A stretch of DNA of 64,000 bases from an uncultured Myxococcales bacterium (GTDB lineage Bacteria > Myxococcota > Kuafuiibacteriia > Kuafuiibacteriales > Kuafuiibacteriaceae): NCBI GenBank assembly GCA_964473255.1, contig CAYYOT010000004.1:68897-132896 (forward strand). The letters are read 5' to 3'. The position numbers and the translations under genes were made by a program. The stretch's first letter is position 1, and every line of letters begins with the position of its first letter. The notes beneath the pieces were generated by a model. That model did not search any database. It had not been told where the DNA came from and saw only the letters and a list, made by a program, of their open reading frames with translations. Shown here in pieces: positions 1 through 64,000 of this stretch.

Positions 1-1280
1 GGTCAAGGACGCGGCCAGCGCCGGGATCGCGATTCCAGCTCCGGTCGCCGCCGACACGACCCGGCGCCAGGCGGCCATCCTCGAGGTCAGCTCGGGGACG
101 AACTGGGGCGTGAGGACGAGCGGACCGACGTCGGGGGCCTGTTCGAACGCCTCCCGGACCTGCTTCAGAAGACCGGCTCGAATGATGCAGCCGGCGGTCC
201 AGATGCGTGCAACCTCTGCGCGATCGATCCCGTAGTTCTTCTCTTCGCTGCCCCGGGCCAGAAGCTCGAATCCTTGGGAGTAGCTCGCGAGCTTGGCCGC
301 GTAGAGCGCGCTCCGCAGGTCGTCGATCCGGACGTCGGACAAGCCCGCTGATGGCCGTCCGAAGGTCGATTCACCCTCGCTTCGGAGCGCGGGTTGGGCG
401 CTCAGAACTCGAGCATCCACCGCGGCCGCAATCGTGGGAATGGCCACGCCCATGTCCGCCGCGGCCATCACCGTCCAGCGTCCGGTCCCCTTCTGCCCAG
501 CCGCGTCGAGGATCTGGTCGACCAGCAAACCTTCGGAGCCATCCGGATCGGCCACGTGAAAGATCCGGCCGGTGATCTCGATGAGGAAACTCTCGAGCTC
601 GGTACCGTTCCACGCGTCCAGGACGTTGGCCACCTCGGCCCCGCTCAGATCGAGCCCCCGACGCAGCAAGGTGACGGTCTCGGCGATGAGCTGCATGTCG
701 CCGTACTCGATCCCGTTGTGGACCATCTTCACGAAGTGCCCGGCCGAACCACGCCCACAGTGCGTCACGCACGGACCGCCCGCACCACGGGCCGCGATGC
801 GCTCGAGCAAGGGCCGCAATCGATCCCAGGCCTCATCCGAACCGCCCGGCATGAGCGAAGGCCCGCGACGGGCCCCCTCCGCGCCCCCGGAGACGCCCAT
901 CCCCACGAGCTCTCCCGGCGCCAAAGCGAAACGTGCGAGCCGCGCATCGGTTTCCCGGTAAAGACTGTTCCCGCCATCGACCACGATGTCGTCCGCTTCC
1001 AAAAGCGGTCCGAGCTCGTCGAGGACGACATCGACGGTCGGGCCGGCATCCACCAGCATGATGATTCGGCGCGGTCGCTCGAGCCCGGCTACCAGCTCGG
1101 TCAGGCTGGTGGCCGTCCCGGCCGACGCAGATTCCGCTTCGGCGAGAAACACGTCGCCGGCATCCCCGGACCGGTCGTAGCCCTTCACGCGAAATCCGTG
1201 ATCGACCAGATTCAGTGCCAAGTTGCGCCCCATGACGCCGAGCCCGATCACGCCGACGTCGAAGAGATCATCGGACATGG
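1..1280 (-). CDS. gnd: 6-phosphogluconate dehydrogenase (NADP+, decarboxylating), C-terminus cut by the window edge
   Basis: Reverse-complement translation from the ATG at 1278-1280 reads MSDDLFDVGVIGLGVMGRNLALN... and contains the hallmark HNGIEYGDMQLI motif. This reading frame is antisense to track ORF 394..1386. Continues past position 1. Confidence 0.88.
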
Positions 1281-1281
1281 T

Positions 1282-3960
1282 TCACCCCCGCAGTCCATCG
1301 GTACCGGCGAGCATCTTCGCTCGCGTGGCCCGATCCAGGTTCTTGAAATCGTCGGCTTCGAGACGGCCGAGAGAACTCAGGATTGAAGCCACCAGACCGG
1401 TCCAGCCCGTCTGGTGACTGGCTCCGATGCCCGCTCCATCGTCACCATTGAAGTACTCGTAGAAGAGCAGGTCGTCTCGCCAATTCGGATCGTTTTGAAA
1501 GCGGGTCGCGCCGCCGAAAACGGGACGCCGGCCGGAAGCGTCGCGCGTGAATATCTGAACCAACCGCTTCCCGAGATCGAAAGCGATCTCGTACAACGTC
1601 AGTTCCCGGCCCGAACCCGTCGGGCACTCGAAGCGCAACGTGTCGCCGTAGAAGGAGTACAGCTCCAGCAGAGACCGTATGAAGAGGAAGTTGATGGGGA
1701 TCCAGACCGGGCCTCGCCAATTCGAGTTTCCGCCGAACATGGAAGAATCGGACTCCGCCGGACGATAACGGACGACGTACCGTTGGCCCTCCCACTCGAA
1801 GACGTACGGGTCCGCCAAGTGAGACCGGGAAATGGAGCGAACGCCGTGCGGAGAATAGAACTCGTGAGCATCCAGCATTCGGGTGATGACGCGGCGAAGC
1901 TTGCCTTCATCCAGGATGGCCAGCATCCGACGATTCGAGTATCCAGCCACGAGCGGGCAGTGGATGCCCACCGTCTCATCGCTTTCGTACACCTGGCGCA
2001 GGCGCTCGCGGAGACGCGGTAACCCGGCGATGGTCTCCGGTTCGAAGACCGATACGGCGCCGAGCGGAAGCAAACCGACCAGAGAACGGATCTTCAACTT
2101 GGTAGACGTGCCGTCCGGGAAGCGCAGCACATCGTAGAAGAACCCGTCCTCGTCGTCCCAAAGCTCGGTACTGAGCGCTTTGGCAATACCGAGCACCCGA
2201 TCGAAAAAGTATAGGGCTCGGTCCTCGTATTCGGGGTCGACCCGACAGAGCTCGAGCGACAGGCGCAGCATGACTTGAGCATAGAATGCCATCCAAGCCG
2301 TCCCATCCGACTGTTCGAGATGACCACCGGTAGGAAGGTCATGACTCCGGTCGAAGACCCCGATGTTGTCCAGACCGAGAAAGCCTCCATGAAAGACGTC
2401 GCTTCCGTCGACGCCCTTCCGTTCGATCCACCATTCGAAGTTTCGCGTCAGGCGTTCGAACATCCATTTCAAGAACCCGACGTCGCCGTGGCCGCGCTTC
2501 GCCTGTTCGAACTGATAGACCTTGAGGGTCGCAAAAGCGTGCACCGGCGGATTCACGTCGCTGAAGTTCCACTCGTAGGCAGGAATCGCCCCGTCGTCCC
2601 GCAGATAGCGATCCTCGAGGAACATCGAGAGCTGGTGCTTGGCGAAATCTACGTCGACCAGCATCAGCGCTAAAGCGTGAAAGGCGAGGTCCCAGACGGC
2701 GAACCACGGATACTCCCACTTGTCCGGCATCGAGATGATGTCCTGCGCCTTGAGATGCTCCCAGTCTTGGTTTCGAGCCGTTGAAGGTTCGCGACCCGCC
2801 ATCCAGGCGGCCATGTCCAAGCTATAGTGTTGCTTGGACCACAGCATGCCGGCCAGAGCCTGACGCATGACTCGGGCCTGGTCTTCGTTCAAACGCTCGG
2901 GGGTCAACCGGTCGTAAAACGCGTCGGCTTCGGTCGTGCGGGCGGCCAAGACATCCTCGAAGCTCTGCCCGAAAGACTCCCCCTCGACCGGAGCCTTGAC
3001 CAACCGCAGCCGAATGATCCTCGTTTCCCCAGCGGCCACCGTGAAGGCGTAGTCGGCGGCGGCCTTGGTCCCGACCCGTTCCGGGTTGACGGCTCCCGTC
3101 TCCGCCATGACGACGGCGCGGCCGATTCCATCTTTCACGTAGGGAGACGGATTTTCCGCGTGGAACAGGCGCTGCTGGTTGGTGTCGTTTTCGGTGAATA
3201 GAAGAGGGGGACCGCCTTCGCAGTGAAGCTCCCAAACGCCGAGCTCATCGTGCTCGGCGCAAACGATCGCGGTGTCGCCAGGGAGCGCCCGCAGGTGGGG
3301 CCGGGCCGCATCATCGTGCCAGGACCACGTATTGCGAAACCACAGCGTGGGCAGCACACGGATGTCCGCCGGCGCAGATCCTCGATTCGAGACGCTGATC
3401 CGAATGTTCACGTCATCCGGACTCGCCTTGGCGTATTCGACCGTCACATCGAAGTAGCGATCCTCGTCGAAGACGCCGGTATCGATGAGCTCGTATTCGG
3501 GATCGGTCTTGCTCCGCGCGGCATTCGTGGCCACGAGGTCGTCGTAGGGGTAGCTGCGCTGTGGGTACCGGTACAGACCCTTCATGTAGGAGTGCGTCGG
3601 CGTCGAATCGAGGTAGTAGTAGTACTCTTTGCAGTCTTCGCCGTGATTTCCTTCGGAGTTGGTCAGACCGAACAAACGCTCCTTCAGAATCGGGTCCTGA
3701 CCATTCCAGAGGCTGAGCGCGAAACAGAGAAGCTGGCGGTCGTCGCAGATCCCCAGCAGGCCATCTTCCCCCCAGCGGTATGCTCGGGAGCGTGCCTGGT
3801 CGTGCGGAAAGTACTCCCACGCTTCACCATTGGGACCGTGGTCCTCCCGCACCGTGCCCCACTGGCGTTCACTAAGATATGGCCCCCACCGGCGCCACTG
3901 GACTCCGTCGTCGTACGCCGCCCGCAGCCTCTCTTCCTCTACCGACACATCAGCCTCCAT
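1282..3960 (-). CDS. Large glycoside hydrolase (GH63/MGH1-like or glucoamylase-like catalytic domain), ~892 aa
   Basis: Track ORF 1282..4248 (-). The likely real start is the ATG at 3958-3960 (MEADVSVEEERLRAAYDD). The N-terminus is highly charged and rich in Trp/Tyr and Gly/Asp, as in bacterial mannosylglycerate/glucosidase-type hydrolases (WGPYLSERQWGTVRED..., GGFLGLDNIGVFDRS, DGTAWMAFYAQ). Confidence 0.55.
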   Translation of the reverse strand: MEADVSVEEERLRAAYDDGVQWRRWGPYLSERQWGTVREDHGPNGEAWEYFPHDQARSRAYRWGEDGLLGICDDRQLLCFALSLWNGQDPILKERLFGLTNSEGNHGEDCKEYYYYLDSTPTHSYMKGLYRYPQRSYPYDDLVATNAARSKTDPEYELIDTGVFDEDRYFDVTVEYAKASPDDVNIRISVSNRGSAPADIRVLPTLWFRNTWSWHDDAARPHLRALPGDTAIVCAEHDELGVWELHCEGGPPLLFTENDTNQQRLFHAENPSPYVKDGIGRAVVMAETGAVNPERVGTKAAADYAFTVAAGETRIIRLRLVKAPVEGESFGQSFEDVLAARTTEADAFYDRLTPERLNEDQARVMRQALAGMLWSKQHYSLDMAAWMAGREPSTARNQDWEHLKAQDIISMPDKWEYPWFAVWDLAFHALALMLVDVDFAKHQLSMFLEDRYLRDDGAIPAYEWNFSDVNPPVHAFATLKVYQFEQAKRGHGDVGFLKWMFERLTRNFEWWIERKGVDGSDVFHGGFLGLDNIGVFDRSHDLPTGGHLEQSDGTAWMAFYAQVMLRLSLELCRVDPEYEDRALYFFDRVLGIAKALSTELWDDEDGFFYDVLRFPDGTSTKLKIRSLVGLLPLGAVSVFEPETIAGLPRLRERLRQVYESDETVGIHCPLVAGYSNRRMLAILDEGKLRRVITRMLDAHEFYSPHGVRSISRSHLADPYVFEWEGQRYVVRYRPAESDSSMFGGNSNWRGPVWIPINFLFIRSLLELYSFYGDTLRFECPTGSGRELTLYEIAFDLGKRLVQIFTRDASGRRPVFGGATRFQNDPNWRDDLLFYEYFNGDDGAGIGASHQTGWTGLVASILSSLGRLEADDFKNLDRATRAKMLAGTDGLRG

Positions 3961-4019
3961 CCGAGATCCACGTTGCGACCTGGAGACCGGCTTAACAGCC
4001 CGGGGAACCGACAACAATC

Positions 4020-4874
4020 TCAGGGAAGCCCGGCTCCGGGAACGTCGACTTCGAAGATCTCGATGCGACCCGTTCGCCGCCGCGCAGCTTCGGCGGGAAC
4101 GCTCGTCTCCGCGCACAGCGCGAAGAGATGGCGTCGCTCGGGGCCGCCGAGCATGCAAGCATACGGTGTGACCGACGGCTCCGCGAAGGCGACCGGTTCC
4201 CCGGACGGTGCCAGACGAAAGACGCGGCCCTGCTTGGTGCAGGCACACCAGACCGCGCCCTCTTCATCGAGGCACAAACCATCGGGCTGAAGGCCGTCGA
4301 TCTCGGCCCAGATGCGGCGGTTTTCCAAGGTCCCGTCGGCCGCAACGTCGAATGCGCTGATGCGCGCCGCGAACGTCTCCGCCACCATGAGGGTCTTACC
4401 GTCGGGAGTGAGCGCCGTCCCGTTGGGAAAGATCACTTCACGGTTTACGACCTTCACGTTGCGATCCGTGCCGACCAAAATGAGCTCCGCCGGCTTGACG
4501 GGTGCGCCTGCATCGACGTCATAGCCGAAGTTGCCCACGTAAGCTCGACCCCTTCGATCGACGAGCATGTCGTTACAGTGGAAGGAGGCAAGGTGAGCCA
4601 GGTCGACGTAAGGCTCCAGCTCCGACCCCCGGATGCGGAGGACCCTTCGCGTCGTCATCGCGACGACCAAGGGCGTCCCGTCGGGCAAAAATCCCAAGCC
4701 GCCCGGCCGGTCTTCCATCCGCTGGACGATGCGCTCGGCGTTGCCCCGCATGTCGACCGTGATCACCTCGTGGGCGTGCTGGTCCGTTAACCAGAGCCGA
4801 TCCTCTCGCCATCGAGGCCCTTCGGGAAAGGCCAACCCGTCGAGGAGGCGTCGCACAGGCGGGTAGGAGCGCAT
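4020..4874 (-). CDS. SMP-30/gluconolactonase/LRE-like six-bladed beta-propeller hydrolase
   Basis: 284-aa ORF. Motifs FPEGPRW, GFLPDGTPLVV, FPNGTALTPDGKTL and LQPDGLCLDEEGAVW are typical of the SGL family. Confidence 0.7.
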   Translation of the reverse strand: MRSYPPVRRLLDGLAFPEGPRWREDRLWLTDQHAHEVITVDMRGNAERIVQRMEDRPGGLGFLPDGTPLVVAMTTRRVLRIRGSELEPYVDLAHLASFHCNDMLVDRRGRAYVGNFGYDVDAGAPVKPAELILVGTDRNVKVVNREVIFPNGTALTPDGKTLMVAETFAARISAFDVAADGTLENRRIWAEIDGLQPDGLCLDEEGAVWCACTKQGRVFRLAPSGEPVAFAEPSVTPYACMLGGPERRHLFALCAETSVPAEAARRRTGRIEIFEVDVPGAGLP

Positions 4875-4942
4875 ACGATCCTATCTCACGGAGACCTCGG
4901 TGGTGACTACTTGGGCCGCCGATGGCTAGTCTCCCCATCGTC

Positions 4943-5791
4943 ATGTGCCGACTGTTCGGGTTTCGCAGCGTCATCCAGAGTCAGGTGCATCGTTCGCTGA
5001 CCGAAGCGGACAATGCCCTGCAGGCGCAGAGCTCCGAGCATCCAGACGGATGGGGCGTAGCCTACTACGTCGACGGCACCCCACACGTCGTGAAGAGCGC
5101 GGACAGTGCATTGAACGACCACATTTTCCAGCGCGTCAGCGGCATCGTCGCTTCGGAGACGGTCCTCGCCCACATCCGAAAGGCAACCGCGGGCTCACTG
5201 TCGATCTTGAATAGCCATCCCTTCCAACACGGTCGCTGGGTGTTCGCCCACAACGGAGAGATCCCAGAATTTTCCCGACACCGCGACGCCCTCATGCAGC
5301 AGATCGCGCCCCGTCTCCGTCGATTCGTGCTCGGCGACACGGACAGCGAAGTGATCTGCTTCTTGTTCCTATCGGAGCTCGAGCGCTACGGGCCCCTCGA
5401 CCGGAGCGCCGCCGTCGAAGACACGATGGAAGCCCTGGCCAAGACCCTCCAGACCGTGCGGGAGGTCTGCGATCCCGGCGCCGAGCGCCCCTGCCTGCTC
5501 ACGATGATCGTCACCAACGGTGCGACGATGGTGGCCACGCGGGGAGGCAAGGAGCTCTACTGGTCATCGTACAAGAGTCGATGCTCGGACCGCGACACGT
5601 GTCCCAGCCTGGACGCGTCCTGTGAGGCGCCGACGACCACCGGCTTCGTGAACCATCTGATCCTGTCCAGCGAACCACTCGCCGGCGAGAACATCTGGCT
5701 CGAGGTCCCGGAGGACCAAATGGTGGGTGTGGACTGGCGAATGCGTCTTCACCAGCGCCCCGTCCACCAGCCCCTGCGGGTCGTTTCCTGA
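4943..5791 (+). CDS. Class II (Ntn-type) glutamine amidotransferase, YafJ/EgtC-like
   Basis: Track ORF 4922..5791. The internal ATG at 4943 gives MCRLFGF..., the MC... start typical of Ntn-type amidotransferases, where the Cys exposed after Met removal is the nucleophile. HPDGWGVAYY and FAHNGEI motifs are present. Confidence 0.7.
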   Translation: MCRLFGFRSVIQSQVHRSLTEADNALQAQSSEHPDGWGVAYYVDGTPHVVKSADSALNDHIFQRVSGIVASETVLAHIRKATAGSLSILNSHPFQHGRWVFAHNGEIPEFSRHRDALMQQIAPRLRRFVLGDTDSEVICFLFLSELERYGPLDRSAAVEDTMEALAKTLQTVREVCDPGAERPCLLTMIVTNGATMVATRGGKELYWSSYKSRCSDRDTCPSLDASCEAPTTTGFVNHLILSSEPLAGENIWLEVPEDQMVGVDWRMRLHQRPVHQPLRVVS

Positions 5792-5792
5792 T

Positions 5793-6284
5793 TCAGCGCA
5801 CTCGGTTGCCGTTCTGGTCGACATATCCGGCGCGTGCTCCACCGATCACGCCCCATAGACCCAGCCCCAACGCGATGACCCCGTTGACGGCGAACACGGC
5901 CGCCGTGCCGCTCGAATTCTCGATCGTTTCATCTCCGGCTGCGCTTCCGGCGAGTGCGAAGCTTCCGATGGCTCCCAAGAGAGAGAGAGTGCCGAGGGTG
6001 ATGGCTGGAATCCTGGCCGACTGTCGATAGCGTCGACTCTCCTCTCCCGTGGAGACTGCCGCCCGAGCCGTGCACTGAAAGCCGGACGAAGTCTCGACGC
6101 AACGCTCATTGGATCCGCAAGATGGATTGCATTGCGAGATACACTGCCCATCGACGCAGCTGTACCCCATGCGACACTCGGGTACGCACTGCGCGCTCGA
6201 AGTGGAGGATGAATCGGTGGCCGCCGCCGACGCGACAACGAGGAGAAAGGTCATGCTGTGAATCATGCCCCAGAATCTAGCCAA
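5793..6284 (-). CDS. Small secreted Cys-rich protein (signal peptide, EGF-like Cys spacing, C-terminal Gly-rich hydrophobic tail)
   Basis: 163-aa ORF with a hydrophobic N-terminus (MTFLLVVASAAA), a cysteine cluster CVPECRMGYSCVDGQCISQCNPSCGSNERCVETSSGFQC, and a C-terminal hydrophobic Gly/Ala segment. Confidence 0.45.
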   Translation of the reverse strand: MARFWGMIHSMTFLLVVASAAATDSSSTSSAQCVPECRMGYSCVDGQCISQCNPSCGSNERCVETSSGFQCTARAAVSTGEESRRYRQSARIPAITLGTLSLLGAIGSFALAGSAAGDETIENSSGTAAVFAVNGVIALGLGLWGVIGGARAGYVDQNGNRVR

Positions 6285-6346
6285 GTCTGGGCCTCGGTTC
6301 TACGGGCCCGCGGCAGTTCGTCGATCGGTGCGCGAGCGAGGCGTAC

Positions 6347-7234
6347 TCACCCGGCGTAGCGCCGGGCGATACGGAGAGCTTGGTCGGCGTAGCCGCCTCC
6401 GAAGAGGGTGGCGTGGTTCATTACGTGATACAGCTCGTAGAGCGGCATCCGCTCGTCCCAACCGGGCTCCAGTCGAGCCGCGCTCGCGTAGGTTTCATAG
6501 AGCTTCTGCGAAAAGCCTCCGAACAAGTGCATCATGCCCAGCTCGGCTTCGGGATGCGCATGATAGGCCGCGGGATCGATCAACACCGGACGCCCTTCCC
6601 CATCCGCGAGGTGGTTCCCGGACCACAGATCCCCGTGAATCAGGGAGGGAGACGCGTCGCTCGTGAGGAGCGTATCCATTCGGGTCGCGAGGCGATCGAA
6701 GACGCGGGACTCCCGAGGCGCGATGCGTCGGCTTTCGACCATGAGTCGGGCCTGGTGCAGAATCCGATGCTCCACATAGAACGGCGTCCAGTCAGGAGAG
6801 CGAGGATTCGGCTGGAGCGTCGTCCCGCAGTAGGTATCGAAGTCGAAGCCGAAGGCCTCGGCATTGGCTCTGTGAAGCTCCGCCAGTCCTTCGGCGATCT
6901 TTTGCTCGTAGTCGGCGGCTGGGCGGCCGCGCGGAATATACTCGAGGAGCAGGAAGCCCGCACGATCCGGCTCTGGGTCGGCGTAGCCGAGCACCCGGGG
7001 GATGCGCAGGATGGTGGACGCCTCTTCGAGCAGCTCCAGCGACCGAGCCTCGGCCGAAAACCAGCGTCCCGACGCGTCGGACTGCGTCTTGACGAAGAAC
7101 TCGCCAGCCGACGTGTCCAGCCGGCGAGCCTCGTTGATGTCGCCCCCGGAAAGGGGCGACGTGCCGCGGACTTCGACGGATGCGCCCGTGAACCGCTCCA
7201 GGGCCTCGAGGATCCTCTCATCATGCTGACTCAT
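6347..7234 (-). CDS. Fructosamine-3-kinase family protein (protein-kinase-like fold)
   Basis: The real start is the ATG at 7232-7234 (MSQHDERILEALERF). HGDLWSGN, LIDPAAYHAHPEAELGM and FGGGY motifs match the fructosamine kinase family. The upstream 295 aa of track ORF 6347..8122 are antisense to the neighbouring gene and judged spurious. Confidence 0.75.
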   Translation of the reverse strand: MSQHDERILEALERFTGASVEVRGTSPLSGGDINEARRLDTSAGEFFVKTQSDASGRWFSAEARSLELLEEASTILRIPRVLGYADPEPDRAGFLLLEYIPRGRPAADYEQKIAEGLAELHRANAEAFGFDFDTYCGTTLQPNPRSPDWTPFYVEHRILHQARLMVESRRIAPRESRVFDRLATRMDTLLTSDASPSLIHGDLWSGNHLADGEGRPVLIDPAAYHAHPEAELGMMHLFGGFSQKLYETYASAARLEPGWDERMPLYELYHVMNHATLFGGGYADQALRIARRYAG

Positions 7235-7312
7235 TCGACTCCCCGAACGGAATGGGTCGTAGTCCGAACGGGGCCTGGAGGTCACGCCCGAGCGGGTCGT
7301 ACAACCCTCGAC

Positions 7313-8179
7313 ATGACAACCATCGCATTTCTCGGACTCGGCGCCATGGGCGCCCGCATGGCCGCCCGGCTGCTCGAAGGCGGCCACACGCTTCGCGTGT
7401 ACAACCGTTCTCCCGAGGCGGCGACGGCTCTGAACGACCTTGGGGCAATCACCACTTCGAGCCCGCGGGAAGCCGCGACGGGAGCCGAAGTGGTCGTCTC
7501 CATGGTGACCGATGACGGCGCGGCTCGGTCGGTTTGGCTGCATCCGGAGACGGGGGCCCTGCGGGGCATGAGCCAGGGCGCCATCGCCGTGGAATCCAGC
7601 ACGGTGACACCCGAATGGATCGTCCATCTGGGCGAGAGCTGCGACGACGCGAACATCTCGCTGCTCGACGCCCCGGTGATCGGCTCGCGTCCCCAGGCCG
7701 ATGCCGGCCAGCTGATCTTCACCGTCGGTGGGCCCGCGCCTACCCTCGAAACCGTCCGCAACGTTTTGTCGAGCATGGGCAGCACCATCCATCACGTGGG
7801 CGCTCGCGGAAGCGGTGCCCGGCTGAAGCTCGTGGTCAACGCGCTCTTCGGCATCCAGGTCGCCGCCCTCTCCGAGCTCCTGGGGTACACCGCAAAGAGC
7901 GGGCTCGAGCCCGCGCACGTCGTGGAGATCCTCGGCCAGATCCCGGTTACGAGCCCGGCGATGAAAGGCATCGGAGGGCTGATCGTTGCCAAGAAGTTCG
8001 ACCCGATGTTCCCCATCGACCTCGTTGCCAAGGACTTCGGGTATGCGGTCGACAGCGCGTCGGCCGTTGGAGCATCGACGCCGGTGACGACCGCTACCCG
8101 CGACGTGTATGTCGCGGCCCAAAACGAAGGACTCGGCCCCTCCAACATCGCCGGCGTCGCGAAACGCTACGTCGACTGA
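7313..8179 (+). CDS. NAD(P)-dependent 3-hydroxyisobutyrate dehydrogenase-family (beta-hydroxyacid dehydrogenase) oxidoreductase
   Basis: The internal ATG at 7313 gives MTTIAFLGLGAMGARMAARLLEGGH (Rossmann GxGxxG). SMVTDDGA and KLVVNALFG motifs match the HIBADH/6PGDH-like family. Confidence 0.75.
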   Translation: MTTIAFLGLGAMGARMAARLLEGGHTLRVYNRSPEAATALNDLGAITTSSPREAATGAEVVVSMVTDDGAARSVWLHPETGALRGMSQGAIAVESSTVTPEWIVHLGESCDDANISLLDAPVIGSRPQADAGQLIFTVGGPAPTLETVRNVLSSMGSTIHHVGARGSGARLKLVVNALFGIQVAALSELLGYTAKSGLEPAHVVEILGQIPVTSPAMKGIGGLIVAKKFDPMFPIDLVAKDFGYAVDSASAVGASTPVTTATRDVYVAAQNEGLGPSNIAGVAKRYVD

Positions 8180-8207
8180 CCTCGAAGGGGCCGGGTGGCG
8201 ACTGCCC

Positions 8208-9974
8208 TCAGATGACGTTGAGGCGCTTCGTGCTGCCGGGCTGGTTGAACCCGGATTCGATCTCGACGATCCGGTCGGTCTCGACCGTCTTTCCGGGCAG
8301 CGGTATCAGCGCATCGGGGGACGGATTCGAGAGGTCGGCAAGGGTGCCGACCCGGCGGAACTCGGTTTGCCAGCGGTGCCGGTTCACGTCGCACAGCGCA
8401 TAGCCCCGGAACAGAGCGTTGAAGTACGCGATATGGGGATTCTCGGGGATACTCTGGCGAACGATGAAATCCGTCGGCCGCGGATCGGGCGTCAGGAACG
8501 TCGAGGCGATGCTCGTGCACACGAACTCGGCCGCGATCATGTCTCCAGGGTTCTTGAAGTCTTTGAAGAGGTTGGAGGCCCACGACGAGTGGATGTCTCC
8601 GGTGAGCACGACCGGATTGTTCGGCCGCAGCGAATCCAGGACGTGGAACAGACGATCGCGGGCCGCGGGGTAGCCATCCCACGCGTCGACGGCGAGCAGA
8701 TTGCTCACCGTCGAGTAGGCGGCGAGGATCTGCGTCTTGAGCGGCTCGGGGATCGTCGGGTCGAGTGCAACCTGTGCTTCACCCGTGGCCCGCAAGTTCC
8801 ACTCCATCTGCATGACCTGCTGCGCAAGAACGTTCCAGGTCGCCTTGCTGCGAGCGAGGTTGCGCGCCAGCCACAGTTCTTGACGGATCCCCAGCATCGT
8901 CGCACCAGGATCGTTGATGCCTGGTTCGTCGAAGATCTTCTCCCCGAGCACCGACTCCAGAAGCGCCGCGACGTCCGCCGGCGGGTTGTCGGTGGAGCCG
9001 AAGTTGTCGAGCGCCGGCTGATCGGTCCGGAACTGACGCGTGTCGAGCATGTGGATGTCGGCCAGGTTCCCGAACTGCAGGCGCCGGAATAGGTTGATGC
9101 GCCCCGACCGGGCCCCCGCGCGGTTCTGAGGACGAAGCGGCATCGTCTCTGCGTAGACCTGATAGGCATTGCGCCGGCGGTCGATGAAGTCCTGCCCCTG
9201 GATGGACGACGTCTCCTCCGGAATCTTCCCCGCGTAGTTGTTCTCGACCTCGTGGTCATCGAACGTGACCAGGAAGGGAAGCTCGGCGTGCACGTCTTGA
9301 AGATCAGGGTCGAGCCGGTACAGGGCGTATCGGTTCCGGTAATCGTCGACCGATACCGATTCCGGCCCGTTGTGCACCCGCCCCGGAACGAGGGGCGTCG
9401 TGCTCGCGGCCCCCTCGTACATGTAGTCACCGGTGTGAACCACGAAGTCGAGGTTCTGCGAGAGCATGTCCGCGTAGGCGTTGTAGAACCCCTGCTCGTA
9501 GTTCTGGCAGGACACGGTCGCGAACCGCATGTGGTTGGCGTAGTCCCAGCGGCTCGGGAAGGTGCGCGTCCGGCCCACGCGGCTGTACTGCCCCTTGGCG
9601 TAGAAGCGGTAGTAGAGCCAGCAATTCGACGGAAGCCCGCGCGGGATGACGTGCACGGCATGGCCCTTTTGGGGAAGCGCTACCGTGGCACCGCGGCGGA
9701 TCACGTGCCGCATGTGGCGATCGTAGGCGACCTCCCAGTGCACCTTGACCGCCTTGTGACCGAGTCCGCCGCCGTTCAGAGGGTCGGGCGCGAGGCGCGT
9801 CCACAGAACGACGGAGTTCGCATTCGGGTCGCCTGAGCACACGCCGAGCGTGAACAAGCTGCCCGATGCCTGGGCCTCTTTGTGAAAGATGAAAGCCGGG
9901 CCGCTGACCAGCGTCGCGCCGACCCCTTGCACGAATCGACGGCGATCGACCGTCGTCTTTGTATCGTTCCCCAT
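8208..9974 (-). CDS. phoD: Alkaline phosphatase D (PhoD-family phosphodiesterase/phosphatase), Tat-secreted
   Basis: 588 aa. The N-terminal twin-arginine motif DRRRFVQGVGATL is present. PhoD/metallophosphatase motifs include VHTGDYMYE, FDDHEVENNY, GDIHSSWA and a FRxDxP-like block. Confidence 0.8.
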   Translation of the reverse strand: MGNDTKTTVDRRRFVQGVGATLVSGPAFIFHKEAQASGSLFTLGVCSGDPNANSVVLWTRLAPDPLNGGGLGHKAVKVHWEVAYDRHMRHVIRRGATVALPQKGHAVHVIPRGLPSNCWLYYRFYAKGQYSRVGRTRTFPSRWDYANHMRFATVSCQNYEQGFYNAYADMLSQNLDFVVHTGDYMYEGAASTTPLVPGRVHNGPESVSVDDYRNRYALYRLDPDLQDVHAELPFLVTFDDHEVENNYAGKIPEETSSIQGQDFIDRRRNAYQVYAETMPLRPQNRAGARSGRINLFRRLQFGNLADIHMLDTRQFRTDQPALDNFGSTDNPPADVAALLESVLGEKIFDEPGINDPGATMLGIRQELWLARNLARSKATWNVLAQQVMQMEWNLRATGEAQVALDPTIPEPLKTQILAAYSTVSNLLAVDAWDGYPAARDRLFHVLDSLRPNNPVVLTGDIHSSWASNLFKDFKNPGDMIAAEFVCTSIASTFLTPDPRPTDFIVRQSIPENPHIAYFNALFRGYALCDVNRHRWQTEFRRVGTLADLSNPSPDALIPLPGKTVETDRIVEIESGFNQPGSTKRLNVI

Positions 9975-10116
9975 GATGTTGACTCCTCCCGAGTTAGCGA
10001 ATGCGGACGGTTCCGCGGGTGCGAAACGTTAGGATCGAAAGTTGTCGAAATGGTGGCGCTCCGGCGTCTTCCCTCGTTCGTTGGACAGCCGCGCCGAGCT
10101 CGGTCAAGGTTCAGGG

Positions 10117-10419
10117 ATGGAACGCTCCGCCTACGTGGTGCTCGGCGTATCGACCAACGCGTCGCCCGAAGAGATCCGGCGGGCGTACCGCGTCATGGCG
10201 AAGAGAAATCACCCGGATCGGAATGGCAGCACCGAAGAAGCGCACACCCGATTCGTGGAAATTCAACTCGCCTACGAGATTCTCAGCGATCCAGACCGTC
10301 GGCTGCGCCACGATCGCGGGGAAGAACATCTGGACGACGATCGCGCGCGACAGATTCTGGAGCAGAGGATCGCTCAGCTCGTTCGCCGTCGGGAACGTCT
10401 TCGCCGGCTCTACGAGTGA
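10117..10419 (+). CDS. Small J-domain (DnaJ-like) protein
   Basis: The ATG at 10117 gives MERSAYVVLGVSTNASPEEIRRAYRVMAKRNHPDRN, a J-domain with the HPD motif. About 100 aa with no zinc finger or C-terminal domain. Confidence 0.65.
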   Translation: MERSAYVVLGVSTNASPEEIRRAYRVMAKRNHPDRNGSTEEAHTRFVEIQLAYEILSDPDRRLRHDRGEEHLDDDRARQILEQRIAQLVRRRERLRRLYE

Positions 10420-10804
10420 CCGACGGCTCGGATTCGGGAACGGACGACAGCTGATCCCACAGGCGATCCACGACGGCCGTCGCGGCGGCGGTGGCGGCCT
10501 GACCCGCCACCCAGCCCAGCGTGCTGGGCGCCCCGGCCTTCGCTTCCGGCCGTCGCCTTCGGCCACGGGCGAAAACCCAGCCGAATACGAAGGAGGAGCT
10601 CAACAGCAGCCAGCGGTGCCGAACGACGTGGGTCTGCACGGCGGCGCGAGCGTACTCCAGGTGGTCGACCTTCTCCTCGATGCGCTCCCGAATGAGCCGC
10701 GCCGTCGCTTCCACGCGACGCTTGTGGTCATCGGCCTCGGCTCGAAGACGGTCGCGCTCGACCTCGGCTGGAAGCCGGGCGGAAACGGGGACCGGCTTCG
10801 TCAT
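10283..10804 (-). CDS. YqjK-like small membrane protein; last gene of a YqjD/YqjE/YqjK-type triad
   Basis: The ATG at 10802-10804 (MTKPVPVSARL...) overlaps the upstream stop by 4 nt (ATGA). It has a coiled-coil N-terminus and then one transmembrane helix (WLLLSSSFVFGWVFA). The 3' end is uncertain because the tail overlaps the convergent J-domain gene. Confidence 0.45.
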   Translation of the reverse strand: MTKPVPVSARLPAEVERDRLRAEADDHKRRVEATARLIRERIEEKVDHLEYARAAVQTHVVRHRWLLLSSSFVFGWVFARGRRRRPEAKAGAPSTLGWVAGQAATAAATAVVDRLWDQLSSVPESEPSVTRRAGEDVPDGERAERSSAPESVARDRRPDVLPRDRGAADGLDR

Positions 10805-11106
10805 TGCCGGACCCCGACCAGCACCGTGATGCCGCCCGCGCCGACGAGGGCCGCGCCGACGATCAGACACGTCACCGCCAGTCCCAACCCGAGGTCGATG
10901 GCGACCCAGTAGAGAAAGGCGACGAGCAGTACCTGCAGTCCGGCCAGCCCCAACAGAAGGCCCACCGCAACCCAGGCCGCGGTGCGTTGGGTCCGGTCGA
11001 GGCGAAGCTCGAACTCGGCCCGAAGACTTCGAGCCTCCGCTTGCAGCCAGCCTGATGTTTCGTCGGCCAGGTCGCGAACCAGTACGGGAGTGGAAGGTTC
11101 CGACAC
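10801..11106 (-). CDS. YqjE-like (DUF1469/phage-holin-like) inner-membrane protein
   Basis: 101 aa with two hydrophobic helices (AAWVAVGLLLGLAGLQVLLVAFLYWVAIDLGLGLAVTCLIVGAALVGAGGI). It sits between a YqjD-like and a YqjK-like gene, as in the E. coli yqjDEK locus. Confidence 0.55.
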   Translation of the reverse strand: MSEPSTPVLVRDLADETSGWLQAEARSLRAEFELRLDRTQRTAAWVAVGLLLGLAGLQVLLVAFLYWVAIDLGLGLAVTCLIVGAALVGAGGITVLVGVRQ

Positions 11107-11107
11107 G

Positions 11108-11503
11108 TCAGTCCCGTCGGAAGAGCCGTCCCAGGACGTAGCCCAAGCCAGCCCCGATCAGCAGAGCCCGGTAGGGATGCTGCTGAATCGAGCGATCGAG
11201 GTCGCCGAGGACCGACCGGGGGTCCCGCTGCTGAAGATATCCGGCCGCCGTGTGCATCTTGTCGGCGACGGCGTCGACGTGTCGCGAGTCGATGTGGAGC
11301 TTGCTGGCGGCCTCGGGCGCCCGGTCCCGCAGATAGTCGGCCGCTTCGTCGAGCTTGCTCCCCATCTTGGTAAAGCCCTTCGAACCCGACTCGTTGGCCT
11401 TATCCAGCAGCTCTTTGGAGGCGTCCTGGGCCAAGCTCCGCGCCCGGTGCTTCAAGTCGACCTGCTCGTCTTTTGTGGTTTCGGTCAGCTCCTGTTCGGT
11501 CAT
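11108..11503 (-). CDS. ElaB/YqjD/DUF883-family ribosome- and membrane-associated protein
   Basis: 131 aa with a charged coiled-coil N-terminus and a C-terminal single transmembrane helix (YRALLIGAGLGYVLGRLF), the typical DUF883 architecture. Confidence 0.6.
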   Translation of the reverse strand: MTEQELTETTKDEQVDLKHRARSLAQDASKELLDKANESGSKGFTKMGSKLDEAADYLRDRAPEAASKLHIDSRHVDAVADKMHTAAGYLQQRDPRSVLGDLDRSIQQHPYRALLIGAGLGYVLGRLFRRD

Positions 11504-11567
11504 GCCCTCGTGTTACGGCAAGACTGGGGCATCGGGCAATCGGTCCCGACGGATCTTCGAGCCCGTC

Positions 11568-12623
11568 TCAGGGGTTGGCCGGGGTGCGCAGCGCAGCCAT
11601 CCGCGGGTCGGCCAGCAGGGCCTGGATCTCGTCGCGATACTGCAGCCATTCGAAGTCCAGTTCACCGAGCTCGGAACATGTCTCTAGCAAGCCGATCGCA
11701 GACTCGCGGCGTCCGGCACGGGCTTCGTGGAGAGCAAAGTGCAAGGCGACTTCCTGTATCCGTTCGCGGCCGTCTGCCGCCGAGCTGTGCCGCTGCTCCA
11801 GGACGTCTTCGGCCCAACGCACTCCGGCGCCCTGGTCGGTGTCCAGGAGCCACCGCGCGGCCGCGCAGTATGCGGGATGGAGAGGCCAGAGCCGTTGGCG
11901 CAGCGAATTCATCGCCTCGACGTCCCCGAGTGCTTGAGCCGACAGCAGTCCGAGCTCACCCAGCTCAGCCTGTCGAGCCCGGCGGCCCGCTGAGTGCCGG
12001 CGGACTCGCTCCACTACGGCCCGGTGGCGCCCGGCTCTCCAGTCGTCGTACACTTCACGATGCACGACCGCCGGCCACTCCGTCCGAGCCATCACGAGGG
12101 CAAACGTCGAGATGCCGAGCAGCCAGGTCAGAGCACTCGTCCACGAGAGAACGAACAAGGCGAGGACGGCCGCGGTCGTGCACGCCACGGCGATCGCGCC
12201 AGTCCGTCGAAACGCGTCGATCGGGGAGTTTCCGCGGTGCTCCAGCCGATCGCGAAGCCAGACCCCGCCATCCGACGCGGGAAACGGCCACGCCTGAAAG
12301 GTCAGGTATGCCCAGGCCACCGCCGTAGGGCCCCCGACGGCCCTCAGGATGGACGCGTACAGGAGCGTCGGCAGAAGCCCGGCCAGCAGGGTCGCCCGAC
12401 GGACCGGCCACGGATCACCGTCGACGTAATAGGCATCGCCCGCTCCGAACTGGAGATCGAAGCGGACCGGGTGGCCCGTCATCCACGCTCCCAGCACACC
12501 GTGTCCCAGCTCGTGGACGGTCATGACCGCCAGGAGCTGTCCGGCAAAGGATGGAGAGAGGACCGCGGTTACGCCGAGAATGGCGAGGACTTCGACCCGG
12601 ACCCGAACCGTGTTCCGATTCAT
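11568..12623 (-). CDS. Membrane-embedded zinc metalloprotease, site-2-protease (M50)-like, with a C-terminal helical extension
   Basis: An HExxH motif lies in a hydrophobic segment (VHELGHGV) and a downstream DGG motif (FPASDGGVW) matches M50. There are several transmembrane helices. Its stop overlaps the start of the upstream MBL gene. Confidence 0.55.
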   Translation of the reverse strand: MNRNTVRVRVEVLAILGVTAVLSPSFAGQLLAVMTVHELGHGVLGAWMTGHPVRFDLQFGAGDAYYVDGDPWPVRRATLLAGLLPTLLYASILRAVGGPTAVAWAYLTFQAWPFPASDGGVWLRDRLEHRGNSPIDAFRRTGAIAVACTTAAVLALFVLSWTSALTWLLGISTFALVMARTEWPAVVHREVYDDWRAGRHRAVVERVRRHSAGRRARQAELGELGLLSAQALGDVEAMNSLRQRLWPLHPAYCAAARWLLDTDQGAGVRWAEDVLEQRHSSAADGRERIQEVALHFALHEARAGRRESAIGLLETCSELGELDFEWLQYRDEIQALLADPRMAALRTPANP

Positions 12624-13546
12624 TCGCGTCCGGCTTTGGGAGGGCGAGGAATGGGGATCCGGTCTTCATCCTCCGCGACGGCGACCGGGCCGAAGGTCTC
12701 GGCGACTTCCTGGGCCAAGGTCGATGGGTCGTCGTGTTCGGGAGGAAAGCCGGTCAGCACGAGTCGACCGACCCCCGCGGTCTTCGCCAGTCGCCCGGCC
12801 TCGCTCGCGGTCATGGCGTTGCGTCGCTCGGCCCGCTCGGCATCGTGGTCGGGCAGAACGCCGCGACACACGAGGATGGCCGCTCCGAGCGCCAGACGAT
12901 GGGCGGCCAGGCAGGGCCGCGTCGGCGGCAGATAGGCGACCGCCTGCCCCTTGCGCGGCACGCTCACGTCTTCCAGCCGGACGGTCTTACCATCGACTTC
13001 GACCGCGCCCTCTTGCTGCAGGCGCTTGATTTCGGCGCCATGCACCCCGTACTCACGCAGACGCTCGGGCAGCATCGTCTGCCGGTCGCGCTCTTCGAGT
13101 CGAAGCCCAAAGCCGACGGGACGCCCCACGACGGGAGCAGCCAAGAGGCGAAGCTCCTTCTCCTCGACGAAGGGTCCAGGCTCGGTCAAGGGGACGGGCG
13201 TGAGATGAGCCGCGGCGTGATAGACCGAGGCCTTGCGCAGACGCTCGTAGAACACTCGTCCTGAAGCAGGAAATGCGACGTCGATCGCGTGCGGCACTCG
13301 GTCCAAAGAGATCCGCTGGACCAATCCGGCGAGGCCCAAACAATGATCGGGCACGAAACGGCTGACGAACACCCGCGAGATCGACGTCGCGGTGACGTCG
13401 CAATAGATCATCTGCCGCTGTGTCCCCTCGCCCGGGTCGATGAGGAGTCCCTCGTCGTCCCAGCGGATCAACAGGCTGTGAAGGTTGCGGCGCTTGGTCG
13501 GGACATCTGCGCCCGTCCCCAGCACGACGAGCTCCCGTACGGACAT
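12620..13546 (-). CDS. MBL-fold protein resembling ribonuclease Z/BN; the zinc-binding HxHxDH motif is degenerate
   Basis: The N-terminus (VLGTGADVPTKRRNLHSLLIRWDDEGLLIDPGEGTQRQM) matches RNase Z motif I. The canonical HxHxDH is replaced by SRFVPDHCLGLAGL. Confidence 0.5.
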   Translation of the reverse strand: MSVRELVVLGTGADVPTKRRNLHSLLIRWDDEGLLIDPGEGTQRQMIYCDVTATSISRVFVSRFVPDHCLGLAGLVQRISLDRVPHAIDVAFPASGRVFYERLRKASVYHAAAHLTPVPLTEPGPFVEEKELRLLAAPVVGRPVGFGLRLEERDRQTMLPERLREYGVHGAEIKRLQQEGAVEVDGKTVRLEDVSVPRKGQAVAYLPPTRPCLAAHRLALGAAILVCRGVLPDHDAERAERRNAMTASEAGRLAKTAGVGRLVLTGFPPEHDDPSTLAQEVAETFGPVAVAEDEDRIPIPRPPKAGRE

Positions 13547-13556
13547 GGGGAGGGTC

Positions 13557-15902
13557 TCAGCCGGACTGCTTCAGTACGAAGGGGTACTTAACGACCACGA
13601 TGCCCCCGCCCTTCGGTTTGGGGAACTTCCAGGTTCGGATCTTTTGACAGATGCACTGCTCGACCGCTGCATTGTTGAGCGTGGTCTGGTCAACCTTCGC
13701 CATCGTAACCGTGCCCTTACCCGAGATGATGAACTGAGTCGCGACCTTGCCAAAGATCCCGGGGCTGCGACTGAGCTCCTTCTCGTAGCAGTAGCGAATC
13801 TGGGCCAAGTGCTGCTTGATCACCCGCCGGATCACCTCCTTGGGAAGCGACCCCTCGATCCGGACGCGCTCGGTGGTGATGGTGACTCCGCGGTCCTTCT
13901 TCTCGTCGAGCTGTCCGGCGCCCACACCGTAGTCACCGGTACCGCCACCGCCGCGCCCCTTGGTCCCCAGCCCTCCGATTCCGTAGGATGTGTACGACTT
14001 GCCGCCCCCACCGGGTCCGGACCCGCGAAGGCCCAATCCTCCGAAGCCGGAGGCATCGCCGACCCGTGCCCCGGTCACGCCCCCGAGCGCACTCTTGAGC
14101 TCACCGCCCATGCCGGTACCCCCCATGACGGCACCGACGGCGCCCGCCCGACCACCGAAGAGCTTGGTGAGCGCCTGCGTCGCGAGTTCTTTGTCGTCGG
14201 GCTTGCCTTTGTTGGCCCGGCGACCCGGGTTCTTCGGCTTGGCGTCCTTCCGTCCCGCCTTGCCTTGCTTTCCGGCGGCCTTGGCGGCCTTTTCACCAGA
14301 CTTGAGCTTGCTGAGCAGCGCCTGCTGTTTCTTGCGCTGCTCGGGGGAGAGGCGGGTCTGGGTGAACCGATTCACGGCCTGGTAGACCTCCTCGAGATTG
14401 TCCGTCGTTTGCGGCATAGCCAAGAAGCTCGCCACGGCGACGACATGGAGGAACAGCACCAAGATGAAGGTATTCGCGTACTCGTAGCTGATCCGCTCGG
14501 CGAGCGGCACCGGAGGAAGCGAAGTTCGGCGTACATAGCGAACCTGAACTGCGAGCTCGCCGAGATCGACGTAGACCGTCTCCTCGGGCTGCAGCTCGTA
14601 GGTGCCGAAGGCCGGGTCGGCATCCGGGTGGAGGACGCTCTCCAGCGGCAGCACGGGACCATCGAACTTCTCGACTCGACCGGCCGCCGAACGAGGAATG
14701 TGCAGCCGATACTCGGCCGCTTTGTCGCTCATGGACTCCGCGAACACGAACGAGGCAGCTGGGAGACCCCTGGTGGGAACTTCGACGTCGCAGCGCTGAA
14801 CCTTCTGGAATGGTCCCCAGCCGGTGACCTTTCGCTCGTCGCCCAAGGTGACCGTCTTCTCATCGAATACCGTCAGTGAATCGAGGACGACGTCGCTTTT
14901 CCAAAGCGTCTTGATCTCGAGAGCGCGGTGGGTCGGCAGCACCTTCACCGACGCCAGGTTGCTCGGCACGGAGCCCCACGCATGGTCCACGTGGGGCACG
15001 GCCACCCCAGCGTCGTGCCGAGCCGCGGGTGGAAACGGCGCGGTCGAGGTGCTGCTGGTGGGCGGAACCGGCGACACGGCGGGCGCCATGTCCGCGGTAC
15101 TCGCCGAATCGGACGGCGCCGGGGGCGGCGCGCCGGGGAAGCCGCTCGTCGGTGGAGCCTCGGCCTCGACCGGAGGCCCCGAAACGTCGCGGAGCTCTAA
15201 GGCGCGTCCTCCGCTCGCCGGCGCCTCGGCCGGGACCGAAGGCGAGCCGAAACCGCTCGAAGGCGAGCCGAAACCGCTCGAAGGCGAGCCGAAACCGCTG
15301 TTCGGCGGGGACTCCGCCGGAGAGGCCCCGGTGTCGGAGAGCGCGGGAGACGGCGGCGGAAACGAGTCGGTCTGCGCGGGAGCCGGCGGCGAAAACGAGT
15401 CGGTCTGCGCGGGAGACGGCGGCGAGAACGAACCCGTCTGCGCGGGAGACGGCGCCGAGAACGAACCCGTCTGCGCGGGAGGCGACGGCGACAACGAGCC
15501 GGTGTGCGCCGTGGTCGACGCTGGACTCGCGGGAGGCGCCGACGACAATCCCGCAGCCCAGGGCGAAGGCGCGGAGGTCGCCCGCGCAGCCTCCGGCATG
15601 GCGAAACTCGCCCAGTGCAACTCGATTCGGTACGGCCCGACCGTGACGACATCGCCGTCTTCGATCTTTACGCGCGAGACCTTCTGGTCGTTGACGCGGG
15701 TCCCTTCCGGAGACCCCATGTCGATCAGGTTGTAGCCGCCCCCCGATGCTTCGAGTACGGCGTGAATCCGCGCAACCGAGGGCTCGTCGAGCTTCACGTG
15801 GGCCGACGCCAATCGACCGATCTTGAGAAGGTCGCGTTCGAAGGTTTCTTCGAACACGTGCTCGGGACCGCGGTACACGCTGACTTTTACGGGGCGCGCC
15901 AT
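13557..15902 (-). CDS. FHA-domain / TonB-C-domain bitopic envelope protein (GltG/PglI/NfsG-like)
   Basis: 781 aa. The N-terminal FHA domain reads KIGRLASAHVKLDEPSVARIHAVLE...GSPEGTRVNDQKV. It is followed by a long Pro/Ser/Gly repeat linker, one transmembrane helix (FILVLFLHVVAVASFLA), a Lys-rich segment and a C-terminal TonB-C-like domain (IRYCYEKEL...GKGTVTMAKV...). This is the same architecture as Myxococcus GltG/NfsG. Confidence 0.7.
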   Translation of the reverse strand: MARPVKVSVYRGPEHVFEETFERDLLKIGRLASAHVKLDEPSVARIHAVLEASGGGYNLIDMGSPEGTRVNDQKVSRVKIEDGDVVTVGPYRIELHWASFAMPEAARATSAPSPWAAGLSSAPPASPASTTAHTGSLSPSPPAQTGSFSAPSPAQTGSFSPPSPAQTDSFSPPAPAQTDSFPPPSPALSDTGASPAESPPNSGFGSPSSGFGSPSSGFGSPSVPAEAPASGGRALELRDVSGPPVEAEAPPTSGFPGAPPPAPSDSASTADMAPAVSPVPPTSSTSTAPFPPAARHDAGVAVPHVDHAWGSVPSNLASVKVLPTHRALEIKTLWKSDVVLDSLTVFDEKTVTLGDERKVTGWGPFQKVQRCDVEVPTRGLPAASFVFAESMSDKAAEYRLHIPRSAAGRVEKFDGPVLPLESVLHPDADPAFGTYELQPEETVYVDLGELAVQVRYVRRTSLPPVPLAERISYEYANTFILVLFLHVVAVASFLAMPQTTDNLEEVYQAVNRFTQTRLSPEQRKKQQALLSKLKSGEKAAKAAGKQGKAGRKDAKPKNPGRRANKGKPDDKELATQALTKLFGGRAGAVGAVMGGTGMGGELKSALGGVTGARVGDASGFGGLGLRGSGPGGGGKSYTSYGIGGLGTKGRGGGGTGDYGVGAGQLDEKKDRGVTITTERVRIEGSLPKEVIRRVIKQHLAQIRYCYEKELSRSPGIFGKVATQFIISGKGTVTMAKVDQTTLNNAAVEQCICQKIRTWKFPKPKGGGIVVVKYPFVLKQSG
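15238..15300. repeat. Three tandem 21-bp repeats (gaaggcgagccgaaaccgctc) encoding an SSGFGSP heptad repeat in the GltG-like linker
   Basis: Read directly from the sequence. Copies lie at 15238-15258, 15259-15279 and 15280-15300, with one mismatch in the last. Confidence 0.85.
15331..15501. repeat. About five tandem 33-bp repeats (gtctgcgcgggagNcggcgNcgaNaacgaNNcg) encoding an 11-aa PSPAQTxSFSP repeat in the GltG-like linker
   Basis: Four near-perfect copies lie at 15370-15402, 15403-15435, 15436-15468 and 15469-15501, plus a degenerate copy upstream. Confidence 0.85.
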
Positions 15903-15912
15903 GCTGCGGTCC

Positions 15913-16194
15913 TCAGATCTGGGAAACCGAGTCCAAGACGTTGGCTCGGAAATCCTCTCGGACCTTGATGAGGTTGCTGTGTCGGATGCGCTTTCGAATC
16001 TCGACGTAATCGCCGTCGGGCTTCGTCAGGTCGCCGTCGATCGTGTCGTCGTCGAAGCTGACGACGGTCTTCTTTTGATAGACCACCTTTTCCACTTCGA
16101 TGATTTCGGTTTCCTGCGCCAGGGCTGGGACAGCGGGGACGGTCGCCGCAAGAACCAGTCCTCCGGCCAACATCCATGTCTGGATACGGAGCAC
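15913..16194 (-). CDS. Small secreted protein (GltF/NfsF-like by position and size)
   Basis: 93 aa with a signal peptide (MLAGGLVLAATVPAVPALAQE). It lies 10 nt upstream of the GltG-like gene, and its size and position correspond to gltF/nfsF. Confidence 0.5.
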   Translation of the reverse strand: MLRIQTWMLAGGLVLAATVPAVPALAQETEIIEVEKVVYQKKTVVSFDDDTIDGDLTKPDGDYVEIRKRIRHSNLIKVREDFRANVLDSVSQI

Positions 16195-16263
16195 GGTCCA
16201 CGCACTATACGAGACTTTCGTTCTCTTCGCGAAAACCCAGAGATTCCCGAATCGTAGGGAAAG

Positions 16264-16935
16264 CTACGACCCCGGGGAGCCAGACGACGACCGCCGGGAG
16301 CGCCGGAGCACGAAGAGAACCAGACCGACCAGGGCAAACAGCCCCCCACCCCACAAAATCAGCAGGGCATTCGACGGCTCCAGCCAGACCCGGCGCGCTC
16401 CACCCGCCACGCCGACCGTGACTGCGACGATCGGCGCCATCCCGGCCGCAGTGCTCAGCATGAATCGGCCGAACCGATAGCCGGATGCCCCGAGCGCCGC
16501 GTTCACCAGACTGAAGTGGGCGAGCGGAACCCATCGGATCCCGGCGACGGCCAAGAGCCCTTTGGCTCCCTCGGCGTCGACGCGTTCTCTCGCCATCGCC
16601 AGCGCCGGATGGGCTCCCAGGCGCGCGGAAAACAGCCGGCCGGCCCAGTAGGTGACGGCAGCACTGGCCAGGCACCCGAGGCTCGCCGCCAGATAGGCTT
16701 CGGCCGGGGGTAGGAGAACGCCGAGCCCCACGAGCAAGACCGTCAAGGGGAGCATCAGCAGCCCACCGACCACGAAGATGAGGACGATCGCCGGAAACAG
16801 CCATCCGGACGCACGGGCCGACCGCAGCATCGACTCCAAGACATCGAGGTCCAGGTACGTCTTCAGGGGCCCAACCTGCCAGGCGGCAGCCAAGACGAGG
16901 GCCGCCAAGGCCGCGAGGACACCGGTCCGTTTCAC
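16264..16935 (-). CDS. DedA/TVP38/TMEM64-family (SNARE-associated) integral membrane protein
   Basis: 223 aa and polytopic. The loop motif and hydrophobic helices (LPLTVLLVGLGVLL..., GYRFGRFMLSTAAGMAPI) match the DedA family. Its start overlaps the upstream stop in an ATGA. Confidence 0.65.
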   Translation of the reverse strand: MKRTGVLAALAALVLAAAWQVGPLKTYLDLDVLESMLRSARASGWLFPAIVLIFVVGGLLMLPLTVLLVGLGVLLPPAEAYLAASLGCLASAAVTYWAGRLFSARLGAHPALAMARERVDAEGAKGLLAVAGIRWVPLAHFSLVNAALGASGYRFGRFMLSTAAGMAPIVAVTVGVAGGARRVWLEPSNALLILWGGGLFALVGLVLFVLRRSRRSSSGSPGS

Positions 16936-18254
16936 TCGAAGTCGTCGTCGGTCGGAAGCGGTTCGGGTTCGGGTTCGGGCTCCGGCTTGGGCTGCGCTTT
17001 TTTGCGAGACTTCGAGCGGGAGCGCCCCCTGGACTTGGACTTGGGCTTCGGCTTGGGTTCGGCCGGAGCCGGCGTTGCGGCAGCGGGGGCGGCCGGAGTC
17101 GCAGCCGGAGCGACCGCCGCCTCGTCTTCGGCCGTGGTCGGGGGACTTTCGGAGACCATCTGGCGTCGGGCTTCGATCTCCTGGAGCATGGCGAAGGTCT
17201 CACGAGACTCCCCGTCCGAGAGCTGCAGGCTACGCTTCAAGTGGACCTCGGCTCCGTTGAGGTCGTCGAAGTGCCGCAGAAGAAGCACGCCCAGATTGAA
17301 ATGAGCCTCCCCGGAGCCGTCGTCGGCGCCGAGTGCCCGACCGTACGCCTCCCGGGCCCCCTCGAAGTCGGCCTGGGCCTTGAGCGCGATACCTAGATTC
17401 ACCCAAGCGGGGGCGGCATCCGGGTCGAGTTCCGCCATCTTGCGGTACGCGGCGGCGGCACCCGCGTAGTCGCGAAGCTCCAGCGAGATGCGCGCGATTT
17501 CGGCGTAGGACCGGGACCGTTCCGGATCGCTTTCGATGGCGCGCGCGAAAGCCTTCATCGACGCGGCCGTCTCACCCTCGGCCTCGGCCGCGAAGCCCAG
17601 AGCCTCGTGCAGGCACGCCAGGTCGGGCGCAAACTTGAAACCCTGGGCCGCGAGGAGTCGGACGCGACCCCACTGCTTCTTCATCTCCGCGCCTCGCGCC
17701 AAGATGCAGTAGGCCTCGGGGAGCGTCGGCTCGTAGGTCAGCGCCTCACGACACAGCCGTTCCGCATCGTCGACATTTCCGCGCGCCAGACGACGCGAAG
17801 CCAAGGTCACGCGGGCGGCGGCGGCGTCGTTTCGACGCTCCACCTCTTCCCGTAGAAGTTGGATCGCCTCCGCATCCTCGCCGGCCAAGAGAAGTAGACG
17901 CGCGAGGTTCTCCCCCGGTCCCGGGAGCCGAGCATCCTCGGCTCGCGCCCGTCGGTAGGACTGCATTGCGTCGTCGGTCTCTCCCTGTTGCTCTTGAGCG
18001 AGGCCCAGATTGAACCACGCCGCAGCAAAGCCCGGGCGCTCTTTGACGATGCCGCGCATGGTTGCCTCCACGCGCGACCACGTCACGGGCTGACCAGCAT
18101 CGATCTCGCCGCGAACGCGCGCTGCTTCTTCGCGGAACGAAGCCTCGGTATCGGCGACCGGGTCGATGACGTCGGCCCCGGAGGATGGACCGCGGGAGCC
18201 CGCGCACCCGATGCCGACGACCAGACTCAGGGCCAGGCTCGTGCCCCTATTCAC
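16932..18254 (-). CDS. TPR-repeat lipoprotein (GltE/AglT/NfsE-like) with a low-complexity charged C-terminal tail
   Basis: 440 aa. It has a lipoprotein signal (LSLVVGIGCAG), multiple TPR-like repeats, and a tail rich in PA/PKPK/PEPEPEP. Its start overlaps the stop of the GltD-like gene in an ATGA. Confidence 0.6.
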   Translation of the reverse strand: MNRGTSLALSLVVGIGCAGSRGPSSGADVIDPVADTEASFREEAARVRGEIDAGQPVTWSRVEATMRGIVKERPGFAAAWFNLGLAQEQQGETDDAMQSYRRARAEDARLPGPGENLARLLLLAGEDAEAIQLLREEVERRNDAAAARVTLASRRLARGNVDDAERLCREALTYEPTLPEAYCILARGAEMKKQWGRVRLLAAQGFKFAPDLACLHEALGFAAEAEGETAASMKAFARAIESDPERSRSYAEIARISLELRDYAGAAAAYRKMAELDPDAAPAWVNLGIALKAQADFEGAREAYGRALGADDGSGEAHFNLGVLLLRHFDDLNGAEVHLKRSLQLSDGESRETFAMLQEIEARRQMVSESPPTTAEDEAAVAPAATPAAPAAATPAPAEPKPKPKSKSRGRSRSKSRKKAQPKPEPEPEPEPLPTDDDFE

Positions 18255-21055
18255 GGCTGCACCTCCGCCACCGAGTCCGGCGGAGCTTCCGACCGGTCAG
18301 GGATCTCGAGCAAGGGACCCTGCTGCGCCGGGGGGGCCAGCGGGACGGGCACGTCGACCGCAGCCGGTCGCTCGATCAAGGTGGGGATCGCACCCTGCTC
18401 CTCGAGCGCCTCCATGCATCGGGTCGAGTCTCGGGTGAACAGGCCGAGCTCCCGCGATTTCTGCGCGCAAGCCCGGTAGGCCTCGAGCCCGGCCTCCTGC
18501 GCCGGCGCGGCCATGGTCTGAATCTCGTCTTTGAACACGAAGCAGGCGTCCTCGTTGAGCCCCCGCGGGCAGGGAACCGACGTGAGCGCGGCAACGAAGT
18601 CCGTCCAGATACCGGCGATGCGATTGAGGGCGGCCAGCGTGCTGTCGGCCTGCTGGTACCGAGTGACGATGCGAGTGTAGCTCTGGATCAGCTCGTCCCG
18701 CGCCTTCGACTTCGCCGCAACGGATTTTTGAAAGGGCTTGGGGTTCCGAAGATTGGGACGGACGATCCTGGTCTTGATGAACCGCTGATACGGCTGTTCG
18801 AGATCTTCGAGCGCATACAGAGCCACCCACTTACGACCCGCCTCGGGCACCTTGTCGCGGCCCGCCGCGCGGTAGCGGCGCTCCAACTCCCGGCGCAGCT
18901 TTGCTGCCGTCGACGTCTGCCGGAGCTTGCTTCGCAGGGCCGCTTCCCGACCGAGCGCATCCCAGAAACGAGAATCCTTGGGAAACTGTTTTCGGAACGA
19001 CGCGTAGCGTTCCGCGGCTTCTCTGATACGGTCGCCACGCTCGAGGTCGACGGCGACCGTCCAGTAGAGGTCGGCCGTCTCGCCGGTCTTCGATCGACCG
19101 TACCGTTCGATGTAGTTGAGCCGCACTTCGGCCGCCGTCTTCACCCGGTTGACGCCGGCGTAGAAGACCGAAGCATTGTACATCGCGTCCTGCGCGCGCT
19201 CGTCCTCCGGGTAGTTTCGAGCGAAGGCGAGGAACGCGTCGGCAGCCAGGAGGAACTCGGTCCTCTCCTCGTGTTGTCGAGCGACGTAGTGAGCGACGTC
19301 GGCGCGGAGCGGCGAGTCCTCGAACTCGACGAGCAGCCGTTGGCGCAAGGCGCGGGCTCGCTCCTTTTGCCCAGCGCGGTCCCAGGCGAGCGAAGCGTTG
19401 AATAGCGCCTTGTCCGCATTGGGGCTGCGAGGATACTCGGCGTAGAAATCCTCGTAAGCTTGCGCGACCTGACGATCGGTGGCGGACCCGGCTGCAGCCT
19501 GTGCCTCCAGCGCCTGAACCAGCTTGAACTTCGCGAACTGGCCGAACCGAGCCAAATCCTTCGCTAGTCCGGGCCGACCGCGAACCAGCGCTTCGTTCGC
19601 ACGATAGGCGGAAGCCGTCGCATAGAGCGCGCCCCAGTCTTCGCGCAAATTGTGGATGTCCACCACGAGGTTCGCCGAGTATTCGGCCTGCTCGCTTCGT
19701 GGAGCTTCGTTCACGATCGACTCGAATCGCGGAAGCGCTTCGTCGAAGTGATTGTAGTCGTAGAGTATCTTGGCGGCGCGAAATCGAACCTTCTCCCGCT
19801 GCTCCGCCTTGTCCTCGGGGACGAACTGCACATACATCTGGCAGGCGTCGATGAGCCGCAGCATTTGTGGATGGATCTCGACGGGCTCGGTCCCCCCCTT
19901 GGGCGTTTCGATGTCGAGGTCGCGAAGATGCTCCTCGATGGCCAGGATCCGATCGTTGGCCGCGTCGACAACGTGCTTCCCTTCCGGCTCGGCCAAAACG
20001 GTCATTCGGTAAGCGTTCGCCGCTTCGTCGAAACGCTCCAGCTTGTAATAGAGGTCGGCGAGCTGAAAGCGCATCTCGTACGAGGACTCAGCGTCGTCGA
20101 AGACGGCCAGGTAGTCCTCGTACATGGTGAGCGCATGAGCGAACGTGCTCTTGGTCTTCGTCTTTCGAGCCTCTGCGTTCCAGACCTGGGCCAGACGACG
20201 AATCGTAGACTGGGCGAGGAGCTGAGCACTCTCGAAGGCGTCGGCCGCCTCCGGCGACTCCCCGGCCAACGCCTCGAGCTTCTGGTAGCTAGCCACCAGC
20301 TTCTTGCTCTCGGCGACGGTCGCCTTCTTGCTGCCCAGACGAGAGACGAGGTCGACGATGCGCGCCTGACGGTAGGTATTGCGCAGGTCGTCGGGGCGTC
20401 CCGCGATCAGCGTTCGGTAGAGTGCGGCAGACTCGGCGAAGTAGCCGCTCTCGAACCACAGACCGGCCAGCTGGTCGAGCAGCTTCCGACAGCGGTCGCT
20501 CGTGCAGTCATTCTCGCTGAGCAGGTCGGCGAACTCGAGCGGAGCGCGCCGCGGATTACCGACGTGCGCGTAGGTTCGCACGAAGTCCTTCTGCGCTTCC
20601 CGCCCTAGCGCGATCTTGTTCTCGCCGCTGAGCTCACTCGCCAGCTGCGAGTAGAAGACGGTCGCCTTGAACTTCTCCAAAGCCTTTTCCCATTCAGATA
20701 GATTGAAGTAGCACCAGCCCTGTTTGTAGAGCGCGAAGCCGTACACTCGGGAGCGACGATCCTTGGCTGCCTTCTGATAGCTGCGGAGCGCTCGATTGAC
20801 GTCGTTGTTCTCGAAATAGAACTCGCCAAAACCGAGCCAGGCGTCGGACACCAAAGGGCTCTCCGGATACACGCGGATCAGGTCCGCATACACGTCGATC
20901 GCCTCCTGATACTGCTCCTGACTCCAATAGGCTTGGGCCAGAGCGAACAGGACCTCGGGCATGCGCGTATAGCCGGGATAGACCTCCCGAAGCTCGCGAT
21001 ACATGGCCATCGCCGACTGAAGCCACTCTTGGTTTGCTCGCTCGGCGGCCTTCAT
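18251..21055 (-). CDS. Large periplasmic TPR protein, main body (GltD/AgmU/NfsD-like); no signal peptide of its own
   Basis: 934 aa of TPR-like repeats throughout (YWSQEQYQEAIDVYADLIRVYPES..., WCYFNLSEWEKALEKFK...). It lies in the same reading frame as ORF 21074..21430, which carries the signal peptide and the first TPR helices. Confidence 0.6.
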   Translation of the reverse strand: MKAAERANQEWLQSAMAMYRELREVYPGYTRMPEVLFALAQAYWSQEQYQEAIDVYADLIRVYPESPLVSDAWLGFGEFYFENNDVNRALRSYQKAAKDRRSRVYGFALYKQGWCYFNLSEWEKALEKFKATVFYSQLASELSGENKIALGREAQKDFVRTYAHVGNPRRAPLEFADLLSENDCTSDRCRKLLDQLAGLWFESGYFAESAALYRTLIAGRPDDLRNTYRQARIVDLVSRLGSKKATVAESKKLVASYQKLEALAGESPEAADAFESAQLLAQSTIRRLAQVWNAEARKTKTKSTFAHALTMYEDYLAVFDDAESSYEMRFQLADLYYKLERFDEAANAYRMTVLAEPEGKHVVDAANDRILAIEEHLRDLDIETPKGGTEPVEIHPQMLRLIDACQMYVQFVPEDKAEQREKVRFRAAKILYDYNHFDEALPRFESIVNEAPRSEQAEYSANLVVDIHNLREDWGALYATASAYRANEALVRGRPGLAKDLARFGQFAKFKLVQALEAQAAAGSATDRQVAQAYEDFYAEYPRSPNADKALFNASLAWDRAGQKERARALRQRLLVEFEDSPLRADVAHYVARQHEERTEFLLAADAFLAFARNYPEDERAQDAMYNASVFYAGVNRVKTAAEVRLNYIERYGRSKTGETADLYWTVAVDLERGDRIREAAERYASFRKQFPKDSRFWDALGREAALRSKLRQTSTAAKLRRELERRYRAAGRDKVPEAGRKWVALYALEDLEQPYQRFIKTRIVRPNLRNPKPFQKSVAAKSKARDELIQSYTRIVTRYQQADSTLAALNRIAGIWTDFVAALTSVPCPRGLNEDACFVFKDEIQTMAAPAQEAGLEAYRACAQKSRELGLFTRDSTRCMEALEEQGAIPTLIERPAAVDVPVPLAPPAQQGPLLEIPDRSEAPPDSVAEVQP

Positions 21056-21073
21056 CTCCTCGGTCGCTCGCGC

Positions 21074-21430
21074 CTACCCGGCTTCGTCTTCGGCGGCCAC
21101 CCGGCGCTCGTCAGCCTCCTGAGCGCGAAAGAAGTAGAACCCGGCCTTTTCGTAATAGAGCTCACCGAGTCGAAACTTGATATCGGGAATCTCGGCCTCG
21201 TCGGCGCCAAGTTCGAGGAGTCGCAGCAGACCCGCGATCTGGTCGTCCCGCTTGGCCGCAGCCTGAAGTTCGACGCCCTTTCGAAACCGATCGTACGACA
21301 GCGTCGGCGCCGAGGTGTCATCCTTGATCTTCTTGGGTCGGACTCGCGTCTTGCCCTCGGCGATCGCGCCCCCGAGCAGCAGGAGCGATACGGCCCAGGT
21401 TCCGGCCCGGCGGCGGCGGCGGCATCGCAT
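21074..21430 (-). pseudogene. N-terminal signal-peptide fragment of the GltD-like TPR protein, separated from the main body by an apparent in-frame stop (or a 1-nt frameshift)
   Basis: 118 aa: MRCRRRRRAGTWAVSLLLLGGAIAEG... ending ...YYEKAGFYFFRAQEADERRVAAEDEAG*. By track coordinates it is in the same frame as 18251..21055 and separated by only 6 codons. The (GGC)7 tract at 21400-21421 encodes the poly-Arg. Confidence 0.5.
21400..21421. repeat. (GGC)7 trinucleotide tract
   Basis: ccggcggcggcggcggcggcgg on the plus strand. It encodes the RRRRR run in the N-terminus of the GltD-like fragment (minus strand). Confidence 0.7.
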
Positions 21431-21431
21431 G

Positions 21432-23318
21432 TCAGCGGCAGGAGCGGGCGAGCGTCAGCTCATACGTGCCGAGCTCGTCGCGCCAGTACTCCCCTTCAAA
21501 GGGCCAAACCAGCTTCTCGTCATCGGTCCACGCTACGTAGGTTCGTTCGGTCTGCTTGGGCCTGGACTGAACGGCGCGAAGCTGGGACTCGATCCGCTCC
21601 TGCTCGGAGCGCGCCGTCTCGATGTCGATTCGAACCGCTTGCTGGATCAGAGACCGAATGTTTTCCCGCTCCTGGATTAGGCGGCGCTCCACGGCGAGAC
21701 CCGCTTCGGCAGAAAGTCCATCGAGTTTCCGAGTGAGCGCAGCGTCCAGTTCGCCGGCGAGCCGCGTATCGAACCCCAAGTCGGGGATCCGAGACCGCTC
21801 GGAGAGTACTTCGTCGCGAGAACGGTCCAGGCGAGCCAAGTCGGGGTCGGCCAGCGCAAGCTCGAGAATTCTGCTCAAGAGCACGGGGTCACCGCTCTCG
21901 GCCTCCATCAGGTCGTCGTTCTTCAGTCCGTCGAGGATGGAGAGGTATTGTTCGGAGGTTTCGTTGTCTTGCGTCAAACGGCGGAGCTCCTCCAAAAGCG
22001 GTTCGTAGCGCTGCATGAACGCCGCCAGTATGGCCTTGGCCTCGGCATAGCGGCAGTTCTCATAGTAGATGACCGCCTCCAGAACACGAGATTCGGGAAA
22101 ATACGAGTCGGCGAAAAACGGGGCATGGAGCGTCAGGAGGTTGCCCAGCGCCTTCTCGTAGTTGCCCAAGCGGAACTGTGCCCAGCTCTCTTCAAAGAGC
22201 GCCGCCAGCCAGTCCGCCGAGTCCCGACTGACCTTGTTGTAGTAGAAGATCGAGAACGTGGGCTGTGAGGCCCCAAAGTGGGTTCGCGCCAGCTGGAAAA
22301 AGGCGAGCTCTCGGAGTCGGGCATTCGGATGGGGCTGGTCGGGCCGCGTGAGGCGTACCACGTCCTTGAAGGCCTTCAGCGCCTCGTTCTCTTTGCGGTC
22401 GTGAAACAGAACCACCGCTTCGATGAACTTCGCTCGACCGCCGTACTCTGAGTCGGGGTTCACGCGCAGGGCATACTCGCGGGCCTGCTGGAGGTGAGAG
22501 GAGACGGTGAAGGCACCCGAGGGCGGAGTAGCCCCGAAGACGTCGACTTCCAGCTCGATGCCCCCCTCTTCCTTTCCCGCACCGGTCGCGTCGCCGGAAC
22601 CGAACAGGTCCGTACCCACTGAAATCCCGTCGGACCCGGACTTCGTCTCGTTACCGGTGGTGGTTTCACCGGTTCCGAACAAGTCGCCTCCGACGGAGAT
22701 CCCGCCGCCACTGCTCTTCGAGGCGTCAGCGTCGTCGGACCCGAACAGGTCGCCGCTGACGCTGAGTCCCTCGCCCTTCTTCTGCGTGAGCATCGGGCGC
22801 TGAGCCTCGCGCTCCATGCGCAGTCCGGAATTTGCGTGGTACCGCGCGAGGCGGAACAGGAACTCGTCGCGGTACTCGGAGGGGAAATCGGTCGAGCCGA
22901 ACTTCACCAGAGTCTCGCTTACCGACGCGTCGTCGACCATCTTTCGGCCGATGAACAGACACCATTCGAGAGCCGCCTGGTAGTATCGACCGTCCGGCCC
23001 AAGTTCGAGCACCCGAGCGAAAGCATCGAGCGCGCCGTGATACAGCTCGAGCCGATACAGACTCTTGCCCAGCAGGTAAGTCGCCTCGTCCTGGAGCTCC
23101 GGTTCGGTCGCGGACGTTTCCTGTTCGAAGAAGAGTCCTGCCGCCTGCACGTACTCCCGTCGCTCCATGAGGGCCTTGCCTTGCTCGATGGCCGCGCGGG
23201 CCGGGTCGCCCTGCTCGGCGGCAACTTGCCCCAGGCCCGTCGAGCCGGCGTCGTCTTGGCCTGTCGCAGTCAGCGGGACGGCGACCAACACAGCTAGGAG
23301 TCGCATCGAAACCCTCAT
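21432..23318 (-). CDS. Secreted TPR protein with internal GDLFG/ISVG repeat block (GltC/NfsC-like)
   Basis: 628 aa with a signal peptide (MRLLAVLVAVPLTATG) and TPR-like helices. The central repeats read SGDLFGSDDA, ISVGGDLFGTG, ISVGTDLFGSG and VDVFGA. It is 1 nt from the downstream gene and 5 nt from the upstream outer-membrane gene. Confidence 0.55.
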   Translation of the reverse strand: MRVSMRLLAVLVAVPLTATGQDDAGSTGLGQVAAEQGDPARAAIEQGKALMERREYVQAAGLFFEQETSATEPELQDEATYLLGKSLYRLELYHGALDAFARVLELGPDGRYYQAALEWCLFIGRKMVDDASVSETLVKFGSTDFPSEYRDEFLFRLARYHANSGLRMEREAQRPMLTQKKGEGLSVSGDLFGSDDADASKSSGGGISVGGDLFGTGETTTGNETKSGSDGISVGTDLFGSGDATGAGKEEGGIELEVDVFGATPPSGAFTVSSHLQQAREYALRVNPDSEYGGRAKFIEAVVLFHDRKENEALKAFKDVVRLTRPDQPHPNARLRELAFFQLARTHFGASQPTFSIFYYNKVSRDSADWLAALFEESWAQFRLGNYEKALGNLLTLHAPFFADSYFPESRVLEAVIYYENCRYAEAKAILAAFMQRYEPLLEELRRLTQDNETSEQYLSILDGLKNDDLMEAESGDPVLLSRILELALADPDLARLDRSRDEVLSERSRIPDLGFDTRLAGELDAALTRKLDGLSAEAGLAVERRLIQERENIRSLIQQAVRIDIETARSEQERIESQLRAVQSRPKQTERTYVAWTDDEKLVWPFEGEYWRDELGTYELTLARSCR

Positions 23319-23322
23319 CGCA

Positions 23323-24090
23323 TCACTCGTAGTCGTACTCGAATTTGGGAGGCAGGAAGAACGAAACCATCAAACCGAAGAAGCCCGGAGTTCGAAGCTC
23401 CGAGTCTCCGTTGCGCTCCTCCACGAAGAAGTAGTTTCGATACTCGATACGGACGGCTAGCCACTTCAGGGCGAAGAAGCGCATGCCAATGCCGAGGTTA
23501 CCCGCGCCGTGAAGTCCGACGTCCGTACCCACGAGACCACCTCCGGCCGCGATGTAGGTGTCGAAGTGAAGAATGGCATCACCGAACAGTGACATCTTTC
23601 CGTAGATCGGTGCCCACAAGAGGTCGAAGTCGACCAGGTAGTCGAGCTCGTACTGTTCGGTCAGCAGTGCGTCGGTCTCCTCCCGCACGAAACGGACGAC
23701 ATCTGTTTCCTCTTGAACGACCACACCCACGCCGCGGGCCTCGAGCGCGAGACCGTCGGTGATGTGGTACGCGAGCGAGCCGCCCAGCGTCAGCTGACGG
23801 AAGAATGCGTCGTTGAGATTCAGCCCCACGAATGGAGTGACGTCGAATCGGCGACGCTTCAGAAACACCTTCTGTTGCACGGATTTGATGCGATCCGACA
23901 GCTTTTGCTCGTCCTCTTCGGCAGCCTCTTTGGTGACTTCTTCTTCCGCCGAAGTCTCGTCGTCAGACACTTGGGCTCGCGTCTCGGACGGCCACGGCCC
24001 CGAGAGGAGGAAAAACAAGGCCAGGCCGGCCCGGGCAAAGTGTCGACTCATGAGCTGACGCGGGGATGCTACGCCCATCCCGGAACCCAC
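23323..24090 (-). CDS. Outer-membrane beta-barrel protein (GltA/GltB/NfsA/B-like; OmpA-like barrel size)
   Basis: 255 aa with a signal peptide, alternating amphipathic beta-strands (LNLNDAFFRQLTLGGSLAYHITDGLALEARGVGVV...) and an aromatic C-terminal region. It is the first gene of the operon. Confidence 0.55.
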   Translation of the reverse strand: MGSGMGVASPRQLMSRHFARAGLALFFLLSGPWPSETRAQVSDDETSAEEEVTKEAAEEDEQKLSDRIKSVQQKVFLKRRRFDVTPFVGLNLNDAFFRQLTLGGSLAYHITDGLALEARGVGVVVQEETDVVRFVREETDALLTEQYELDYLVDFDLLWAPIYGKMSLFGDAILHFDTYIAAGGGLVGTDVGLHGAGNLGIGMRFFALKWLAVRIEYRNYFFVEERNGDSELRTPGFFGLMVSFFLPPKFEYDYE

Positions 24091-24151
24091 TTCAAATCTT
24101 GTCCCATCGCAAGGGGCGGACCCTCGCTTAACTTAAGTCGGGAGCCGCTCC

Positions 24152-24538
24152 GTGCTACGTCGGAGTCTCATGAGAGCACTCCTTGCCCTCGGATGCGTGG
24201 CCTTCGCCTTTGCGGCCTGCTCGGAGTCGGACGTCGGCCGGTGCTGTGAGGTCTTGATCCAGAACGGCGAAGACCTGCTGCCCGTTTCCGAGGAGATCTC
24301 GCCGGGGAAGTTCATCAACGACGTCTCGCGCGACCCCGCATTCGACTGTGAGAGCCTGACGTGCGTGGCGTTCTTGGGATCCGAGGCCTACTGCACCGCG
24401 GCGTGCAGCAGCGACGAGGACTGCCCGGGAGGCTTCGTTTGCGTCTCGGTGCTGCAGAGCGACCCTCCGCCCGGAAGCTCGATCACCGCGGAGGACATGT
24501 TCTGCGTCCGGGACGAGTTTCGCGCGAGCTGCGATTAG
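24152..24538 (+). CDS. Small secreted Cys-rich protein (lipoprotein-like signal)
   Basis: 128 aa. Signal ALLALGCVAFAFAAC. There are 12 Cys, including CC, CxSLTC and CTAAC patterns. Confidence 0.45.
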   Translation: MLRRSLMRALLALGCVAFAFAACSESDVGRCCEVLIQNGEDLLPVSEEISPGKFINDVSRDPAFDCESLTCVAFLGSEAYCTAACSSDEDCPGGFVCVSVLQSDPPPGSSITAEDMFCVRDEFRASCD

Positions 24539-24564
24539 CGCAAGCCACGAAAACGCTTGGACAT

Positions 24565-24990
24565 TCAGCGCGGGGGGATCGTTCGAGCGACCTGGTCGCG
24601 AAGGTCGACGTTGCCCTTACCCGCAGCGCTGCACACGTCGGCCGGTCGACTGCATTCCATGTAGGAGCCGAGGAACATCTTGCAGCCCTGCGGGTCGAGG
24701 CGCGCCAAGATCCGGACCCCGATGGTCGCGGCCTCCACCCGGGCTTCGGCCTTTTGACCCTCGGCCTCCAAACGACACGCCGGACTGAAGGCCTGCAACC
24801 AGGCCTGCACAGCGAGCTCCTCTCCGTCGAGGTCCTCGGGTACCGATCCGTCGGGAGCCGCCCGGCGGTTCGTCGTCAGATAGCTTCGCACGGCCCGGCT
24901 CCAAGCCGACTGACAGTCCGCTTCGCTTCGCGCCTGGGCTACGCCCATGGACGAGATGAGGACCAACAGCGCGAGCCCCGACCGCAGCAT
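24565..24990 (-). CDS. Secreted hypothetical protein
   Basis: 141 aa with a signal peptide (LALLVLISSMGVAQA) and 6 Cys. Confidence 0.35.
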   Translation of the reverse strand: MLRSGLALLVLISSMGVAQARSEADCQSAWSRAVRSYLTTNRRAAPDGSVPEDLDGEELAVQAWLQAFSPACRLEAEGQKAEARVEAATIGVRILARLDPQGCKMFLGSYMECSRPADVCSAAGKGNVDLRDQVARTIPPR

Positions 24991-25055
24991 GAGCTACGTG
25001 TTACCCTTCATCGGAGAGGGCTTCAAGAAGTTGGCCCTTAGGCACAACGGGCTCA

Positions 25056-25973
25056 TCACGGTCCATCGACGGAGCGGACGGTGCCCAGCAGGTCTTTTTC
25101 GGGGACGAAGCCGAGTTCTCGGCGGGCCGCCGAGCCGTCGACGATACAGTGGTACTGGATATGCCGGAGCTCTGCCGTGGGAAAGCCGGTCATGCCGAGA
25201 CGAAAGCCCCCGGCCAAAAGTGACTTGGCGAGCGGCCCCGGGAGGCTTCGGGGTCGTCGCCCCAAGACCTCCAAGATACGTGAAAGTGGCGCCTCCCCCG
25301 GTCCTACGACGTTGAACACCCCGCGAGCGTCGGTCTGCACCGCGCGGACGAGAACGCGAACGACGTCCTCTTCGTGGATCAGCTGAACCATGGGATCGAA
25401 GCCCATGATCGTCCACGGACGCTCCAGCCGCAGGTAGAGTGTAGGGGCATTCCTTACGCGCGGTCCGACGATGTGAACCGGCCGGAGCAGGACGGTTCCG
25501 ATCTGTGGCTGTCGGTAGAAGAAGCTCTGGACGATGTTGTCGACGGCGACCAGGTCTCGCACGTCGGCATCGTGCTCGGCGCCGAGGAGCGGAGCGTCCT
25601 CGGTCAGAAACTGTGAGTTGTCGGGGTCCGGCCCATAGATGTTCGCGCTGGACAGCATCACGAATCGGCCGACTCCATAGCGAGCGGCCAGCTCGAGGAG
25701 CCGCTGTGTCCCGATCACGTTGTACCGATACTGTCGAACGCGATTCCGCGGGTCGTGCTTGATGCCCAGATGGACGACGGCATCGATTCGACGCTGACGG
25801 AAGACTTCCTCCATGGAGCGCCAGCGCAGGTCACCCTGAATATGGGTCACGTCCTTGGGTAGCCCGTGGATGCTCCGACGATCGACGGCGATCACGTCAT
25901 GGTCGCGGTGGAGTTGCTGGACCAGCAACCGGCCCAGGTTCCCGGCAGCTCCGGTCGTCAAGACGACGCTCAC
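25056..25973 (-). CDS. NAD-dependent epimerase/dehydratase (extended SDR) family protein
   Basis: The N-terminus is TGAAGNLGRLL (Rossmann). The SDR-like catalytic region (SSANIYGP) is present. 305 aa. Confidence 0.7.
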   Translation of the reverse strand: MSVVLTTGAAGNLGRLLVQQLHRDHDVIAVDRRSIHGLPKDVTHIQGDLRWRSMEEVFRQRRIDAVVHLGIKHDPRNRVRQYRYNVIGTQRLLELAARYGVGRFVMLSSANIYGPDPDNSQFLTEDAPLLGAEHDADVRDLVAVDNIVQSFFYRQPQIGTVLLRPVHIVGPRVRNAPTLYLRLERPWTIMGFDPMVQLIHEEDVVRVLVRAVQTDARGVFNVVGPGEAPLSRILEVLGRRPRSLPGPLAKSLLAGGFRLGMTGFPTAELRHIQYHCIVDGSAARRELGFVPEKDLLGTVRSVDGP

Positions 25974-26812
25974 CGGAAGATCCCCTGGCGCTCGACGAGT
26001 CCGCGGTCGAGAAGGCTCGCGATCCGGTCGCGGACCACGTCGATCTTCGTACGGATCACCTGGTCGTCTTCGTTGCCCTCACCCTCGAACCGAAGCGGCT
26101 CCCCGAAGTAGATGCGGTACCGCGTGGGCAGCGGCAACAAGCCGAGCGGGCCGAACCAGGGGAACGTGGGGGTAATCGGAAACGCGGGTGCCCCCACCAT
26201 CCGGCCGATCCCCTCGAGGTTGGCGAGACTGGGGGCCTGCTCCTCGGCCCCCACCACCGCGACGGGAACGATGGGTGCGCCAGCCTGAAGCGCGAGGCGC
26301 ATGAATCCCGACCCGAATCGAGCCAGCTGGTAGCGCCTCGAGAAGGGCTTCGATAGGCCCCGGACGCCCTCGGGAAAGACGAGGATGGCCTCCTCGTTAC
26401 GCAGGAGGCGCAGGCAGTTCTCGGGCGTCCCCACGACTTGGCCAAGCCGCGCCATGAGAACCGAAACGAAGGGCAGCCGCGGGACCCAGCGCTCGATCAT
26501 GGAGCGCGGGACCCGCGGCGGGTCGCGCTCCATGAGCATGGCGCCGGCGATCATCAGTCCGTCGAAGGGGAGCTGGCCCGAATGGTTCGAGCAGAGCAGA
26601 ACCCGCCCCTCGGGGACGTTCTCGATCCCTTCGGTGAGCACGCGAAAGTACCGCGTGTAGAGCCAACCCACCCAGCGGGCGGCCCTGCGGATCGCCTCCG
26701 GGTCGTAGCCGAAGGGATCCACGCCGAACGGTCCCACGTCGGTCGAGAGCTTTCGCAGGCGACCGATCGCTTCCTCTACGTCCACCGGGGGCGAGCGGTC
26801 CTTGGCAGCCAT
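25970..26812 (-). CDS. Lysophospholipid (1-acyl-sn-glycerol-3-phosphate) acyltransferase, PlsC family
   Basis: The NHSGQLPFD motif (HX4D), the FPEG motif (LVFPEGVRG) and the PIVPVAVVG block are present. 280 aa. Its stop overlaps the epimerase start. Confidence 0.7.
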   Translation of the reverse strand: MAAKDRSPPVDVEEAIGRLRKLSTDVGPFGVDPFGYDPEAIRRAARWVGWLYTRYFRVLTEGIENVPEGRVLLCSNHSGQLPFDGLMIAGAMLMERDPPRVPRSMIERWVPRLPFVSVLMARLGQVVGTPENCLRLLRNEEAILVFPEGVRGLSKPFSRRYQLARFGSGFMRLALQAGAPIVPVAVVGAEEQAPSLANLEGIGRMVGAPAFPITPTFPWFGPLGLLPLPTRYRIYFGEPLRFEGEGNEDDQVIRTKIDVVRDRIASLLDRGLVERQGIFR

Positions 26813-26844
26813 GGACGAGGACTGTAATCGCGACCGAGGCCGGT

Positions 26845-28209
26845 GTGGTAGCGTCGAAGGGCGTGGAAGGTCCCAAGACGACGTACGTGGGCAGCGAGAT
26901 CCATCTCGACCGCCCGAAACTGATCGTCCTGAGTGGCCCGCAGAAGGGCCGAGAGGTGTCGCTCGACCGGCTACGTCTCACTCTGGGGTCGGCTTCCGAC
27001 AACGACGTGGTGCTCGAGGGCCTGGCTCCGGTCCACGCCGAGCTCTCGGTGGAGGCCGCTGGGCTGCTCTTTCAGGATCGCTCGGGCGGACGCTCGAAGG
27101 TCAACGGCTCGGCGATCCACGAGGCGGTCCTCGGACCCGGAGCAACTCTGGAACTCGGCGACGTCGAGATGAAGCTTCAGGACGCGCAGAATGCGCTCGC
27201 GGTCCTGCCCTCCTCGCGAGACCAGTTCGGGGACGCTCGCGGCCGGTCGCTCGCCATGCGAGAAATCTTCGGTGTGCTCGAGGCCATCGCGCCGACCCAG
27301 GCCACGGTGCTCCTCATGGGGGAGACGGGCACCGGAAAAGACGTCCTCGCCCGGGGCATCCACACCTGCTCGGACCGGAGCGGCGAAAGCATGCAGACGC
27401 TGGACTGCGGGGCCATCGCGCCGAGCCTCATCGAGAGCGAGCTCTTCGGATACGAGCGGGGCGCGTTCACCGGAGCCGAAGAGCAGCACATCGGGGCGTT
27501 CGAGCGCGCGAATGGAGGAACGTTGTTCCTCGACGAGATCGGAGAACTCCGGTTGGACGTTCAGCCGAAACTGCTTCGAGCGTTGGACGAACAGGAGATC
27601 CAGCGCGTCGGCGGGAGCCAAACCGTGCGTGTCGACGTCCGCGTCGTCGCTGCCACGAAGCGCGACCTCCTCGAAGAAGTGAAGCGCGGCCGCTTCCGCG
27701 AGGATCTGTGGTTTCGGCTGGCGGTCGTCCCGCTGACACTGCCCCCGCTGCGGCTTCGCCGAGAGGACATCCCTGCCCTGGTGGACACGTTCGTCCAGCG
27801 CTTTCGCGCACAGCACCCCGAATCTCGCGGAACGATCTCACCGGAAGAGGTGTCTCGGCTTCAGGCCCATGACTGGCCCGGCAATGTCCGTGAGCTGAAG
27901 AACACCGTGGAGCGCGGCCTGTGGATGGCGCAGACGGGTGACGGTGAAGTGCGGTTCCTGCTGCCGAGCCTGCAGCCGCAGGGGCTCGAGGCAGCCACCC
28001 CAGCGGACCACTTCGATCCCGGTCGGTCCTTCTCCGAGCACAAGCAAGCATGGGAAGAGGACTTCGAGCGTTCTTTCCTTCCCTGGCTCCTGGCTCGGGC
28101 GGACGGGAGCCTCTCCAAAGCAGCGCGGCTCGCGTCCATGGACCGCAAGCATTTGCGGAACCTCCTTCGCCGGCACGGCTTGCGCGACGACGCGGATGGG
28201 AGCGGTTGA
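26845..28209 (+). CDS. FHA-domain sigma-54-dependent transcriptional activator (NtrC-family enhancer-binding protein)
   Basis: The N-terminal FHA domain reads LTLGSASDNDVVLEGLAPVHAELSV...GGRSKVNG. The AAA+ sigma54 domain has GETGTGKDVLA and the GAFTGA motif (ERGAFTGA). A C-terminal HTH is present (LSKAARLASMDRKHLRNLLRRHGL). Confidence 0.8.
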   Translation: MVASKGVEGPKTTYVGSEIHLDRPKLIVLSGPQKGREVSLDRLRLTLGSASDNDVVLEGLAPVHAELSVEAAGLLFQDRSGGRSKVNGSAIHEAVLGPGATLELGDVEMKLQDAQNALAVLPSSRDQFGDARGRSLAMREIFGVLEAIAPTQATVLLMGETGTGKDVLARGIHTCSDRSGESMQTLDCGAIAPSLIESELFGYERGAFTGAEEQHIGAFERANGGTLFLDEIGELRLDVQPKLLRALDEQEIQRVGGSQTVRVDVRVVAATKRDLLEEVKRGRFREDLWFRLAVVPLTLPPLRLRREDIPALVDTFVQRFRAQHPESRGTISPEEVSRLQAHDWPGNVRELKNTVERGLWMAQTGDGEVRFLLPSLQPQGLEAATPADHFDPGRSFSEHKQAWEEDFERSFLPWLLARADGSLSKAARLASMDRKHLRNLLRRHGLRDDADGSG

Positions 28210-28249
28210 CCGCATCGTCGGCGTCGGTTGAGCTTCCGCCACGACGCCG

Positions 28250-29560
28250 ATGGCGCTCCTGTACATGAGCATGGCGGGCGAGGGCCGCGGCCACGCCACG
28301 CGGATGCGAGCTCTCGTGGAAGCGCTCCGCTCCCGGCACCGCATCCGCCTGTTCGCTCCTGGAGCTGCCTACGACCTGCTCTCTCCGGCGTACCGCGACA
28401 CCGAAGTGCAGGTCACTCCGATTCCCGGACTGCCCAACGTCTACTCTTCGGAGCGGGAGCTCAACTATGCGGCTACACTCCGAAAGTCGGCTCACTTCTT
28501 TCGGCGGCTCCCCAGCGTGCTGCGGCGGCTCCAGACCGAGTTTTCTCGGGAGCGTCCCGACCTGGTCGTCTGCGACTTCGAGCCCGTGCTCCCGCGCGCC
28601 GCGGATCGATGCCGCGTGCCGTGTATGGTCGTCGATCATCAGCACTTTCTCATCGTGAGCGATCTCTCGGAGCTGCCGCTCCGGCTGAGATTCCACGCCA
28701 CCACGCTCGGTTGGGTCGTCCGCTTCATCTACCGACGTCCGCGGACGGTGGTCCTGTCCTCGTTCCACACGGCGCCCCTCAAGCCCGGGACCCGCTCGGT
28801 TCGTCAGGTTGGCCCCTTCCTGCGACCGAGCGTCCTGCGCGCTCGCCCTGGGCCGGGTCGGCATCTGCTGGTGTATCTGCGGAGATTTGCTCCACCGAAG
28901 CTCTTGGAGGGACTGTTCCGATTGGGCCGACCAACCATCATCTATGGACTCGGCGCGCTCCCTGCCGAAGGGAGCCTGACCTTCAAGGACGTGGAAGAGG
29001 ATGCGTTCGTGGCCGATCTCGCGAGCGCCCAAGCTCTGATCACCACCGCCGGCAATCAGATCGTGGGCGAAGCCATGTACCTGGAGAAGCCGGTGCTCGC
29101 CATGCCGGAGGCCAACAACTTCGAGCAAGCGATCAATGCGCATTTCCTCGTCGAGAGCGGGGCCGGTATCGCCGTCCCCCTGGAGGAGTGTGGCTTCGAG
29201 CAGCTCGTCGATTTCGTCGCTCGTCTGTCCCAGTTTCGCGCCCTACCGCGAACGACACGTTCGAACGGAACGCCCGACGCGGTGGAAGCCATCGAGGGTG
29301 AGCTCGCGCGGCTGGACGGGCCGCCTCCCGCGAAGGGCGAAGCCGCTCAGCGGACGACGATGTCGGCGCGTTCGAACGACACGGTTCCGTTGACGACCCC
29401 GAAAGCCACCCCGCCCGCCCGAGGAGCGGGCGTTTCGCAAAGCTGCTCCTCGGAGCCGTCGGCGCCGAGGTCGAGCGTGACGCGCGTCCCGCCCGCCGAG
29501 CGGCGAATGCGAACCTCGATCGGTCCCGCTTCCCCGAGTTCCGGCAGCAAGACTGGTTGA
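28250..29560 (+). CDS. GT-B glycosyltransferase (GT1/MGT-family or GT28-like UDP-glycosyltransferase)
   Basis: The N-terminal motif is GEGRGHATRMRALVEAL. The C-terminal domain has an ITTAGNQIVGEAMYLEKPVLAMP nucleotide-sugar-binding block. The low-complexity tail overlaps the convergent lipoprotein gene, so the 3' end is uncertain. Confidence 0.6.
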   Translation: MALLYMSMAGEGRGHATRMRALVEALRSRHRIRLFAPGAAYDLLSPAYRDTEVQVTPIPGLPNVYSSERELNYAATLRKSAHFFRRLPSVLRRLQTEFSRERPDLVVCDFEPVLPRAADRCRVPCMVVDHQHFLIVSDLSELPLRLRFHATTLGWVVRFIYRRPRTVVLSSFHTAPLKPGTRSVRQVGPFLRPSVLRARPGPGRHLLVYLRRFAPPKLLEGLFRLGRPTIIYGLGALPAEGSLTFKDVEEDAFVADLASAQALITTAGNQIVGEAMYLEKPVLAMPEANNFEQAINAHFLVESGAGIAVPLEECGFEQLVDFVARLSQFRALPRTTRSNGTPDAVEAIEGELARLDGPPPAKGEAAQRTTMSARSNDTVPLTTPKATPPARGAGVSQSCSSEPSAPRSSVTRVPPAERRMRTSIGPASPSSGSKTG

Positions 29561-31293
29561 CAAACGATCCGCGATCCGCCGCGACGAAGAGGCGAACGGA
29601 CGACCTGGGGAGCCGTCTGCAGCACGTAGTGGTCGTAGTCGCCGGAGGCGAGCCCGAAGACCAGCGAGGGTCGCGCGGCTCCGTCCTCCCGGCGGTACGT
29701 CACGGTCAGATCGAAATCGACGACGCTGCCGACGAGGAACGTCACCAGTTCGCCGGGTACGGGGTCGAGGGCGAAGCCCCTCGGTCCTTCGACGACGAGT
29801 CGACCTTGGTCGAACGAAGCCGCCCCAGGACGCTGAGGAATCAGGCCCGACGGTAGACCCTCGCTCGGTTCACGGATGCCCGGGGCCGTCCGCGCGAGAA
29901 CCCCGCTGGGTCCCGAGTGAAAGCTCCAAACGCTTCCGTCCTCGCCCTCCAGGTATGCGAGCCCCGGGGCGAGCGTGGCTCCCACCAAAGCGCCGACCTC
30001 CGCGGGAGGGCGCGGGACCGTCTGCAGCGCCTGGGGCAAGAGTCGAATCCACGTGAGGTCTTGGTCGGGCGTCGAAGGCACGAAGAGCAGACTGCCGTCC
30101 ATCAAGTCCAGGAGCTCACCAGGCCCGGGCGCCGCCGCTGCACCGAGCGGATCTGCCGGGCGGAACGCTCCGGAAAGATCGGGGTCGAGCGACAGACCAC
30201 TGATGAAGTCGATCGGTCCGTCCTGTCCGACACCGCCGGCAACGATGAGGGCGCCGGATGCGATCGCAGCCACGGCCAGGTCGGAGCGTCCGTCGTCGAA
30301 GACCGTCGTAACCGCGACCGCGCGACCGCTGCTGAAGTCGAAGACCGACACATCCTGAAGTCGGGCAGTCGTCGCGGTCGTCGCGCGACCACCGACGAAC
30401 GCCGCCCGATTCCCGGCGATCGGCGCAGCGGCCGAGGCCCCACGGGGGCGATCCAGATTGCCGACGGGATCCACGCGCGCGGGCCGGATCGATGGGTCGG
30501 CGAGCTGGACCTCGGTCCGAGCGACGGTTTCCGTGGTGCCGCCTCCGACGACCACGTTCGCACCGGGAAGCGCAGCGACGGCTGCACCCGGTGGATAGTC
30601 ACCCACCCACGGTTCCTCATGGGGCAGCGGTCGGTCTGGCGCATACACGGCGATCAGATCGGCATCCACGAAGCCACCGCACGCCTCGCCCGTGCGTCCG
30701 CCGAGGACGGCAGCCGAGCCGTCGACCAGACTGACGCCACGCGCTCCGATACGGGCATCGCGCACCACCCCCCGGGGCGCCGGTGCGTCGACGATCCCGA
30801 CCTCGATCAGGTCTTTCCTCGGACAACCGTCGATTCCGACGCCCCCGCCGAAGACCACGCGATCTCCGACTCGGACGGCGTACCCTTCCCGACGCGGACC
30901 GATGCCCTCGCCGACGAGCGCCAATCGGCCCACGGAACTGAAGTAGATGGGAATGGGTCCCGCCGGCGGATCGCGAACGACATCCAGCTCCGGGCTGATC
31001 CCGGAGGCAACCACGCGGTCGTCCGAGTCGAGCCCAACGACGATCAGGCGGTCGAAGGTGGGAGCGAGAGTCGCGACCGAGACCGGACCCTGGTCCCAGG
31101 GCCATCGTCCGAGATCGACCTGCTCTCCCTCGGCGATGGCCGAGACCTGCAGATCCGCGACACCGAAGAATGGGTCGGGATCGAGCGGACGCTGAAGTTC
31201 GAGCCGCAAATCGACCGAGCGCGAGCAGGCGAGCATGGCCCCGCCGGCAACGAGGGCGATCAAAGAGATGCGTGGGACCGCCATCATTGCCAT
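29347..31293 (-). CDS. Large hypothetical lipoprotein
   Basis: 648 aa. The lipobox (GAMLACSRS) follows a hydrophobic signal. The protein is Gly/Val/Asp-rich with beta-rich repeat character. Confidence 0.45.
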   Translation of the reverse strand: MAMMAVPRISLIALVAGGAMLACSRSVDLRLELQRPLDPDPFFGVADLQVSAIAEGEQVDLGRWPWDQGPVSVATLAPTFDRLIVVGLDSDDRVVASGISPELDVVRDPPAGPIPIYFSSVGRLALVGEGIGPRREGYAVRVGDRVVFGGGVGIDGCPRKDLIEVGIVDAPAPRGVVRDARIGARGVSLVDGSAAVLGGRTGEACGGFVDADLIAVYAPDRPLPHEEPWVGDYPPGAAVAALPGANVVVGGGTTETVARTEVQLADPSIRPARVDPVGNLDRPRGASAAAPIAGNRAAFVGGRATTATTARLQDVSVFDFSSGRAVAVTTVFDDGRSDLAVAAIASGALIVAGGVGQDGPIDFISGLSLDPDLSGAFRPADPLGAAAAPGPGELLDLMDGSLLFVPSTPDQDLTWIRLLPQALQTVPRPPAEVGALVGATLAPGLAYLEGEDGSVWSFHSGPSGVLARTAPGIREPSEGLPSGLIPQRPGAASFDQGRLVVEGPRGFALDPVPGELVTFLVGSVVDFDLTVTYRREDGAARPSLVFGLASGDYDHYVLQTAPQVVRSPLRRGGSRIVCQPVLLPELGEAGPIEVRIRRSAGGTRVTLDLGADGSEEQLCETPAPRAGGVAFGVVNGTVSFERADIVVR

Positions 31294-31376
31294 GTCCCCC
31301 AGCCCGAGGCATAGTTCCAGCCCGAGGCGAGCAGCGGGGCGTCATGGATTGTCCCCGCTCGCGCGGCTGAGGCCAA

Positions 31377-33191
31377 GTGTTCCAGCCTACCACCTTTGGT
31401 AAGTACTTCCTGACCCGTCGACTGGCCGTCGGCGGCATGGCCGAGGTGTTCCTGGCCAAGCTCTACGGAGCGGACGGCTTCGAAAAAGATCTCGTCATCA
31501 AGCAGATTCTGCCGCAGCACGCGAAAGACCCTGAGTTCGTTCAGAGCTTCGTGGGCGAAGCCAAGATCGCGGTCAGCCTGAACCACGCCAACATCGTGGG
31601 GATCTACGAACTGGGCCGGGTCGACGGGACCTACTTCATCGCCATGGAGTACGTCGACGGTCTCGACGTCTTCCTGACCAGCGAAGCCGCCCGCAAATAC
31701 GGCGAGGTCCTGACGCCGGGAATGGCTCTGCTGGTGTGCGAGGAAGTCGCGAAGGGTCTGGATTACGCTCATCGCAAGCGGGACCCCACCGGGCACCTCT
31801 TGGGCCTCGTTCATCGCGATCTGAATCCCCGAAACGTTCTCATCTCCCGCGAGGGCGAAGTGAAGATCCTCGACTTCGGGATCGCCAAGACCGCGTCCCG
31901 CGCCGCGGAGATGCCGAAGACCCGCGCCGGTGTGGTCAAGGGAACGACCGGCTACATGTCGCCCGAGCAGGCCACGGGCAAAGACGTCGACGCCCGCACG
32001 GACATCTATCAGGCCGGGCTCCTCTTGTACGAGCTGCTCACGGGAGAAGCGCTCTTTTGGCGACCCGACGAAGAGATCACTCGGTCGCTGATGCGACGCC
32101 ACGAGGTCCCCATGCCTTCCCAGTTCTCGGAGACGCTTCCGCCCGAGGTCGACGAGATCTGTACGACGTGTCTGGCCCGCCAGCCGGACGACCGCCCAGC
32201 ATCGGCCGCCGACCTCGCGCAGCGTCTCGCCCGGCTTCGCTTCCTCTACTACCCCGATGAGGACCACCGAAAGCTCGGCGCACTCGTCACCCGATTGATC
32301 GCAAAGCGCGAGGAGGAGGTCGCACGCACGCAAATCCCGTCGGACATCCCGAACACCGTCGAGCTGTCCGAAGTCATCTCCCAGGCGATCGAGCACTCGA
32401 TCTCGGATGACATCGAGACGATCGCGACCCGCTTTCCCTCGGCCGATCTGTCGGAACCAGGCTCAGCCCCCCTCCAGGTCAAGAGCGACCAGACGGTGCA
32501 GCCGACACCGGCGTTCGGCACCGAGAACCCGCTCGAGACGCCGGCGCCCGAACCGACCGCGGTGCCCGTGGCACCACTGGCATACGGGCCGACCGATTCA
32601 TCGGATGTCGAACCAGCCGACGTTGCGGAGGTTGCTCTCGTTCCCGAACGACGTTGGATGTTGGCCGCAGGCAGCGCGGCCGCCGTCGTCGTCTTGGGTT
32701 TGGCGCTTTGGGCTACGGTCGGCGGCGGGACGACGGCCGAACCGGAACCCGTCCGACCCGCGCCCGTCTCGTCGGTCTCCGGTCCGACGGCCGTGACGGC
32801 AGTGCTGGACGCCGGAGCGCCCCGTGACGCCGGGGGCGAGGTTGCCCTCACGGCGGCCGAAGCATCGGGTTCCGATGAGGTCACGTCGATACGTCGGACG
32901 CCCCGTACCTTCGGCGAAGCCACCGTCGCCTTCGGAACGCGCTCCTGCTCCAGCCGGGTTACCGTCGACGGCAAGATCGTGACCCGCACGACTCCGTCGT
33001 ACGACCATCGACTTCCGGCGGGCCGGCATCGCATCGTCATCGAAGGAACCAGCTGCCCGCCGATCGAACGGCCGGGCTCCCTGCGGCGTGCCATCCCGGT
33101 CGTCGTCTCCGACGTGATGCTCGAGGCCGACCGCAACGTGAAGATCATTGCCGATTTCGAGAAGGACCGACTGATCGTCAAGAGCTACTGA
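31377..33191 (+). CDS. Eukaryotic-like Ser/Thr protein kinase with a C-terminal PEGA-like domain
   Basis: Kinase subdomains are present: GGMAEVFLA, VIKQI (Lys), HRDLNPRNVLI, ILDFGIAKT and GTTGYMSPEQ. It has a Pro/Ala-rich linker with one transmembrane helix (MLAAGSAAAVVVLGLALWA) and a C-terminal PEGA-like beta domain (RHRIVIEGTSCPPIE). Confidence 0.85.
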   Translation: MFQPTTFGKYFLTRRLAVGGMAEVFLAKLYGADGFEKDLVIKQILPQHAKDPEFVQSFVGEAKIAVSLNHANIVGIYELGRVDGTYFIAMEYVDGLDVFLTSEAARKYGEVLTPGMALLVCEEVAKGLDYAHRKRDPTGHLLGLVHRDLNPRNVLISREGEVKILDFGIAKTASRAAEMPKTRAGVVKGTTGYMSPEQATGKDVDARTDIYQAGLLLYELLTGEALFWRPDEEITRSLMRRHEVPMPSQFSETLPPEVDEICTTCLARQPDDRPASAADLAQRLARLRFLYYPDEDHRKLGALVTRLIAKREEEVARTQIPSDIPNTVELSEVISQAIEHSISDDIETIATRFPSADLSEPGSAPLQVKSDQTVQPTPAFGTENPLETPAPEPTAVPVAPLAYGPTDSSDVEPADVAEVALVPERRWMLAAGSAAAVVVLGLALWATVGGGTTAEPEPVRPAPVSSVSGPTAVTAVLDAGAPRDAGGEVALTAAEASGSDEVTSIRRTPRTFGEATVAFGTRSCSSRVTVDGKIVTRTTPSYDHRLPAGRHRIVIEGTSCPPIERPGSLRRAIPVVVSDVMLEADRNVKIIADFEKDRLIVKSY

Positions 33192-33233
33192 CACCGACGG
33201 CGCCGTGAAGAGGACGGAAACGACGTTCCGTCG

Positions 33234-34580
33234 TCAGGTCAGCATCAAATCGTGCACCAGGAGCGGCGGGACCACGGCTCCCGCCGCCCACCGAGGAAGC
33301 CCGAGGGCTTCGATGCGATTCAGCAGACCGATGACGTCGACGGTGGCCGCCATCGGCGGAGCCAAGCCGGCGACCTCGCCGCGGTGGATCAGATGCGGTG
33401 CACCGCGCGTTGCGCCGATGACTCGGACCGTCTGGCTGTCGATCAACCGGAGGCTCTCGAAATCGCGAATGCAGATCCCCTGATCGACCCGAGCCACCAG
33501 CTCGGAGATACTGTTGTCTTCGCCGGCCATCACGAGATGGCTCGCCCCCTCGTAGCCCCAAAAGTCATCGGCCGCTCGCCGGTGCCCCGTCGGGCGCTCA
33601 TCCATCTGGGCCGCGGTCGACCAGGCGTAGACGGCGGCGCGCGCCTGACCTTCCTCGATGATCTGAACCCGCTTTCGAGCGACGCCTTCGACGTCGAACG
33701 GCACACCGCGATGGTCGGGATGATTGAAGTCGTCTTCGAGCTGGACCCGCGGGTCGACGATCGACTGTCCGAGATGATCCGACAAAAACGACGCACCGGC
33801 GGCGGCCATTCGCGCCCCGCAGGTCCGACCCAAGAAGCTGATGAGACGGGCGACGGCCGGTTCCTCCAAGACGGCAACGTAACGGCCGGGACGGAGCGCC
33901 ACGTGTCGAGCCGGGACATCGAGTTGTTCGAGCGCTAGCTCGACCATTTCCTCGACGTCGAGCTCGTCCCGCGACCACGAGCTGGCGTCCGCTCGACCCC
34001 GACCCAGGTCGGCATGCCCGAACTCCATCTCCACGTCGATCCGCGTACGCGGATGGTATGCGAGAAGGCCGCGCGTATTCGCGATGGCGTACGGGACAGG
34101 CACCCCATCGGGATCGAATGTTCCTCGGGTGACGCGAACGCGACCCCGCGTGGATACGTGTCGTTCCTTGGCGGCAAGCACGGCTCGCGCAGCGAGACCG
34201 GTGCGTTCGATCGGGCCGAGGGCCGCGGTCGCTGCATCGTAGGCCGAGACTTCTTCGTAGTTTTGCGGGTCGGGCAACATGCCGTTCGTCTCCGCACCCT
34301 TTTCCAAAGACGCGACGCGCGACTTCGCGGACACGATGGCCTCCGCCACGCCATCGGTCGAGAAGTCGGACGTGGCCACCCGAGACACTCCACCCTGATG
34401 GGCGATGCGGACGGTCAGAAGCTCGAGCCTTCGGTCGTGCGCGTCCCGGATCCCGGAAGCATCGAACTCCGTGCTCCCGACCTCACCGCCGAGCAGCGCG
34501 ATCTCCGCCTCGTCGACGCCTTGCGATGCCTCGGCCAGGGCCGCTTCGAGAATGCGGAAGGCTGCTTCCTGGGCGTGCAT
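33234..34580 (-). CDS. TldD/PmbA-family (peptidase U62) protein
   Basis: The likely start is MHAQEAAFRILEAALAEA at 34580, 4 nt downstream of the stop of the paralog. The family-typical organisation and a Gly-rich C-terminal domain are present. Confidence 0.65.
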   Translation of the reverse strand: MHAQEAAFRILEAALAEASQGVDEAEIALLGGEVGSTEFDASGIRDAHDRRLELLTVRIAHQGGVSRVATSDFSTDGVAEAIVSAKSRVASLEKGAETNGMLPDPQNYEEVSAYDAATAALGPIERTGLAARAVLAAKERHVSTRGRVRVTRGTFDPDGVPVPYAIANTRGLLAYHPRTRIDVEMEFGHADLGRGRADASSWSRDELDVEEMVELALEQLDVPARHVALRPGRYVAVLEEPAVARLISFLGRTCGARMAAAGASFLSDHLGQSIVDPRVQLEDDFNHPDHRGVPFDVEGVARKRVQIIEEGQARAAVYAWSTAAQMDERPTGHRRAADDFWGYEGASHLVMAGEDNSISELVARVDQGICIRDFESLRLIDSQTVRVIGATRGAPHLIHRGEVAGLAPPMAATVDVIGLLNRIEALGLPRWAAGAVVPPLLVHDLMLT

Positions 34581-34584
34581 GACC

Positions 34585-36117
34585 TCAGTACCGATCCTTT
34601 CGCGCCGTTCGCCGCCAGCTCCTCCTGCGCGGAGGAGCCGAGCTGCGCAGTAACCCGTCCGGTAGACGAAAGCGGCCGGCGGGCAGGCCCGTCGTCGCAT
34701 CGCCCACCTGCGCATCGCGGACGCGCAGGGGCGGTACCGCCGCCCCGACGACCAGGCCGGCATCATCGAGGTAGCCGTACGTGCCCTGAGCGTCCCGGGG
34801 CCCGAGCGCGTCGACCGTCGTGAAGAACTCGAGCACGTGACCGCCGTAGATCAGATCGCGGACGGGCTCGATCGGCCGACCGTCGCGAATGAGCCAAGCG
34901 CGGCCCCCGACCGCCGTGAACGATCCATCGGGAAGGCTTTCGAGGTGCGAAAGCGATTCCACGAGGATTCCGTGCGACGTGTCGGCGACGAGGGCCTCGA
35001 GGCTTTCCGCCTCGCCGCCGTCCATCACCCAGTTAGACGGCGACACCCGAGGGGGCGCATCCCAGGCCGGCGCCCGCATGCTCGCCGTCGGTCGTTCGAG
35101 ACCTGCCCGCGCAGCGCCCGAACGGGAGCAGAGGCCGCGGGCAAAGCAGCCATCTTCGAGCAGGGTGACCGGCTCGGACGGTATGGCCTCGTCGTCGTAC
35201 GCATAGTTCGCTGCCCCACCGGGAAACTGTGAATCGACGGACAGGCGCATCCCCGCGGGGCCCAAGCGTCGACCAACGAAACCGCCGAGTTCAGCGCTCC
35301 GGGCCGCGCCATGGCCCGGGCGATCCATGTCGAAGACGTCGCCCATGATCGATAGGTGGGCAGCCGTGACCGCCGGCGCCAGGACCAGCGACATCCCGCC
35401 GGAGGGCGCGACCGAGGCGCGGGTCTGCTCGACGATGGCGGCGCCCAGGTCGTCTGCTCGACGCGCGGGGTCCAGCTCGTCGATGAACTCCCAGCCCTTG
35501 GCCGCCATCGCCCGGATCCGACCGTTCGGGTAGCCGAGCGAAAGGAGACGATCGCCATCGGATGCGCCCGCTTCGATGAGGAGCGATGTCCAGAGCTTGT
35601 CCTGCTCGACCTCCGCGCCCTCGGAGGTCACGACGATCGAATGGCGGCGCTCGAAGCCCAGGTGACTTCGCGCCATGACGACCGCGGGACTGCGGCGAAG
35701 GTTGGCGTCCACGGTTCGTAGCAGGTCGACTTTCTCGTTCAGCGGCACTGTCGCCGGGTCGCGCTCGTGCTGCGTGCGATGCAGACCGCGGATGGGTTCG
35801 GCCTCCACGATCTCGTCGCCGTGCTCGGCAAGGACGGAGGCCGCTTGCGCCGCGGACACCGCCCGCCGGGCGAGGACCGCCGCATCATGGCGATTCGGCT
35901 CGGCCACCGCCGCGAATCCCCAAGCCCCGTGAGCGAGCACGCGAAGGCCAAGACCGCGGTCGGCGCGAACGCGGGAGCGGACCCAGTCGCCGCTGTGGAC
36001 ACGCAGGTCCTCGCGGCTGACCCACTCGTAGCGGCCCGCCGCGAAGACGGCCCCCAGGCGGACCGCTTCTTCGACGGCGATGTACGCCAGCTCCAGTGCC
36101 AGGGATTGACTGTACAA
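34585..36117 (-). CDS. TldD/PmbA-family (peptidase U62) protein, paralog
   Basis: 510 aa. The first codon at 36115-36117 is TTG. The region LELAYIAVEEAVRLGAV...RVRADRGLGLRV... is TldD/PmbA-like. It is in tandem with the downstream paralog. Confidence 0.65.
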   Translation of the reverse strand: MYSQSLALELAYIAVEEAVRLGAVFAAGRYEWVSREDLRVHSGDWVRSRVRADRGLGLRVLAHGAWGFAAVAEPNRHDAAVLARRAVSAAQAASVLAEHGDEIVEAEPIRGLHRTQHERDPATVPLNEKVDLLRTVDANLRRSPAVVMARSHLGFERRHSIVVTSEGAEVEQDKLWTSLLIEAGASDGDRLLSLGYPNGRIRAMAAKGWEFIDELDPARRADDLGAAIVEQTRASVAPSGGMSLVLAPAVTAAHLSIMGDVFDMDRPGHGAARSAELGGFVGRRLGPAGMRLSVDSQFPGGAANYAYDDEAIPSEPVTLLEDGCFARGLCSRSGAARAGLERPTASMRAPAWDAPPRVSPSNWVMDGGEAESLEALVADTSHGILVESLSHLESLPDGSFTAVGGRAWLIRDGRPIEPVRDLIYGGHVLEFFTTVDALGPRDAQGTYGYLDDAGLVVGAAVPPLRVRDAQVGDATTGLPAGRFRLPDGLLRSSAPPRRRSWRRTARKDRY

Positions 36118-36386
36118 CGCGACTCCTCTCGGCGGCCCAGGTTCCCCGCCATGCGGTTATCCCTTGGGTTGGGACCCAGGGCAAGCGGCACGTCTTCGTA
36201 CCGGCGATCTGCGCTCCGTCCGGCGGGAAGAAGCAGGGTCGGGAGAGGGTCGGCGCCTCTTCAGCGACATCTTCTTGTTGGTTCCTAAATCGGGGAGGAA
36301 GAGCCCTTCTGCGGACGCGAAGCGACGACCGAGTCGGCAGCGGAGCTCGCCTTGCAAGGCCTCACTTCCTTTGGAAAATTGCGTCC

Positions 36387-39300
36387 ATGCTGGATCATCG
36401 CGCGGCGTCGTCCTGGCCCTGGGTGATGGCCTGCACGTGGCCGTTCCTCGCCTGTGGGTCCGATGCGGCCGAGCCTGAGCGCTTCATCGAGCTGCGGAGC
36501 GCGACCGCAATGCAGTGTCCGACCGGAGGTACGGTGGTGTTGGTCGGAGTGGACGCCGACCGGAACGGTACGCTGGCCGATTCGGAGGTCGAGCAGCAGG
36601 CGACGATCTGTGATGGCCGGAATGGAAGCAGCGTCCTGATCCGAACGGCCGGCGAACCGCCGGGTACCGAGTGTCCGACCGGAGGGATCCGGGTCGAGGC
36701 CGGGCCAGACTTGGACGGCAGCGGAGAGCTCGAGCCCGGAGAGGTCCGGGAGAGTCGCCAGCTCTGTAATGGCGCCGACGGCCGTCCACATCGAATCGAG
36801 ATCGAGACGGAAGTTCCGGGAGACAACTGCGGAGCTGGCGGCAGCCGTATCCGCTCTGGGATCGACCTCGACGGCAACGAGGTTCTCGACGCCGAGGAGG
36901 TCGAGTTCGAGTCGTACGTTTGCCAGCCCCTCGCCAGCCTCGTTCGCATCACGGAAGAGCCCGCGGGTGCGGCATGCGCCGAAGGGGGGACGGCGGTCGA
37001 GGTCGGACTCGACACGGACAACGACGGGGAGCTCTCCGATGAAGAAGTCTCCGGTCGCCGCGTCGTCTGCGACGGCGTGACCGGAGACGCTTCACTCGTC
37101 GCCGTCGTCGTCGAGCCGGCCGGCGAACGCTGTGAGGCCGGAGGCTCGCGCATCGAGACCGGGCGCGACGACAACGGCAACGCCCAGCTCGACCCGGAAG
37201 AGGTCAGCCTCGTGAGCTACGTGTGCAGCGGCGATGCAGGCGCCGACGGCGACGATGGCTCGCTCGTACGCGTGTCGACCGAGCCTGTCGGCGCCAACTG
37301 CACCGGGGGAGGTCTCCGCGTCGATACCGGACCCGATCTCGACGACGACGGCGTCCTGGACAGCAACGAGATCGTGGAGTCGGCCTTCGCCTGCAACGGG
37401 TCGTCCAATGCCGTGCTGGTCGACTCCAGCCCCGTCGCAGAAGGCGCCGACTGTTCCGAGGGGGGGACCCGAGTGAAGGTGGGAGTCGACGCCAACGCCA
37501 ACGGGATCCTCGAAGAGAGCGAAGTCAGTACCAGTTTCGTCGTGTGCAACGGACAGGCGTCGGTACCCTTTGCCATTCAGACCGGGTCGCTCCCCGACGG
37601 CCGCCGGTCCGAAAGCTACTCCGCGGCGATCACCGCGGCGGGAGGAACCGGCGGCGGCTACGCTTGGACCGTTTCCGCCGGAATGCTTCCTCCAGGCTTG
37701 GCTCTGGGCGCGAGCGGAACACCCAGCACGACGCTGGCGGGGATTCCGACCGCTGCCGGCACCTATACCTTCACCCTCAGGGTCAGCGACGTGTTCGGAC
37801 AAATCACGGAGCGGGGCTTCACTTTGCTCATCGAGGGTGCCGATCTCGCCATCGCTACCCACACGGTACCTCGGCCCGAAAGCGGTACGCCCTACTCTTT
37901 CGATTTGCTCGCTTCTGGGGGCCGGTCTCCGTACCGCTGGTCCTTGACGTCGGGAACCCTCCCCGCGGGGCTCGCGCTTTCCACGAACGGTCGAGTCTCC
38001 GGGACCCCGACGTCGACCGTCGGCTCGACCGTACTGGTCGAAGTGGCCGACGCCGACGGCGATACGCAGGTCGCTCGCTTACGATTTCTGAACACACCGC
38101 GCTGGGTCGCGTTCACCGGCGACACGGTCACGAACGGGACGACCGACGTCTCCATAGTAAACATCGAGGGTGGGACGCCGGGGACACCCGTGGTCTTGAA
38201 CAAGACGCCGGTCGCCGGCGGCGGCGTCGAAGCCGACTCGGTCCAGTTTTCGGATAACGGCGAGTGGCTCGGCTTCATCGGCGACTTGGATACGGCCGAT
38301 GAAGAGGAACTCTGGGTCGTCGATGTGTCGGGGGCGACGCCCGGAACCGCAGTGAAGGTCAATGCGCCTTTCACGGGTCAGCCGGCGGACGAAGAGTACG
38401 TACAAGACTTCTACTTCGCGGCCGACGGAGACTTCGTCGTATACAGCAAGTGGCTCCTCACGCCGTCGTTCACGAGCATCGAGTTCTTCATTCACGACCT
38501 GCGGACCGGCTCCACGGCACGGAACGTTTCGCCGACGGGGCAGGTGTTCCAAGGGGAAGACGTCGTGATCTCCCCGGACGGAAACACGGTGGCATTCTCG
38601 GGGTACTCGGGCTCGGACCACGGCTTCTGGGTGGTCGACGCGACGTCCTCGTCGGCCAAGCCCGTCCGCTTCGCCCTGGCGGGCCTCCAAGATCTCGAGG
38701 ACTTCGCCTTCGGGCCTGACTCCGATGAGCTTTTCTACACCGACGCTTCGCGGAATCTGAGTGTGGTGGACATCTCCACCTTGGCTTCCACGGGCTCGAT
38801 CGGCACGTCGCTGACCATCAGCAGCACGATTACCGGCCGGATCATCTCCGTCTCTCCAGACGAGACGACGCTCGCCTTCGATCGAACGACGGAACTGAGC
38901 GTCGTCGACCTGTCGGCGACGCCCCGGCGACTCCGAAGGATCCAGCCCGGGCCTCTGAGTCGTTCGTCCGTTGCCGACTGGACCGTCGACTCCCGGGGGC
39001 TAATGCGAGACGGGTCCTACATCGATCGAGAAACGGGTGACGAGACCGAGATCTTTCCCCCCACGACGGGGTTCGATGACCGCCTGGAAGACCTGGTCGT
39101 CGTGCCGAGCAACGTCGGTCTCGTCTTTCGGAGTCAGCGGGAGTCTCCGACGGTCTTCGATGCCTACCTGGCCCGCTACGACGATCCCGGCAATCCAACG
39201 CGCCTGTCCACGAACATATCCGGCGCCGAGGACGTGAATAGTCTCGTCGTCTCGCCCGACGGGGACCACGTGCTCTATAGCGGGGATGCGAACGGAGCCG

Positions 39301-39587
39301 GTATCGACGAGCTGTTCGTGATCGACATCTCCGGAGCGACGCCGACGGCGCCGACGCGCGTGAACGAAGCGCTCGTCGTCGGCGGCGACGTCCTCGACGA
39401 CAAGCAAACCGGCTATGCGATCGTCGGGGACTACGATGGAGTGGTCTACATCGCAGACCAGGACACCGATGACGTCTTCGAGCTGTACTTGCGCTGGCGG
39501 ACCGGCGGAGCGCTCGATCCCGCCGTGACCGTGAGTCCCACGCTGCCCGCGGACGGCGACGTCGAGAGCGTATTCGTGCAGCCCTAG
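36387..39587 (+). CDS. Giant multidomain lipoprotein: 7 disulfide-bracketed EF-hand-like Ca-binding repeats, 2 Ig-like (cadherin-like) domains and a beta-propeller
   Basis: The real start is the ATG at 36387 (MLDHRAASSWPWVMACTWPFLACGS, a lipobox). The repeats are C-x2-GG-x-V-x-V/A-G-x-D-x-D-x-x-G-x-L-x-x-x-E-V-x6-7-C. The Ig-like blocks read GGTGGGYAWTVSAGMLPPGLAL...GTYTFTLRVSD and GRSPYRWSLTSGTLPAGLAL. SPDGxxVxFSG repeats are PD40-like. Confidence 0.7.
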   Translation: MLDHRAASSWPWVMACTWPFLACGSDAAEPERFIELRSATAMQCPTGGTVVLVGVDADRNGTLADSEVEQQATICDGRNGSSVLIRTAGEPPGTECPTGGIRVEAGPDLDGSGELEPGEVRESRQLCNGADGRPHRIEIETEVPGDNCGAGGSRIRSGIDLDGNEVLDAEEVEFESYVCQPLASLVRITEEPAGAACAEGGTAVEVGLDTDNDGELSDEEVSGRRVVCDGVTGDASLVAVVVEPAGERCEAGGSRIETGRDDNGNAQLDPEEVSLVSYVCSGDAGADGDDGSLVRVSTEPVGANCTGGGLRVDTGPDLDDDGVLDSNEIVESAFACNGSSNAVLVDSSPVAEGADCSEGGTRVKVGVDANANGILEESEVSTSFVVCNGQASVPFAIQTGSLPDGRRSESYSAAITAAGGTGGGYAWTVSAGMLPPGLALGASGTPSTTLAGIPTAAGTYTFTLRVSDVFGQITERGFTLLIEGADLAIATHTVPRPESGTPYSFDLLASGGRSPYRWSLTSGTLPAGLALSTNGRVSGTPTSTVGSTVLVEVADADGDTQVARLRFLNTPRWVAFTGDTVTNGTTDVSIVNIEGGTPGTPVVLNKTPVAGGGVEADSVQFSDNGEWLGFIGDLDTADEEELWVVDVSGATPGTAVKVNAPFTGQPADEEYVQDFYFAADGDFVVYSKWLLTPSFTSIEFFIHDLRTGSTARNVSPTGQVFQGEDVVISPDGNTVAFSGYSGSDHGFWVVDATSSSAKPVRFALAGLQDLEDFAFGPDSDELFYTDASRNLSVVDISTLASTGSIGTSLTISSTITGRIISVSPDETTLAFDRTTELSVVDLSATPRRLRRIQPGPLSRSSVADWTVDSRGLMRDGSYIDRETGDETEIFPPTTGFDDRLEDLVVVPSNVGLVFRSQRESPTVFDAYLARYDDPGNPTRLSTNISGAEDVNSLVVSPDGDHVLYSGDANGAGIDELFVIDISGATPTAPTRVNEALVVGGDVLDDKQTGYAIVGDYDGVVYIADQDTDDVFELYLRWRTGGALDPAVTVSPTLPADGDVESVFVQP

Positions 39588-39589
39588 AG

Positions 39590-39865
39590 TGGTATCACTA
39601 CGTCGTCACCGTCGAGCCCGGTGCTCACCACGCGTACCTGACTGGTGAGGAACTCTCGCTTCACTATAACGACACCTCGATCGAGGACCACGGCTTCTTC
39701 TCGACCATCCGCGACCGGCAGCAGATGACCCTGGGGCAGGGGATCTTCAGCCTCCAGCGCTCCTGGTTGGAATTCAACGGGGCCATCACCGACGTGAGAG
39801 TTTACGACCGGATCCTCGATCCAGCCGAGATCACTGAGCTTACCGACGGTCCCCTCCGCCAGTAG
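39590..39865 (+). pseudogene. Out-of-frame LamG/ConA-like lectin domain C-terminal half, directly after the stop of the giant lipoprotein (frameshifted C-terminus or remnant)
   Basis: Frame +2 relative to the giant ORF reads WYHYVVTVEPGAHHAYLTGEELSLHYNDTSIEDHGFFSTIRDRQQMTLGQGIFS...FNGAITDVRVYDRILDPAEITELTDGPLRQ*. This is the classic LamG C-terminal motif (G.IDEVRIY.RALSAAEI). There is no start codon, and the frame is open upstream through the 3' end of the giant ORF. Confidence 0.5.
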
Positions 39866-39918
39866 GACCGCCTTCCGGCCGGGTGGTCATCGGCGGAAGA
39901 TCCTCGGTACGGTCAGGC

Positions 39919-41226
39919 ATGGGTTTGTCGCGAGCTGCGCGTATCACTCTGCTGGCCGCGCTGGTGGCGTGCACCGAGGATGAGGGGAGCGAGGAGCGAC
40001 GTCCCGATGCGGTGGCTCGGCCGGATGCCCGTGGTGCCGATGCGACCGCACCCGACGCCGGAGGTCCCGATGCCCGCCGTCCCGATGGTTCGAGCCTTCC
40101 CGATGCCGCCCGGATGACCGACGCTTCTCGACCCGATGCACGGGCGCCGGATGCCGGTGCGCCCGGTGACGAGATCGTCGGCGTTAAGCCCCCGCCTCGC
40201 CGAGCCCATACATCGACCCTCCTCGACGACGGCCGGGTCTTGATCGTCGGTGGCACGGGGGCGGCCGAGAGCCCCGAGCAATCCTGGCTCTTCGACCCGA
40301 CCACGAATCGTTTCTCGCGGGGACCCGACCTCGACCCCGGTCTCAGCGGCCATTCCGCAACGAAGCTGCCCGGGGGCAAGGTGCTCATCGCCGGCGGACT
40401 CGACGGCTTCGGCACGAACGCCACGACCGTCGACACGGCTCTGCTCTTCGATCCGGCCACCGATACCTTCGAAACGACGGGCTCGATGACCGGACCCCGG
40501 TTCGCACACCGTGCGTTCCTCCTGGAGAACGGACCCGACGCGGGCAAAGTGCTCGTGATCGCGGGGGCGAAGCGTCCGCCTGTGGGTGACGAGCGAATCC
40601 TCCCGCTCGAAGTCTACGATCCGGCCACCGGCGAGTTCGCCCTCTTGGGAACGAGCCTTCCGATCCAGCGCGACGGCGCGAACTACACGGTCCTAGCCGA
40701 CGGTCGAATTTTGATTGCGGGCGGGGCCACCCGAAGCGGTGGTCGCGACTACGTGGATACGGCCCTGATCTACGATCCGAGCACGCGACAGCTCGAAGAC
40801 GTCATGGACACGATGGCTTTCCTTCGCGCAAACCAGTCCTCCATCCTCCAGCCCGACGGCGAGGTCTTTCTTTTCGGAGGCGGCAATCGGACGACGAGTA
40901 TGATCGAAGAGACCGACATCTATGATCCGTCGACCGACACCTTCCGCGACGGTCCCGACTGGACGGACTTCGTGTCCAGCCATCGCATGGTTCCGCTCGA
41001 CGACGGTCGAGTCCTACAGATGGGTGGAACGTCCGTGAGCGGAGTTCGAGACGACGTCATCATTTGGGATGCCGCGACCTTGGAAACCACGCTTCATCCT
41101 CGAAAGCTGTCTCGAGGCCTGTTCAGCTTCACCGCCACCATCTTGCAGGACGGGAGAATCCTCCTCGTGGGTGGCCAGGGACAAGGCAGTATCGTCGTCG
41201 GCGAGGCCGAGCTCTTTTTGCCCTGA
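39919..41226 (+). CDS. Kelch-repeat (galactose-oxidase-like beta-propeller) lipoprotein
   Basis: The ATG at 39919 gives MGLSRAARITLLAALVACTED (lipobox). A Pro/Asp/Ala-rich linker follows. Repeated Kelch-like blocks are present (DGRVLIVGG, GGKVLIAGG, GKVLVIAGA, DGRILIAGG, GEVFLFGGG, DGRILLVGG). Confidence 0.7.
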   Translation: MGLSRAARITLLAALVACTEDEGSEERRPDAVARPDARGADATAPDAGGPDARRPDGSSLPDAARMTDASRPDARAPDAGAPGDEIVGVKPPPRRAHTSTLLDDGRVLIVGGTGAAESPEQSWLFDPTTNRFSRGPDLDPGLSGHSATKLPGGKVLIAGGLDGFGTNATTVDTALLFDPATDTFETTGSMTGPRFAHRAFLLENGPDAGKVLVIAGAKRPPVGDERILPLEVYDPATGEFALLGTSLPIQRDGANYTVLADGRILIAGGATRSGGRDYVDTALIYDPSTRQLEDVMDTMAFLRANQSSILQPDGEVFLFGGGNRTTSMIEETDIYDPSTDTFRDGPDWTDFVSSHRMVPLDDGRVLQMGGTSVSGVRDDVIIWDAATLETTLHPRKLSRGLFSFTATILQDGRILLVGGQGQGSIVVGEAELFLP

Positions 41227-41248
41227 GCTGCCCCGGCAGAGGATGCCG

Positions 41249-42406
41249 TCAATCCGACGGTCGCGACGCGTCGAGGGGGCGGGCCGCTCCGCCCCGCCGC
41301 CGCAGTCGAAAGTCGGTGTCCTTGGGCGGCACGAGCGCCTCGACGCCGCCTTTCGAGACGCGGATGACGTAGTCGGGGACGGGGTCGATCGCCAGGACTC
41401 GACGGAGATCGGTGAGAGGCGACCTCCAGTTCGATGCGCCGAGCGCCAGGCCGAAGACCCAGCCTTCGGGTGACCGCCCCAAGAGCTTCGCCGGATACTC
41501 GGCCCGCGACTGCCAGCGGAGGTCGACGTCGGACGGACACGACCACACGAGCACCATCGGCACGTACGGTCCCAGCACGCGGTGAAACCGAAGGGCCTGA
41601 CGCTGCGCCAGGCGCACTTCTTCGCAGGCTCCCTCCCCGGCCCAACCTGCAGGCGTTGCCGTGGCCGTCGCCACCTCTTTCCATCCGCGCGGGACGAGCG
41701 CCGCTGTCGCCGCCGAAGTCGGGGCGACCGAGTCGGCGGGGACCTCCGCGAGTCCCGTCGCCGAAGGCACCTCGAATGACTCGAAGTTCGACGTGCGAAG
41801 AACATCGGCCAGTTTCTGGGTGGCCTGCTGGAGGGTCGCTCCGAGCACCCACCATGGACTGAGGGGCTCGGGATCCGACGACCGAGCCTGCCGCCACACG
41901 CTCCATCCGGTGGCCCCGGAAAAGCGCAGCGGACCTTCCACGCCGCTGCGAATCTCGATGTCGCTGAGCACTACTTCAGCCAGTATCCAGGGTACCTCAC
42001 CCTTCTTCACGTCTTCGACGTACCCGCGGGCCCGCAGGACCTTGGCCGAAAGAACCAGGTCGGACCGTCGGGCCTGGCGAACGTCGCGAACGAGTTCGAC
42101 CCGAGCAAACGCCGACGTCGAGACGAGAGCTTGGGCGAAGGCCCGCGTTACCTGCTCCATCGGCTCCGGAGCGAGCCAGTCGAGGTTGGTTCCGCGAAAG
42201 AGCCGCCGTCGGTAGACGTACTTCCCCTTATCGTCCGGCGACTCGCCGCCTTTGCGCGCATCGACCAGCGGCAGGATCGCGATCGACTGTCTCTGGGCTG
42301 CGGGCTCCAAAAAACGCTGGTCGACCAGGAGCGACGGGATCTGGGCAGGGGTCCCCGCGCAAGCCAGCACGACGCCCATCACCCACGGCGCCGACCATCG
42401 GATCAT
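41249..42406 (-). CDS. Hypothetical lipoprotein, translationally coupled downstream of lnt
   Basis: The ATG at 42404-42406 (MIRWSAPWVMGVVLACAGTP, a lipobox) overlaps the lnt stop (ATGA). The upstream 155 aa of track ORF 41249..42871 overlap lnt and are judged spurious. Confidence 0.5.
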   Translation of the reverse strand: MIRWSAPWVMGVVLACAGTPAQIPSLLVDQRFLEPAAQRQSIAILPLVDARKGGESPDDKGKYVYRRRLFRGTNLDWLAPEPMEQVTRAFAQALVSTSAFARVELVRDVRQARRSDLVLSAKVLRARGYVEDVKKGEVPWILAEVVLSDIEIRSGVEGPLRFSGATGWSVWRQARSSDPEPLSPWWVLGATLQQATQKLADVLRTSNFESFEVPSATGLAEVPADSVAPTSAATAALVPRGWKEVATATATPAGWAGEGACEEVRLAQRQALRFHRVLGPYVPMVLVWSCPSDVDLRWQSRAEYPAKLLGRSPEGWVFGLALGASNWRSPLTDLRRVLAIDPVPDYVIRVSKGGVEALVPPKDTDFRLRRRGGAARPLDASRPSD

Positions 42407-43917
42407 CTTGCACGCCACACGCGAACGGCGGTGAACAGACAAAAGAGGAGCCCCACCCATCCGAGAAAGTCGCCCCAGCGCATGTGCAGCGAGGTGCTGT
42501 CGTCTCGAATGACGGGGACCCGGGCCACCAGCGTTTCCCGGGTCCACTGTCCGGTCCGCTCGGCGATGCGGCCGACCGGATCGACGATCGCACTGATCCC
42601 CGTGTTGGTGGAACGAATCATCGCCCGTCGCGTCTCGATGGAGCGAAAGGTGGCGAGGGCCAAGTGGGTGAGTGGCTCGTGGCTGTCTCCATACCAGCTG
42701 TCGTTGGTGATGTTGACGAGCACGTCCGCGGGCCCCGCTCGGTTCCACATGGTTCGCACGAAGGACGGGATGATGTCCTCGTAGCAGATCATCGGTAGCA
42801 GCCGGTACGGGCCGAGCCGGAGATGCTCGAACGTCCGGCCCCGGGTGAAGGACGCGCTTCGCGGGAACCACTCCTTGATCTGGGGGAAGGTCTCCACGAA
42901 CGGCAGCGACTCGCCGAAGGTCAGAAGACGGACCTTGTCGAAACGGGATGCAAGGGCACCGGTGGACGACGTGAGCACGGCCGTGTTGAACACTTCGCGT
43001 TCTTCACCGCGAATGTCTCCGGAGATGGCTCCGAAGAGCAAAGGAACCGGGATGTTGCCGTTGACGTACGCAAGTTCGGTCCGGTCGCGAGGAAGAAATC
43101 GGTTGTAGGAACTCTCCGGCCAGACCACGAGATCGAGATCCGGGTGCGCGTCGTACGCGGCCCTCGTCATCTCTTGGTGCCGACGGATGAACTCGGAGCG
43201 CTTCCCCACTTTGTCGCGCGCGCCGAGATTCGCCTGGATCAGGGCCACTTCGATGGTCGGCGAGCGCTGGACCAGGAGGTCGACCTGATACATCCGGATC
43301 GTCCCGTAGAGCGCCACGACGGCGAGCAGAGCGGAAGCCTCGGCCAGCGGGCGGTGCATCCGTCGCCCTTCCCGAGCCGCGGCGACCGCGTCCGCCAACG
43401 CCCCGTTGACGCCCCCGACCAAGACGCTGAGGCCCGCCATCCCGAAGAGCTCGACGTGTTGAGTGAGGCGCGGGACCACGTACAGCGTGTTGCCCGCATA
43501 GTTGGGAAACAAGAACGGGTACCAGGCCTCGATGGCGATCACCGCCATCGTCAGCGAGATCGCCGTCGGAATGCGCCAGTGGGTCCGAGCCTGATGCTCG
43601 AAGAGCGCCACGATCCCCCACGCCAAGCCCTGGTACGCGGTCAACAGGAAGAAGCCGAGGACCGCCCAGTGCAGGTCGAGATGAGCGAACGTCTGCAGCA
43701 GGTGGACGACCCAGTAGTAGCCGCCCCACATGGCGACGGTCCCGGCCAGCCATCCGAGGAAGAAGGAGGCGCGGGCGCTACGCTGGCGGGTCGCGGTCAT
43801 CAGCGGGACCAAGAAGACGAAGATCAGCGGCCATAGGCCGAACCCGACGAATCCGAGAAAATAGAGGACCCCGCTGGCGACGGCCCAGGCCCAGGGCAAG
43901 CGCGCGGGTTCAGGCAC
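42403..43917 (-). CDS. lnt: Apolipoprotein N-acyltransferase
   Basis: 504 aa. The N-terminal multi-transmembrane region is followed by a CN-hydrolase (nitrilase-like) domain with the VWPE motif (LDLVVWPESS) and the catalytic-Cys region (MICYED). Confidence 0.8.
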   Translation of the reverse strand: MPEPARLPWAWAVASGVLYFLGFVGFGLWPLIFVFLVPLMTATRQRSARASFFLGWLAGTVAMWGGYYWVVHLLQTFAHLDLHWAVLGFFLLTAYQGLAWGIVALFEHQARTHWRIPTAISLTMAVIAIEAWYPFLFPNYAGNTLYVVPRLTQHVELFGMAGLSVLVGGVNGALADAVAAAREGRRMHRPLAEASALLAVVALYGTIRMYQVDLLVQRSPTIEVALIQANLGARDKVGKRSEFIRRHQEMTRAAYDAHPDLDLVVWPESSYNRFLPRDRTELAYVNGNIPVPLLFGAISGDIRGEEREVFNTAVLTSSTGALASRFDKVRLLTFGESLPFVETFPQIKEWFPRSASFTRGRTFEHLRLGPYRLLPMICYEDIIPSFVRTMWNRAGPADVLVNITNDSWYGDSHEPLTHLALATFRSIETRRAMIRSTNTGISAIVDPVGRIAERTGQWTRETLVARVPVIRDDSTSLHMRWGDFLGWVGLLFCLFTAVRVWRAR

Positions 43918-44230
43918 CGTGTCCCCCAGGGGAAAACCGTCGATGGTCCAGGACCTGCCACCCGACGAAAAGAATGGCCACCGCCGCTCGGAACACCTGG
44001 GTGTTGAGGGCCTCGGTCATCGAAGGGTACATCATGGGGACGGCCCACGAGACCCACGCTCCGGTCGCGAGCGCGAGGCTCGCCGCCAGCAGCGAAGACA
44101 AGCCAGACTGCCAACCTAGCCCCGACACCACGAATCCCGAGGCGACCACTCCGACGAATATCCCCCAGGGTCCAGGCAAGAGCGCCGCCGGGCACCCGGC
44201 GACGACGACAGCGACCACGGCCCGCCCCAT
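43910..44230 (-). CDS. Small polytopic membrane protein upstream of lnt
   Basis: An internal ATG at 44228-44230 gives MGRAVVAVVVAGCPAALLPGPWGIFVGVVASGFVVSGLGWQSGL.... It has 3-4 hydrophobic helices and overlaps the lnt start by 8 nt. Confidence 0.4.
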   Translation of the reverse strand: MGRAVVAVVVAGCPAALLPGPWGIFVGVVASGFVVSGLGWQSGLSSLLAASLALATGAWVSWAVPMMYPSMTEALNTQVFRAAVAILFVGWQVLDHRRFSPGGHGA

Positions 44231-44318
44231 GAGAGCGCCGTCATGTGGCGGGTGTCGCGCTTGTGTGTCAATCTTCCGTCTGTTAACCGGCCGTTTCCGG
44301 AGGACGTTCGAAGCCACC

Positions 44319-45725
44319 ATGCGCAAGTGCTCGATGTTCCTGCTTGTCGCGTGGACGTTGACGCCGACGACGCTCGCCGCCCAGGCCGACGCCCCGGATC
44401 CATCGCCCCGCGGCCTCACCCTGGACCAGCTCGTCGAGCTGGCCCTGGAGCGGAACCTGCTGGTCCAGGTGAAGGAGTCGGAGGTCGACCAAGCGCGTGC
44501 GCTCTACCGGACGGCAGCGTCCCTGGCCTACCCTCGGCTCGACGCCAACACGATCATCGGCGGCCCGACCGCTGAAGCCAAGACCGCCGTTCAGAACGAC
44601 ATCAACACCGTGACCCAATCATCGCTCGGCGGAGACCTCGATTTCGGACAGCTGGGCGTCACCATCCGGGGCGACGTCCAGATCGCGCAGCCACTGTACA
44701 CGTTCCGCAAGATCGCCAGCTCGAAGGACGCAACGAAGCACCTCATCAACGCCCGCGTGCAGGACGCGGAGGCAACGCGAGCCGACATCGTCCTCGACGT
44801 CCATCGCGCCTACTGGGCTCTGCAGCTCGTTCAGGCCTTCCTGAACACGATCGACGAGGGCACGGACACGTTGACCGGCGTCCTCGAGCAGATCGAGGAG
44901 CTGCTCGACGAGGACTCGGTGCAAGTCACGGAAAACGATCGACTCCGCCTCGTTCATGCCCTCGCTACCCTGCGCGTTCGCAAAGCGGAGGCGATCGGGG
45001 GGCGCGACCAGGCCAACCTCGCGCTGCGGATCCTGACCCGCTCCCCGCTGGATACACCGCTGATGGTGGAGCCTTTCGACCTCTACGACGCCATTCCCGA
45101 GACGACCCCGGAGGTCGAAACCACGGTGGAAGACGCCCGAGCCTCTCGGGCGGAGCTCCTGGCCCTGCGCCAGGTCATCGAAGCCCAGCAAGCCTTGGTC
45201 GAACTTCGGCGGGCAAACCTGTATCCCGACATCTTCTTTGGGGTGCGGATGAACTATGCGTACACGAGCAACGCGACCGAGCAGACCAATCCCTTCATCT
45301 ATGACCCGTTCAACGACTTCAACGTCGGTATGGGGATCGGTATTCGCTGGGAATTCGACCTGTTCACGAAGCTCGCGCGGATCGAGTTCGCCGAGTCCGT
45401 CCGCTCGACCCGCGAGATCCAGGAGGCCCTGGCCTCCGATGCCGTCGAGCTCGAGGTTCGGCAGATCCACACCCTCCTCGAGAACGGATTCGACCAGCTC
45501 GACGAACTCGACCGCGCCAACCGCGCCGCCCGGGCCTGGCTGACATCGACCGTCCTCGCGTACGACATCGGTACCGGCAACGCCCGCGAGCTGATCGATG
45601 CGTTCCTCGCCTGGGCCGCTTCCACCGCGCAGCTGGAGACGGTCCGGTACGACACCGTGGTTCGGCTGTCGGAGCTGGCCCGAGCCCGGGGACGTCTGGT
45701 CGCGCTCCGGGGAGCCCCTAGATGA
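44319..45725 (+). CDS. TolC-family outer-membrane efflux protein (OMF)
   Basis: The ATG at 44319 gives MRKCSMFLLVAWTLTPTTLAAQA (signal). The two-repeat OEP architecture is present (LTLDQLVELALERNLLVQ..., AEATRADIVLDVHRAYWALQ, ELLALRQVIEAQQALVELRRANLYPDI). Confidence 0.75.
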   Translation: MRKCSMFLLVAWTLTPTTLAAQADAPDPSPRGLTLDQLVELALERNLLVQVKESEVDQARALYRTAASLAYPRLDANTIIGGPTAEAKTAVQNDINTVTQSSLGGDLDFGQLGVTIRGDVQIAQPLYTFRKIASSKDATKHLINARVQDAEATRADIVLDVHRAYWALQLVQAFLNTIDEGTDTLTGVLEQIEELLDEDSVQVTENDRLRLVHALATLRVRKAEAIGGRDQANLALRILTRSPLDTPLMVEPFDLYDAIPETTPEVETTVEDARASRAELLALRQVIEAQQALVELRRANLYPDIFFGVRMNYAYTSNATEQTNPFIYDPFNDFNVGMGIGIRWEFDLFTKLARIEFAESVRSTREIQEALASDAVELEVRQIHTLLENGFDQLDELDRANRAARAWLTSTVLAYDIGTGNARELIDAFLAWAASTAQLETVRYDTVVRLSELARARGRLVALRGAPR

Positions 45726-45782
45726 GGTTGGCGGTTGAATACGCGCTTGCCGGGCTTCGTCACTTTGTTCGACCTCCAACCG

Positions 45783-46457
45783 ATGCGTCGATCCATCTTC
45801 AGCTCTGCCGTCCTCTGTCTCGCGGCCGCCCTTCCCTTCCCGGCCTGGGGCGCAGCCTCCACCGCCGCCTCGCCCAAGCCTTGGCTGGAGGAGAAGATCC
45901 GGGAAGGCCGGGCGCTGGCCGAGCGGCCCGTGAAGCCGGACTCACCAAGCGAGGACGCCTTCAAGAAAGACGCCGAGCGCCTGCTCGACGAGGTCCTCGA
46001 CTGGAACAAGCTGATCGAGCGAACCGTCCCCAAGTCTCAGTGGCGAAAGCTGTCCGATGCCGATCGAACGCGCTTCAAGAAGCTCCTGGAGAAGCTCATC
46101 CGCGCCTCGTATCGCTCGAAGCTCAAGCTAGCCGCCCAGGAAAAGCAGACGGGTAAGAAGCCACGCGAAGTCGAAATCGATTGGGTCGAAGAAAAGGTCG
46201 AAGATGATGAGGCCTATCTGGAAGCCAAGGTGCGAGCCGGTCGGGACCGGGTCGACTTGGGCTTCGACCTGATCCGCGAAGATGACCAGTGGAAGGTGTT
46301 CGACCTGGCCATGGATGGGGTCAAGACCACGCGCACGTACCGCAGCGAGTTCCGGAAGATCATCAGCGACGAGGGTTGGGACGGGCTGTTCCAACGCCTG
46401 GAAGAAAAGCTGGAGGACGTCGAAGCCGGCCGCGCAGAGTTCGGCCCTCGACGCTGA
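45783..46457 (+). CDS. MlaC/Ttg2D-family periplasmic phospholipid-binding protein
   Basis: The ATG at 45783 gives MRRSIFSSAVLCLAAALPFPAWGAAS (signal). The region EVLDWNKLIERTVPKSQWRKLSDADRTRFKKLLEKLIRASY... is characteristic of the MlaC (toluene tolerance) family. Confidence 0.6.
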   Translation: MRRSIFSSAVLCLAAALPFPAWGAASTAASPKPWLEEKIREGRALAERPVKPDSPSEDAFKKDAERLLDEVLDWNKLIERTVPKSQWRKLSDADRTRFKKLLEKLIRASYRSKLKLAAQEKQTGKKPREVEIDWVEEKVEDDEAYLEAKVRAGRDRVDLGFDLIREDDQWKVFDLAMDGVKTTRTYRSEFRKIISDEGWDGLFQRLEEKLEDVEAGRAEFGPRR

Positions 46458-46482
46458 CCCGTCCGCCGGCGCCCCGCAACAG

Positions 46483-48042
46483 CTAAGGGACGCCGCTGCC
46501 GGTTCGGCAGTACTGCTCCAATCGGGTCAGCGAACGCTCATGGAGCCCCGACCGCGGTACCGTCGTGTCCCGGACTTCCCGCCAGAGGTTACATGCCGCC
46601 CTCTCGCCTCGCTGCGCCGCGATCTCGGCGTCGTCGGCGAGGCGACGGGCGCGAATGCGAAGCCGTGCGATCCCGTCCGCCGCTTGGTCGTGCGAGGGGT
46701 CGATCTCGACCGCCGTTTTCCAGGACTGAAACGCGCTCTCGTAGCGTCCTTCATCGAACCGCTGCGCGCCCTGGTTGGACAGGGCATCCACGACCGCCAC
46801 CCCGAGCTCTCGAACGATGAAGGACGGAGAGCCATCGGGACTCAGCGGCGCCTCGAGCTGCGCGAGAACGTCCAGCAGAGCGGCGGCCCGGACGGGGTCG
46901 TTACTGACTTCCGTGCGAACGCGAGCCTGCATTCGTGGGATCTCGTCCAGGGTTGACGACAGCCTCAGCTCCCGCGCGAGCGGACTGTCGAGTTCCGTCG
47001 CCAGCCTCTGCGCTTCCGCCAGATCTCCGCGCCGATACGCGACCAGCGCGGGTACGGCCGGGTCTTCGTCGTACCGGTCATTGAACGACTGCGCGACGGG
47101 ATCGGGGACCGGAGCCGCCGTCCGAGCCCGGCTCCGCCGCCGCCGCGTCCGCGGTATCGGAGGAGGTCGCGTGGGCGCCGGCTCGTCGACTTGGCCAACG
47201 GCCGGGAATTCTGGAGCGGGCGCGGGCGATGGCGGCGCCAGCGACGACGATGGCTCCGGCCGGGGAGATTGCTCCGGATCGCCGTCCAGCCGCAGCTTGG
47301 AGCCGAGCGCTCCGGCGAACGCCAGCACGCCGATGGCTACGGCGACCGTCCCGAGGACCACCGGGCGCCGGGGGCTCCGCTCTTCGTGAGATTCGAGAAG
47401 TCGTTCGACCGGGAGCGACACGGCCAGCGGCACGCGGACCTCGAACTCGACCGAACCGAGCCTCAGCCGATCGAGGTCCCGGAGGTCGGCACGACGAACC
47501 CGAGCGTCGTTGACCCACAGGCCGTTCGCCGAGGCTCGGTCTTCGACCCGGAGTCGAGCCTCGGAGCCGGAGAAATCGATGTCGGCGTGGCGGCGCGAGA
47601 CCGAGTGGTCCTCCACGGTGACGTCGCAGTCATCGTCCCGACCGAGGGAGGCCCGCCCGGGGGAAACGGCGAAGGTCCGGCTCTCGACCGGCGGAGTCTG
47701 GCCCACGAGGAACACTCGAACATCAAAGGCCGCAGAAGCCGTAGCCTCTCGCACCTGCAGGCGATGAGCGGCAAAGCGAATGTCATCGGTCGCCTGAACC
47801 CGGCTGGGAGCGTCGATCCGCTGACCGTTGATCTCCACACCATGACTGCTCGCCAGATCGCTGAGGACGACGCTACCGTCCCGCACCTCGATTCTCAGGT
47901 GGCGACGACTCACCTTGGGGTGGTCGATTCGGATGTCGGCGCTGTCGTCGCGCCCGATCTCGACGGCCTCGCGGGCGAGCGGGCGCTCGACGCCGTCGGT
48001 CCCGGGCCCCTCGATGACGATGACGTAGCCGGGGTCGGTCAC
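46483..48042 (-). CDS. Double-FHA-domain bitopic membrane protein with a Pro-rich periplasmic/cytoplasmic linker and a C-terminal helical (TPR-like) domain
   Basis: FHA1 reads EIGRDDSADIRIDHPKVSRRHLRIEVRDGSVVLSDLASSHGVEING. FHA2 reads LGRDDDCDVTVEDHSVSRRHADIDFSGSEARLRVEDRASANGLWVND. There is one transmembrane helix (VVLGTVAVAIGVLAFAGALG). Confidence 0.7.
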   Translation of the reverse strand: MTDPGYVIVIEGPGTDGVERPLAREAVEIGRDDSADIRIDHPKVSRRHLRIEVRDGSVVLSDLASSHGVEINGQRIDAPSRVQATDDIRFAAHRLQVREATASAAFDVRVFLVGQTPPVESRTFAVSPGRASLGRDDDCDVTVEDHSVSRRHADIDFSGSEARLRVEDRASANGLWVNDARVRRADLRDLDRLRLGSVEFEVRVPLAVSLPVERLLESHEERSPRRPVVLGTVAVAIGVLAFAGALGSKLRLDGDPEQSPRPEPSSSLAPPSPAPAPEFPAVGQVDEPAPTRPPPIPRTRRRRSRARTAAPVPDPVAQSFNDRYDEDPAVPALVAYRRGDLAEAQRLATELDSPLARELRLSSTLDEIPRMQARVRTEVSNDPVRAAALLDVLAQLEAPLSPDGSPSFIVRELGVAVVDALSNQGAQRFDEGRYESAFQSWKTAVEIDPSHDQAADGIARLRIRARRLADDAEIAAQRGERAACNLWREVRDTTVPRSGLHERSLTRLEQYCRTGSGVP

Positions 48043-48053
48043 GATGAAGCGAC

Positions 48054-50069
48054 TCAGCCCTGGAAGATGCTCATGTTGACCTGCACCTCACCCCGGGCCG
48101 CCATGTCCTCGAGAAATCGAGGCACGTACCCGGTGGCGTGGAAGGTCCCGGTGACCAGGCCCTGGGAGTCGAGCCCCTCGGAGCGAAAGAGGAAGATGTC
48201 TTCCGTCCGAAGACGACCGTCCTCGAAGATGACTTCCGACACCCGGGTGATCCGGCGCGAGTTGTCCAAGAATCGGTCTTCTTGAATCACCACGGGGAAT
48301 GCAGCCGCAACGCGGGCCGCGCGGTCCTCGCCGACCGAGTCCTGAATGCGCGCGATGGCTTCCTCCGGATTCGAGGCCGACAGAGACACCACCGACCCCT
48401 GGAGGGGTCCGGCCACCGCGTCGAGCACCTCGGCGGCGGAATCGTCCAGGTTGGCAACGATCAGGCGGTCTCCCTGAAGGGCGAGGGCGAACTCGACCAA
48501 GGCTTCGAGCCCCCCGAACGGCTCCGGCTCCAGGGCCGTGGCGAGACGCTCCGGGTCGAGGTGAAGCTCGACGCCATTCTCGATGGTGATCAGCCGGTCT
48601 CCGACCGGCATGCTGGAGACCAGAGCGTTGAGCGTGGCCGTAGGCGAGACACCGGGCCCGACCGAAAGGAGGATGTTCCGCCGAAGACCCAAGCAGTCCT
48701 CGACGAACGAACGGATGCCAGAACTGATCGCGGAGTACTCGACGAGCTTGTCCAAGGTGAAGAGGTCGCGGGTCGTTTTCCGGATGGAAAGCGTGGGCCC
48801 GCGGAACGATACGGGAGGTCGAGCCGCTACGACGCGCGAGCCGTCACGCAGTCGCACGTCCAACGTCGGGCCAACGTCGAGGCCATCGATCCCCGCCAAC
48901 ACTGCAAACTGGCGGATCAGGTCATCGACGCGTTTGGCCGACGGGACGTCGGACCCGGCTTCTTCCAGGCGACCGTCGCGGTCGACGAGGATCTGCCCCT
49001 CTGGCGTGATCAGGACTTCGACAACGGCATCGTCGTTCACGAACTCGGCGACCAGCCCGAAGTCGGTCGCTAGCTTCGCCGCGCGCTCGCTGAGCGCCTG
49101 GACGTCTTCGCCGGCCGGGATGCGGCCCGCGCGCTGAAGACGGAACGCGTGGCGTCGGGCGGTCGTCTGGGCAGCGGTCTGCCGACCTGGGAGCTCCACC
49201 AACGGAACGTCGGCGAGACTCAACTCCTCGACCACGAAGCGGTGGAGACCCACCTCGATCTCGTCCCAGTCGAGCGGCTCGATACTCGACGCGACCGCGG
49301 CCATGGGCCCCTCCGATTCGGCGGAGGTCTGGACGTCGGCGGTGGACGGAGGTCCGGGGCGTGGCCGTGCTCGTGAACCGAGGGTTCGGCTGACGGGACG
49401 GGGCCGCGAGACCGAAGCGGGGCTGACGGCAGCAGGCGGCTCGGGGTCAGGGTCGGGCTCGAAGGCTGGCTCGGGGACGGGGTCGGGCTCGAGCATCGGC
49501 TCGGGAGCGAGTTCCGGCTCCCCAAGCGGTTCGGGAGCAAAGCTGGACGCGATGATCTCGTCGTGGTGCTTCGGGGGCTCCGGGGCGAAACCGTTGTCGC
49601 CGAGGTCCATCGGTTCGAGCTCCGGCTCGGCCTTCGGGGGGGGTGCCGCCGGCTCGGCCGGCTCGGGCGACAGACCGAAGTCCTGGTCGAAGTTATCGTC
49701 GATCAGGCCTGGGGCAGCTTTGGGCTCGTCCTGAGACTCGCCGCCAAACAGGTCGATCGCATCGTCCGGAAGGGGCGCCGCCTCGGTCTCGATCTGGACG
49801 GTGAAGTCGCCGATGTAGATCTTGTCGGTGCTCTTCACGACCTGAGGCGCGGTGATCTTCTTGCCGTTGACGTACGTGCCGTTCGTCGACTTCAGGTCCA
49901 CGATGACGTACTTGCCGTCCTTCAAGACGATCCGAGAATGGCGCTTGCTGATGTTGCCTTTGGGCAGAATGACGTCGTTGCCCTGGACGCGACCGATCGT
50001 GATCTCGTCCTTCTCGTAGGTTTCGTTGCGCGTTTCCCCGCCCTTCTCGTTGATCGTCAGCCGAAACAT
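48054..50069 (-). CDS. FHA domain fused to a degenerate CpaF/TadA-type (T2SS/T4SS E-family) secretion-ATPase domain (predicted pseudo-ATPase)
   Basis: The start is the ATG at 50067-50069 (MFRLTINEKGGETR...), an FHA domain containing NGTYVNG. A PEP/PEPxxEP acidic linker follows. The C-terminus has CpaF-like topology, but Walker A is GPGVSPTA (not GxxGSGKT), Walker B is DRLIVANLDD and the His-box is GPLQGSV. Confidence 0.6.
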   Translation of the reverse strand: MFRLTINEKGGETRNETYEKDEITIGRVQGNDVILPKGNISKRHSRIVLKDGKYVIVDLKSTNGTYVNGKKITAPQVVKSTDKIYIGDFTVQIETEAAPLPDDAIDLFGGESQDEPKAAPGLIDDNFDQDFGLSPEPAEPAAPPPKAEPELEPMDLGDNGFAPEPPKHHDEIIASSFAPEPLGEPELAPEPMLEPDPVPEPAFEPDPDPEPPAAVSPASVSRPRPVSRTLGSRARPRPGPPSTADVQTSAESEGPMAAVASSIEPLDWDEIEVGLHRFVVEELSLADVPLVELPGRQTAAQTTARRHAFRLQRAGRIPAGEDVQALSERAAKLATDFGLVAEFVNDDAVVEVLITPEGQILVDRDGRLEEAGSDVPSAKRVDDLIRQFAVLAGIDGLDVGPTLDVRLRDGSRVVAARPPVSFRGPTLSIRKTTRDLFTLDKLVEYSAISSGIRSFVEDCLGLRRNILLSVGPGVSPTATLNALVSSMPVGDRLITIENGVELHLDPERLATALEPEPFGGLEALVEFALALQGDRLIVANLDDSAAEVLDAVAGPLQGSVVSLSASNPEEAIARIQDSVGEDRAARVAAAFPVVIQEDRFLDNSRRITRVSEVIFEDGRLRTEDIFLFRSEGLDSQGLVTGTFHATGYVPRFLEDMAARGEVQVNMSIFQG

Positions 50070-50139
50070 GGCGCCTCGTCGGGAGCCTATCCCGATGGGA
50101 TCCTTGTAAGCCTGGCCAGGTATGGGCGCAAGATCCTGC

Positions 50140-53100
50140 TCAGTCGATGGACCGAACCGAGAGGCCATCCGACCGCAGGAGGACCTCCTGAATGCTTCGG
50201 GACCCCGGGAAGCTGAAGAGAAATCCGCGCCGAACGGGGACATAGGTGCCGGAATCGGGGACCGCGGCCAGCGGTCGACCGCCGTCCACGACGCCCACGA
50301 ACTGGATGACGGGCTCCGCCGAGTTCACCTGGATCTCGACGGCGTCGCACTGCCGCTGTCGGTAGGAGACGAAGCAGTTTCCGAACGTCGTGCAGTCCAG
50401 CGCACACTGGCCCGGGCAGTCGCTGCCGCTGCCCACGCACGACCGCCCGCTGCCGCACTCGGAGTTGCGCATGCACGCCTGGCCGATACCGTCGGGATTC
50501 GGCACCCCGTTCTCCAGCTCGAACGGGGTGTCCGTCCCGGCTTGCCCCGGTCGTGCGTCGCCAGCCCGAATGTCGCAGCGAAAGACGTCGGTGGGCTCCG
50601 CCGTGCGCCAGGTGAACGACAGCGGAAGCTCATCCGGAAAAACGATTTCCGACGGGTCCAGGACCGGGCTCCGAGCGACGACCCGCTGGACCGTGCCGTC
50701 GAGAGTCTCGACCGTGAGCACGGATTCGTCGTCGCGGGGATGGATCTCCAAGTGAAAGAGCAAGAGCTCCCGCTGCCCTCGAAAGGCGGTCGTGGCCTGA
50801 TCGCGAGCGGCAACGAGCGAGACGCAGGCCTCGAGGAGGCCGGCCGTGGCGTTGATATCGCCCGGAAGCAGGGACGGCGTGTCGCGGACGGTCGGAGGAA
50901 AGATGGGACACGCCTCGTTGACGCTGAGGTCGTCGTTCAAGCTGTCCTGTCGGAAACACGACCTGGACGTGTCGACGAATTCCGCCTCCTCGAACTGGTT
51001 CGGCACCTCCACGGTGAAGGAGTTCCGGTCGACCGCGACCAGCTCACCAGGTCCCCCGTCCGAACCCTCGAAGAAGCCGAGCTCCAGGCGTATCCGTTCG
51101 AGCTCTTCGGGGTCGTCGTCGTCCGGCGTTCGGCAGTTGAGGAAGAGCGACACCATGTCGCCCGGCCCCTCGGGCGATCGCGGGCGAACCTTGAAGTCCT
51201 CGAGAAGGTCGATCGTCGGCGGAATCTCGAAGACGATCTGCGTGGAGCCGGACGTGGTGCCCGGACCGACCGAGGCCACCGGAAGCTGCTGGGAGCGAGC
51301 CCGGAAGAGCGCTCCGCGGAAGCTGGCTCGGTAGCGGGTGTCCGCGGCCACGGGCTTGGCCCGGATCGCCGGGCAATTCTGACTTTGAACGAACGTGCCC
51401 TCGGTATCTGGACCGATGTAGCGATTGTCGACCCATCGCGGAATCGCCTCCACCGAAGTGTCGCCGGTGCGAACCGAGAAGTTCTCTCGGCACCGGGGAA
51501 CTGCGATGTCGACGGGTGGTTCGGGCGCGATCTGTCGGTTTCGCTCCTCGTTGAGCTGCTCGACGCGCTGGTCGCGGCGGCACAGTCCCACGACCTCGGT
51601 GCGACGGTCCTGGAGGACGACCGGTTCGGCCGGCTGACCCTCGACGTTACCGGTTTCGACCGTTTCGATGATCAGAGTGCGCTCGAACACCTCTTCGACC
51701 CGAGGCTCGGGTGCCGTTCGAAGGAGCAGCGACGTCGAGTTCACGTTGCCGGGCTCCCCTTCGGTGGTGGCCACGCGGAGAGCGTCGATCGGCCCGACCA
51801 CGAAGCTCACCGTTGCGTCGCGGTGGGCCAGAGCGAGAATGCCGGGCCCCGGGTCGCCCCCTTCCCCTGGCGTCCCGTCGTAGGCCTCCACCACCCCGCG
51901 CGTGAGACGACCACGCAAGAGGAGCGAGTCTTTGTCGGCCGCGATCGCCGCGGCGTCGGAGGGCGTCTCTCGGAGGACCAAAACGCCAGGCGGCTGACGG
52001 CCCCGCTCGTCGTCCTCCAGATAGGGTGAGTCAAAGACGGCGTCCACCGCTCGACAGGGCCCGTTCCGGCAGTCGAGGGCGTCGATGGCCGAACGATCGG
52101 AGCGCACCACGACCGCTCCCCCATCGCCGTACGGGAGCGCGCGAAAAGCCGAGCCTCCGATCGAAGCGAGTCCGACCAGCGAAAGCTCCGGAGGATCGTG
52201 CAGTCCGCTGACTCTGATCTGAGCGACCGTGGACGATCCGGCTGCGTCGACCACCAGATACGTGCCGTCCGAAGAAGCCGTCGACGACACCGTGCCGGAT
52301 AGCGTGGACGTCGCCGTAATCCGGGTGAGGTCGCGCGGACTGATGCCGATCTCCAGCGCAACGGGACTCGACTCCGCCCCGTCGGCGTAGCCGACGCCCA
52401 GCGTTTCGACCGCGTCGAACTCGAAGTCGCAGTCGGCGAACGCGAAGGAAGCGTTCGCGGTCGGCGTGAACACCGACCGTACGTCCATCACGACGAGAAG
52501 GCCGCCGTTCCCGGGGGGGCCGTTGCGCTCGAGCCCGAGGAGCAGGCGCGTATCGACGACGTCGGCGGATGCGGATGTCATGGCGGGCGGTTCTCCTCCG
52601 CCGGGACACCCCGACTCCGCGGCCCGCTCGCCGATCGCGACCGCGGCCACGAGCGAGAACGCCTCGAGGTCGACATCGCCCAGCGACGCGGCATCCAGCA
52701 GCGAAACGACGGGAAGACTCTGATCCGTGCCCGGAATCGGCGACAGCGGGTCGATGGCGAGGAAGTCATCGACGCCCGAGGTGATCACCACCGTCCCCAG
52801 TCGTCGCTGGATGGTGTCGGAGCTCACCCGGGCGGCCGGCGACTCACCGACCGTGGCCTGGGGAAGGTGCAAAGCATGAATCACCGACTGCCCGGGCGCG
52901 ATCGCGTATGGCCGGACGCTCGCCGTGTTGGGCGCGGCGGCGACCGCGACCGGATAGCCAGGCGTCGAAACGGTGATGTTGGACAGGACTACGGGTGCGG
53001 GCAAAAACGCCGGGAAGTTCGCGCCTTCGTACTGTAAGACGCGCACGCCCTCCGCTTCCGAATCCGCGACGAAGACATCGCTGCGCACGAGCGGGTTGCC

Positions 53101-53235
53101 CGAGGAGGTGGAATCCGGGGCTCGCGGGACGATGGTCAGGCCCGAAGGACGACGCAGGTTGGCCGCGGGGTCCGGGGGGGTGGATGGACAGGCGCACAGC
53201 GCTAGCGCCGTCAAAGCAAAGAAGCGTCGCATCAT
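50140..53235 (-). CDS. Very large hypothetical lipoprotein (1031 aa)
   Basis: Signal plus lipobox MMRRFFALTALALCACPS. There are no recognisable catalytic motifs. The protein is Cys-poor except for a C-terminal Cys cluster (CMRNSECGSGRSCVGSGSDCPGQCALDCTTFGNC). Its start overlaps the upstream stop (ATGA). Confidence 0.5.
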   Translation of the reverse strand: MMRRFFALTALALCACPSTPPDPAANLRRPSGLTIVPRAPDSTSSGNPLVRSDVFVADSEAEGVRVLQYEGANFPAFLPAPVVLSNITVSTPGYPVAVAAAPNTASVRPYAIAPGQSVIHALHLPQATVGESPAARVSSDTIQRRLGTVVITSGVDDFLAIDPLSPIPGTDQSLPVVSLLDAASLGDVDLEAFSLVAAVAIGERAAESGCPGGGEPPAMTSASADVVDTRLLLGLERNGPPGNGGLLVVMDVRSVFTPTANASFAFADCDFEFDAVETLGVGYADGAESSPVALEIGISPRDLTRITATSTLSGTVSSTASSDGTYLVVDAAGSSTVAQIRVSGLHDPPELSLVGLASIGGSAFRALPYGDGGAVVVRSDRSAIDALDCRNGPCRAVDAVFDSPYLEDDERGRQPPGVLVLRETPSDAAAIAADKDSLLLRGRLTRGVVEAYDGTPGEGGDPGPGILALAHRDATVSFVVGPIDALRVATTEGEPGNVNSTSLLLRTAPEPRVEEVFERTLIIETVETGNVEGQPAEPVVLQDRRTEVVGLCRRDQRVEQLNEERNRQIAPEPPVDIAVPRCRENFSVRTGDTSVEAIPRWVDNRYIGPDTEGTFVQSQNCPAIRAKPVAADTRYRASFRGALFRARSQQLPVASVGPGTTSGSTQIVFEIPPTIDLLEDFKVRPRSPEGPGDMVSLFLNCRTPDDDDPEELERIRLELGFFEGSDGGPGELVAVDRNSFTVEVPNQFEEAEFVDTSRSCFRQDSLNDDLSVNEACPIFPPTVRDTPSLLPGDINATAGLLEACVSLVAARDQATTAFRGQRELLLFHLEIHPRDDESVLTVETLDGTVQRVVARSPVLDPSEIVFPDELPLSFTWRTAEPTDVFRCDIRAGDARPGQAGTDTPFELENGVPNPDGIGQACMRNSECGSGRSCVGSGSDCPGQCALDCTTFGNCFVSYRQRQCDAVEIQVNSAEPVIQFVGVVDGGRPLAAVPDSGTYVPVRRGFLFSFPGSRSIQEVLLRSDGLSVRSID

Positions 53236-55079
53236 CGGTCGGGCCGGAAGAAGTTGTCGTACGATTCCCGCGTTCCCGCGGCGTTCAGGTCGCGCCCCAC
53301 CCGCGCGACGATGCGATGGCGAACCGGGTTGGGATCGGTCACGTCGAAGACCGCGATCGTCGAGTTCTCGAAGTTGGAAATGTACATCAGGCGCCGCCCG
53401 TCCCGCTCATCGAAGACCGCTTGCATGGGGGACGCGAGGAGAAACGTCACGATGGTGCGGTCGGTCGGCCCGCCGTCCGGGAGGTCGCGCTGCCCCCGAC
53501 CACGCAAGGTGAACAGGAGCGACGGGCGATCCTGGGTGACGTCCAACAAGAAGATCTGGTCGCCGCGCGCATCGAGTACGTAGACCCATCGACGGTTGGG
53601 CGGAGCGAATGGCGACAGGAGAACTCCGCCGAGCTCCTCGCCCAGCGCGAAGACGTTTCGAACCTCGAATTCTTCGGTCTCGGGGTCGTAGCTAGAAATC
53701 ACGAAGGCCGACGTGTTGCTGTCCACCTGCTGCCGAATCTGGATGGTCGTGTACAAGCGACCGGCAGTGCCGGCGGCTTCATCGGCCTCGACGTAGACCG
53801 ACCCTCGCGTCGTGAATCCGGCGGTGACTCCGCTGAAGTCGACGCCGACTTCGGGAGCGATGAACGTCTCGGTGCGGTTCGGCTCATCGGAGGGCTGGAA
53901 GGCCGGAGCGAGGATCAGCGTGTCCTCGGTGACACCGACCGCGTTGAGCTCCCCGCCCAGGTCACGATTCGTGGTGACGATGAACCCGGGACCCGGTTCC
54001 TCGCCGGCTTCGGAGCGGGCCAGGCTCTGCACCGGCACAACGGTGCTCGACGAGTCCAGACCTCGGATCGCGGCCCCGCAGAATTCGGCCTGATTCGGAT
54101 CGCTGTTGAGCCGGAACCCGGTCTCGAGGCGGCAGTCCCGAGGCAGCGGATTAGCTGGAGGCTCGATGCCCGGGAAGAGTTCGCTCGGGTGCTCGGGGCA
54201 CGACGTCTGGGGTCGGCTCGGGCCGGACAGCACGAGAAAGTCCGACGTCCGCAGCCCGCGAAATCGATCCTGGAGCTCACAAGCCTCGATGAAGCTGATC
54301 ACGCCGACGGTGAACGAGAAAGGGTCGACGGAGAGATGTGTGACCGCGAGGTTGCGAGTGACGTCTCCGTCGGTCAGCTGCGCCACCATGTACGGATCAC
54401 TTTTGACCAGGGGCAGAGTAAAGGTCTCCGAGCAATCCGTGGTCCCAACCCGATCCACGTCGTTGGACGACTCGCAGGGCCGACCAAAGCACTCGCTGGC
54501 GTCCGCCGCGAAACGGCAGGCCAACGGCGTCGACCCGATGACCTGGGGAGGCAGGGCCCTCGGGTCCATGCCAAAGTTCACGCCAACTCGGTCCGTCCGG
54601 ACTTCGAGCAGGGTCAGCGTCTGCTGAAAGCGGGTGGGCAGAGCCAGGAAGCTGCGGATCTCCGGGTCGTCATCGTCGGGATTTGGATCGAAGCGGAGGA
54701 CGGACAGGAGGCCGGCGGCGCCGTTTGTTCGGACCGCGCCGACGAATGGGGCAGGCCCCCCGTCGGTCGGGTCGAGATTCTCAAGGTAGGCGACGGTCGA
54801 TGAATCGGTCGGGATCATCCGCGAAAGCTCCGAGAGGAGGTAAGCGGTGACCGTGCCCGCGTTGTATCGCTGATCGAAGTTCGAGTTGGCGACGAGAAGG
54901 AGGTCGGAGCCTGAGGGCGCGGACGTCGTCGTAAAGGCCGGAACTCTCGCCAAACCCACCGGAAGGTAAGGGAGAGCAGCCGAGCGATTCGGGTCGTCCA
55001 GAGGATTGGCGCCGATCTCCGAGTCGACGCAGCCCGCGACAACGACGGCGAGGCCGAGCAGAGATTGAACGCGGATCAA
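53232..55079 (-). CDS. Large hypothetical lipoprotein (615 aa), beta-propeller-like
   Basis: Signal plus lipobox LLGLAVVVAGCVDS. The sequence is rich in beta-strands. Its start overlaps the ppdK stop (ATGA). Confidence 0.5.
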   Translation of the reverse strand: MIRVQSLLGLAVVVAGCVDSEIGANPLDDPNRSAALPYLPVGLARVPAFTTTSAPSGSDLLLVANSNFDQRYNAGTVTAYLLSELSRMIPTDSSTVAYLENLDPTDGGPAPFVGAVRTNGAAGLLSVLRFDPNPDDDDPEIRSFLALPTRFQQTLTLLEVRTDRVGVNFGMDPRALPPQVIGSTPLACRFAADASECFGRPCESSNDVDRVGTTDCSETFTLPLVKSDPYMVAQLTDGDVTRNLAVTHLSVDPFSFTVGVISFIEACELQDRFRGLRTSDFLVLSGPSRPQTSCPEHPSELFPGIEPPANPLPRDCRLETGFRLNSDPNQAEFCGAAIRGLDSSSTVVPVQSLARSEAGEEPGPGFIVTTNRDLGGELNAVGVTEDTLILAPAFQPSDEPNRTETFIAPEVGVDFSGVTAGFTTRGSVYVEADEAAGTAGRLYTTIQIRQQVDSNTSAFVISSYDPETEEFEVRNVFALGEELGGVLLSPFAPPNRRWVYVLDARGDQIFLLDVTQDRPSLLFTLRGRGQRDLPDGGPTDRTIVTFLLASPMQAVFDERDGRRLMYISNFENSTIAVFDVTDPNPVRHRIVARVGRDLNAAGTRESYDNFFRPDR

Positions 55080-57727
55080 CGGCCCTCCTGGATGGCGGCC
55101 TGGGCCGCCGCCAAGCGCACCCGTGGAACCTCGGCCACCGCGCAGGAGACATAGTCGAGTCCGAGACGCTGAGCCAAGCGGATCGAGCGCGGGTCGCCGG
55201 CGTGGCGGCCGGTCAAGCCGAGCATGAGGTCGGGCCGACGAGCCCGTCCTTCACGAACGGCTACGTCGATGAGCCCGCCAACGCCATCTTCGTCCAGGAC
55301 GGTGAACGGGTCGGCCGGCAGGAGGCCGCGATCCACGTACTGCGCAACCAGGCCTTGGCCATCGCCTCGCGCCATCCCGAAGACGAGCTGGGTGAGGTCG
55401 TTCGTCCCGAAGGAGAAAAAGTCGGCCGACTCGGCGAGGGCGCGGGCCCGGAGCGCGGCCCGTGGGACCTCGATCATGGTTCCGATGCGAAAGTCGATGC
55501 GCTCCCCGGCATCGAAGACGTGCTCGGCCACCTTGTCGAGGGTGCGCCTGAGAAACGAAAGCTCGCGGGCGCCCGATACCAGCGGAAGCATGATCTCGGG
55601 TCGGACCTGGACGCCCCGCCGGTGCGCTTCGATGGCAGCGGTCAGCACCGCTCGGGTCTGCATCTCGTACAGCTCCGGATGGGTCACCCCCAACCGGCTC
55701 CCTCGCAGGCCGAGCTCGGGGTTATCGTCGGCCAGCGCGGCCACCTTGGCACGGATCACGGAGGTCGGTCGGCCCAGCGTCTCGGCGACCCTCTCGAACT
55801 CTTCGTCGGAGTGGGGCCTCCACAGGGAAGGGTCGGGGTCGAGCAGGCGAATCACGACGGGCAGCCCAGGCATGGCTTCGAAAAGCTCGAGCAGGTCGGC
55901 CTGCTGAACCGGCTCGATTCGGCGCACCGCAGCTCGCCGGCCGACGTCGGTATCCGCGAGCAGGACGGACTGCAGCGATAGGCGCTTGTCGGGGGAGCGG
56001 AACATGGCCTCGGTCCGACAAAGCCCGATTCCTTCCGCTCCCAGTCGCCGAGCGAGCGCCGCGTCCTTGGCATCGTCGGCGTTGACGCGGACCTGCAGCG
56101 TCCGACGCTCGTCCGCCCAGCCCATGAGGCGATCGTACGCTTCGTTCACGGCGGGAAGGACCGTTTGCTTTTCGCCGAGCAGCACATCACCGGTGGCCCC
56201 CTCGATGGTGATCGACTGTCCGGTTTCGATACGGTGGTCCTTGACCAGCATGAAGCCGCGGGCGGGATCGATGCGCAGCGCCGAGCATCCCACGACGCAG
56301 GGCCGACCCAATCCTCTCGCCACCACTGCGGCGTGGCAGGTCATGCCGCCGCGTGCGGTGAGCACGCCGGCCGCAGCCTTCATGCCGGGCACGTCCTCGG
56401 CCGAGGTTTCGTTTCGCACCAGGATGACGGGCTGCTGTGAGCCGAGGCGAAGGGCATCCTTCACCGTAAACACGACGGCGCCGCTGGCGGCGCCGGGACT
56501 GGCCGGAAGTCCGTGGGCGACGACTTCGGCCTCGGAATGGGGGGCGATCCGAGGCTCGAGCAGGCTCTCCACTTCGGCCGTACCCACCCGCAGAAGAGCC
56601 GCATCTCGATCCACGAGGTCCTCGTCGACCATGTCGACCGCCAGCCGAAACGCCGAGGCCGGCGAACGCTGGGCCGTCTTGGCTTGAAGCAGCCACACCT
56701 GCCCCGACTCGATGGTGAACTCGAACTCGATCAGGTCGCGAAAGTGCATCTCGAGACGGTCGCGCATGGCGACGAGCTGGGAATAGGCCTCGGGGAGCGT
56801 ACCTTCGAGCGTTCTCCCCGAGCTGGAGCTGCTTTGGTTCAGCGGGGACGGGTCCCGGCTCCCCGAGACCACGTCCTGCCCCTGCGCCCCGAGCAGATAT
56901 TCGCCGAAGAGCCGGTGGGCGCCGGAATTCGGATCGCGCGTGAATGCGACGCCGCTCCCCGAGCGGTCATCGCGATTGCCGTAGACCATCGCCTGGATGA
57001 TGACGGCGGTGCCCAGCGCGGCGTCGATCTGATGCTGTCGCCGATAGGCTTTGGCCCGCGCATTGTTCCACGACCGAAGCACGCTCTCCACTGCGGTTTC
57101 GATCTGTTCGAGGGGCTCGACCGGCCAAGTCGCACCCTCCAAGAGCTTTCGGTAGCTTCCGACGAGCGCGCGGAGGTCCTCTTCCGACACCGTGCCCGAG
57201 CCGTGCCGTCGAACGCGTTCGGCTTCGTCGGCGAAAGCGGTTCTTCCCGTGTCCGGATCGACTGCCGCCCGTTCCACGATCTCACCCACTTGCCGAAGGA
57301 GTCGAGCCTGGCAGTCGAGGACGAGGCCGGGCTCACGTTCGGCCCAGGCGTCGGCGAGTGCATCCGTGAGTCCGACGTTCAGGATCGAGTCGAGCATTCC
57401 GGGCATCGAGCGGGGTGCCCCCGACCGAACCGCGACGAGGAGCGGACGCTCGGGATCCGCGAGTCGAAGGCCGGTCGCGCCCTCGAGCCAAACGAGTTCG
57501 TCGCGAAGGCGAGCCAGCAGCTCCGAGGGGAGGCGCTCGCCCGAAGCAAAGAAGGCCCGAGCGACTTCGACGGGCAACACGATCCCCGGCGGGACCCGAA
57601 GTCCGAGCCGGCAGGCCTCGAGGAGGAGGCTGGCCTTCGAGCCGACCGTCGCCGGCGGGAGGTCGGGTGCTTCACCCGACCGGAACCGATGGAACTCAAC
57701 CGGCGACAAGGGTCGGGCGGTTATCAC
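55076..57727 (-). CDS. ppdK: Pyruvate, phosphate dikinase
   Basis: 883 aa. The N-terminus is PPDK_N/ATP-grasp. The central phospho-His domain carries the PEP-utilising signature GGMTCHAAVVARGLGRPCVVG. The C-terminus is a PEP/pyruvate-binding TIM barrel (IGTMIEVPRAAL, FFSFGTNDLTQ). Confidence 0.85.
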   Translation of the reverse strand: MITARPLSPVEFHRFRSGEAPDLPPATVGSKASLLLEACRLGLRVPPGIVLPVEVARAFFASGERLPSELLARLRDELVWLEGATGLRLADPERPLLVAVRSGAPRSMPGMLDSILNVGLTDALADAWAEREPGLVLDCQARLLRQVGEIVERAAVDPDTGRTAFADEAERVRRHGSGTVSEEDLRALVGSYRKLLEGATWPVEPLEQIETAVESVLRSWNNARAKAYRRQHQIDAALGTAVIIQAMVYGNRDDRSGSGVAFTRDPNSGAHRLFGEYLLGAQGQDVVSGSRDPSPLNQSSSSSGRTLEGTLPEAYSQLVAMRDRLEMHFRDLIEFEFTIESGQVWLLQAKTAQRSPASAFRLAVDMVDEDLVDRDAALLRVGTAEVESLLEPRIAPHSEAEVVAHGLPASPGAASGAVVFTVKDALRLGSQQPVILVRNETSAEDVPGMKAAAGVLTARGGMTCHAAVVARGLGRPCVVGCSALRIDPARGFMLVKDHRIETGQSITIEGATGDVLLGEKQTVLPAVNEAYDRLMGWADERRTLQVRVNADDAKDAALARRLGAEGIGLCRTEAMFRSPDKRLSLQSVLLADTDVGRRAAVRRIEPVQQADLLELFEAMPGLPVVIRLLDPDPSLWRPHSDEEFERVAETLGRPTSVIRAKVAALADDNPELGLRGSRLGVTHPELYEMQTRAVLTAAIEAHRRGVQVRPEIMLPLVSGARELSFLRRTLDKVAEHVFDAGERIDFRIGTMIEVPRAALRARALAESADFFSFGTNDLTQLVFGMARGDGQGLVAQYVDRGLLPADPFTVLDEDGVGGLIDVAVREGRARRPDLMLGLTGRHAGDPRSIRLAQRLGLDYVSCAVAEVPRVRLAAAQAAIQEGR

Positions 57728-57812
57728 TGTCGCACCGCTTGAATCAATTCGCGCCTGCGGCCGCTGATCCCTGGCGGCTGGACGAAGGCATGGCCGTGCT
57801 TACGCCTGACCG

Positions 57813-58049
57813 GTGAAGAACCCGGGCGTCGCTGCGGTCCTCTCTTTCCTGATCCCCGGTCTGGGCCAGATCTACAACGGCACATTCCTTCGCGGGCTCT
57901 TCTGGCTGATCATCACCCCCGGCATGTGGGTGGGGACCGGGGGGTTTCTCGGGTGGGTTTGCCACTTCGCCTCTGCGTACACGGCCTACACCCGAGCGAA
58001 CCAGCTGAATGAGGGAGAACCCCAAAAATCCCTCTCCTCCGGCTCCTGA
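57813..58049 (+). CDS. TM2-domain-like small membrane protein
   Basis: 78 aa. The motif AAVLSFLIPGLGQIYNGTFLRGLFWLII resembles TM2/small two-helix membrane proteins. Confidence 0.45.
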   Translation: MKNPGVAAVLSFLIPGLGQIYNGTFLRGLFWLIITPGMWVGTGGFLGWVCHFASAYTAYTRANQLNEGEPQKSLSSGS

Positions 58050-58099
58050 CCGCGCTTCCGGTCCTGCGGTCTGGGGCTTTTGGGGTAGGCTCCGGCCTC

Positions 58100-58564
58100 G
58101 TGGAAGCGTTTCGCCGCGGTCCGATCGAACGGATCATTCGTCGTCTCGAGCGCCACCCCTCGGCGGTGGTCACCATGGCAAGCCTCTCGCTCCGCTTCTC
58201 GAAGGACTGGATGCGGGTTCGTGCAGGCATGATCGACGGAGCCGAGTTTCGGCGACGTGGCTTCACCCACGTGGGCTCGGTCTCCGGTGGTCTGGCGGGA
58301 GGTGCGGCCGGGGCTCTCGCCGGGACCGCGCTGGCTCCGGGCCTGGGAACCGTGCTGGGAGCCTTCGCCGGGTCGATCGTGGGCGATGAGGCAGGGACAC
58401 GCTTCGGGCGCGCCGCGGTGGAACACGCCGAGGTCCGACTACGTCGGCTTCCGCTCGGCGGTGGTCGGGGACCACGCCGAGCCCCCGACCGTTCGCCCGT
58501 GCGCGACGCAGCCGAGGAGTCGATCGTGCCGCCCGGATCGAGTCGACCCCGACGGAGACTCTGA
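58100..58564 (+). CDS. Glycine-zipper-containing small protein
   Basis: 154 aa. The central motif GGLAGGAAGALAGTALAPGLGTVLGAFAGSIVG is a glycine-zipper motif. Confidence 0.4.
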   Translation: MEAFRRGPIERIIRRLERHPSAVVTMASLSLRFSKDWMRVRAGMIDGAEFRRRGFTHVGSVSGGLAGGAAGALAGTALAPGLGTVLGAFAGSIVGDEAGTRFGRAAVEHAEVRLRRLPLGGGRGPRRAPDRSPVRDAAEESIVPPGSSRPRRRL

Positions 58565-58604
58565 GACGGTGGCACCTCGCCTTCCCCCGGACATCCTGGA
58601 GCGA

Positions 58605-59003
58605 ATGAAGCATCCGCTGGTTCTGGCGGCGGCGGTGAAGCTCGGCGTCACCCTCGGCCAGGAGGTGGGCCGAGTTCGGACTGGCGAAGTGTCCTGGGCT
58701 CACTTCAAGCGAACGCTCAGCCGACACGTCGGGGGCCTGACCGGAACCGCGACCGGCATGGCGCTGGGCGGTTGGGCCGGCAGCATCGTTCCCGGGGTCG
58801 GAACGATCATCGGCGCCTTCAGCGGCGGCCTGGCCGGCCAGATGCTCGGTGAACGACTGACCGAGGTCAGCGCCGACCGAGTGAGTGGCGGTGGTCTTTC
58901 CCGGATCGATCAGGATGATGACCCGGGCGACGCCGCCCGTATGTCGGAGGACGCCGCCCTGGGCGCGGGCGAAGAACCGGATCGCGACGCCTCGGCCGTC
59001 TGA
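58605..59003 (+). CDS. Glycine-zipper-containing small protein, paralog of the upstream gene
   Basis: The internal ATG at 58605 gives MKHPLVLAAAVKLGV.... The motif GGLTGTATGMALGGWAGSIVPGVGTIIGAFSGGLAGQMLG parallels the upstream protein. Confidence 0.4.
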   Translation: MKHPLVLAAAVKLGVTLGQEVGRVRTGEVSWAHFKRTLSRHVGGLTGTATGMALGGWAGSIVPGVGTIIGAFSGGLAGQMLGERLTEVSADRVSGGGLSRIDQDDDPGDAARMSEDAALGAGEEPDRDASAV

Positions 59004-59815
59004 AACCAGCCGTCGCGCACCGGCCCGTCGTACAGCTCATCGATGCGAGCGAGTAGCGCTTTCGCGTCGGACCGGCCCTCGATCGAAGGCATGACCAGGC
59101 GGATGTGGACGCGGAGGTCGCCCGGCGGAAGTCGCCCGCTGGCGGCGACCCCATGTCCGCGGATCCGGTACTCGGACCCCGGCTCGGCACCCGCTCGAAT
59201 GACGAAAGGGACGGTACCGCAGGGCGTCGGGAGGGTCAGCGCGGTCCCGGCCAGGAGCTCGGTGAGGCTGACGGGAAGCCGATACACGACATCGCGGCCC
59301 TCTCGACGAAACAACGGGTGAGGCGCAACCCGAAGCTGCAGGATCAAGGGCTCCCGTGCGGGAGGGCGAGGGGCGAGCTGGAGCGTAGCCCCACTTTGCA
59401 GCCCGGGAGGAATCCGAACATCGAGGCTCGATGGTAGCCCGTGGTGCCGCTGGCGTTCGTCGTCGAGGCCGACGTGCTTGGTCCCACCGCGGACGGCCTC
59501 GATGAACGAAACGGTCACCGGCATCGCCGGCAGCGGGAGAGCATCCGCCGCCTGCGCGGCGCGGACGCGGTCGGGGTCGAATCCTGCGCTGACGACGACG
59601 TGACCGTAGCGGTCGTACTGCTCTCGGCGCGACGGATCGGACAGGACGTTGTAGGCAGCCGTGATGCGGCGAAAACGCTCCGCAGCGTCGGGGTCTTTCG
59701 GATTCAAGTCTGGGTGGTACTGCCGCGCCAACCTTCGGAACTGGGAGCGGATCTCGGAAGGGGTCGCTTGGGGCTCACACTCGAGCTCCCGATAGAATTC
59801 GCTTTCGGCGACCAC
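58910..59815 (-). CDS. CbpA-like J-domain protein (J domain plus DnaJ C-terminal substrate-binding domains, no zinc finger)
   Basis: A J domain with the HPD motif is present (EFYRELECEPQATPSEIRSQFRRLARQYHPDLN...YDRYG). DnaJ_C-like beta domains follow (VTVSFIEAVRGGTKHVG...). The start is probably the GTG near 59815. The longer track ORF would overlap the ImuA-like gene. Confidence 0.55.
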   Translation of the reverse strand: MVAESEFYRELECEPQATPSEIRSQFRRLARQYHPDLNPKDPDAAERFRRITAAYNVLSDPSRREQYDRYGHVVVSAGFDPDRVRAAQAADALPLPAMPVTVSFIEAVRGGTKHVGLDDERQRHHGLPSSLDVRIPPGLQSGATLQLAPRPPAREPLILQLRVAPHPLFRREGRDVVYRLPVSLTELLAGTALTLPTPCGTVPFVIRAGAEPGSEYRIRGHGVAASGRLPPGDLRVHIRLVMPSIEGRSDAKALLARIDELYDGPVRDGWFQTAEASRSGSSPAPRAASSDIRAASPGSSS

Positions 59816-59862
59816 GGGGAGAGAAGTGTACCTCGCGCGCAGGTGAAAAAGACAAGCCGCTC

Positions 59863-60498
59863 TCACCCCCGAATCGGAACGAGAGGTGGGAGTTCGAAAC
59901 GGCCGGTTTGGCCCTGAACCTGCCCCCGGCGGTCCTTCTCGACCCGGAGCTGAAGACATCGATCCTCGTTCGCTGCCTGCAGTCCGAGCCTCAACGCTGC
60001 CCCGTGGACGGTCCGTGCGGCCTGCGGGTGCAAAACGAGCACGGTCGGGCCCGGGCAAGCCTCGGCCGCCCGCTGCACGCGTCGAAGCCGCGGCGGTGTG
60101 AGCCACGGCTCGAGACCGGTGGCCGCCGTTGCCGCGAACAGACCTGATTCGAGGATCTCTTCGAGGGCCGCGACCACGCACTCATGAGCGCGACGAACCA
60201 GGAGCATGCGCCGTAGCTCGAGACCCTCCTGGGCAAGCGCCGGCGGGTAGAGCGTCCGCGAAGCATCGACCCATGCGACCGGAGCCCCCTCGACGGCCGA
60301 ATGGGCGAGCAGCTGGGCGGCGAGACGCGTTCCCCCGGTTCCGAGCTCCGCGCTCACGACGGTCAACGCTCCTCCGGGGAGTCCGCGGATCAGCGCATCG
60401 AGCCCGGTCAGCCCCGTCGCCCGCCCGGATTCCACGCCGACGAAAGGCGCTCGAGCCTGGAGCTCGGCCCGGAGAGCGTCGACGATCGCCGAGGACAT
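59863..60498 (-). CDS. ImuA/SulA-like RecA-fold protein (no cognate imuB/dnaE2 in the window)
   Basis: 211 aa. The region TGLTGLDALIRGLPGGALTVVSAELGTGGTRLAAQLLA...VAWVD...LRRMLLVR matches the ImuA pattern TG.-LD.LLGGG.P.G...E..G..G.G. Confidence 0.45.
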   Translation of the reverse strand: MSSAIVDALRAELQARAPFVGVESGRATGLTGLDALIRGLPGGALTVVSAELGTGGTRLAAQLLAHSAVEGAPVAWVDASRTLYPPALAQEGLELRRMLLVRRAHECVVAALEEILESGLFAATAATGLEPWLTPPRLRRVQRAAEACPGPTVLVLHPQAARTVHGAALRLGLQAANEDRCLQLRVEKDRRGQVQGQTGRFELPPLVPIRG

Positions 60499-60541
60499 GG
60501 AATCTGTATACTGAACGCGTGAGCAGATATCCAGCTCGAAG

Positions 60542-62497
60542 TCAGAACAGCGCGTACCGAGCGCCGGCCGTGATGGAGAAGATCAGCTCCGGCACTTCGA
60601 TGTTGTCCTCGTCCACCGGCAGATAGCCCACCGCCGTCTCGACGAAGAGCCACGACCAAGCCGCCCCCACCGCCCCTTCGACGCCCGGATTGACGCTCGT
60701 GCTGCGATCGACGGCCCCATCGAACGTCGTCTCGACCTCCGAGAACGCGAGCCCCACGACACCGTAGGCGCTGCCGTAGGCCCTCCAGGGGCCACGTCGC
60801 CACATGTCCACTTCGGCACCGACGGCCAGCGGCACCATCCGCACCACGCCGTTGATCTCGACCGGGTCGTCACCCGGCACCAAGACCCCATCGAAGGTCC
60901 GCTGGCGCTGAAAGTACGACGCGCGAAACCGAACGCGCACCCGATCCTCCCACAGCGGGAGACGCACCCCCAACTCTGCCCCTCCGAGGAAGAACACCCC
61001 CTCACTGAAGAGGGGCCCCGCCCGCGCGCCGAGCTCGAATCGACGAGGGGTGCGCCGGAGGCTCAGGGTCTGCTCCGCCTCGATGCGCCCGCTGTCGTGA
61101 CGAACCCTCACGTTGACCCGGTCTCGTCCGCGGTCGGCGGTCAGCCGACTTCGATAGCGACCGGGTTCGGTCGTCTCGATGGGGCCGGCCTGAACACCTT
61201 CATCGACGGTGATCTCGAATCCTCCCTCCTCGAACGGGCGACCACGAAGATCTCGGGCGACCCAAGCAGCATAGACCGGCGGTGGATCGCCTGCGCCCAG
61301 AGCCCGCTCGAGCTCGAGGGACCCCGGCCAGGGCGGCGGGTCGACCGGAAGCTCGACCGTGCTCTCTAGGTCGGGGTCCGACTCTCGAGCGACCCGAAGG
61401 TCGATCCGAACCGAATCGACGTCGACGCTCGGCGCCAGCGGGGCCAGCCGAATGCGGTAACGGCCGTTGCCCTCGGGCTGGACCTCTCGCACCTGGGCCG
61501 GGTCGGCCCGAGCCTCCACGGCGAATCCGTCGACCCCCAGACCCAAGCGATCGGTCAGCAGCACCTGAAGGTCGTATTCCGTCTCGCCGTCGGCCACCCA
61601 GCGCTCCGGGACCATCCGAGGAACGAGGCGCTCGGGGATCGGCAGTCCGAGTTCGACTTCCACGGCCGCTTTCGAAGCCCGATCCTTCCGGACCCGACCC
61701 TTGATCACGACCGAGCCCGCGGACTCCGCGCGATCCGGGGTGTAGCGGTAGCGAAGACGGGGTCCCTGTCGGTCGACGAACCGCACCCGACCACTGGGAG
61801 CCGAAACCGAGACCGAGCTTGGACCGACCGGCGGGTCGCGGTCGACGTAGACGTGGAGCATCGCATGGGACTCGCCGTCGGAACGGACCTTATAGGGCGC
61901 AAGGGCCAACGTTAGCCGGTTGTAGGGAGGAACTCCGGTCGCGATCTCGGCCTGACTCCGCTGTGGGCCTCGAACCGAAGTGACCGTCACCTGGCCGACG
62001 CCAGGGGGAACGACGATGGGGATGACGGCTCGGCCGCGCCGGGCTGCGACCGGCCCGAACGTCTCGTCGCCGACTTTGATCGAGACCTCGGCACCGCGCC
62101 GGGCCTCCACGGGCACATCGGTGCGTCCATGCAGCGGAATGCGAAAGAAGCGGATATCGGCATCGGGACCGGTCTCCCGCCACGCCGCGACCAAAGCGAC
62201 CTGGGGAAAGCGGGTTTCGGGCAGTCGATACCGCGCTCGGTATTCGCCGGATGCGAGACGCTCGACGGGTCCGAAGCGGCCGACGTTCACCGATAGGCGG
62301 AGGGGACGACCGGCCACGGCCTCGGTTTCTGGAGCCCGGATCAGGACTTCGACCTCGGCCACATCACCGAGGATCAGAGGACTGGGGCCAGCCACCTCGA
62401 TCTCGACCGGCGCGGCCGCAAACCATCCGACCGCGGCTGCCGCGACGAGCCCGAGGTCCATCGACGGCACTATACCGAGGGTTGGACCGGTAGCCAT
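60542..62497 (-). CDS. Secreted protein with N-terminal Ig-like/beta-sandwich repeats and a C-terminal outer-membrane beta-barrel (terminal Phe)
   Basis: 651 aa. The N-terminus has a signal (MDLGLVAAAAVGWFAAAP). The C-terminal ~230 aa have alternating hydrophobic strands and end ...ITAGARYALF, an OMP C-terminal signature. Confidence 0.5.
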   Translation of the reverse strand: MATGPTLGIVPSMDLGLVAAAAVGWFAAAPVEIEVAGPSPLILGDVAEVEVLIRAPETEAVAGRPLRLSVNVGRFGPVERLASGEYRARYRLPETRFPQVALVAAWRETGPDADIRFFRIPLHGRTDVPVEARRGAEVSIKVGDETFGPVAARRGRAVIPIVVPPGVGQVTVTSVRGPQRSQAEIATGVPPYNRLTLALAPYKVRSDGESHAMLHVYVDRDPPVGPSSVSVSAPSGRVRFVDRQGPRLRYRYTPDRAESAGSVVIKGRVRKDRASKAAVEVELGLPIPERLVPRMVPERWVADGETEYDLQVLLTDRLGLGVDGFAVEARADPAQVREVQPEGNGRYRIRLAPLAPSVDVDSVRIDLRVARESDPDLESTVELPVDPPPWPGSLELERALGAGDPPPVYAAWVARDLRGRPFEEGGFEITVDEGVQAGPIETTEPGRYRSRLTADRGRDRVNVRVRHDSGRIEAEQTLSLRRTPRRFELGARAGPLFSEGVFFLGGAELGVRLPLWEDRVRVRFRASYFQRQRTFDGVLVPGDDPVEINGVVRMVPLAVGAEVDMWRRGPWRAYGSAYGVVGLAFSEVETTFDGAVDRSTSVNPGVEGAVGAAWSWLFVETAVGYLPVDEDNIEVPELIFSITAGARYALF

Positions 62498-62526
62498 GGT
62501 TGCGGGGATCGACCGGAAGTATTGTC

Positions 62527-64000
62527 ATGGCTGAAGTGGTCCAGCCGACGCATCCTTCATCGTTCGAGGAGGTCAGCCTCACCCCTGGATCGGTGGTCGG
62601 CGAGTACCGGATCGAGTCCAAGCTGGCCGCGGGGGGGATGGGGACCGTGTACGCCGCGGTGCACCCCATCATCGGAAAGCGGGCGGCGATCAAGGTCTTG
62701 AAGACCGAGCATTCTCGCGACGCCGGGCTCATCCAGCGTTTCATCGACGAGGCCCGAGCGGTCAACCACATCGGTCACGAGCACATCGTCGACATCTTCG
62801 CCTTCGGAACCCTGCCGGATGGACGGAGCTATTTCGTCATGGAGTGGCTGGTCGGAGAGAGCCTGAAGCAGGCGTTCCGTCGCCGTCCGATCCCGTTTCT
62901 GGAGACCGTCGAGATTCTGACTCAGCTCTGCGACGCGCTGCACGCCGCCCACGTCAAGGGGATCATCCATCGCGACCTGAAGCCGGACAACGTCTTCCTC
63001 GAAGACACGCGCGGCGGACAGTCGGCGAAGCTGCTCGACTTCGGAATCGCCAAGCTGAGCGGGGCGGCCCGCGGTCGACAGGCCTCGGCCTCGGCCGACA
63101 CGAATCCCGACGTCGTGATGGGGACGCCGGACTACATCTCGCCCGAGCAAGCGAGCGGAGCCGACACGTTCGCTCCTGCCGACTGCTACTCGCTGGGCGT
63201 CATCGCCTACGAGCTGCTCACGAAGAAGCGGCCATTCTACGGCAGCGGGCCGATGGAGGTGCTCATCAAACATGTCAGCACACCGCCTCCGCCGCCTCGC
63301 TCGATCCGCCCGGACATCCCGCCGTCCCTGGAGGGGCTGGTCCTTTCCATGCTGGCCAAAGATCCGGGCCAACGCCCGACGGTCCCCGAGGTGCGCGACA
63401 CGCTGGAAGAGATGGCCCGCGTCGCGCGCGTCACCTCCAGCATGCCCCGGCGGCCGAATCGTGCTTTCGAGCGACCGGTCCTCGTTCGTTCGGCGGAGCG
63501 GCTCACCGAGATCACGAGACCGCTTCTATCCGAGCTGAGCGCCGGCGCATGCTGGGTGGACGCCAACGGACAGCCGCCGGCGGTCGGCACGCCGATGGTG
63601 CTTCGCTTCGAGGTGCCCCGGCTGGACGGCCGCTTCGACTTCGATGGCGTCGTCACGGGTCTCTTCGGCGCCCAGGGGGAGCGGACCCTCATCCGCTACG
63701 ACCGGGTCTCCAAGCGGGTCATCGATGCCGTCGTCGAGCTGACGAGCGTTTCGACCCGAGGCGTGACAACGGGTTCGGCCGAGTGGCGTGAGGGTACGCG
63801 AGTCGCCGAGTCTCCCTGGGTCGCCTTCCTCTCGGGCGACGAACCAGACTCCGATCGAGAAGAGGAAGGTTCGGGGCCGACGATCCCGGTCTCGCGGCCC
63901 TCGATGCCGCCCATCACGCGTACGGATGAAGCCACGGTCGGAACCCCGGAGGCGCCGACTCCTCCACCGCGTCGATTCGCTTGGTTGGGCCTCGGGGCGC
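62527..64000 (+). CDS. Eukaryotic-like Ser/Thr protein kinase with a C-terminal PilZ-like domain, cut by the window end
   Basis: The ATG at 62527 gives MAEVVQPTHPSSFEEVSLTPGSVVGEYRIESKLAAGGMGTVYAAVHPIIGKRAAIKVL. Kinase motifs are HRDLKPDNVFL, LLDFGIAKL and GTPDYISPEQ. The downstream ACWVDANGQPPAVGTPMVLRFEVPRLDGRFDFDGVVTG block is PilZ-like. Confidence 0.85.
   Translation, partial: MAEVVQPTHPSSFEEVSLTPGSVVGEYRIESKLAAGGMGTVYAAVHPIIGKRAAIKVLKTEHSRDAGLIQRFIDEARAVNHIGHEHIVDIFAFGTLPDGRSYFVMEWLVGESLKQAFRRRPIPFLETVEILTQLCDALHAAHVKGIIHRDLKPDNVFLEDTRGGQSAKLLDFGIAKLSGAARGRQASASADTNPDVVMGTPDYISPEQASGADTFAPADCYSLGVIAYELLTKKRPFYGSGPMEVLIKHVSTPPPPPRSIRPDIPPSLEGLVLSMLAKDPGQRPTVPEVRDTLEEMARVARVTSSMPRRPNRAFERPVLVRSAERLTEITRPLLSELSAGACWVDANGQPPAVGTPMVLRFEVPRLDGRFDFDGVVTGLFGAQGERTLIRYDRVSKRVIDAVVELTSVSTRGVTTGSAEWREGTRVAESPWVAFLSGDEPDSDREEEGSGPTIPVSRPSMPPITRTDEATVGTPEAPTPPPRRFAWLGLGA

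Follow-up and report, generated by a model that had tools for sequence, protein, structure and literature searches.

A Glt-family gene cluster with a single outer-membrane barrel in an uncultured Myxococcales bacterium

Introduction

The Agl-Glt family drives adventurous gliding in Myxococcus xanthus, for which the VWA adhesin CglB is also essential. In that species the machine is encoded by two glt loci, G2 (gltK/gltB-gltA-gltC, the slash marking divergent transcription) and G1 (gltD-E-F-G-H-I-J), together with the motor genes aglRQS, and GltA, GltH, GltI and GltJ are all needed for gliding (PMC3169522). A contact model of the machine, including the interaction of AglR with GltG, is available (PMC3169522, PMC11761067), and single-locus relatives, namely nfsA-H and the 'expanded core', have already been described (PMC3169522, PMC3858216).

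An initial annotation of a 64-kb stretch of DNA from an uncultured Myxococcales bacterium (64,000 nt, hereafter the window) proposed that a compact string of genes at 13557-24090 encodes a Glt/Nfs-like trans-envelope complex. Here this minus-strand string is identified, on sequence grounds, as a Glt-family cluster related to the Myxococcus Glt gliding-motility envelope complex. The locus is a genuine but ordinary Glt relative, and what is new is confined to its details: an outer-membrane module with fewer parts, the insertion of one membrane-protein gene and an internal stop codon in gltD. The sequence analysis covers gene content, homology, synteny, topology features and this stop, and everything said of which proteins touch, what powers the machine and what it does in the cell is drawn from the M. 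xanthus literature.

Results

Gene content and layout

Seven consecutive minus-strand ORFs with coding-type composition (GC3 0.73-0.83) were called at 13557-24090 (Table 1), in agreement with the initial annotation. From the outer-membrane protein (OMP) gene to gltG the intergenic distances are 4, 1, -4, -4, 69 and 10 nt, so that the spacing originally described, of 1-10 nt or ATGA overlaps, applies to all junctions except the gap of 69 nt. The seven genes had been read as an A-G set; six of them match Glt/Nfs proteins, and the 223-aa ORF instead encodes a VTT/DedA-family membrane protein. The string had also been taken to end at gltG, but the same-strand run extends further, with an RNase Z-like gene starting 10 nt downstream, probably co-transcribed with gltG, and two more genes after it. 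The RNase Z-like product scored 321.6 bits against the NF000805 ribonuclease Z model, below the cutoff of 416, and the gene lies 3' of gltG in all loci of the window's clade (group 1) apart from L010, in which the locus stops inside gltG, and L011, in which there was no match. Genes for an acyltransferase, an epimerase and a glycosyltransferase are also found near the locus.

Table 1. Features of the Glt-type locus and its flank, in window coordinates
Feature	Position	Strand	Evidence
gltK/cglC-like small Cys-rich lipoprotein	24152..24538	+	profile-profile match, divergent position
OMP beta-barrel, GltB type, 255 aa	23323..24090	-	TIGR04565
gltC-like secreted TPR scaffold, 628 aa	21432..23318	-	NF033756
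gltD-like large periplasmic TPR protein, 1059 codons, one in-frame stop	18251..21430	-	orthologue alignment, Pfam TPR
In-frame TAG, codon 119 of gltD-like	21074..21076	-	sequence, orthologue column
gltE-like TPR protein, 440 aa, probably lipoprotein	16932..18254	-	NF033758, TPR Pfam families, position
VTT/DedA-family inner-membrane protein, 223 aa	16264..16935	-	PF09335
gltF/cglF-like small secreted protein, 93 aa	15913..16194	-	NF033764
gltG-like bitopic protein, 781 aa	13557..15902	-	PF00498, NF033760, NF033768
RNase Z-like MBL-fold gene (flank, outside machine)	12620..13546	-	NF000805
Two further genes after the RNase Z-like gene	11568-12623 and 11108-11503

Family assignment of the individual proteins

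Curated NCBIfam Glt models match five of the proteins (GltC, GltF/CglF, GltG, GltE and the GltA/B-type barrel), and their best matches do not fall in unrelated families; it is because of these five matches, together with the co-conserved gene order described below, that the Glt/Nfs reading is supported. The GltC-like protein passed the NF033756 gliding_GltC equivalog (480.7 bits, cutoff 450) and has 290 homologues, with 60% identity to the nearest and 40-42% to GltC of the Corallococcus and M. xanthus G2 loci. The GltF-like protein, which has a signal-peptide-like hydrophobic N-terminus and whose gene lies between gltE and gltG, passed the NF033764 gliding_CglF equivalog (103.2 bits, cutoff 90). 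All parts of the GltG-type architecture are present in the window protein, namely an N-terminal FHA domain (nt 15618-15878; PF00498, 50.5 bits), a single transmembrane helix (residues 475-496, nt 14415-14480), a Pro/Ser/Ala-rich linker and an AgmX/PglI TonB-C-like tail (nt 13569-13844; NF033768 myxo_SS_tail, 114.7 bits, cutoff 40). Aligned to positions 127-649 of the 650-position NF033760 gliding_GltG profile, it scored 495.6 bits, below the cutoff of 650. For the GltE-like protein the top NCBIfam match was NF033758 gliding_GltE, at 121.8 bits and below the equivalog cutoff of 225; it also matched many TPR Pfam families, and its placement between D and F is conserved. It has a cysteine (Cys17) after a hydrophobic leader, in an imperfect lipobox (VGIGC), and is probably a lipoprotein.

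No GltD family model was among the NCBIfam matches of the window proteins. The gltD-like gene adjoins gltE, and its product has TPR repeats by Pfam, with 52-64% identity to group-1 orthologues and 28-35% to D of the contiguous glt loci, including those of Anaeromyxobacter. Originally described as one ORF for a TPR protein of ~1060 aa, it is split by an in-frame TAG into 118 aa, which include the signal peptide and first helices, and 934 aa, and it is likewise represented by two separate proteins in the public protein collection. It aligns over its full length with the intact 1046-aa orthologue of L001 at 52% identity, and intact orthologues of 1043-1085 aa are found in L001, L003, L004, L086 and L087. 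Across 10 relatives, the column of the stop is occupied by E in six, by Q, T and D in one each and by a gap in L013; because it is mostly E or Q, the TAG is one base change from GAG or CAG. TAG is the normal terminator of five other window genes. Either this copy has been freshly inactivated or the base is a consensus error of the metagenome-assembled genome (MAG). The closest relative, L086, carries an in-frame TGA of its own in gltC.

The 223-aa protein matched PF09335 (VTT_dom, 53 bits, E 6e-14) and has about five hydrophobic helices, and its gene (GC3 0.83) has an ATGA overlap with the gltE stop. No counterpart was detected by tblastn in any of the 86 related loci, not even in the closest, L086 and L087. 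From sequence comparison, the gene is a lineage-specific insertion between gltE and gltF that has no Glt/Nfs counterpart. The DedA/VTT family is linked to lipid-carrier handling.

Outer-membrane module

The OMP scored 121 bits against TIGR04565 OMP_myx_plus (cutoff 60), with the ATG at 24051 being its more likely start. In two-OMP loci its matches include both of the tandem barrels. An NJ tree, in which the GltA-type split received 74/100 and group-1 monophyly 89/100, puts it on the GltB-type side. There is no second TIGR04565 barrel gene or OMP paralogue within the 64 kb, as the initial annotation had noted, and in place of paired GltA and GltB (NfsA and NfsB) the single barrel is a trait of the whole group-1 clade.

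Just beyond the string, and transcribed divergently from the OMP gene, lies a small gene whose product has a signal peptide, an 'AFAAC' lipobox-like motif and 10 Cys. A profile of 11 group-1 orthologues matched the Myxococcaceae/Anaeromyxobacter GltK profile (hhalign probability 98.2%, E 3.2e-14), for which the M. xanthus reference ORF scored 198 bits against NF033754 CglC; the window protein (p128) taken alone was below that model (cutoff 60). The gene occupies the same divergent position in 13/13 group-1 loci, and M. xanthus gltK is likewise divergent. This gene is identified, by profile similarity, as a remote GltK/CglC homologue, and the original view that gltK is absent does not hold. In six relatives the gltK-like gene is followed by a gene for a VWA-domain protein, an arrangement reminiscent of the GltK-CglB adhesin pair.

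Machine parts not found in the window

There was no Pfam match to a TolQ/TolR/ExbBD-type motor in 45 of the 46 GC3-called genes of the 64 kb, a scan that omits the 60-aa ORF at 42252-42434, and E. coli TolQ and TolR found no match in any of the six frames (tblastn, phmmer --max), the only searches to cover an uncalled lipoprotein gene at ~41249-42390. These results bear out the original statement that the window has no such motor genes, and no TolQ/TolR-type (aglRQS-like) motor was found within +/-10 kb of any relative's locus. A dedicated search found no GltH/CglE-like sequence in the 64 kb, nor was there any in a group-1 locus; a CglE/GltH gene follows gltG in Anaeromyxobacter and other loci. 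Domain and family scans, the only searches applied to these parts, recognised no GltI, GltJ, VWA (CglB-like) protein, giant TPR protein or GltA-type barrel in the window, and the GltJ model matched the GltG-like protein only, in the shared tail. Of the genes originally reported as lacking, gltH is thus absent by a dedicated search and gltI and gltJ went unrecognised in general scans, but a gltK homologue is present.

Synteny across the Myxococcota

A tblastn survey over 86 related loci showed the gene order to be conserved in common with the glt loci of 80+ Myxococcota genomes, among them those of Anaeromyxobacter, Corallococcus and M. xanthus. About 40 loci carry OMP(s)-C-D-E-F-G as a contiguous block, K/B-A-C is found in the Myxococcaceae G2 loci, and the K/OMP-C-D-E-F-G order is kept in 13 closely related loci and in about 40 Myxococcota loci that are more distantly related. 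For the Myxococcaceae genomes among the best 80 loci, the sole locus retrieved was the true gltK-B-A-C (G2). The one-locus arrangement K/OMP(s)-C-D-E-F-G(-H) is widespread in the phylum, including Anaeromyxobacter, and the G1/G2 split was encountered only in Myxococcaceae and nearby loci. The compact one-string layout, initially singled out as special, is therefore the common arrangement outside Myxococcaceae, with published precedents in nfsA-H and the 'expanded core', and is probably ancestral. The members of group 1 are MAGs of uncultured bacteria, each with a single barrel, of GltB type, and with neither GltA nor GltH, and in the GltC tree the group lies outside all two-OMP clusters; the Bdellovibrionales-labelled MAG loci in the comparison have two barrels. 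The A-type barrel and GltH either were lost from the clade or were never part of it.

Discussion

By homology with M. xanthus, the locus probably specifies the part of an Agl-Glt-type machine that spans the envelope, its 'transducer', and the most likely job would be surface-coupled movement (gliding/adhesion or directional surface-polymer transport). In such a machine, GltG would sit in the inner membrane with its FHA domain on the cytoplasmic side, its transmembrane helix docking on an AglRQS motor, TolQR-like and powered by protons, whose genes would lie elsewhere in the genome. Its long disordered periplasmic linker would span the peptidoglycan, allowing the TonB-C-like tail to bind a GltD pillar whose C-terminal part is in turn bound by GltE. 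GltF would bridge the GltG tail to GltC, and GltC would act as the scaffold for the N-terminal extension that the outer-membrane barrel has in the periplasm. The barrel is predicted to be decorated by the GltK-like lipoprotein, which may hold a surface adhesin. In this lineage the outer-membrane module is reduced to the GltB-type barrel and this lipoprotein, with no GltA or GltH.

The Agl-Glt-type reading is favoured by the Glt-model matches, the remote GltK, the conserved order and the GltG topology, by the retrieval of only the G2 glt locus from Myxococcaceae among the best 80 loci and by the VWA gene next to the gltK-like gene in six relatives. Against it stand the lack of a motor gene both in the window and in the 10-kb flanks of the relatives' loci, the absence of GltH, the failure to recognise a GltA-type barrel, GltI, GltJ or a VWA protein in the window, the scores of the GltG, GltE and GltK-like proteins below NCBIfam equivalog cutoffs, and the gltD TAG, which leaves 934 aa with no export signal.

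It is unlikely, although worth weighing, that the proteins form a Glt-like complex of the 'expanded core' kind whose role in the envelope is other than motility, such as the transport or organisation of surface polysaccharide, protein or lipid, comparable with the core clusters that non-gliding bacteria carry and with the G4/G5 paralogues of M. xanthus. The inserted DedA/VTT protein, given its family's tie to lipid carriers, and the acyltransferase, epimerase and glycosyltransferase genes nearby would suit such a role, but the DedA gene occurs in this genome alone and so does not define the clade's system. The locus has none of GltA, GltH, GltI and GltJ, and the core complex alone is insufficient for motility according to Luciano et al. 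(PMC3169522); however, it does have a GltA/B-type barrel, GltF and a GltK-like gene, additions that the same authors tied to the gliding lineage, and Bdellovibrio, which has no GltH, I, J or K, is able to glide (PMC3169522), demonstrating that reduced Glt sets can function.

The possibility that the cluster in this genome is a decaying, non-functional remnant is rather improbable. The gltD TAG cuts 88% of the protein off from its export signal, yet both GltD fragments retain 52% identity and coding-type GC3, and the stop is a single base change of a kind for which MAG consensus errors or minority alleles, both common, could account. Similarly, a foreign gene lies between gltE and gltF, but its ATGA overlap with the gltE stop is as in a settled operon, and the missing GltA and GltH, which might also suggest decay, are missing from the whole clade, in which the genes of other members are intact. 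The in-frame TGA in gltC of L086, the closest relative, would fit the decay reading; in the window, all the other genes are full length by comparison with their orthologues.

An Nfs-type sporulation machine, spreading spore-coat polysaccharide around a differentiating cell, is very unlikely, even though the locus shares with nfsA-H a single contiguous same-strand string (PMC3858216) and the lack of GltI and GltJ. The glt/nfs duplication has been placed in a terminal branch of the group (PMC3858216), but the GltC tree places the clade outside all two-OMP clusters. A GltK-like gene is present, and Nfs reportedly has no GltK paralogue (PMC3858216), which speaks for the Agl-Glt-type reading over Nfs. 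There is one barrel instead of two and none of the NfsH/GltH type, the GltC-like and GltF-like proteins score above the GltC and CglF equivalog cutoffs, the G2 glt locus is the best match in each Myxococcaceae genome among the best 80 loci, and the window scans recognised no exo or other spore-coat genes. Finally, Pfam alone shows only TPR and FHA domains, but the idea that these are generic TPR, OMP and TonB-like proteins resembling Glt/Nfs in domain composition only is refuted by specific Glt-model scores of 100-500 bits, by six-gene synteny with named glt loci across the phylum and by the relatives' GltK and GltH neighbours, which are NCBIfam CglC and CglE equivalog matches.

Comparison with known systems

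The locus shares with M. xanthus Agl-Glt homologues of GltK, B, C, D, E, F and G in the same relative order and orientation, the divergent gltK, a GltG of FHA, transmembrane and TonB-C-like parts, and the lack of a motor gene linked to the glt genes. It differs in forming one locus instead of two, in having a single GltB-type barrel in place of the GltA/GltB pair, in lacking GltH, GltI and GltJ, in its shorter and only remotely similar GltK-like protein, in the extra DedA/VTT gene and the TAG in gltD, and in GltG, GltE and GltK falling below equivalog cutoffs. The contiguous glt clusters of other Myxococcota, such as Anaeromyxobacter (K/B-A-C-D-E-F-G-H; L071, L076 and L079), have the same unsplit order, divergent gltK and no linked motor, but keep both barrels and a CglE/GltH gene after gltG.

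Nfs, compared here by description only, is likewise a contiguous, operon-like string of Glt paralogues without GltI/J counterparts and with its motor, AglRQS, encoded elsewhere, although it has two barrels and NfsH, has no GltK paralogue and reportedly arose by recent duplication in the Myxococcus lineage. The Bdellovibrio 'expanded core' (Bd0828-0838) is also a compact set without GltH, GltI and GltJ, and the bacterium glides nonetheless, but there an agl-type motor and glt homologues occur together and GltK is absent (PMC3169522), the reverse of the window on both counts. Tol-Pal and TonB-ExbBD are mechanistic analogues, in which an inner-membrane proton channel drives a bitopic protein that contacts its partners in the outer membrane through a periplasmic linker and a TonB-C-like domain. 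In contrast to these systems, the window has no TolQ/R, ExbB/D, TolA, TolB or Pal genes, and GltG adds a cytoplasmic FHA domain and would act through a TPR pillar (GltD/E/C).

Gene content and family identity of the glt string

Seven consecutive minus-strand ORFs with coding-type composition (GC3 0.73-0.83, in a window of ~66% G+C throughout) make up the glt string, and are separated, from the outer-membrane protein (OMP) gene to gltG, by 4, 1, -4, -4, 69 and 10 nt. The contiguous gene string reported in the initial annotation is therefore real, with three details in error: the continuity of gltD, the identity of the seventh gene and the packing past gltG. Pfam alone found only FHA and TPR domains among the Glt-like proteins, whereas the curated NCBIfam profiles, which are specific where Pfam is generic, returned Glt models (see table). 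GltG also had the expected topology, i.e. an N-terminal FHA domain, a Pro/Ser/Ala-rich linker, one transmembrane helix (residues 475-496) and a TonB-C-like tail. Together, these matches and this topology exclude a set of generic TPR and TonB proteins and uphold the Glt/Nfs-like identity first proposed. A homologue search with GltG returned 31 matches only, with no named Myxococcus protein among them, probably because the low-complexity linker swamped the word-based search. The cytoplasmic part of this linker (residues ~100-300) is strongly Pro/Ser/Ala-rich and includes short peptides repeated in tandem (AQTGSFS.PSP about four times, SGFGSPS three times).

Features of the glt string and the remainder of the window, with profile matches
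Feature	Window coordinates	Strand	Product	Profile	Score (bits)	Cutoff (bits)
RNase Z-like gene and two following genes	11108-13546	-		NF000805 (RNase Z-like)	321.6
GltG-like	13557-15902	-	781 aa	NF033760 (GltG)	495.6	650
AgmX/PglI tail				NF033768	114.7	40
GltF-like	15913-16194	-	93 aa	NF033764 (CglF/GltF)	103.2	90
VTT/DedA-family	16264-16935	-	223 aa	PF09335	53
GltE-like	16932-18254	-	440 aa	NF033758 (GltE, best match)	121.8	225
GltD-like	18251-21430	-	1059 codons
In-frame TAG in gltD	21074-21076
GltC-like	21432-23318	-	628 aa	NF033756 (GltC)	480.7	450
OMP	23323-24090	-	255 aa	TIGR04565 (barrel domain common to GltA/GltB)	121	60
GltK-like lipoprotein	24152-24538	divergent from glt string	128 aa
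Epimerase/acyltransferase block	24565-28209
DUF7151-repeat and Kelch-repeat proteins	36096-41226	+
FHA/secretion ATPase cluster	46483-55079	-		TIGR03819 (secretion ATPase)	102.8

The gene between gltE and gltF, which had been counted among the seven Glt/Nfs matches, instead encodes a VTT/DedA-family membrane protein with about five hydrophobic helices and no Glt/Nfs counterpart. Its start overlaps the gltE stop by ATGA and its codon bias is local; no counterpart was found by tblastn in any of 86 related loci, including the two closest. The gene is a lineage-specific insertion, and to link it functionally with the Glt proteins would be speculative.

The string does not end its packing at gltG, as an RNase Z-like gene follows 10 nt 3' on the same strand, with two more genes after it: one, overlapping by 4 nt, for a membrane protein of 351 aa that bears an HELGH motif, and one for a 131-aa protein with a hydrophobic stretch at its C-terminal end. 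Since 11 of the 13 related loci of group 1, the window's clade of uncultured Myxococcota MAG loci, also have the RNase Z-like gene after gltG (exceptions L010 and L011), the transcription unit may extend beyond the glt genes. Scanning 10900-25100 for sigma-70 promoters and terminators yielded no informative result. A sigma-54 promoter, considered because a conserved FHA-sigma54 activator lies nearby, was dropped, with no match in the window to TGGCAC-N5-TTGC at up to one mismatch. No tRNA genes were found in the window.

Interruption of gltD

The ~1060-aa TPR protein of the initial annotation is not a single ORF, as an in-frame TAG divides it, and the public protein collection lists the GltD-like product as two entries, 118 and 934 aa long. 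The reconstructed protein aligned over its whole length (52% identity) with the uninterrupted 1046-aa orthologue of group-1 locus L001, with both fragments conserved, and intact orthologues in five relatives measured 1043-1085 aa. The TAG lies in a variable linker, at a column occupied in the orthologues by Glu (six), Gln (one), Thr (one), Asp (one) and a gap in L013; given this predominance of Glu and Gln, one substitution in a GAG or CAG codon would suffice to explain it. Stop-codon reassignment or readthrough was ruled out because TAG is the ordinary terminator of five other window genes, and the interruption in gltC of L086 is a TGA.

The signal peptide of the GltD-like protein sits on the N-terminal fragment, and M. 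xanthus gltD and nfsD mutants are null (PMC3169522). A real TAG would thus deprive the remaining 934 aa of an export signal, and the machine would probably not work. In L086, a JGI metagenome contig and the closest relative, an independent in-frame TGA was observed at position 3949 in gltC, inside a disordered 'GIS-x-G-x-DLFG' repeat region, so that two glt genes in this sub-lineage are seen to carry a nonsense codon. The two codons reflect either assembly errors or minority alleles in the MAGs, or relaxed selection on the cluster in the sub-lineage, and we cannot tell which. Judged separately from the question of function, an inactive glt copy in the window's genome is considered improbable.

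Outer-membrane components

The window's single barrel matched both barrels of two-OMP loci about equally. In a neighbour-joining tree of 75 barrels it fell on the side of the gltC-distal (GltB-position) barrels of Myxococcaceae and Anaeromyxobacter, with bootstrap values of 74/100 for the GltA-type split and 89/100 for group-1 monophyly. Because Bdellovibrionales-labelled MAGs carry both barrel types, these distance trees make loss of the A-type barrel in group 1 more likely than an ancestral single barrel. The 205-aa barrel following gltG in Anaeromyxobacter and many other loci was identified as CglE/GltH (NF033755, 127.6 bits, cutoff 70), and barrels of this type (114-128 bits) lie just downstream of gltG in many loci outside Myxococcaceae, namely the Anaeromyxobacter loci L071, L076 and L079 and L065, L015-L022, L027 and L038. 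None was found in any group-1 locus or anywhere in the window. The claim of one OMP and no gltH is therefore confirmed, as a trait of all of group 1 and not of the window's genome alone.

The accompanying claim that gltK is missing was not borne out, as a gene for a 128-aa Cys-rich lipoprotein lies divergent from the string. In M. xanthus (L077), the ORF in the equivalent divergent position upstream of gltB is CglC/GltK (NF033754, 198 bits), and the two families share a cysteine pattern (lipobox C, D-x-G-x-x-C, C-E-x-L-x-C-V, Y-C-[ST]-x-x-C). An hhalign comparison of a profile of 11 group-1 sequences with one of 34 Myxococcaceae/Anaeromyxobacter-type GltK sequences gave a probability of 98.2%, E 3.2e-14. 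The window protein alone falls below the NCBIfam CglC model NF033754, and on this profile-profile evidence it is therefore assigned as a remote GltK homologue. GltK-like genes are divergently upstream even in the Bdellovibrionales-labelled MAGs (L024, L025), so that these lipoproteins, reaching both these MAGs and the window's clade, are far more widespread than a 2011 survey suggested. With CglE/GltH following gltG in many loci, GltH and GltK therefore both seem older and more widespread than in the 2011 scenario.

Six relatives in group 1 encode a VWA-domain protein immediately after the gltK-like gene and on the same strand (L003:1-1025, L086:835-1899, and in L007, L008, L010 and L012); no VWA gene was recognised in the window. 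The likeness of these proteins to CglB is no more than a resemblance, with no NCBIfam CglB match and, in L086, no lipobox.

Related loci and evolution of gene order

The window's proteins are singletons in the public protein collection, where they belong to a 148.5-kb NCBI contig, and the nearest GltC homologues, from uncultured Myxococcota MAGs, share 51-60% identity. Alignment of 19 GltC homologues and a scan of one genome per GTDB species yielded 80 loci, with six more from contig look-ups, and synteny was assessed over these 86 in tblastn searches that used every window protein as query. Group 1 comprises the window and 13 distinct related loci (L001, L003, L004, L007, L008, L010-L014, L086, L087), several of which were retrieved twice. 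Its layout is always a divergent small gene and one OMP-C-D-E-F-G, as far as the locus reaches, then, except in L010 and L011, RNase Z. A single string of two tandem OMPs-C-D-E-F-G is found in many other Myxococcota, three Anaeromyxobacter species among them. The known G2 cluster, two OMPs-C without D, is the arrangement in Myxococcaceae (Corallococcus, M. xanthus and others) and in a few MAG loci neighbouring them. In a GltC neighbour-joining tree (without bootstrap), group 1 was monophyletic and sister to a large clade holding most two-OMP clusters. Gene order is thus co-conserved with glt/nfs loci in related genomes, and the lack of such conservation, which the initial annotation had named as grounds for refuting it, is not seen.

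Across the 86 loci, the unsplit order, with divergent gltK followed by B-A-C-D-E-F-G-H, is the prevailing one, and the G1/G2 split occurs only in Myxococcaceae and nearby loci. A compact one-locus layout, initially presented as unusual, is the majority state outside Myxococcaceae and already in the literature, with compact clusters such as Bd0828-0838 and the paralogous M. xanthus clusters G3-G5 described (PMC3169522) and glt gene surveys available for 61 myxobacterial genomes and for Danish MAGs. The known family was recognised correctly at the outset, with several details wrong and its unusualness overstated.

Motor genes and other genes in the window

No MotA/ExbB or ExbD family match was obtained with Pfam in 45 scanned window genes, nor did E. 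coli TolQ/TolR detect anything, by tblastn and phmmer --max, either in the window or in the 10-kb surroundings of the 84 loci: tblastn gave one spurious match (E 0.054) and phmmer against all window ORFs nothing below E 0.08. As AglQ/S are reported to be only 8-21% identical to TolR, the latter is a weak probe and the small-subunit negative rests mainly on Pfam. The 5.6-kb gltC-gltD gap of the Bdellovibrionales-labelled locus L025 holds no motor genes, and instead a large opposite-strand ORF.

Near the cluster lies a block with genes for a small secreted protein (141 aa), an NAD-dependent epimerase and an acyltransferase, together with a divergent gene for a sigma-54 activator whose N-terminal domain is FHA-like. 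Several group-1 genomes (L001, L006, L012, L013) have a similar block close to their glt genes, and the activator was seen among relatives only in L001 and L006. Further away, a separate cluster encodes a 519-aa protein with two FHA domains and TPR, a 729-aa protein that joins an FHA domain to a TadA/VirB11-like secretion ATPase, and next two proteins of 1031 and 615 aa without family match; its content resembles that of a secretion or pilus-type ATPase module under FHA regulation. Two adjacent genes probably encode cell-surface proteins, the first of 1163 aa with seven DUF7151 repeats and He_PIG Ig-like domains, the second with Kelch repeats.

Proposed function and comparison with known systems

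With contacts extrapolated from M. xanthus work (PMC3169522, PMC3858216, PMC11761067), a proton-driven AglRQS-type channel, whose presence is assumed, would contact the GltG transmembrane helix, and the long periplasmic linker of GltG would span the cell wall so that its TonB-C-like tail docks on GltD, the C-terminal part of which would be bound by GltE. GltF would bridge the GltG tail to GltC, which would organise the barrel's acidic N-terminal extension in the periplasm, a feature that the window's OMP shows. The barrel would carry GltK, which in M. xanthus has a part in retaining the VWA adhesin CglB.

By analogy, a Glt-type role in gliding/adhesion or surface transport appears somewhat favoured. 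The ancestral core is described as GltC, D, E, G and AglRQS, with GltA, B and F added in the Myxococcales/Bdellovibrionales ancestor (PMC3169522), and a non-motility function of such an 'expanded core' is unlikely, though to be kept in view. An Nfs-type role is very improbable: nfsA-H do occupy one region that is syntenic with glt, but Nfs is reported without a GltK paralogue (PMC3858216), and the GltK-like gene thus favours a Glt-like over an Nfs-like identity.

These results mainly confirm prior work, Glt-type clusters being widespread in Myxococcota and their modular evolution described in 2011; no long-standing question is opened, and function in this uncultured lineage is what we infer. 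The only feature of some specialist interest is the reduced outer-membrane module kept in the clade (GltK-like and one GltB-type barrel, no GltA/GltH). It is a tentative suggestion that the clade carries a naturally minimal Glt machine of GltK-like, one GltB-type barrel and GltC-D-E-F-G, to which several relatives may add, as adhesin, a VWA-domain protein encoded beside gltK. If functional without GltA, GltH and perhaps GltI/J, this would be the smallest outer-membrane platform coupling an AglRQS-type motor to the cell surface. A clade of this composition may offer a natural reduced system in which to ask what parts of the outer-membrane module are indispensable. The window's locus has no linked motor, like M. 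xanthus, in which aglRQS lies apart as a separate cluster (PMC3169522), and the pairing of GltK-like and VWA genes in six relatives recalls the GltK-CglB pair of M. xanthus.

Follow-up and report, generated by a model that had tools for sequence, protein, structure and literature searches.

The closest described systems are the Agl/Glt gliding machinery of Myxococcus xanthus and its paralog, the spore-coat machinery encoded by nfsA-H, in which genes for an A/B-like OMP and for C, D, E, F, and G are contiguous. In the Myxococcus model, GltD is a periplasmic protein that forms the central pillar joining GltC (outer membrane) to GltG and GltJ (inner membrane); its N-terminal helix 67-97 touches GltC, and its N-terminal domain is where the TonB-like domains of both GltG and GltJ attach (PMC11761067). 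Deletion of any glt gene abolishes gliding, and Anaeromyxobacter carries "core complex" clusters (aglRQS plus gltC, gltD, gltE, and gltG) in which G1-type and G2-type genes share one locus; such clusters are found also in non-myxobacterial lineages (Luciano et al. 2011, PMC3169522).

We analyzed a 64-kb stretch of DNA (the whole of it is termed the window herein) from an uncultivated member of the Myxococcota, which carries on its minus strand the gene order OMP, gltC, gltD, gltE-like, (dedA), gltF/cglF, gltG (Table 1); the loci L081-L084 have the same order. The locus resembles the nfs operon and its nfsD in this contiguous arrangement, a likeness that comes from gene order alone, and it resembles the core complex clusters in combining G1-type and G2-type genes, whereas in Myxococcus gltC and the OMP gene lie in a separate G2 cluster. 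It differs from the core complex in having gltF and the OMP gene, both of which have been dated to the common ancestor of Myxococcales and Bdellovibrionales (Luciano et al. 2011, PMC3169522), and from the Myxococcus and Archangium system in the dedA/VTT gene inserted between gltE and gltF. The matches of the gltE-like and gltG-like genes to their families are significant, yet both stay under the equivalog cut-offs. TolQ/TolR-type aglRQS motor proteins were absent from the family matches in a non-exhaustive scan of ∼45 ORFs of the window. Judged by its sequence, the cluster encodes an Agl/Glt- or Nfs-type envelope machine, which may serve motility, sporulation, or another function. A candidate second (paralogous) Glt cluster at 50140..55079, with ORFs of 1031 and 615 aa, was rejected: these ORFs had no family matches, and a BLASTP search with the 934-aa body described below against the predicted proteins found only the body itself.

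TABLE 1 Features of the gltD locus; positions are those of the window
Feature	Position	Strand	Remarks
OMP beta-barrel gene (GltA/GltB-like)	23323..24090	-	TIGR04565 OMP_myx_plus, 121 bits (cut-off 60); position kept in L081-L084
gltC	21432..23318	-	NF033756 gliding_GltC, 480.7 bits (cut-off 450); TGA ends 1 nt before the gltD ATG
Conceptual gltD-family gene	18251..21430	-	1059 codons with the amber read as sense; TGA at 18251..18253; continuous translation aligns with homologs
N-terminal fragment	21074..21430	-	118 codons plus TAG; holds the signal peptide plus long helices 1 and 2 of the N-terminal helical domain
Predicted Sec signal peptide, codons 1-24	21359..21430	-	MRCRRRRRAGTWAVSLLLLGGAIA, then EG; read from sequence
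(GCC)5 tract, in frame	21409..21423	-	(GGC)5 on the plus strand; codes part of the Arg run in the signal-peptide n-region
Premature amber TAG, codon 119	21074..21076	-	Altered base: minus-strand T at 21076 (plus strand, A)
Six in-frame sense codons, ARATEE	21056..21073	-	GAGGAG abuts the ATG; aligned with the start of helix 3 in homologs
Body ORF, 934 aa	18251..21055	-	TPR solenoid and C-terminal helical domain, without signal peptide; matches TPR_6, TPR_2, TPR_19, TPR_16
gltE-like TPR gene	16932..18254	-	4-nt overlap with the gltD stop; NF033758 gliding_GltE, E 3.5e-35, 121.8 bits (below cut-off 225); position kept in relatives
gltF/cglF	15913..16194	-	NF033764 gliding_CglF, 103.2 bits (cut-off 90)
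gltG-like gene	13557..15902	-	FHA domain, transmembrane segment, TonB-C-like AgmX/PglI tail (NF033768, 114.7 bits); NF033760 gliding_GltG, E 2.4e-148, 495.6 bits (below cut-off 650)

At the gltD position, the source record annotates two proteins, the 934-aa body being an entry of its own (P0001). Codon reading of the minus strand showed that the upstream ORF (21430..21074) has 118 sense codons, ending ...AEDEAG, followed by TAG (21076..21074), and that the ATG at 21055..21053, which lies six sense codons after the TAG and in the same frame, opens the 934-aa ORF that ends at 18251. The 18 nt between TAG and ATG (21073..21056) read GCG CGA GCG ACC GAG GAG (ARATEE), and since 21430 − 21055 = 375 = 125 × 3, both ORFs are in one frame. 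The gene is interrupted by one amber codon in frame, and the two pieces read through it give a 1059-aa protein. This confirmed the proposal, made in an earlier note on this DNA, that an in-frame TAG splits one gltD-like gene; the alternative offered there, a 17-nt gap with a 1-nt frameshift at the junction, is ruled out by the direct codon reading, in which the gap is 18 nt and the frame is unbroken.

The N-terminal piece opens with a predicted Sec-type signal (basic n-region RCRRRRR, h-region WAVSLLLLGGAIA, cleavage motif AIA/EG, read by eye), and the N termini of homologs are similarly hydrophobic. The earlier claim that the signal peptide sits on the upstream piece and that the 934-aa body has none was also supported. 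The (GGC)7 tract reported at the 5′ end of the gene has five units, not seven. Slippage in this tract would gain or lose an Arg and keep the frame.

The read-through product was aligned with the Archangium minus GltD (L077, 7779..11459) at 31% identity over ∼990 residues (E 8e-131; residues 33-1025 against 75-1144), and the alignment runs straight across the stop. The Archangium minus locus is a bona fide G1 cluster (GltE, 757.6 bits; GltG, 1038.1 bits). This homology across the junction, together with the neighboring gltC, gltE-like, gltF, and gltG genes, upheld the GltD-like identity suggested earlier. NCBIfam returned generic TPR matches only, even for the bona fide Archangium GltD, and apparently holds no GltD model. 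The sequence, Pfam matches, and the structural model described below agree on a GltD-type architecture in which a predicted export signal and a helical N-domain precede the central TPR solenoid, with a C-domain that is again helical. Like M. xanthus GltD (AgmU, MXAN_4870) and its Archangium minus ortholog (the source of the 31% identity), the product is a TPR protein of giant size, helical throughout, that carries an export signal at its N terminus, its gene is followed by gltE-like, gltF/cglF, and gltG genes, and its predicted TPR solenoid has flanking helical domains, as described for GltD (PMC11761067). It differs from them in length (1059 versus ∼1220 aa) and in the amber at codon 119.

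An AlphaFold model of an intact ortholog (P0002; 64% identical) is all-helical with a mean pLDDT of 87.6, and its long TPR solenoid lies between helical domains. Its N-terminal helices 42-73 and 81-112 are followed by a turn (113-115) and by helix 116-150, of which residue 119 is the fourth residue, placing the split inside helix 3. A Foldseek search of the structure against the PDB was uninformative and returned only generic long TPR scaffolds (Ctr9, Ski3, and IFT-A; TM <0.25).

When the junction was compared with orthologs, as the earlier note had suggested, no homolog was found to have a stop there; Lys is the usual residue, and AAG the usual codon in the orthologous loci. The read-through product aligned over 92-100% of its own length with ∼85 uninterrupted homologs, which range from 1040 to 1130 aa, and the only short entry was the 934-aa body of the window itself. 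The column of the stop holds K in 68 of the 85 homologs, R in 11, other residues in 4, and a gap in 2. All 19 orthologous loci have uninterrupted ORFs as well (1057-1160 codons), with AAG (11 loci), AAA (2 loci), an Arg codon (4 loci), CCC (1 locus), or a gap (1 locus) at this position, so that a stop here was found in 0 of 85 proteins and 0 of 19 loci. Because AAG is the usual codon in the orthologous loci, a single A-to-T change accounts for the stop. In the closest relatives (62-64% identity), the same neighborhood holds a single gene, which codes for 1062 or 1064 aa. Residues of the N-terminal piece such as P42, F49, R61, E80, P82, F86, E90, L91, and F100 show little or no variation, and among 166 columns that are ≥90% conserved the window deviates at 8 (4.8%), compared with 3.6-4.2% in the nearest intact relatives. 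Apart from the stop, the gltD-family gene is free of decay.

As far as can be read from the DNA, then, the interrupted gene is a disrupted member of the GltD family, since it has an amber at codon 119 while the 85 homologs and 19 loci are uninterrupted; it is a pseudogene or null allele unless the sequence is in error. The stop represents no new mechanism and is either a fresh nonsense mutation of the ordinary kind or an error in the consensus. It shares with ordinary bacterial nonsense pseudogenes and null alleles a single premature stop, an otherwise conserved ORF, a one-base change, and its occurrence in one sequence only, and no difference sets it apart from them.

We lean toward a nonsense allele that is real and arose very recently in the population sampled. 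An A-to-T transversion would have changed Lys codon 119 from AAG to the amber TAG in a single gltD-family gene, whose ∼1060-aa product would serve an Agl/Glt- or Nfs-type machine as its periplasmic TPR scaffold, and the allele would be a fresh null or strongly hypomorphic one, not a designed split. Translation from the ATG at 21430 would stop at codon 119 and yield a 118-aa precursor that would be exported and cleaved to ∼94 aa, leaving in the periplasm a fragment limited to the first two helices of the N-terminal domain. Ribosomes that terminate at this stop may reinitiate at the next ATG, 18 nt further on, and produce the 934-aa body, which would start inside helix 3 and, having no signal peptide, would remain in the cytoplasm; full-length exported protein would arise solely through basal near-cognate UAG readthrough. 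Since GltD is the central periplasmic pillar in the Myxococcus model, the machine would be expected to be largely nonfunctional in cells carrying the allele.

A sequencing, assembly, or consensus error is a fair possibility, though in our judgment a less likely one. The true codon 119 would then be AAG and gltD would be intact at 1059 codons, the T at 21076 having been miscalled or mis-polished or representing a minority variant. The sequence is one base away from an intact gene, conservation elsewhere in the gene matches that in intact relatives, and an error, too, would leave a lone clean stop and no further damage; in addition, both pieces are singleton clusters from one metagenome-type NCBI contig of 148.5 kb without a replicate, and gltD-family fragments in raw-run assemblies often bear adaptor-derived or frameshifted tails, which illustrates how frequent artifacts are in data of this kind. 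On the other hand, substitution errors seldom persist in a consensus at normal coverage, there is no homopolymer or repeat at the junction, and none of the ∼45 ORFs scanned in the window has a truncated profile match or a further in-frame stop. Other in-frame stops were sought with a crude codon-usage gene map and with checks of profile coverage. Where a family was matched (e.g., GltC, PPDK, Lnt, RNase Z, 6PGD, Sigma54 activator, and glycosyltransferase), the profiles were covered essentially end to end, and the lack of any other broken ORF in the window disfavors an error-prone assembly. Three other same-frame neighboring ORF pairs were considered as splits and rejected: the GH63-like/6PGD and TolC-like/MlaC pairs are unrelated proteins, and in the dedA/gltF pair gltF spans its whole profile. 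Antisense frames look coding in this DNA of 65% GC, which made a GC3-based stop scan too noisy, and the codon-usage map replaced it.

Searches for a second copy of this organism's sequence found none by exact-protein look-ups of the 934-aa ORF and GltC, a best match of just 56% identity among the scanned contigs of species-representative genomes, and, in a JGI metagenome scan with the N-terminal 295 aa, no same-species contig and three distant TPR matches (27-29% identity). Because no second copy was found, a mutation and a one-base consensus error look identical here.

That the amber allele is both real and tolerated seems very improbable to us. Restart and low readthrough would in that case yield an exported 94-aa fragment, perhaps binding GltC, along with a cytoplasmic body and a trace of full-length protein, and the locus would represent a natural attenuated or "off" Glt/Nfs-type machine, for example, in a non-gliding or non-sporulating ecotype or a cheater genotype of uncultivated Myxococcota.

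A functional split or readthrough, taken together, has at most a very small chance of being correct. The earlier note had listed four explanations, of which sequencing or assembly error and recent pseudogenization were kept, while readthrough and a two-product design were dropped, given that the stop is unique among the ∼85 homologs and 19 loci, that the restart Met is not conserved, and that the junction has no RNA structure. Functional recoding, in which UAG would be read as sense (by programmed readthrough, a suppressor tRNA, or pyrrolysine) to give a full-length exported GltD, possibly in a regulated manner, is highly implausible. The frame is open and conserved across the stop, and the lysine-type residue expected at this position gives a superficial fit, but the stop recurs in none of the 85 proteins or 19 loci, the folding of the 91 nt around it (21110..21020) does not exceed that of shuffled sequence (z = 0.65), and the junction is free of repeats and hairpins. 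On the crude gene map, TAG terminates four other genes of the window (e.g., 16264..16935, 36387..39587, and 46483..48042) and interrupts none of the remaining ∼19,000 codons, and the window has no tRNA gene. Pyrrolysine use is tied to methylamine methyltransferases and pyl genes, and neither was seen in the window.

A stand-alone N-terminal gene family was rejected: the 118-aa piece had no stand-alone homolog among 1.84 billion representatives, and the ten short matches that were read are all fragments of longer genes, most extending past residue 118 and the two shortest breaking off earlier. An evolved two-gene arrangement, with a small exported N-terminal protein and an independently translated 934-aa body that are both functional, is the least credible reading of all, for although two proteins are annotated in the source record and an ATG with an adjoining GAGGAG lies 18 nt past the stop, the body lacks an export signal while GltD works in the periplasm (PMC11761067, PMC3169522), its first Met aligns with a non-Met residue in all homologs, the cut falls inside a helix of a single helical domain, and the GAGGAG touches the ATG with essentially no spacer.

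The two ORFs are better treated in annotation as a single gltD-family gene carrying an internal stop (a pseudogene or suspected error) than as two proteins, and the finding has little importance beyond annotation. The compact OMP-gltC-gltD-gltE-gltF-gltG locus of this lineage adds a modest data point on the modular evolution of this machinery (Luciano et al. 2011, PMC3169522). If the allele is real, the gene for the central periplasmic connector of a Glt/Nfs-type machine would be present as a null allele in this population of uncultivated Myxococcota, which would bear on the inference of motility and sporulation phenotypes from MAGs.

The gltD-family gene at 18251..21430 on the minus strand was described in the earlier note as GltD-like and as split between its N-terminus and its body by an in-frame TAG, and direct reading of the minus-strand codons confirms the interruption. 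The 17-nt gap and the 1-nt frameshift given there as an alternative go back to a miscount: the gap is 18 nt, and the two ATG codons lie 375 nt (125 codons) apart in one common frame, which rules out a frameshift at the junction. Since the 118-codon and 934-aa open reading frames (ORFs) share this frame, the break is a single in-frame amber codon, and the 1059 codons of the gene contain neither a second stop nor a frameshift.

NCBIfam holds no model recognizing GltD, and the 1226-aa Archangium minus protein, which heads a gltE-gltG cluster, draws generic TPR matches only. Direct alignment of the read-through product (the conceptual 1059-aa translation with amber codon 119 read as sense) to this GltD gave 31% identity over residues 33-1025 (E 8e-131), passing straight through the stop position. 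Together with the GltC, GltF, GltG, and GltE-like neighbors on both sides, this places the split gene in the GltD/NfsD family and its locus among compact ones, with the order OMP-gltC-gltD-gltE-gltF-gltG. The same grouping of G1 and G2 genes in one locus was reported for Anaeromyxobacter by Luciano et al. (PMC3169522). The GltE-like protein has 440 aa (397-406 aa in the nearest relatives) and ends in a long low-complexity tail (…AAPAAATPAPAEPKPKPKSKSRGRSRSKSRKKAQPKPEPEPEPEPLPTDDDFE). The DedA/VTT gene, which overlaps the gltE stop by 4 nt and terminates in TAG, is absent at the corresponding position in the nearest relatives (loci L081 and L083), so it looks as if it was inserted into the glt operon in this lineage. 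Genes for an acyltransferase, an epimerase, an FHA-sigma54 activator, and a family-1 glycosyltransferase (24197..29560) adjoin the glt locus and are syntenic with positions 816..5172 of L082, the locus of a 64%-identical relative; this neighborhood, including a possible sigma54 regulator, is thus conserved together with the glt cluster.

Features of the glt locus and of a putative secretion module, in window coordinates
Feature	Position	Strand	Details
Outer-membrane barrel gene (myxobacterial)	before gltC		TIGR04565
gltC	21432..23318	-	upstream neighbor; curated GltC model 480.7 bits, cut-off 450
gltD, N-terminal piece	ATG 21430 to TAG 21076..21074	-	118 sense codons, ending ...VAAEDEAG; direct reading
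(GCC)5 tract	21409..21423	-	in frame, inside Arg-rich n-region of predicted signal peptide
Spacer GCG CGA GCG ACC GAG GAG	21073..21056	-	18 bases between TAG and ATG 21055
gltD, 934-aa body ORF	ATG 21055 to TGA 18251	-	direct reading
GltE-like TPR protein	16932..18254	-	downstream of gltD; significant, 121.8 bits vs GltE equivalog cut-off 225
DedA/VTT-domain membrane protein	16264..16935	-	between gltE-like and gltF; PF09335, E 6e-14
gltF/cglF	downstream, after DedA/VTT gene		93 aa; CglF/GltF model 103 bits, cut-off 90
GltG-like protein	downstream, after gltF		FHA domain and TonB-like tail, E 2e-148
FHA and TadA/VirB11-like secretion ATPase	48054..50069	-	after 615-aa and 1031-aa orphans
Double-FHA protein	46483..48042	-	

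Downstream of the glt cluster, two small adjacent genes (10801..11503, minus strand; 131 and 101 aa), the second matching PF07332 (Holin-X, holin superfamily III), are unrelated to Glt. At 6347..8179, two ORFs of ∼590-600 aa lie on opposite strands with almost complete overlap; their Pfam domains (fructosamine kinase on the minus strand, 3-hydroxyisobutyrate-dehydrogenase-like on the plus strand) are confined to the C-terminal halves, in nonoverlapping DNA. The real genes are two divergent ones of ∼290 aa each, and the long ORFs are extensions of the kind that high-GC DNA typically produces, a pitfall for ORF-based reading. A plus-strand gene (36096..39587, terminator TAG) encodes a protein of ∼1070-1160 aa with seven DUF7151 repeats (308 bits) and He_PIG Ig-like domains and without an NCBIfam match. 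The minus-strand run at 46483..55079, which follows pyruvate phosphate dikinase (55076..57727) and includes 615-aa and 1031-aa orphans with no Pfam or NCBIfam match, may be an uncharacterized FHA-regulated secretion or pilus-type module.

Searching with the read-through product returned 170 homologs, and the 85 closest full-length ones (46-64% identity; 1040-1130 aa, covering 92-100% of the query) were aligned; the sole short entry among the closest was the window's own 934-aa entry. At the stop position, 68 of the 85 have Lys and 11 have Arg; 4 have some other residue, and 2 are gapped. At the DNA level, all 19 orthologous loci (17 species-representative genomes and two metagenome contigs) have an uninterrupted gltD ORF of 1057-1160 codons, with AAG (11), AAA (2), an Arg codon (4), CCC (1), or a gap (1) opposite the TAG. 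The nearest relatives (L081 and L082-L084, 62-64% identity) have the same neighborhood, in which a single gene encodes 1062 or 1064 aa. This is one gene carrying one amber codon, which occurs in this sequence alone; a single A-to-T transversion of the ancestral Lys codon AAG explains it. Opposite the Met that starts the 934-aa ORF, the homologs have Ser, Glu, Lys, and other residues, so this is a chance Met, not a conserved start. A profile-free search with the 118-aa piece against 1.84 billion representatives matched long proteins of the GltD type along with various short entries. Of the latter, the ten inspected were contig-end, adaptor-derived, or frameshifted fragments of longer genes, most running beyond residue 118 and the two shortest ending before it; none was a stand-alone N-terminal gene, and a separate N-terminal gene family was rejected. 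Four short representative homologs (P0127, P0129, P0131, and P0148) have adaptor-derived (…CLLYTSPSPRD) or frameshifted tails, showing that most of the truncated GltD-like entries in public metagenome protein sets are artifacts.

The AlphaFold model of P0002, an intact ortholog (mean pLDDT 87.6), is an all-helical solenoid with N-terminal helices at 42-73, 81-112, and 116-150. Codon 119 corresponds to K119, which is residue four of the third helix and comes just past the 113-115 turn, and the restart Met (126) lies inside the same helix; on this model, the stop thus parts the signal peptide and first two helices from the remainder of one domain. A published AlphaFold-based model for Myxococcus makes GltD the central pillar of the machine in the periplasm: an N-terminal helix (67-97, mature numbering) touches GltC, and the N-terminal domain is the docking site for the TonB-like domains of GltG and GltJ (PMC11761067). 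By approximate alignment via the Archangium protein, the GltC-contact helix would fall within the 118-aa fragment. The predicted Sec-type signal peptide, read by eye, is MRCRRRRRAGTWAVSLLLLGGAIA, followed by EG. Its n-region has an unusual five-Arg run (MRCRRRRRAG), not common to homolog N-termini and encoded in part by a repeat of five units, (GCC)5, rather than the (GGC)7 noted earlier; slippage there would alter the Arg number and keep the frame.

The gltD-family sequence shows no sign of decay: of the 166 alignment columns with at least 90% conservation in the other sequences, it differs at 8 (4.8%), compared with 3.6-4.2% in the closest intact relatives and 0 to 9% in intact same-subfamily members. 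The local assembly also looks clean. When ∼45 window ORFs were scanned against Pfam or NCBIfam, matched profiles (GltC, PPDK, Lnt, RNase Z, 6PGD, epimerase, Sigma54 activator, glycosyltransferase, and kinases) were covered essentially end to end, and the three other same-frame adjacent ORF pairs are unrelated or complete genes.

The TAG is probably a real, recent nonsense allele, since the window is otherwise undamaged and few substitution errors survive in a consensus. The same two points speak against a consensus error or minority variant, which we regard as possible if rather unlikely. Both gltD pieces form singleton clusters whose source is one 148.5-kb NCBI contig; exact look-ups returned no other record, the best match among species-representative genomes was 56% identical, and the JGI metagenome scan yielded no same-species contig. 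Sequencing or assembly error and recent pseudogenization are what is left of the four explanations in the earlier note; the other two, readthrough and separate products, are unsupported, and functional readings (recoding or a designed split), even taken together, are highly improbable, as the stop is seen in this sequence alone, with a split not common to relatives, a start Met not conserved, and no recoding signals. Folding of the 91 nt that surround the stop is no better than for shuffled sequence (z = 0.65), the junction has no repeats or hairpins, and tRNA genes are absent from the 64-kb window. A crude codon-usage gene map of the window has TGA as the terminator of 35 genes and TAG as that of 5, including the 118-codon fragment, and TAG interrupts no other gene in ∼19,500 codons; it thus behaves as a normal terminator, and nothing suggests a programmed event.

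If the base is real, translation would end at codon 119, yielding an exported fragment of ∼94 aa. Bacterial ribosomes are known to restart near a stop codon, and restart at the ATG 18 nt downstream might produce a 934-aa cytoplasmic body, although GAGGAG abuts this ATG essentially without a spacer; functional protein would come solely from basal UAG readthrough. As every glt deletion in M. xanthus abolishes gliding (PMC3169522), the amber allele should be null or strongly hypomorphic. The practical result is an annotation correction. A gene of a known type, from an uncultivated Myxococcota lineage, is interrupted here by an ordinary nonsense codon.

Follow-up and report, generated by a model that had tools for sequence, protein, structure and literature searches.

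Arrays of cbEGF modules (fibrillin, Notch) and cadherin repeats consist of small tandem extracellular modules, in which Ca2+ bound at or near the junctions rigidifies the chain into a rod, and the cbEGF modules are stabilised by disulfides. Tandem Asp-rich Ca2+ loops of the DxDxDG type are found in TSP type 3 repeats, dockerins, and Excalibur, those of TSP type 3 and Excalibur being bracketed by disulfides. A long repetitive spacer also projects the binding head of RTX adhesins, which carry Ca2+-stiffened Ig-like extenders (such as the ice-binding adhesin of Marinomonas primoryensis), and of Legionella Lcl, which has a collagen-like stalk.

The Dx[DN]xDG loops studied by Rigden, Galperin and co-workers, including the integrin/PilY1-type "calcium blade", are self-contained loops between non-helical elements, and TSP type 3 repeats are cited among the DxDxDG-type Ca2+ loops (PMC3123361). 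As that paper notes, some members of the class fall outside the strict Dx[DN]xDG string. Loops in strand-loop-strand contexts bind Ca2+ near-identically, and a loop grafted between two beta-strands of CD2 sufficed for a Ca2+ site (PMC3123361). The same paper describes the non-EF contexts as mostly extracellular.

Here we analysed a lipoprotein gene in a 64,000-nucleotide stretch of DNA (the window) from an uncultured Myxococcota bacterium. The product carries seven repeats of the Pfam family DUF7151, and our judgement leans, if only modestly, towards these forming a Ca2+-stiffened, disulfide-stapled stalk that would hold a non-catalytic TolB/DPP-IV-like propeller off the membrane.

The lipoprotein and its seven DUF7151 repeats

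The gene lies in an open reading frame at 36096..39587 (+). Translation from the ATG at 36387, the start used in the preliminary description, gave a 1066-aa product that matched NCBI protein P0001 at 100% identity over 100% of the length, and about 20 full-length orthologues were found at 29-38% identity. The predicted lipidated residue was Cys23 of the lipobox (...WPFLAC23, then GSD), and the site was kept in the orthologues (...AC then GSD, or ...GC then SGD). An Lnt gene was located within the window, 3 kb from the lipoprotein gene. The protein had been called a giant lipoprotein; its assignment as a Sec-exported bacterial lipoprotein, with predicted lipidation, was supported in silico, and at 1066 aa it is large rather than giant. 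The features of the gene, the signal peptide, and the repeat units were as follows.

36387..39587, + strand: complete lipoprotein gene (DUF7151 / He_PIG / PD40-propeller), 1066 codons plus stop
36387..36455, + strand: lipoprotein signal peptide with lipobox F-L-A-C; sequence MLDHRAASSWPWVMACTWPFLAC, then GSD
36474..36620, + strand: DUF7151 unit 1, aa 30-78, Cys44/Cys75; loop DADRNGTLADSE at nt 36552-36587; HMM and Pfam match, PS00018 match
36630..36776, + strand: DUF7151 unit 2, aa 82-130, Cys96/Cys127; loop DLDGSGELEPGE at nt 36708-36743; HMM, Pfam, AlphaFold
36786..36929, + strand: DUF7151 unit 3, aa 134-181, Cys148/Cys179; loop DLDGNEVLDAEE at nt 36864-36899; HMM, Pfam, AlphaFold
36933..37076, + strand: DUF7151 unit 4, aa 183-230, Cys197/Cys228; loop DTDNDGELSDEE at nt 37011-37046; HMM, Pfam, AlphaFold
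37089..37235, + strand: DUF7151 unit 5, aa 235-283, Cys249/Cys280; loop DDNGNAQLDPEE at nt 37167-37202; HMM, Pfam
37257..37403, + strand: DUF7151 unit 6, aa 291-339, Cys305/Cys336; loop DLDDDGVLDSNE at nt 37335-37370; HMM, Pfam
37410..37556, + strand: DUF7151 unit 7, aa 342-390, Cys356/Cys387; loop DANANGILEESE at nt 37488-37523; HMM, Pfam

The seven Cys-bracketed repeats with EF-type loops reported in the preliminary description were present, and every loop that it quoted was found in its place. The spacing Cys-x30-Cys was invariant in all seven repeats, so that the span from Cys to Cys was exactly 32 aa rather than the 35-37 aa given before; when the beta-strand and the EPxG motif that precede the first Cys are included, the unit is about 49 aa long and recurs every 49-56 aa. 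Apart from these pairs, the mature protein contains no further Cys.

When the seven copies were aligned, both Cys, GG, the pre-loop Gly, and loop residues D1, L8, and E12 were invariant. Loop position 3 was D or N and position 5 was N, D, or S in every copy, and position 6 was G in five of seven (Glu in unit 3, Ala in unit 5). PROSITE PS00018 was matched by 5/7 loops, Glu at position 6 being the sole failure of unit 3 against the strict pattern, and a relaxed pattern was matched by 7/7; 2000 shuffles of the repeat region gave a chance expectation of 0.008 strict and 0.02 relaxed matches on average. The strict Dx[DN]xDG string occurred in only 2/7 loops, since N or S is frequent at position 5. 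The units have diverged to a mean identity of 37% (aa) and 49% (nt), and the key positions were nevertheless kept. Judged from their sequences, the units of the array are old.

The repeats matched Pfam PF23657 (DUF7151; model of 46 positions, gathering threshold 27.2 bits) in 7 stretches with 309.1 bits (E = 3.2e-94), and in sequence terms they are members of this family that do not differ from it. The module had been presented as unusual; it is in fact already catalogued in Pfam, and at least 6,931 clusters (50% identity level) contain it. No function of DUF7151 and no paper on it were found in the literature searched. The refuting condition named in the preliminary description, a match to a well-known domain without a metal-binding role, does not apply, as no non-metal role has been described for DUF7151. 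Searches of the PDB, by sequence or with Foldseek, found neither a solved DUF7151 structure nor a fold match for the unit.

We further compared the units with those of other proteins, in a family sample skewed towards relatives of the query. In a set of 524 unique units, taken from 86 such proteins, loop conservation was D1 100%, N/D3 96%, D/N/S5 100%, G6 82%, L8 99%, and E12 99%, and the family invariants (two Cys, GG, G-x-D, L, E) were kept in 96-100%. The Asp/Glu ligands, whose conservation the preliminary description had proposed to check by careful alignment, were kept in all seven copies here as well as in 210 other proteins with about 1,800 units between them, with all four side-chain ligand positions retained in 91% of 1,740 two-Cys units. 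Each Cys of the pair was 98-100% conserved across the family units, and the pair was lost jointly (1740 units with both, 6 with neither, 29 with a single Cys; Fisher p = 7e-10; about 1,800 units, 210 proteins). From such conserved, covarying Cys in an exported protein we infer a disulfide within each module.

Predicted structure of the module and its loop

An AlphaFold model of three units was obtained with pLDDT 93 and pTM 0.62, and since pTM was only 0.62 the geometry between units is uncertain. Each unit was predicted as three beta-strands, the loop joining strands 2 and 3. By DSSP, the strand stopped just before D1, a 3-residue helical turn occupied loop positions 10-12, and a strand followed; in unit 2 this appeared as strand, 9-residue coil with a helical turn, and strand.

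The loops had been described as canonical EF-hand loops. The loop pattern holds, and the EF-hand fold does not: a canonical helix-loop-helix EF-hand was rejected on the predicted context, which is strand-loop-strand with a single helical turn only. Pfam EF-hand_1 (16.3 vs 25.4 bits threshold) and EF-hand_6 (16.4 vs 25) were both below threshold in this protein, and the sub-threshold matches to both models included the loop of unit 4. EF-hand_1 matched 19/46 fragments over model positions 9-22, and two relatives, P0099 (26.2 bits) and P0117 (26.1 bits), were marginally above the Pfam EF-hand gathering cut-off. The DUF7151 unit shares with the canonical EF-hand the 12-residue ligand pattern, Gly6, a hydrophobic residue 8, and Glu12 on a helical turn; it differs in having no entering helix, no EF-hand pairing, one putative disulfide per unit, and an extracytoplasmic location.

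In their ligands at positions 1, 3, and 5, Gly6, a distal acidic ligand, and non-helical flanks, the loops fit the Dx[DN]xDG-type class in a non-EF context. Unlike other loops of that class, those of DUF7151 keep the full 12-residue EF pattern with Glu12, and they sit in a tandem three-strand module of 50 aa, a host fold that PMC3123361 does not list among its contexts. The Pfam models of cbEGF, cadherin, TSP_3, Dockerin, and Excalibur gave no match at E <= 1 with the protein or at E <= 0.1 with the 46 fragments. The likeness to cbEGF and cadherin arrays is one of functional analogy only, with no relationship in sequence or fold; DUF7151 has one (putative) disulfide instead of three, an EF-type loop instead of the cbEGF consensus, and occurs in bacterial lipoproteins. 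TSP type 3 repeats are wound around a Ca2+ core and have no regular secondary structure, whereas for DUF7151 the prediction is a regular unit of three strands.

It could be argued that the conserved D, N, and E residues hold no metal and form a hydrogen-bonded network of Asx turns and caps that shapes the tight beta2-beta3 connection, or that the site prefers Mg2+, Mn2+, or a lanthanide. Sequence patterns alone yield false positives, and the EF-hand model score in this protein was sub-threshold, as given above. Asp or Glu was also common at loop position 9 (D in 62% of units family-wide; D/E in 5/7 units here), and an extra carboxylate at this position favours higher-charge ions. We nevertheless regard this explanation as very unlikely. 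Across about 1,800 diverged units, exactly the six canonical EF-loop positions are nearly invariant, among them the bidentate Glu12 and the hydrophobic residue 8 (99% each). The predicted helical turn coincides exactly with positions 10-12, and all structurally characterised Dx[DN]xDG loops surveyed bound Ca2+ (PMC3123361).

In the favoured Ca2+-bound reading, each module would hold one Ca2+, with D1, D/N3, D/N/S5, the backbone carbonyl of residue 7, residue 9, and the bidentate E12 on its single helical turn as candidate ligands. The putative disulfide would join the Cys of the beta1-beta2 loop to that at the end of beta3 and thereby staple one end of the unit, and the beta2-beta3 connection at the opposite end would be the complete 12-residue EF-hand-type loop. 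The three-strand meander is predicted to place the N- and C-termini at opposite ends, so the modules would string end to end, with each Ca2+ loop adjoining the junction with the preceding module. Together, Ca2+, which is abundant outside the cytoplasm, and the disulfides would make the array a semi-rigid rod of defined length.

The head and the architecture of relatives

The array is followed by two further regions.

37563..38102, + strand: two He_PIG (putative Ig, E-set) beta-sandwich domains, about aa 393-572; Pfam He_PIG
38103..39584, + strand: PD40 / TolB / DPP-IV-type beta-propeller head, about aa 573-1066; AlphaFold and Foldseek

Both the two Ig/cadherin-like domains and the PD40-type beta-propeller anticipated by the preliminary description were recovered. 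He_PIG was matched in 2 stretches (E = 9e-18; 65 bits vs a cut-off of 24), and this part of the AlphaFold C-terminal model (pLDDT 86.9, pTM 0.82 overall) was all-beta with pLDDT 85-97. The best Foldseek matches of the head in the PDB were bacterial DPP-IV (5yp1) and TolB (2ivz, 1crz), with E of about 1e-12 to 1e-11, prob 1.0, and sequence identity of 14-18%; the matches that assign the propeller fold to TolB or the DPP-IV N-terminal domain had E = 2e-12 to 6e-12. PD40 reached 16.9-19.1 bits in this protein against a threshold of 20.9, and was above threshold in P0003, P0005, P0013, and P0027 (32-66 bits; P0013 = 61); faint Tricorn_N / Tricorn_2nd matches were seen in orthologues. An S9/DPP-IV peptidase was considered and rejected, as the protein stops right after the propeller and has no Pfam match to the peptidase domain. 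By its predicted structure, the head is a TolB/DPP-IV-like propeller without a catalytic domain. Its fold is common to TolB and to the N-terminal propellers of DPP-IV/S9 peptidases, and the protein lacks both the TolB N-terminal domain and the alpha/beta-hydrolase domain of the peptidases.

The array began within 70 aa of the N-terminus in 172/201 relatives (86%), and 154 of these 172 had a lipobox-like motif ahead of it, at a median distance of 16 aa. Across relatives the period was tight (median 55 aa), and copy number ranged from 3 to 22 with a mode of 8. Exactly 8 units were present in 18/22 full-architecture orthologues; the 7 units of this protein against the orthologues' 8 weaken the idea of a strict ruler. 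The heads that followed the array varied, and included PD40, RCC1, FG-GAP, and PQQ propellers, Laminin_G_3 (ConA-like lectin fold), Lcl_C, and collagen. In P0027 and P0044, a lipobox was followed by seven He_PIG domains and the same propeller, an Ig stalk replacing the DUF7151 stalk, and P0031 carried an Lcl_C head on 17 DUF7151 units. Across the family, the architecture thus favours the role of a stalk close to the membrane for the repeats over that of the adhesive part.

The preliminary description took the protein for a Ca2+-dependent extracellular adhesion or matrix protein. Many Ca2+-loop repeats of extracellular proteins mediate binding, and on that reading the array might itself be a Ca2+-dependent adhesive surface, its Ca2+ or acidic face binding polysaccharide, mineral, or host or prey matrix, with the Ig domains and propeller as accessories. 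The region is very acidic (net charge -53 over 369 aa) and could serve as such an interaction surface, and in about 24 relatives fewer than 60 aa lie beyond the array, so that it can be nearly the whole protein. We consider this unlikely, in that recognised binding domains (propellers, the ConA-like lectin fold, Lcl_C) occupy the distal end, the array being membrane-proximal in most relatives, and an Ig-domain stalk can substitute before the same propeller. Moreover, apart from the scaffold and ligand positions, the surface of the units was poorly conserved, unlike a conserved binding face.

A stalk of this kind might alternatively act as a Ca2+-responsive switch or sensor, flexible or unfolded at low Ca2+ and extended at high Ca2+, that tunes the reach of the head or couples folding to export in an RTX-like manner. 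With one EF-type site per module, cooperativity over seven to eight modules is conceivable, and Dx[DN]xDG sites serve in regulation as well as in structure, with a folding role documented for one (PMC3123361). However, disulfide stapling should keep the modules folded without Ca2+, and Ca2+ outside the cytoplasm is normally sufficient for permanent occupancy of such sites (PMC3123361). The neighbouring genes of orthologues showed no conserved neighbourhood and gave no functional clue, and no signalling gene was conserved beside them. A switch therefore appears quite unlikely.

With the array read as a permanently stiffened stalk, the design of this envelope protein would run from the lipid anchor through seven DUF7151 modules of about 50 aa to the head, the rod setting the distance from the membrane for the two Ig-like domains and the propeller, the presumed ligand-binding head; which membrane would carry the anchor, and on which face, belongs to the conjectural part of this model. 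The stalk would share its design logic with RTX extenders and Lcl, a likeness to which P0031 (Lcl_C head) and P0027 (Ig stalk) add, and would differ from those systems in the fold of the module and in its anchor, an N-terminal lipid instead of T1SS retention or the outer membrane.

Tentatively, and with our doubt slightly outweighing our confidence, we extend this to the family. DUF7151 may be a mini-domain of new structure, without a detectable relative in the PDB, whose disulfide-stapled beta-hairpin would bear a complete EF-hand loop at the junctions between modules; it would then be a bacterial counterpart of cbEGF or cadherin arrays. On this view, a Ca2+-locked stalk, of a selected length that is typically eight modules, would present the beta-propeller or lectin heads of thousands of lipoproteins from Myxococcota, Bacteroidota, Proteobacteria, and at least one phage lineage.

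No concept would be overturned, as Ca2+-stiffened tandem extracellular modules are well known. If true, a widespread domain of unknown function (at least 6,900 clusters at 50% identity) would gain a concrete and testable role, as the one-Ca2+, one-disulfide building block of rigid stalks on bacterial lipoproteins, and the convergently evolved EF/Dx[DN]xDG calcium loops would gain a new structural context. The compact module of about 50 aa might also be used to engineer Ca2+-dependent spacers. For myxobacteria and Bacteroidota, the finding would help to annotate "hypothetical" envelope proteins as head-on-stalk display proteins.

The lipoprotein gene and its neighbours

The plus-strand ORF spanned 36096..39587, and the ATG at 36387 chosen in the preliminary description gave a 1066-aa product that matched an NCBI-deposited protein (P0001) with 100% identity from end to end. 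The N-terminus was closed by a lipobox, MLDHRAASSWPWVMACTWPFLAC-GSD, and orthologues carried ...AC-GSD or ...GC-SGD at the same position, which upheld the assignment of the product as a lipoprotein. Opposite-strand ORFs over the region were rejected as genes, since they were unsupported and typical of 67% GC DNA, and the plus-strand product had hundreds of homologues. Promoter and terminator scanning was uninformative. The surrounding genes were as follows.

Genes around the lipoprotein gene (window positions)
31377..33191 (+), upstream: Ser/Thr protein kinase
33234..34766 (-), upstream and divergent: TldD/PmbA-family metallopeptidase
34585..36117 (-), upstream and divergent: TldD/PmbA-family metallopeptidase
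36387..39587 (+): the 1066-aa lipoprotein
39883..41226 (+), downstream: predicted Kelch-repeat lipoprotein (…ITLLAALVAC-TEDEG), Kelch_6 E = 9e-31
42403..43917 (-), downstream: apolipoprotein N-acyltransferase (Lnt)
43974..45725 (+), downstream: TolC-like outer-membrane efflux protein (OEP)

The two TldD/PmbA ORFs overlapped by about 180 nt, and the true start of the 33234..34766 gene, the downstream one of the pair, was therefore probably later. In the Kelch lipoprotein, a low-complexity linker rich in Pro, Asp, and Ala (RPDA/PDAG repeats) precedes a Kelch beta-propeller. It is a second lipoprotein that carries a propeller on a tether, the tether being disordered where the first has DUF7151 modules. 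The best named relatives of Lnt came from Myxococcales/Myxococcota MAGs, at about 65% identity. Lnt and OEP, encoded nearby, indicated a diderm with full lipoprotein maturation, and together with the Ser/Thr kinase were consistent with a diderm, myxobacteria-like genome. The TldD/PmbA pair, the Kelch lipoprotein, Lnt and OEP were not conserved beside orthologues in other assemblies; as the orthologues' neighbours were unrelated, no operon logic was apparent.

DUF7151 repeats and conservation of the loop

Seven C-x30-C copies were located at residues 44/75, 96/127, 148/179, 197/228, 249/280, 305/336, and 356/387, and recurred every 49-56 aa. When the seven 49-aa units were aligned, both Cys, the GG after the first Cys, the Gly before the loop, and D1, L8, and E12 of the loop were invariant; position 3 was D or N, position 5 was N, D or S, and position 6 was G in 5/7. 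PROSITE PS00018 was matched by five of the seven loops and a relaxed EF pattern by all seven, versus 0.008 and 0.02 matches respectively in shuffles of the repeat region. The seven repeats originally proposed were thus confirmed, but not their length of 35-37 aa: the Cys-Cys span is 32 aa, and the unit extends upstream to take in a beta-strand and an EPxG motif. Identity between units was only 37% at the amino acid and 49% at the nucleotide level, and the units are therefore old, with their conserved positions under selection; an origin as a recent duplication artefact was rejected on the same figures. The mature lipoprotein had no Cys apart from the repeats, the net charge of the array was -53, and no second DUF7151 gene was found within the 64-kb window.

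The repeat was identified as Pfam PF23657 (DUF7151), which gave seven matches and 309 bits where the cut-off is 27.2 (E = 3e-94); NCBIfam contains no corresponding model. A profile of 46 three-unit fragments was searched against 1.84 billion cluster representatives at the 50% identity level, and 6,931 clusters were retrieved at E <= 1e-3, 4,124 at E <= 1e-10, and 1,492 at E <= 1e-30. Named relatives belonged to Myxococcota, Polyangiaceae, Pelomonas (Betaproteobacteria), and Pedobacter (Bacteroidota), and the module also occurred in eight Maribacter phage records (Colly and Molly isolates). A literature search found no paper naming DUF7151 or PF23657. The module, at first considered unusual, is therefore already catalogued and common, yet undescribed.

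We further examined whether the loop ligands held across the family, using 86 other proteins that contributed 524 unique units. Ligand positions 1, 3, 5, and 12 were conserved at 96-100%, figures somewhat inflated because the HMMs that gathered the units contain these very columns, and the concern that the Asp/Glu ligands might vary between copies was not borne out.

Conservation of loop and Cys positions in 524 unique DUF7151 units
Loop 1: D, 100%
Loop 3: N/D, 96%
Loop 5: D/N/S, 100%
Loop 6: G, 82%
Loop 8: L, 99%
Loop 12: E, 99%
Both Cys: C, 99-100%

A broader HMM yielded 1,775 unique units in 210 proteins; both Cys were present in 1,740 of them, a single one in 29, and neither in 6 (Fisher p = 7e-10, odds ratio 193). 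Such joint presence or loss is, at the level of sequence, the signature expected of a coupled pair. Coupled loss was directly illustrated by the Maribacter phage Colly_1 protein Colly1_16, in which both Cys were gone from three units and the loop was retained.

Predicted fold of the unit and putative calcium binding

Residues 80-233, covering three units, were modelled with AlphaFold2 from a 46-sequence alignment (mean pLDDT 93, pTM 0.62). Each unit ran in the order beta1, EPxGxxC loop, beta2, 12-residue loop, and beta3 with the terminal Cys. Loop positions 1-9 were coil in each of the three units, and positions 10-12 formed one helical turn, after which the chain ran directly into beta3. In a canonical EF-hand the exiting helix starts exactly where this turn lies. 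Since strands flank the loop and a single helical turn leads into beta3, the DUF7151 unit is predicted to be strand-loop-strand, whereas the canonical EF-hand is helix-loop-helix. EF-hand HMMs aligned to the loops in 19/46 fragments (model positions 9-22); the score on the window lipoprotein stayed below threshold (16.3 versus 25.4 bits), and two relatives were marginally above it. The repeats had been called EF-hand-like; the EF-type loop stood (PS00018 in 5/7), but the EF-hand fold did not, and on the model DUF7151 appears EF-loop-bearing rather than an EF-hand.

A Foldseek search of the three-unit model against the PDB returned nothing significant (best E = 0.43, nominally thrombospondin type 1 repeats, TM <= 0.25). 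Sequence searches of the PDB, by phmmer with the whole protein and by the profile of 46 three-unit fragments, also gave nothing significant; among the sub-significant matches, EF-hand loops were the sole thematically coherent ones and the rest were noise.

In Rigden et al. (PMC3123361), the Dx[DN]xDG/EF loop is described as a self-contained Ca2+-binding element occurring in many non-EF contexts, including strand-loop-strand, and in every structurally characterised case described there Ca2+ was bound with superimposable ligands. The DUF7151 loops retained the full 12-residue EF pattern including Glu12, and the lipoprotein is extracytoplasmic, where Ca2+ is available. Based on this precedent, the full pattern, the location, and the charge of the array, we infer that the loops bind Ca2+.

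By topology, the three-strand meander would place the two termini of a unit at opposite ends, and the beta2-beta3 loop would adjoin the putative disulfide end of the preceding unit. Given this placement, Ca2+ would stiffen the inter-unit junctions, by analogy with its effect in cbEGF and cadherin arrays. Conservation was also seen at non-ligand positions, namely the EPxG Glu (83%), the Asn preceding the first Cys (62%), and the N-G that follows the second Cys (51% / 78%), in unit columns 9-14 and 47-48 (e.g. 'EPPGTE' at aa 90-95 and 'NG' at aa 128-129 of the window lipoprotein). In the predicted topology these residues would lie at the unit end facing the next unit's loop, and might complete or cap its putative Ca2+ site.

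The head domains and the proposed stalk in relatives

The two Ig-like domains and PD40-type propeller proposed to follow the repeats were both recovered. Two He_PIG domains covered residues about 393-572 (65 bits versus a cut-off of 24), and the beta-propeller covered residues about 573-1066 (AlphaFold pLDDT 86.9, pTM 0.82). In Foldseek, the propeller was matched best by the N-terminal propeller of bacterial DPP-IV and by TolB (E about 1e-12 to 1e-11, prob 1.0); Pfam PD40 was just under threshold in the window protein and clearly over it in orthologues. As no catalytic domain follows the propeller, the head is most likely a binding platform.

Across 201 full-length relatives, the array began at or before residue 70 in 172, and in 154 of these it was preceded by a lipobox-like motif, the median distance being 16 residues. 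Units recurred with a median period of 55 aa (5-95% range 49-68). The C-terminal remainder had a median of about 370 aa and varied in type: PD40 propeller (as in the window protein), RCC1, FG-GAP, and PQQ/BamB-like propellers, a lectin-like fold of the Laminin_G_3 type, Lcl_C, domains resembling sortilin/BNR, and collagen. Two homologues, P0027 and P0044, had the same lipobox and the same PD40 propeller, with seven He_PIG Ig domains in place of the DUF7151 array. In these two, a recognised spacer type substitutes for the array, in what looks like a naturally occurring exchange of stalks. Another homologue, P0031, carried seventeen DUF7151 units and then an Lcl_C domain. In Lcl, the collagen-like adhesin of Legionella, Lcl_C forms the head, and a collagen stalk takes the place that DUF7151 units have in P0031.

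The phage homologue lent weak support to a fibre role.

L021 (MT732450.1) 2432..4405: gene Colly1_16 of Maribacter phage Colly_1, annotated 'tail fiber protein'

The PHROG matches of Colly1_16 fell at aa 300-555, in its collagen-like segment, from which the 'tail fiber' label stems. Besides collagen repeats, Colly1_16 had six DUF7151 units and a lipobox-like N-terminus of its own (MVLTLVGC), and an OmpA-family gene lay downstream; the product may not be a fibre but a lipoprotein encoded by the phage.

Copy number peaked at eight units (74/209), and exactly eight were present in 18/22 full-architecture orthologues, versus seven in the window lipoprotein; this peak suggests selection on length. 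On an ENA ERZ10759711 contig (L019, 3417..12113), an orthologue (P0021) was flanked by two paralogues of about 855 aa, both with eight DUF7151 units and He_PIG and without a propeller. The three genes share a strand and are separated by 6-20 nt, and several further contigs had one long and one ~850-aa member. Co-located paralogues with equal 8-unit stalks might work side by side.

The job of stiff spacer is already known for other Ca2+-binding tandem modules, and the Ca2+ motif itself is known; what is new, to a moderate degree, is its structural context, for which no solved relative or literature was found. Overall, the architecture speaks for a Ca2+-stiffened stalk rather than for repeats that act as the adhesive element.
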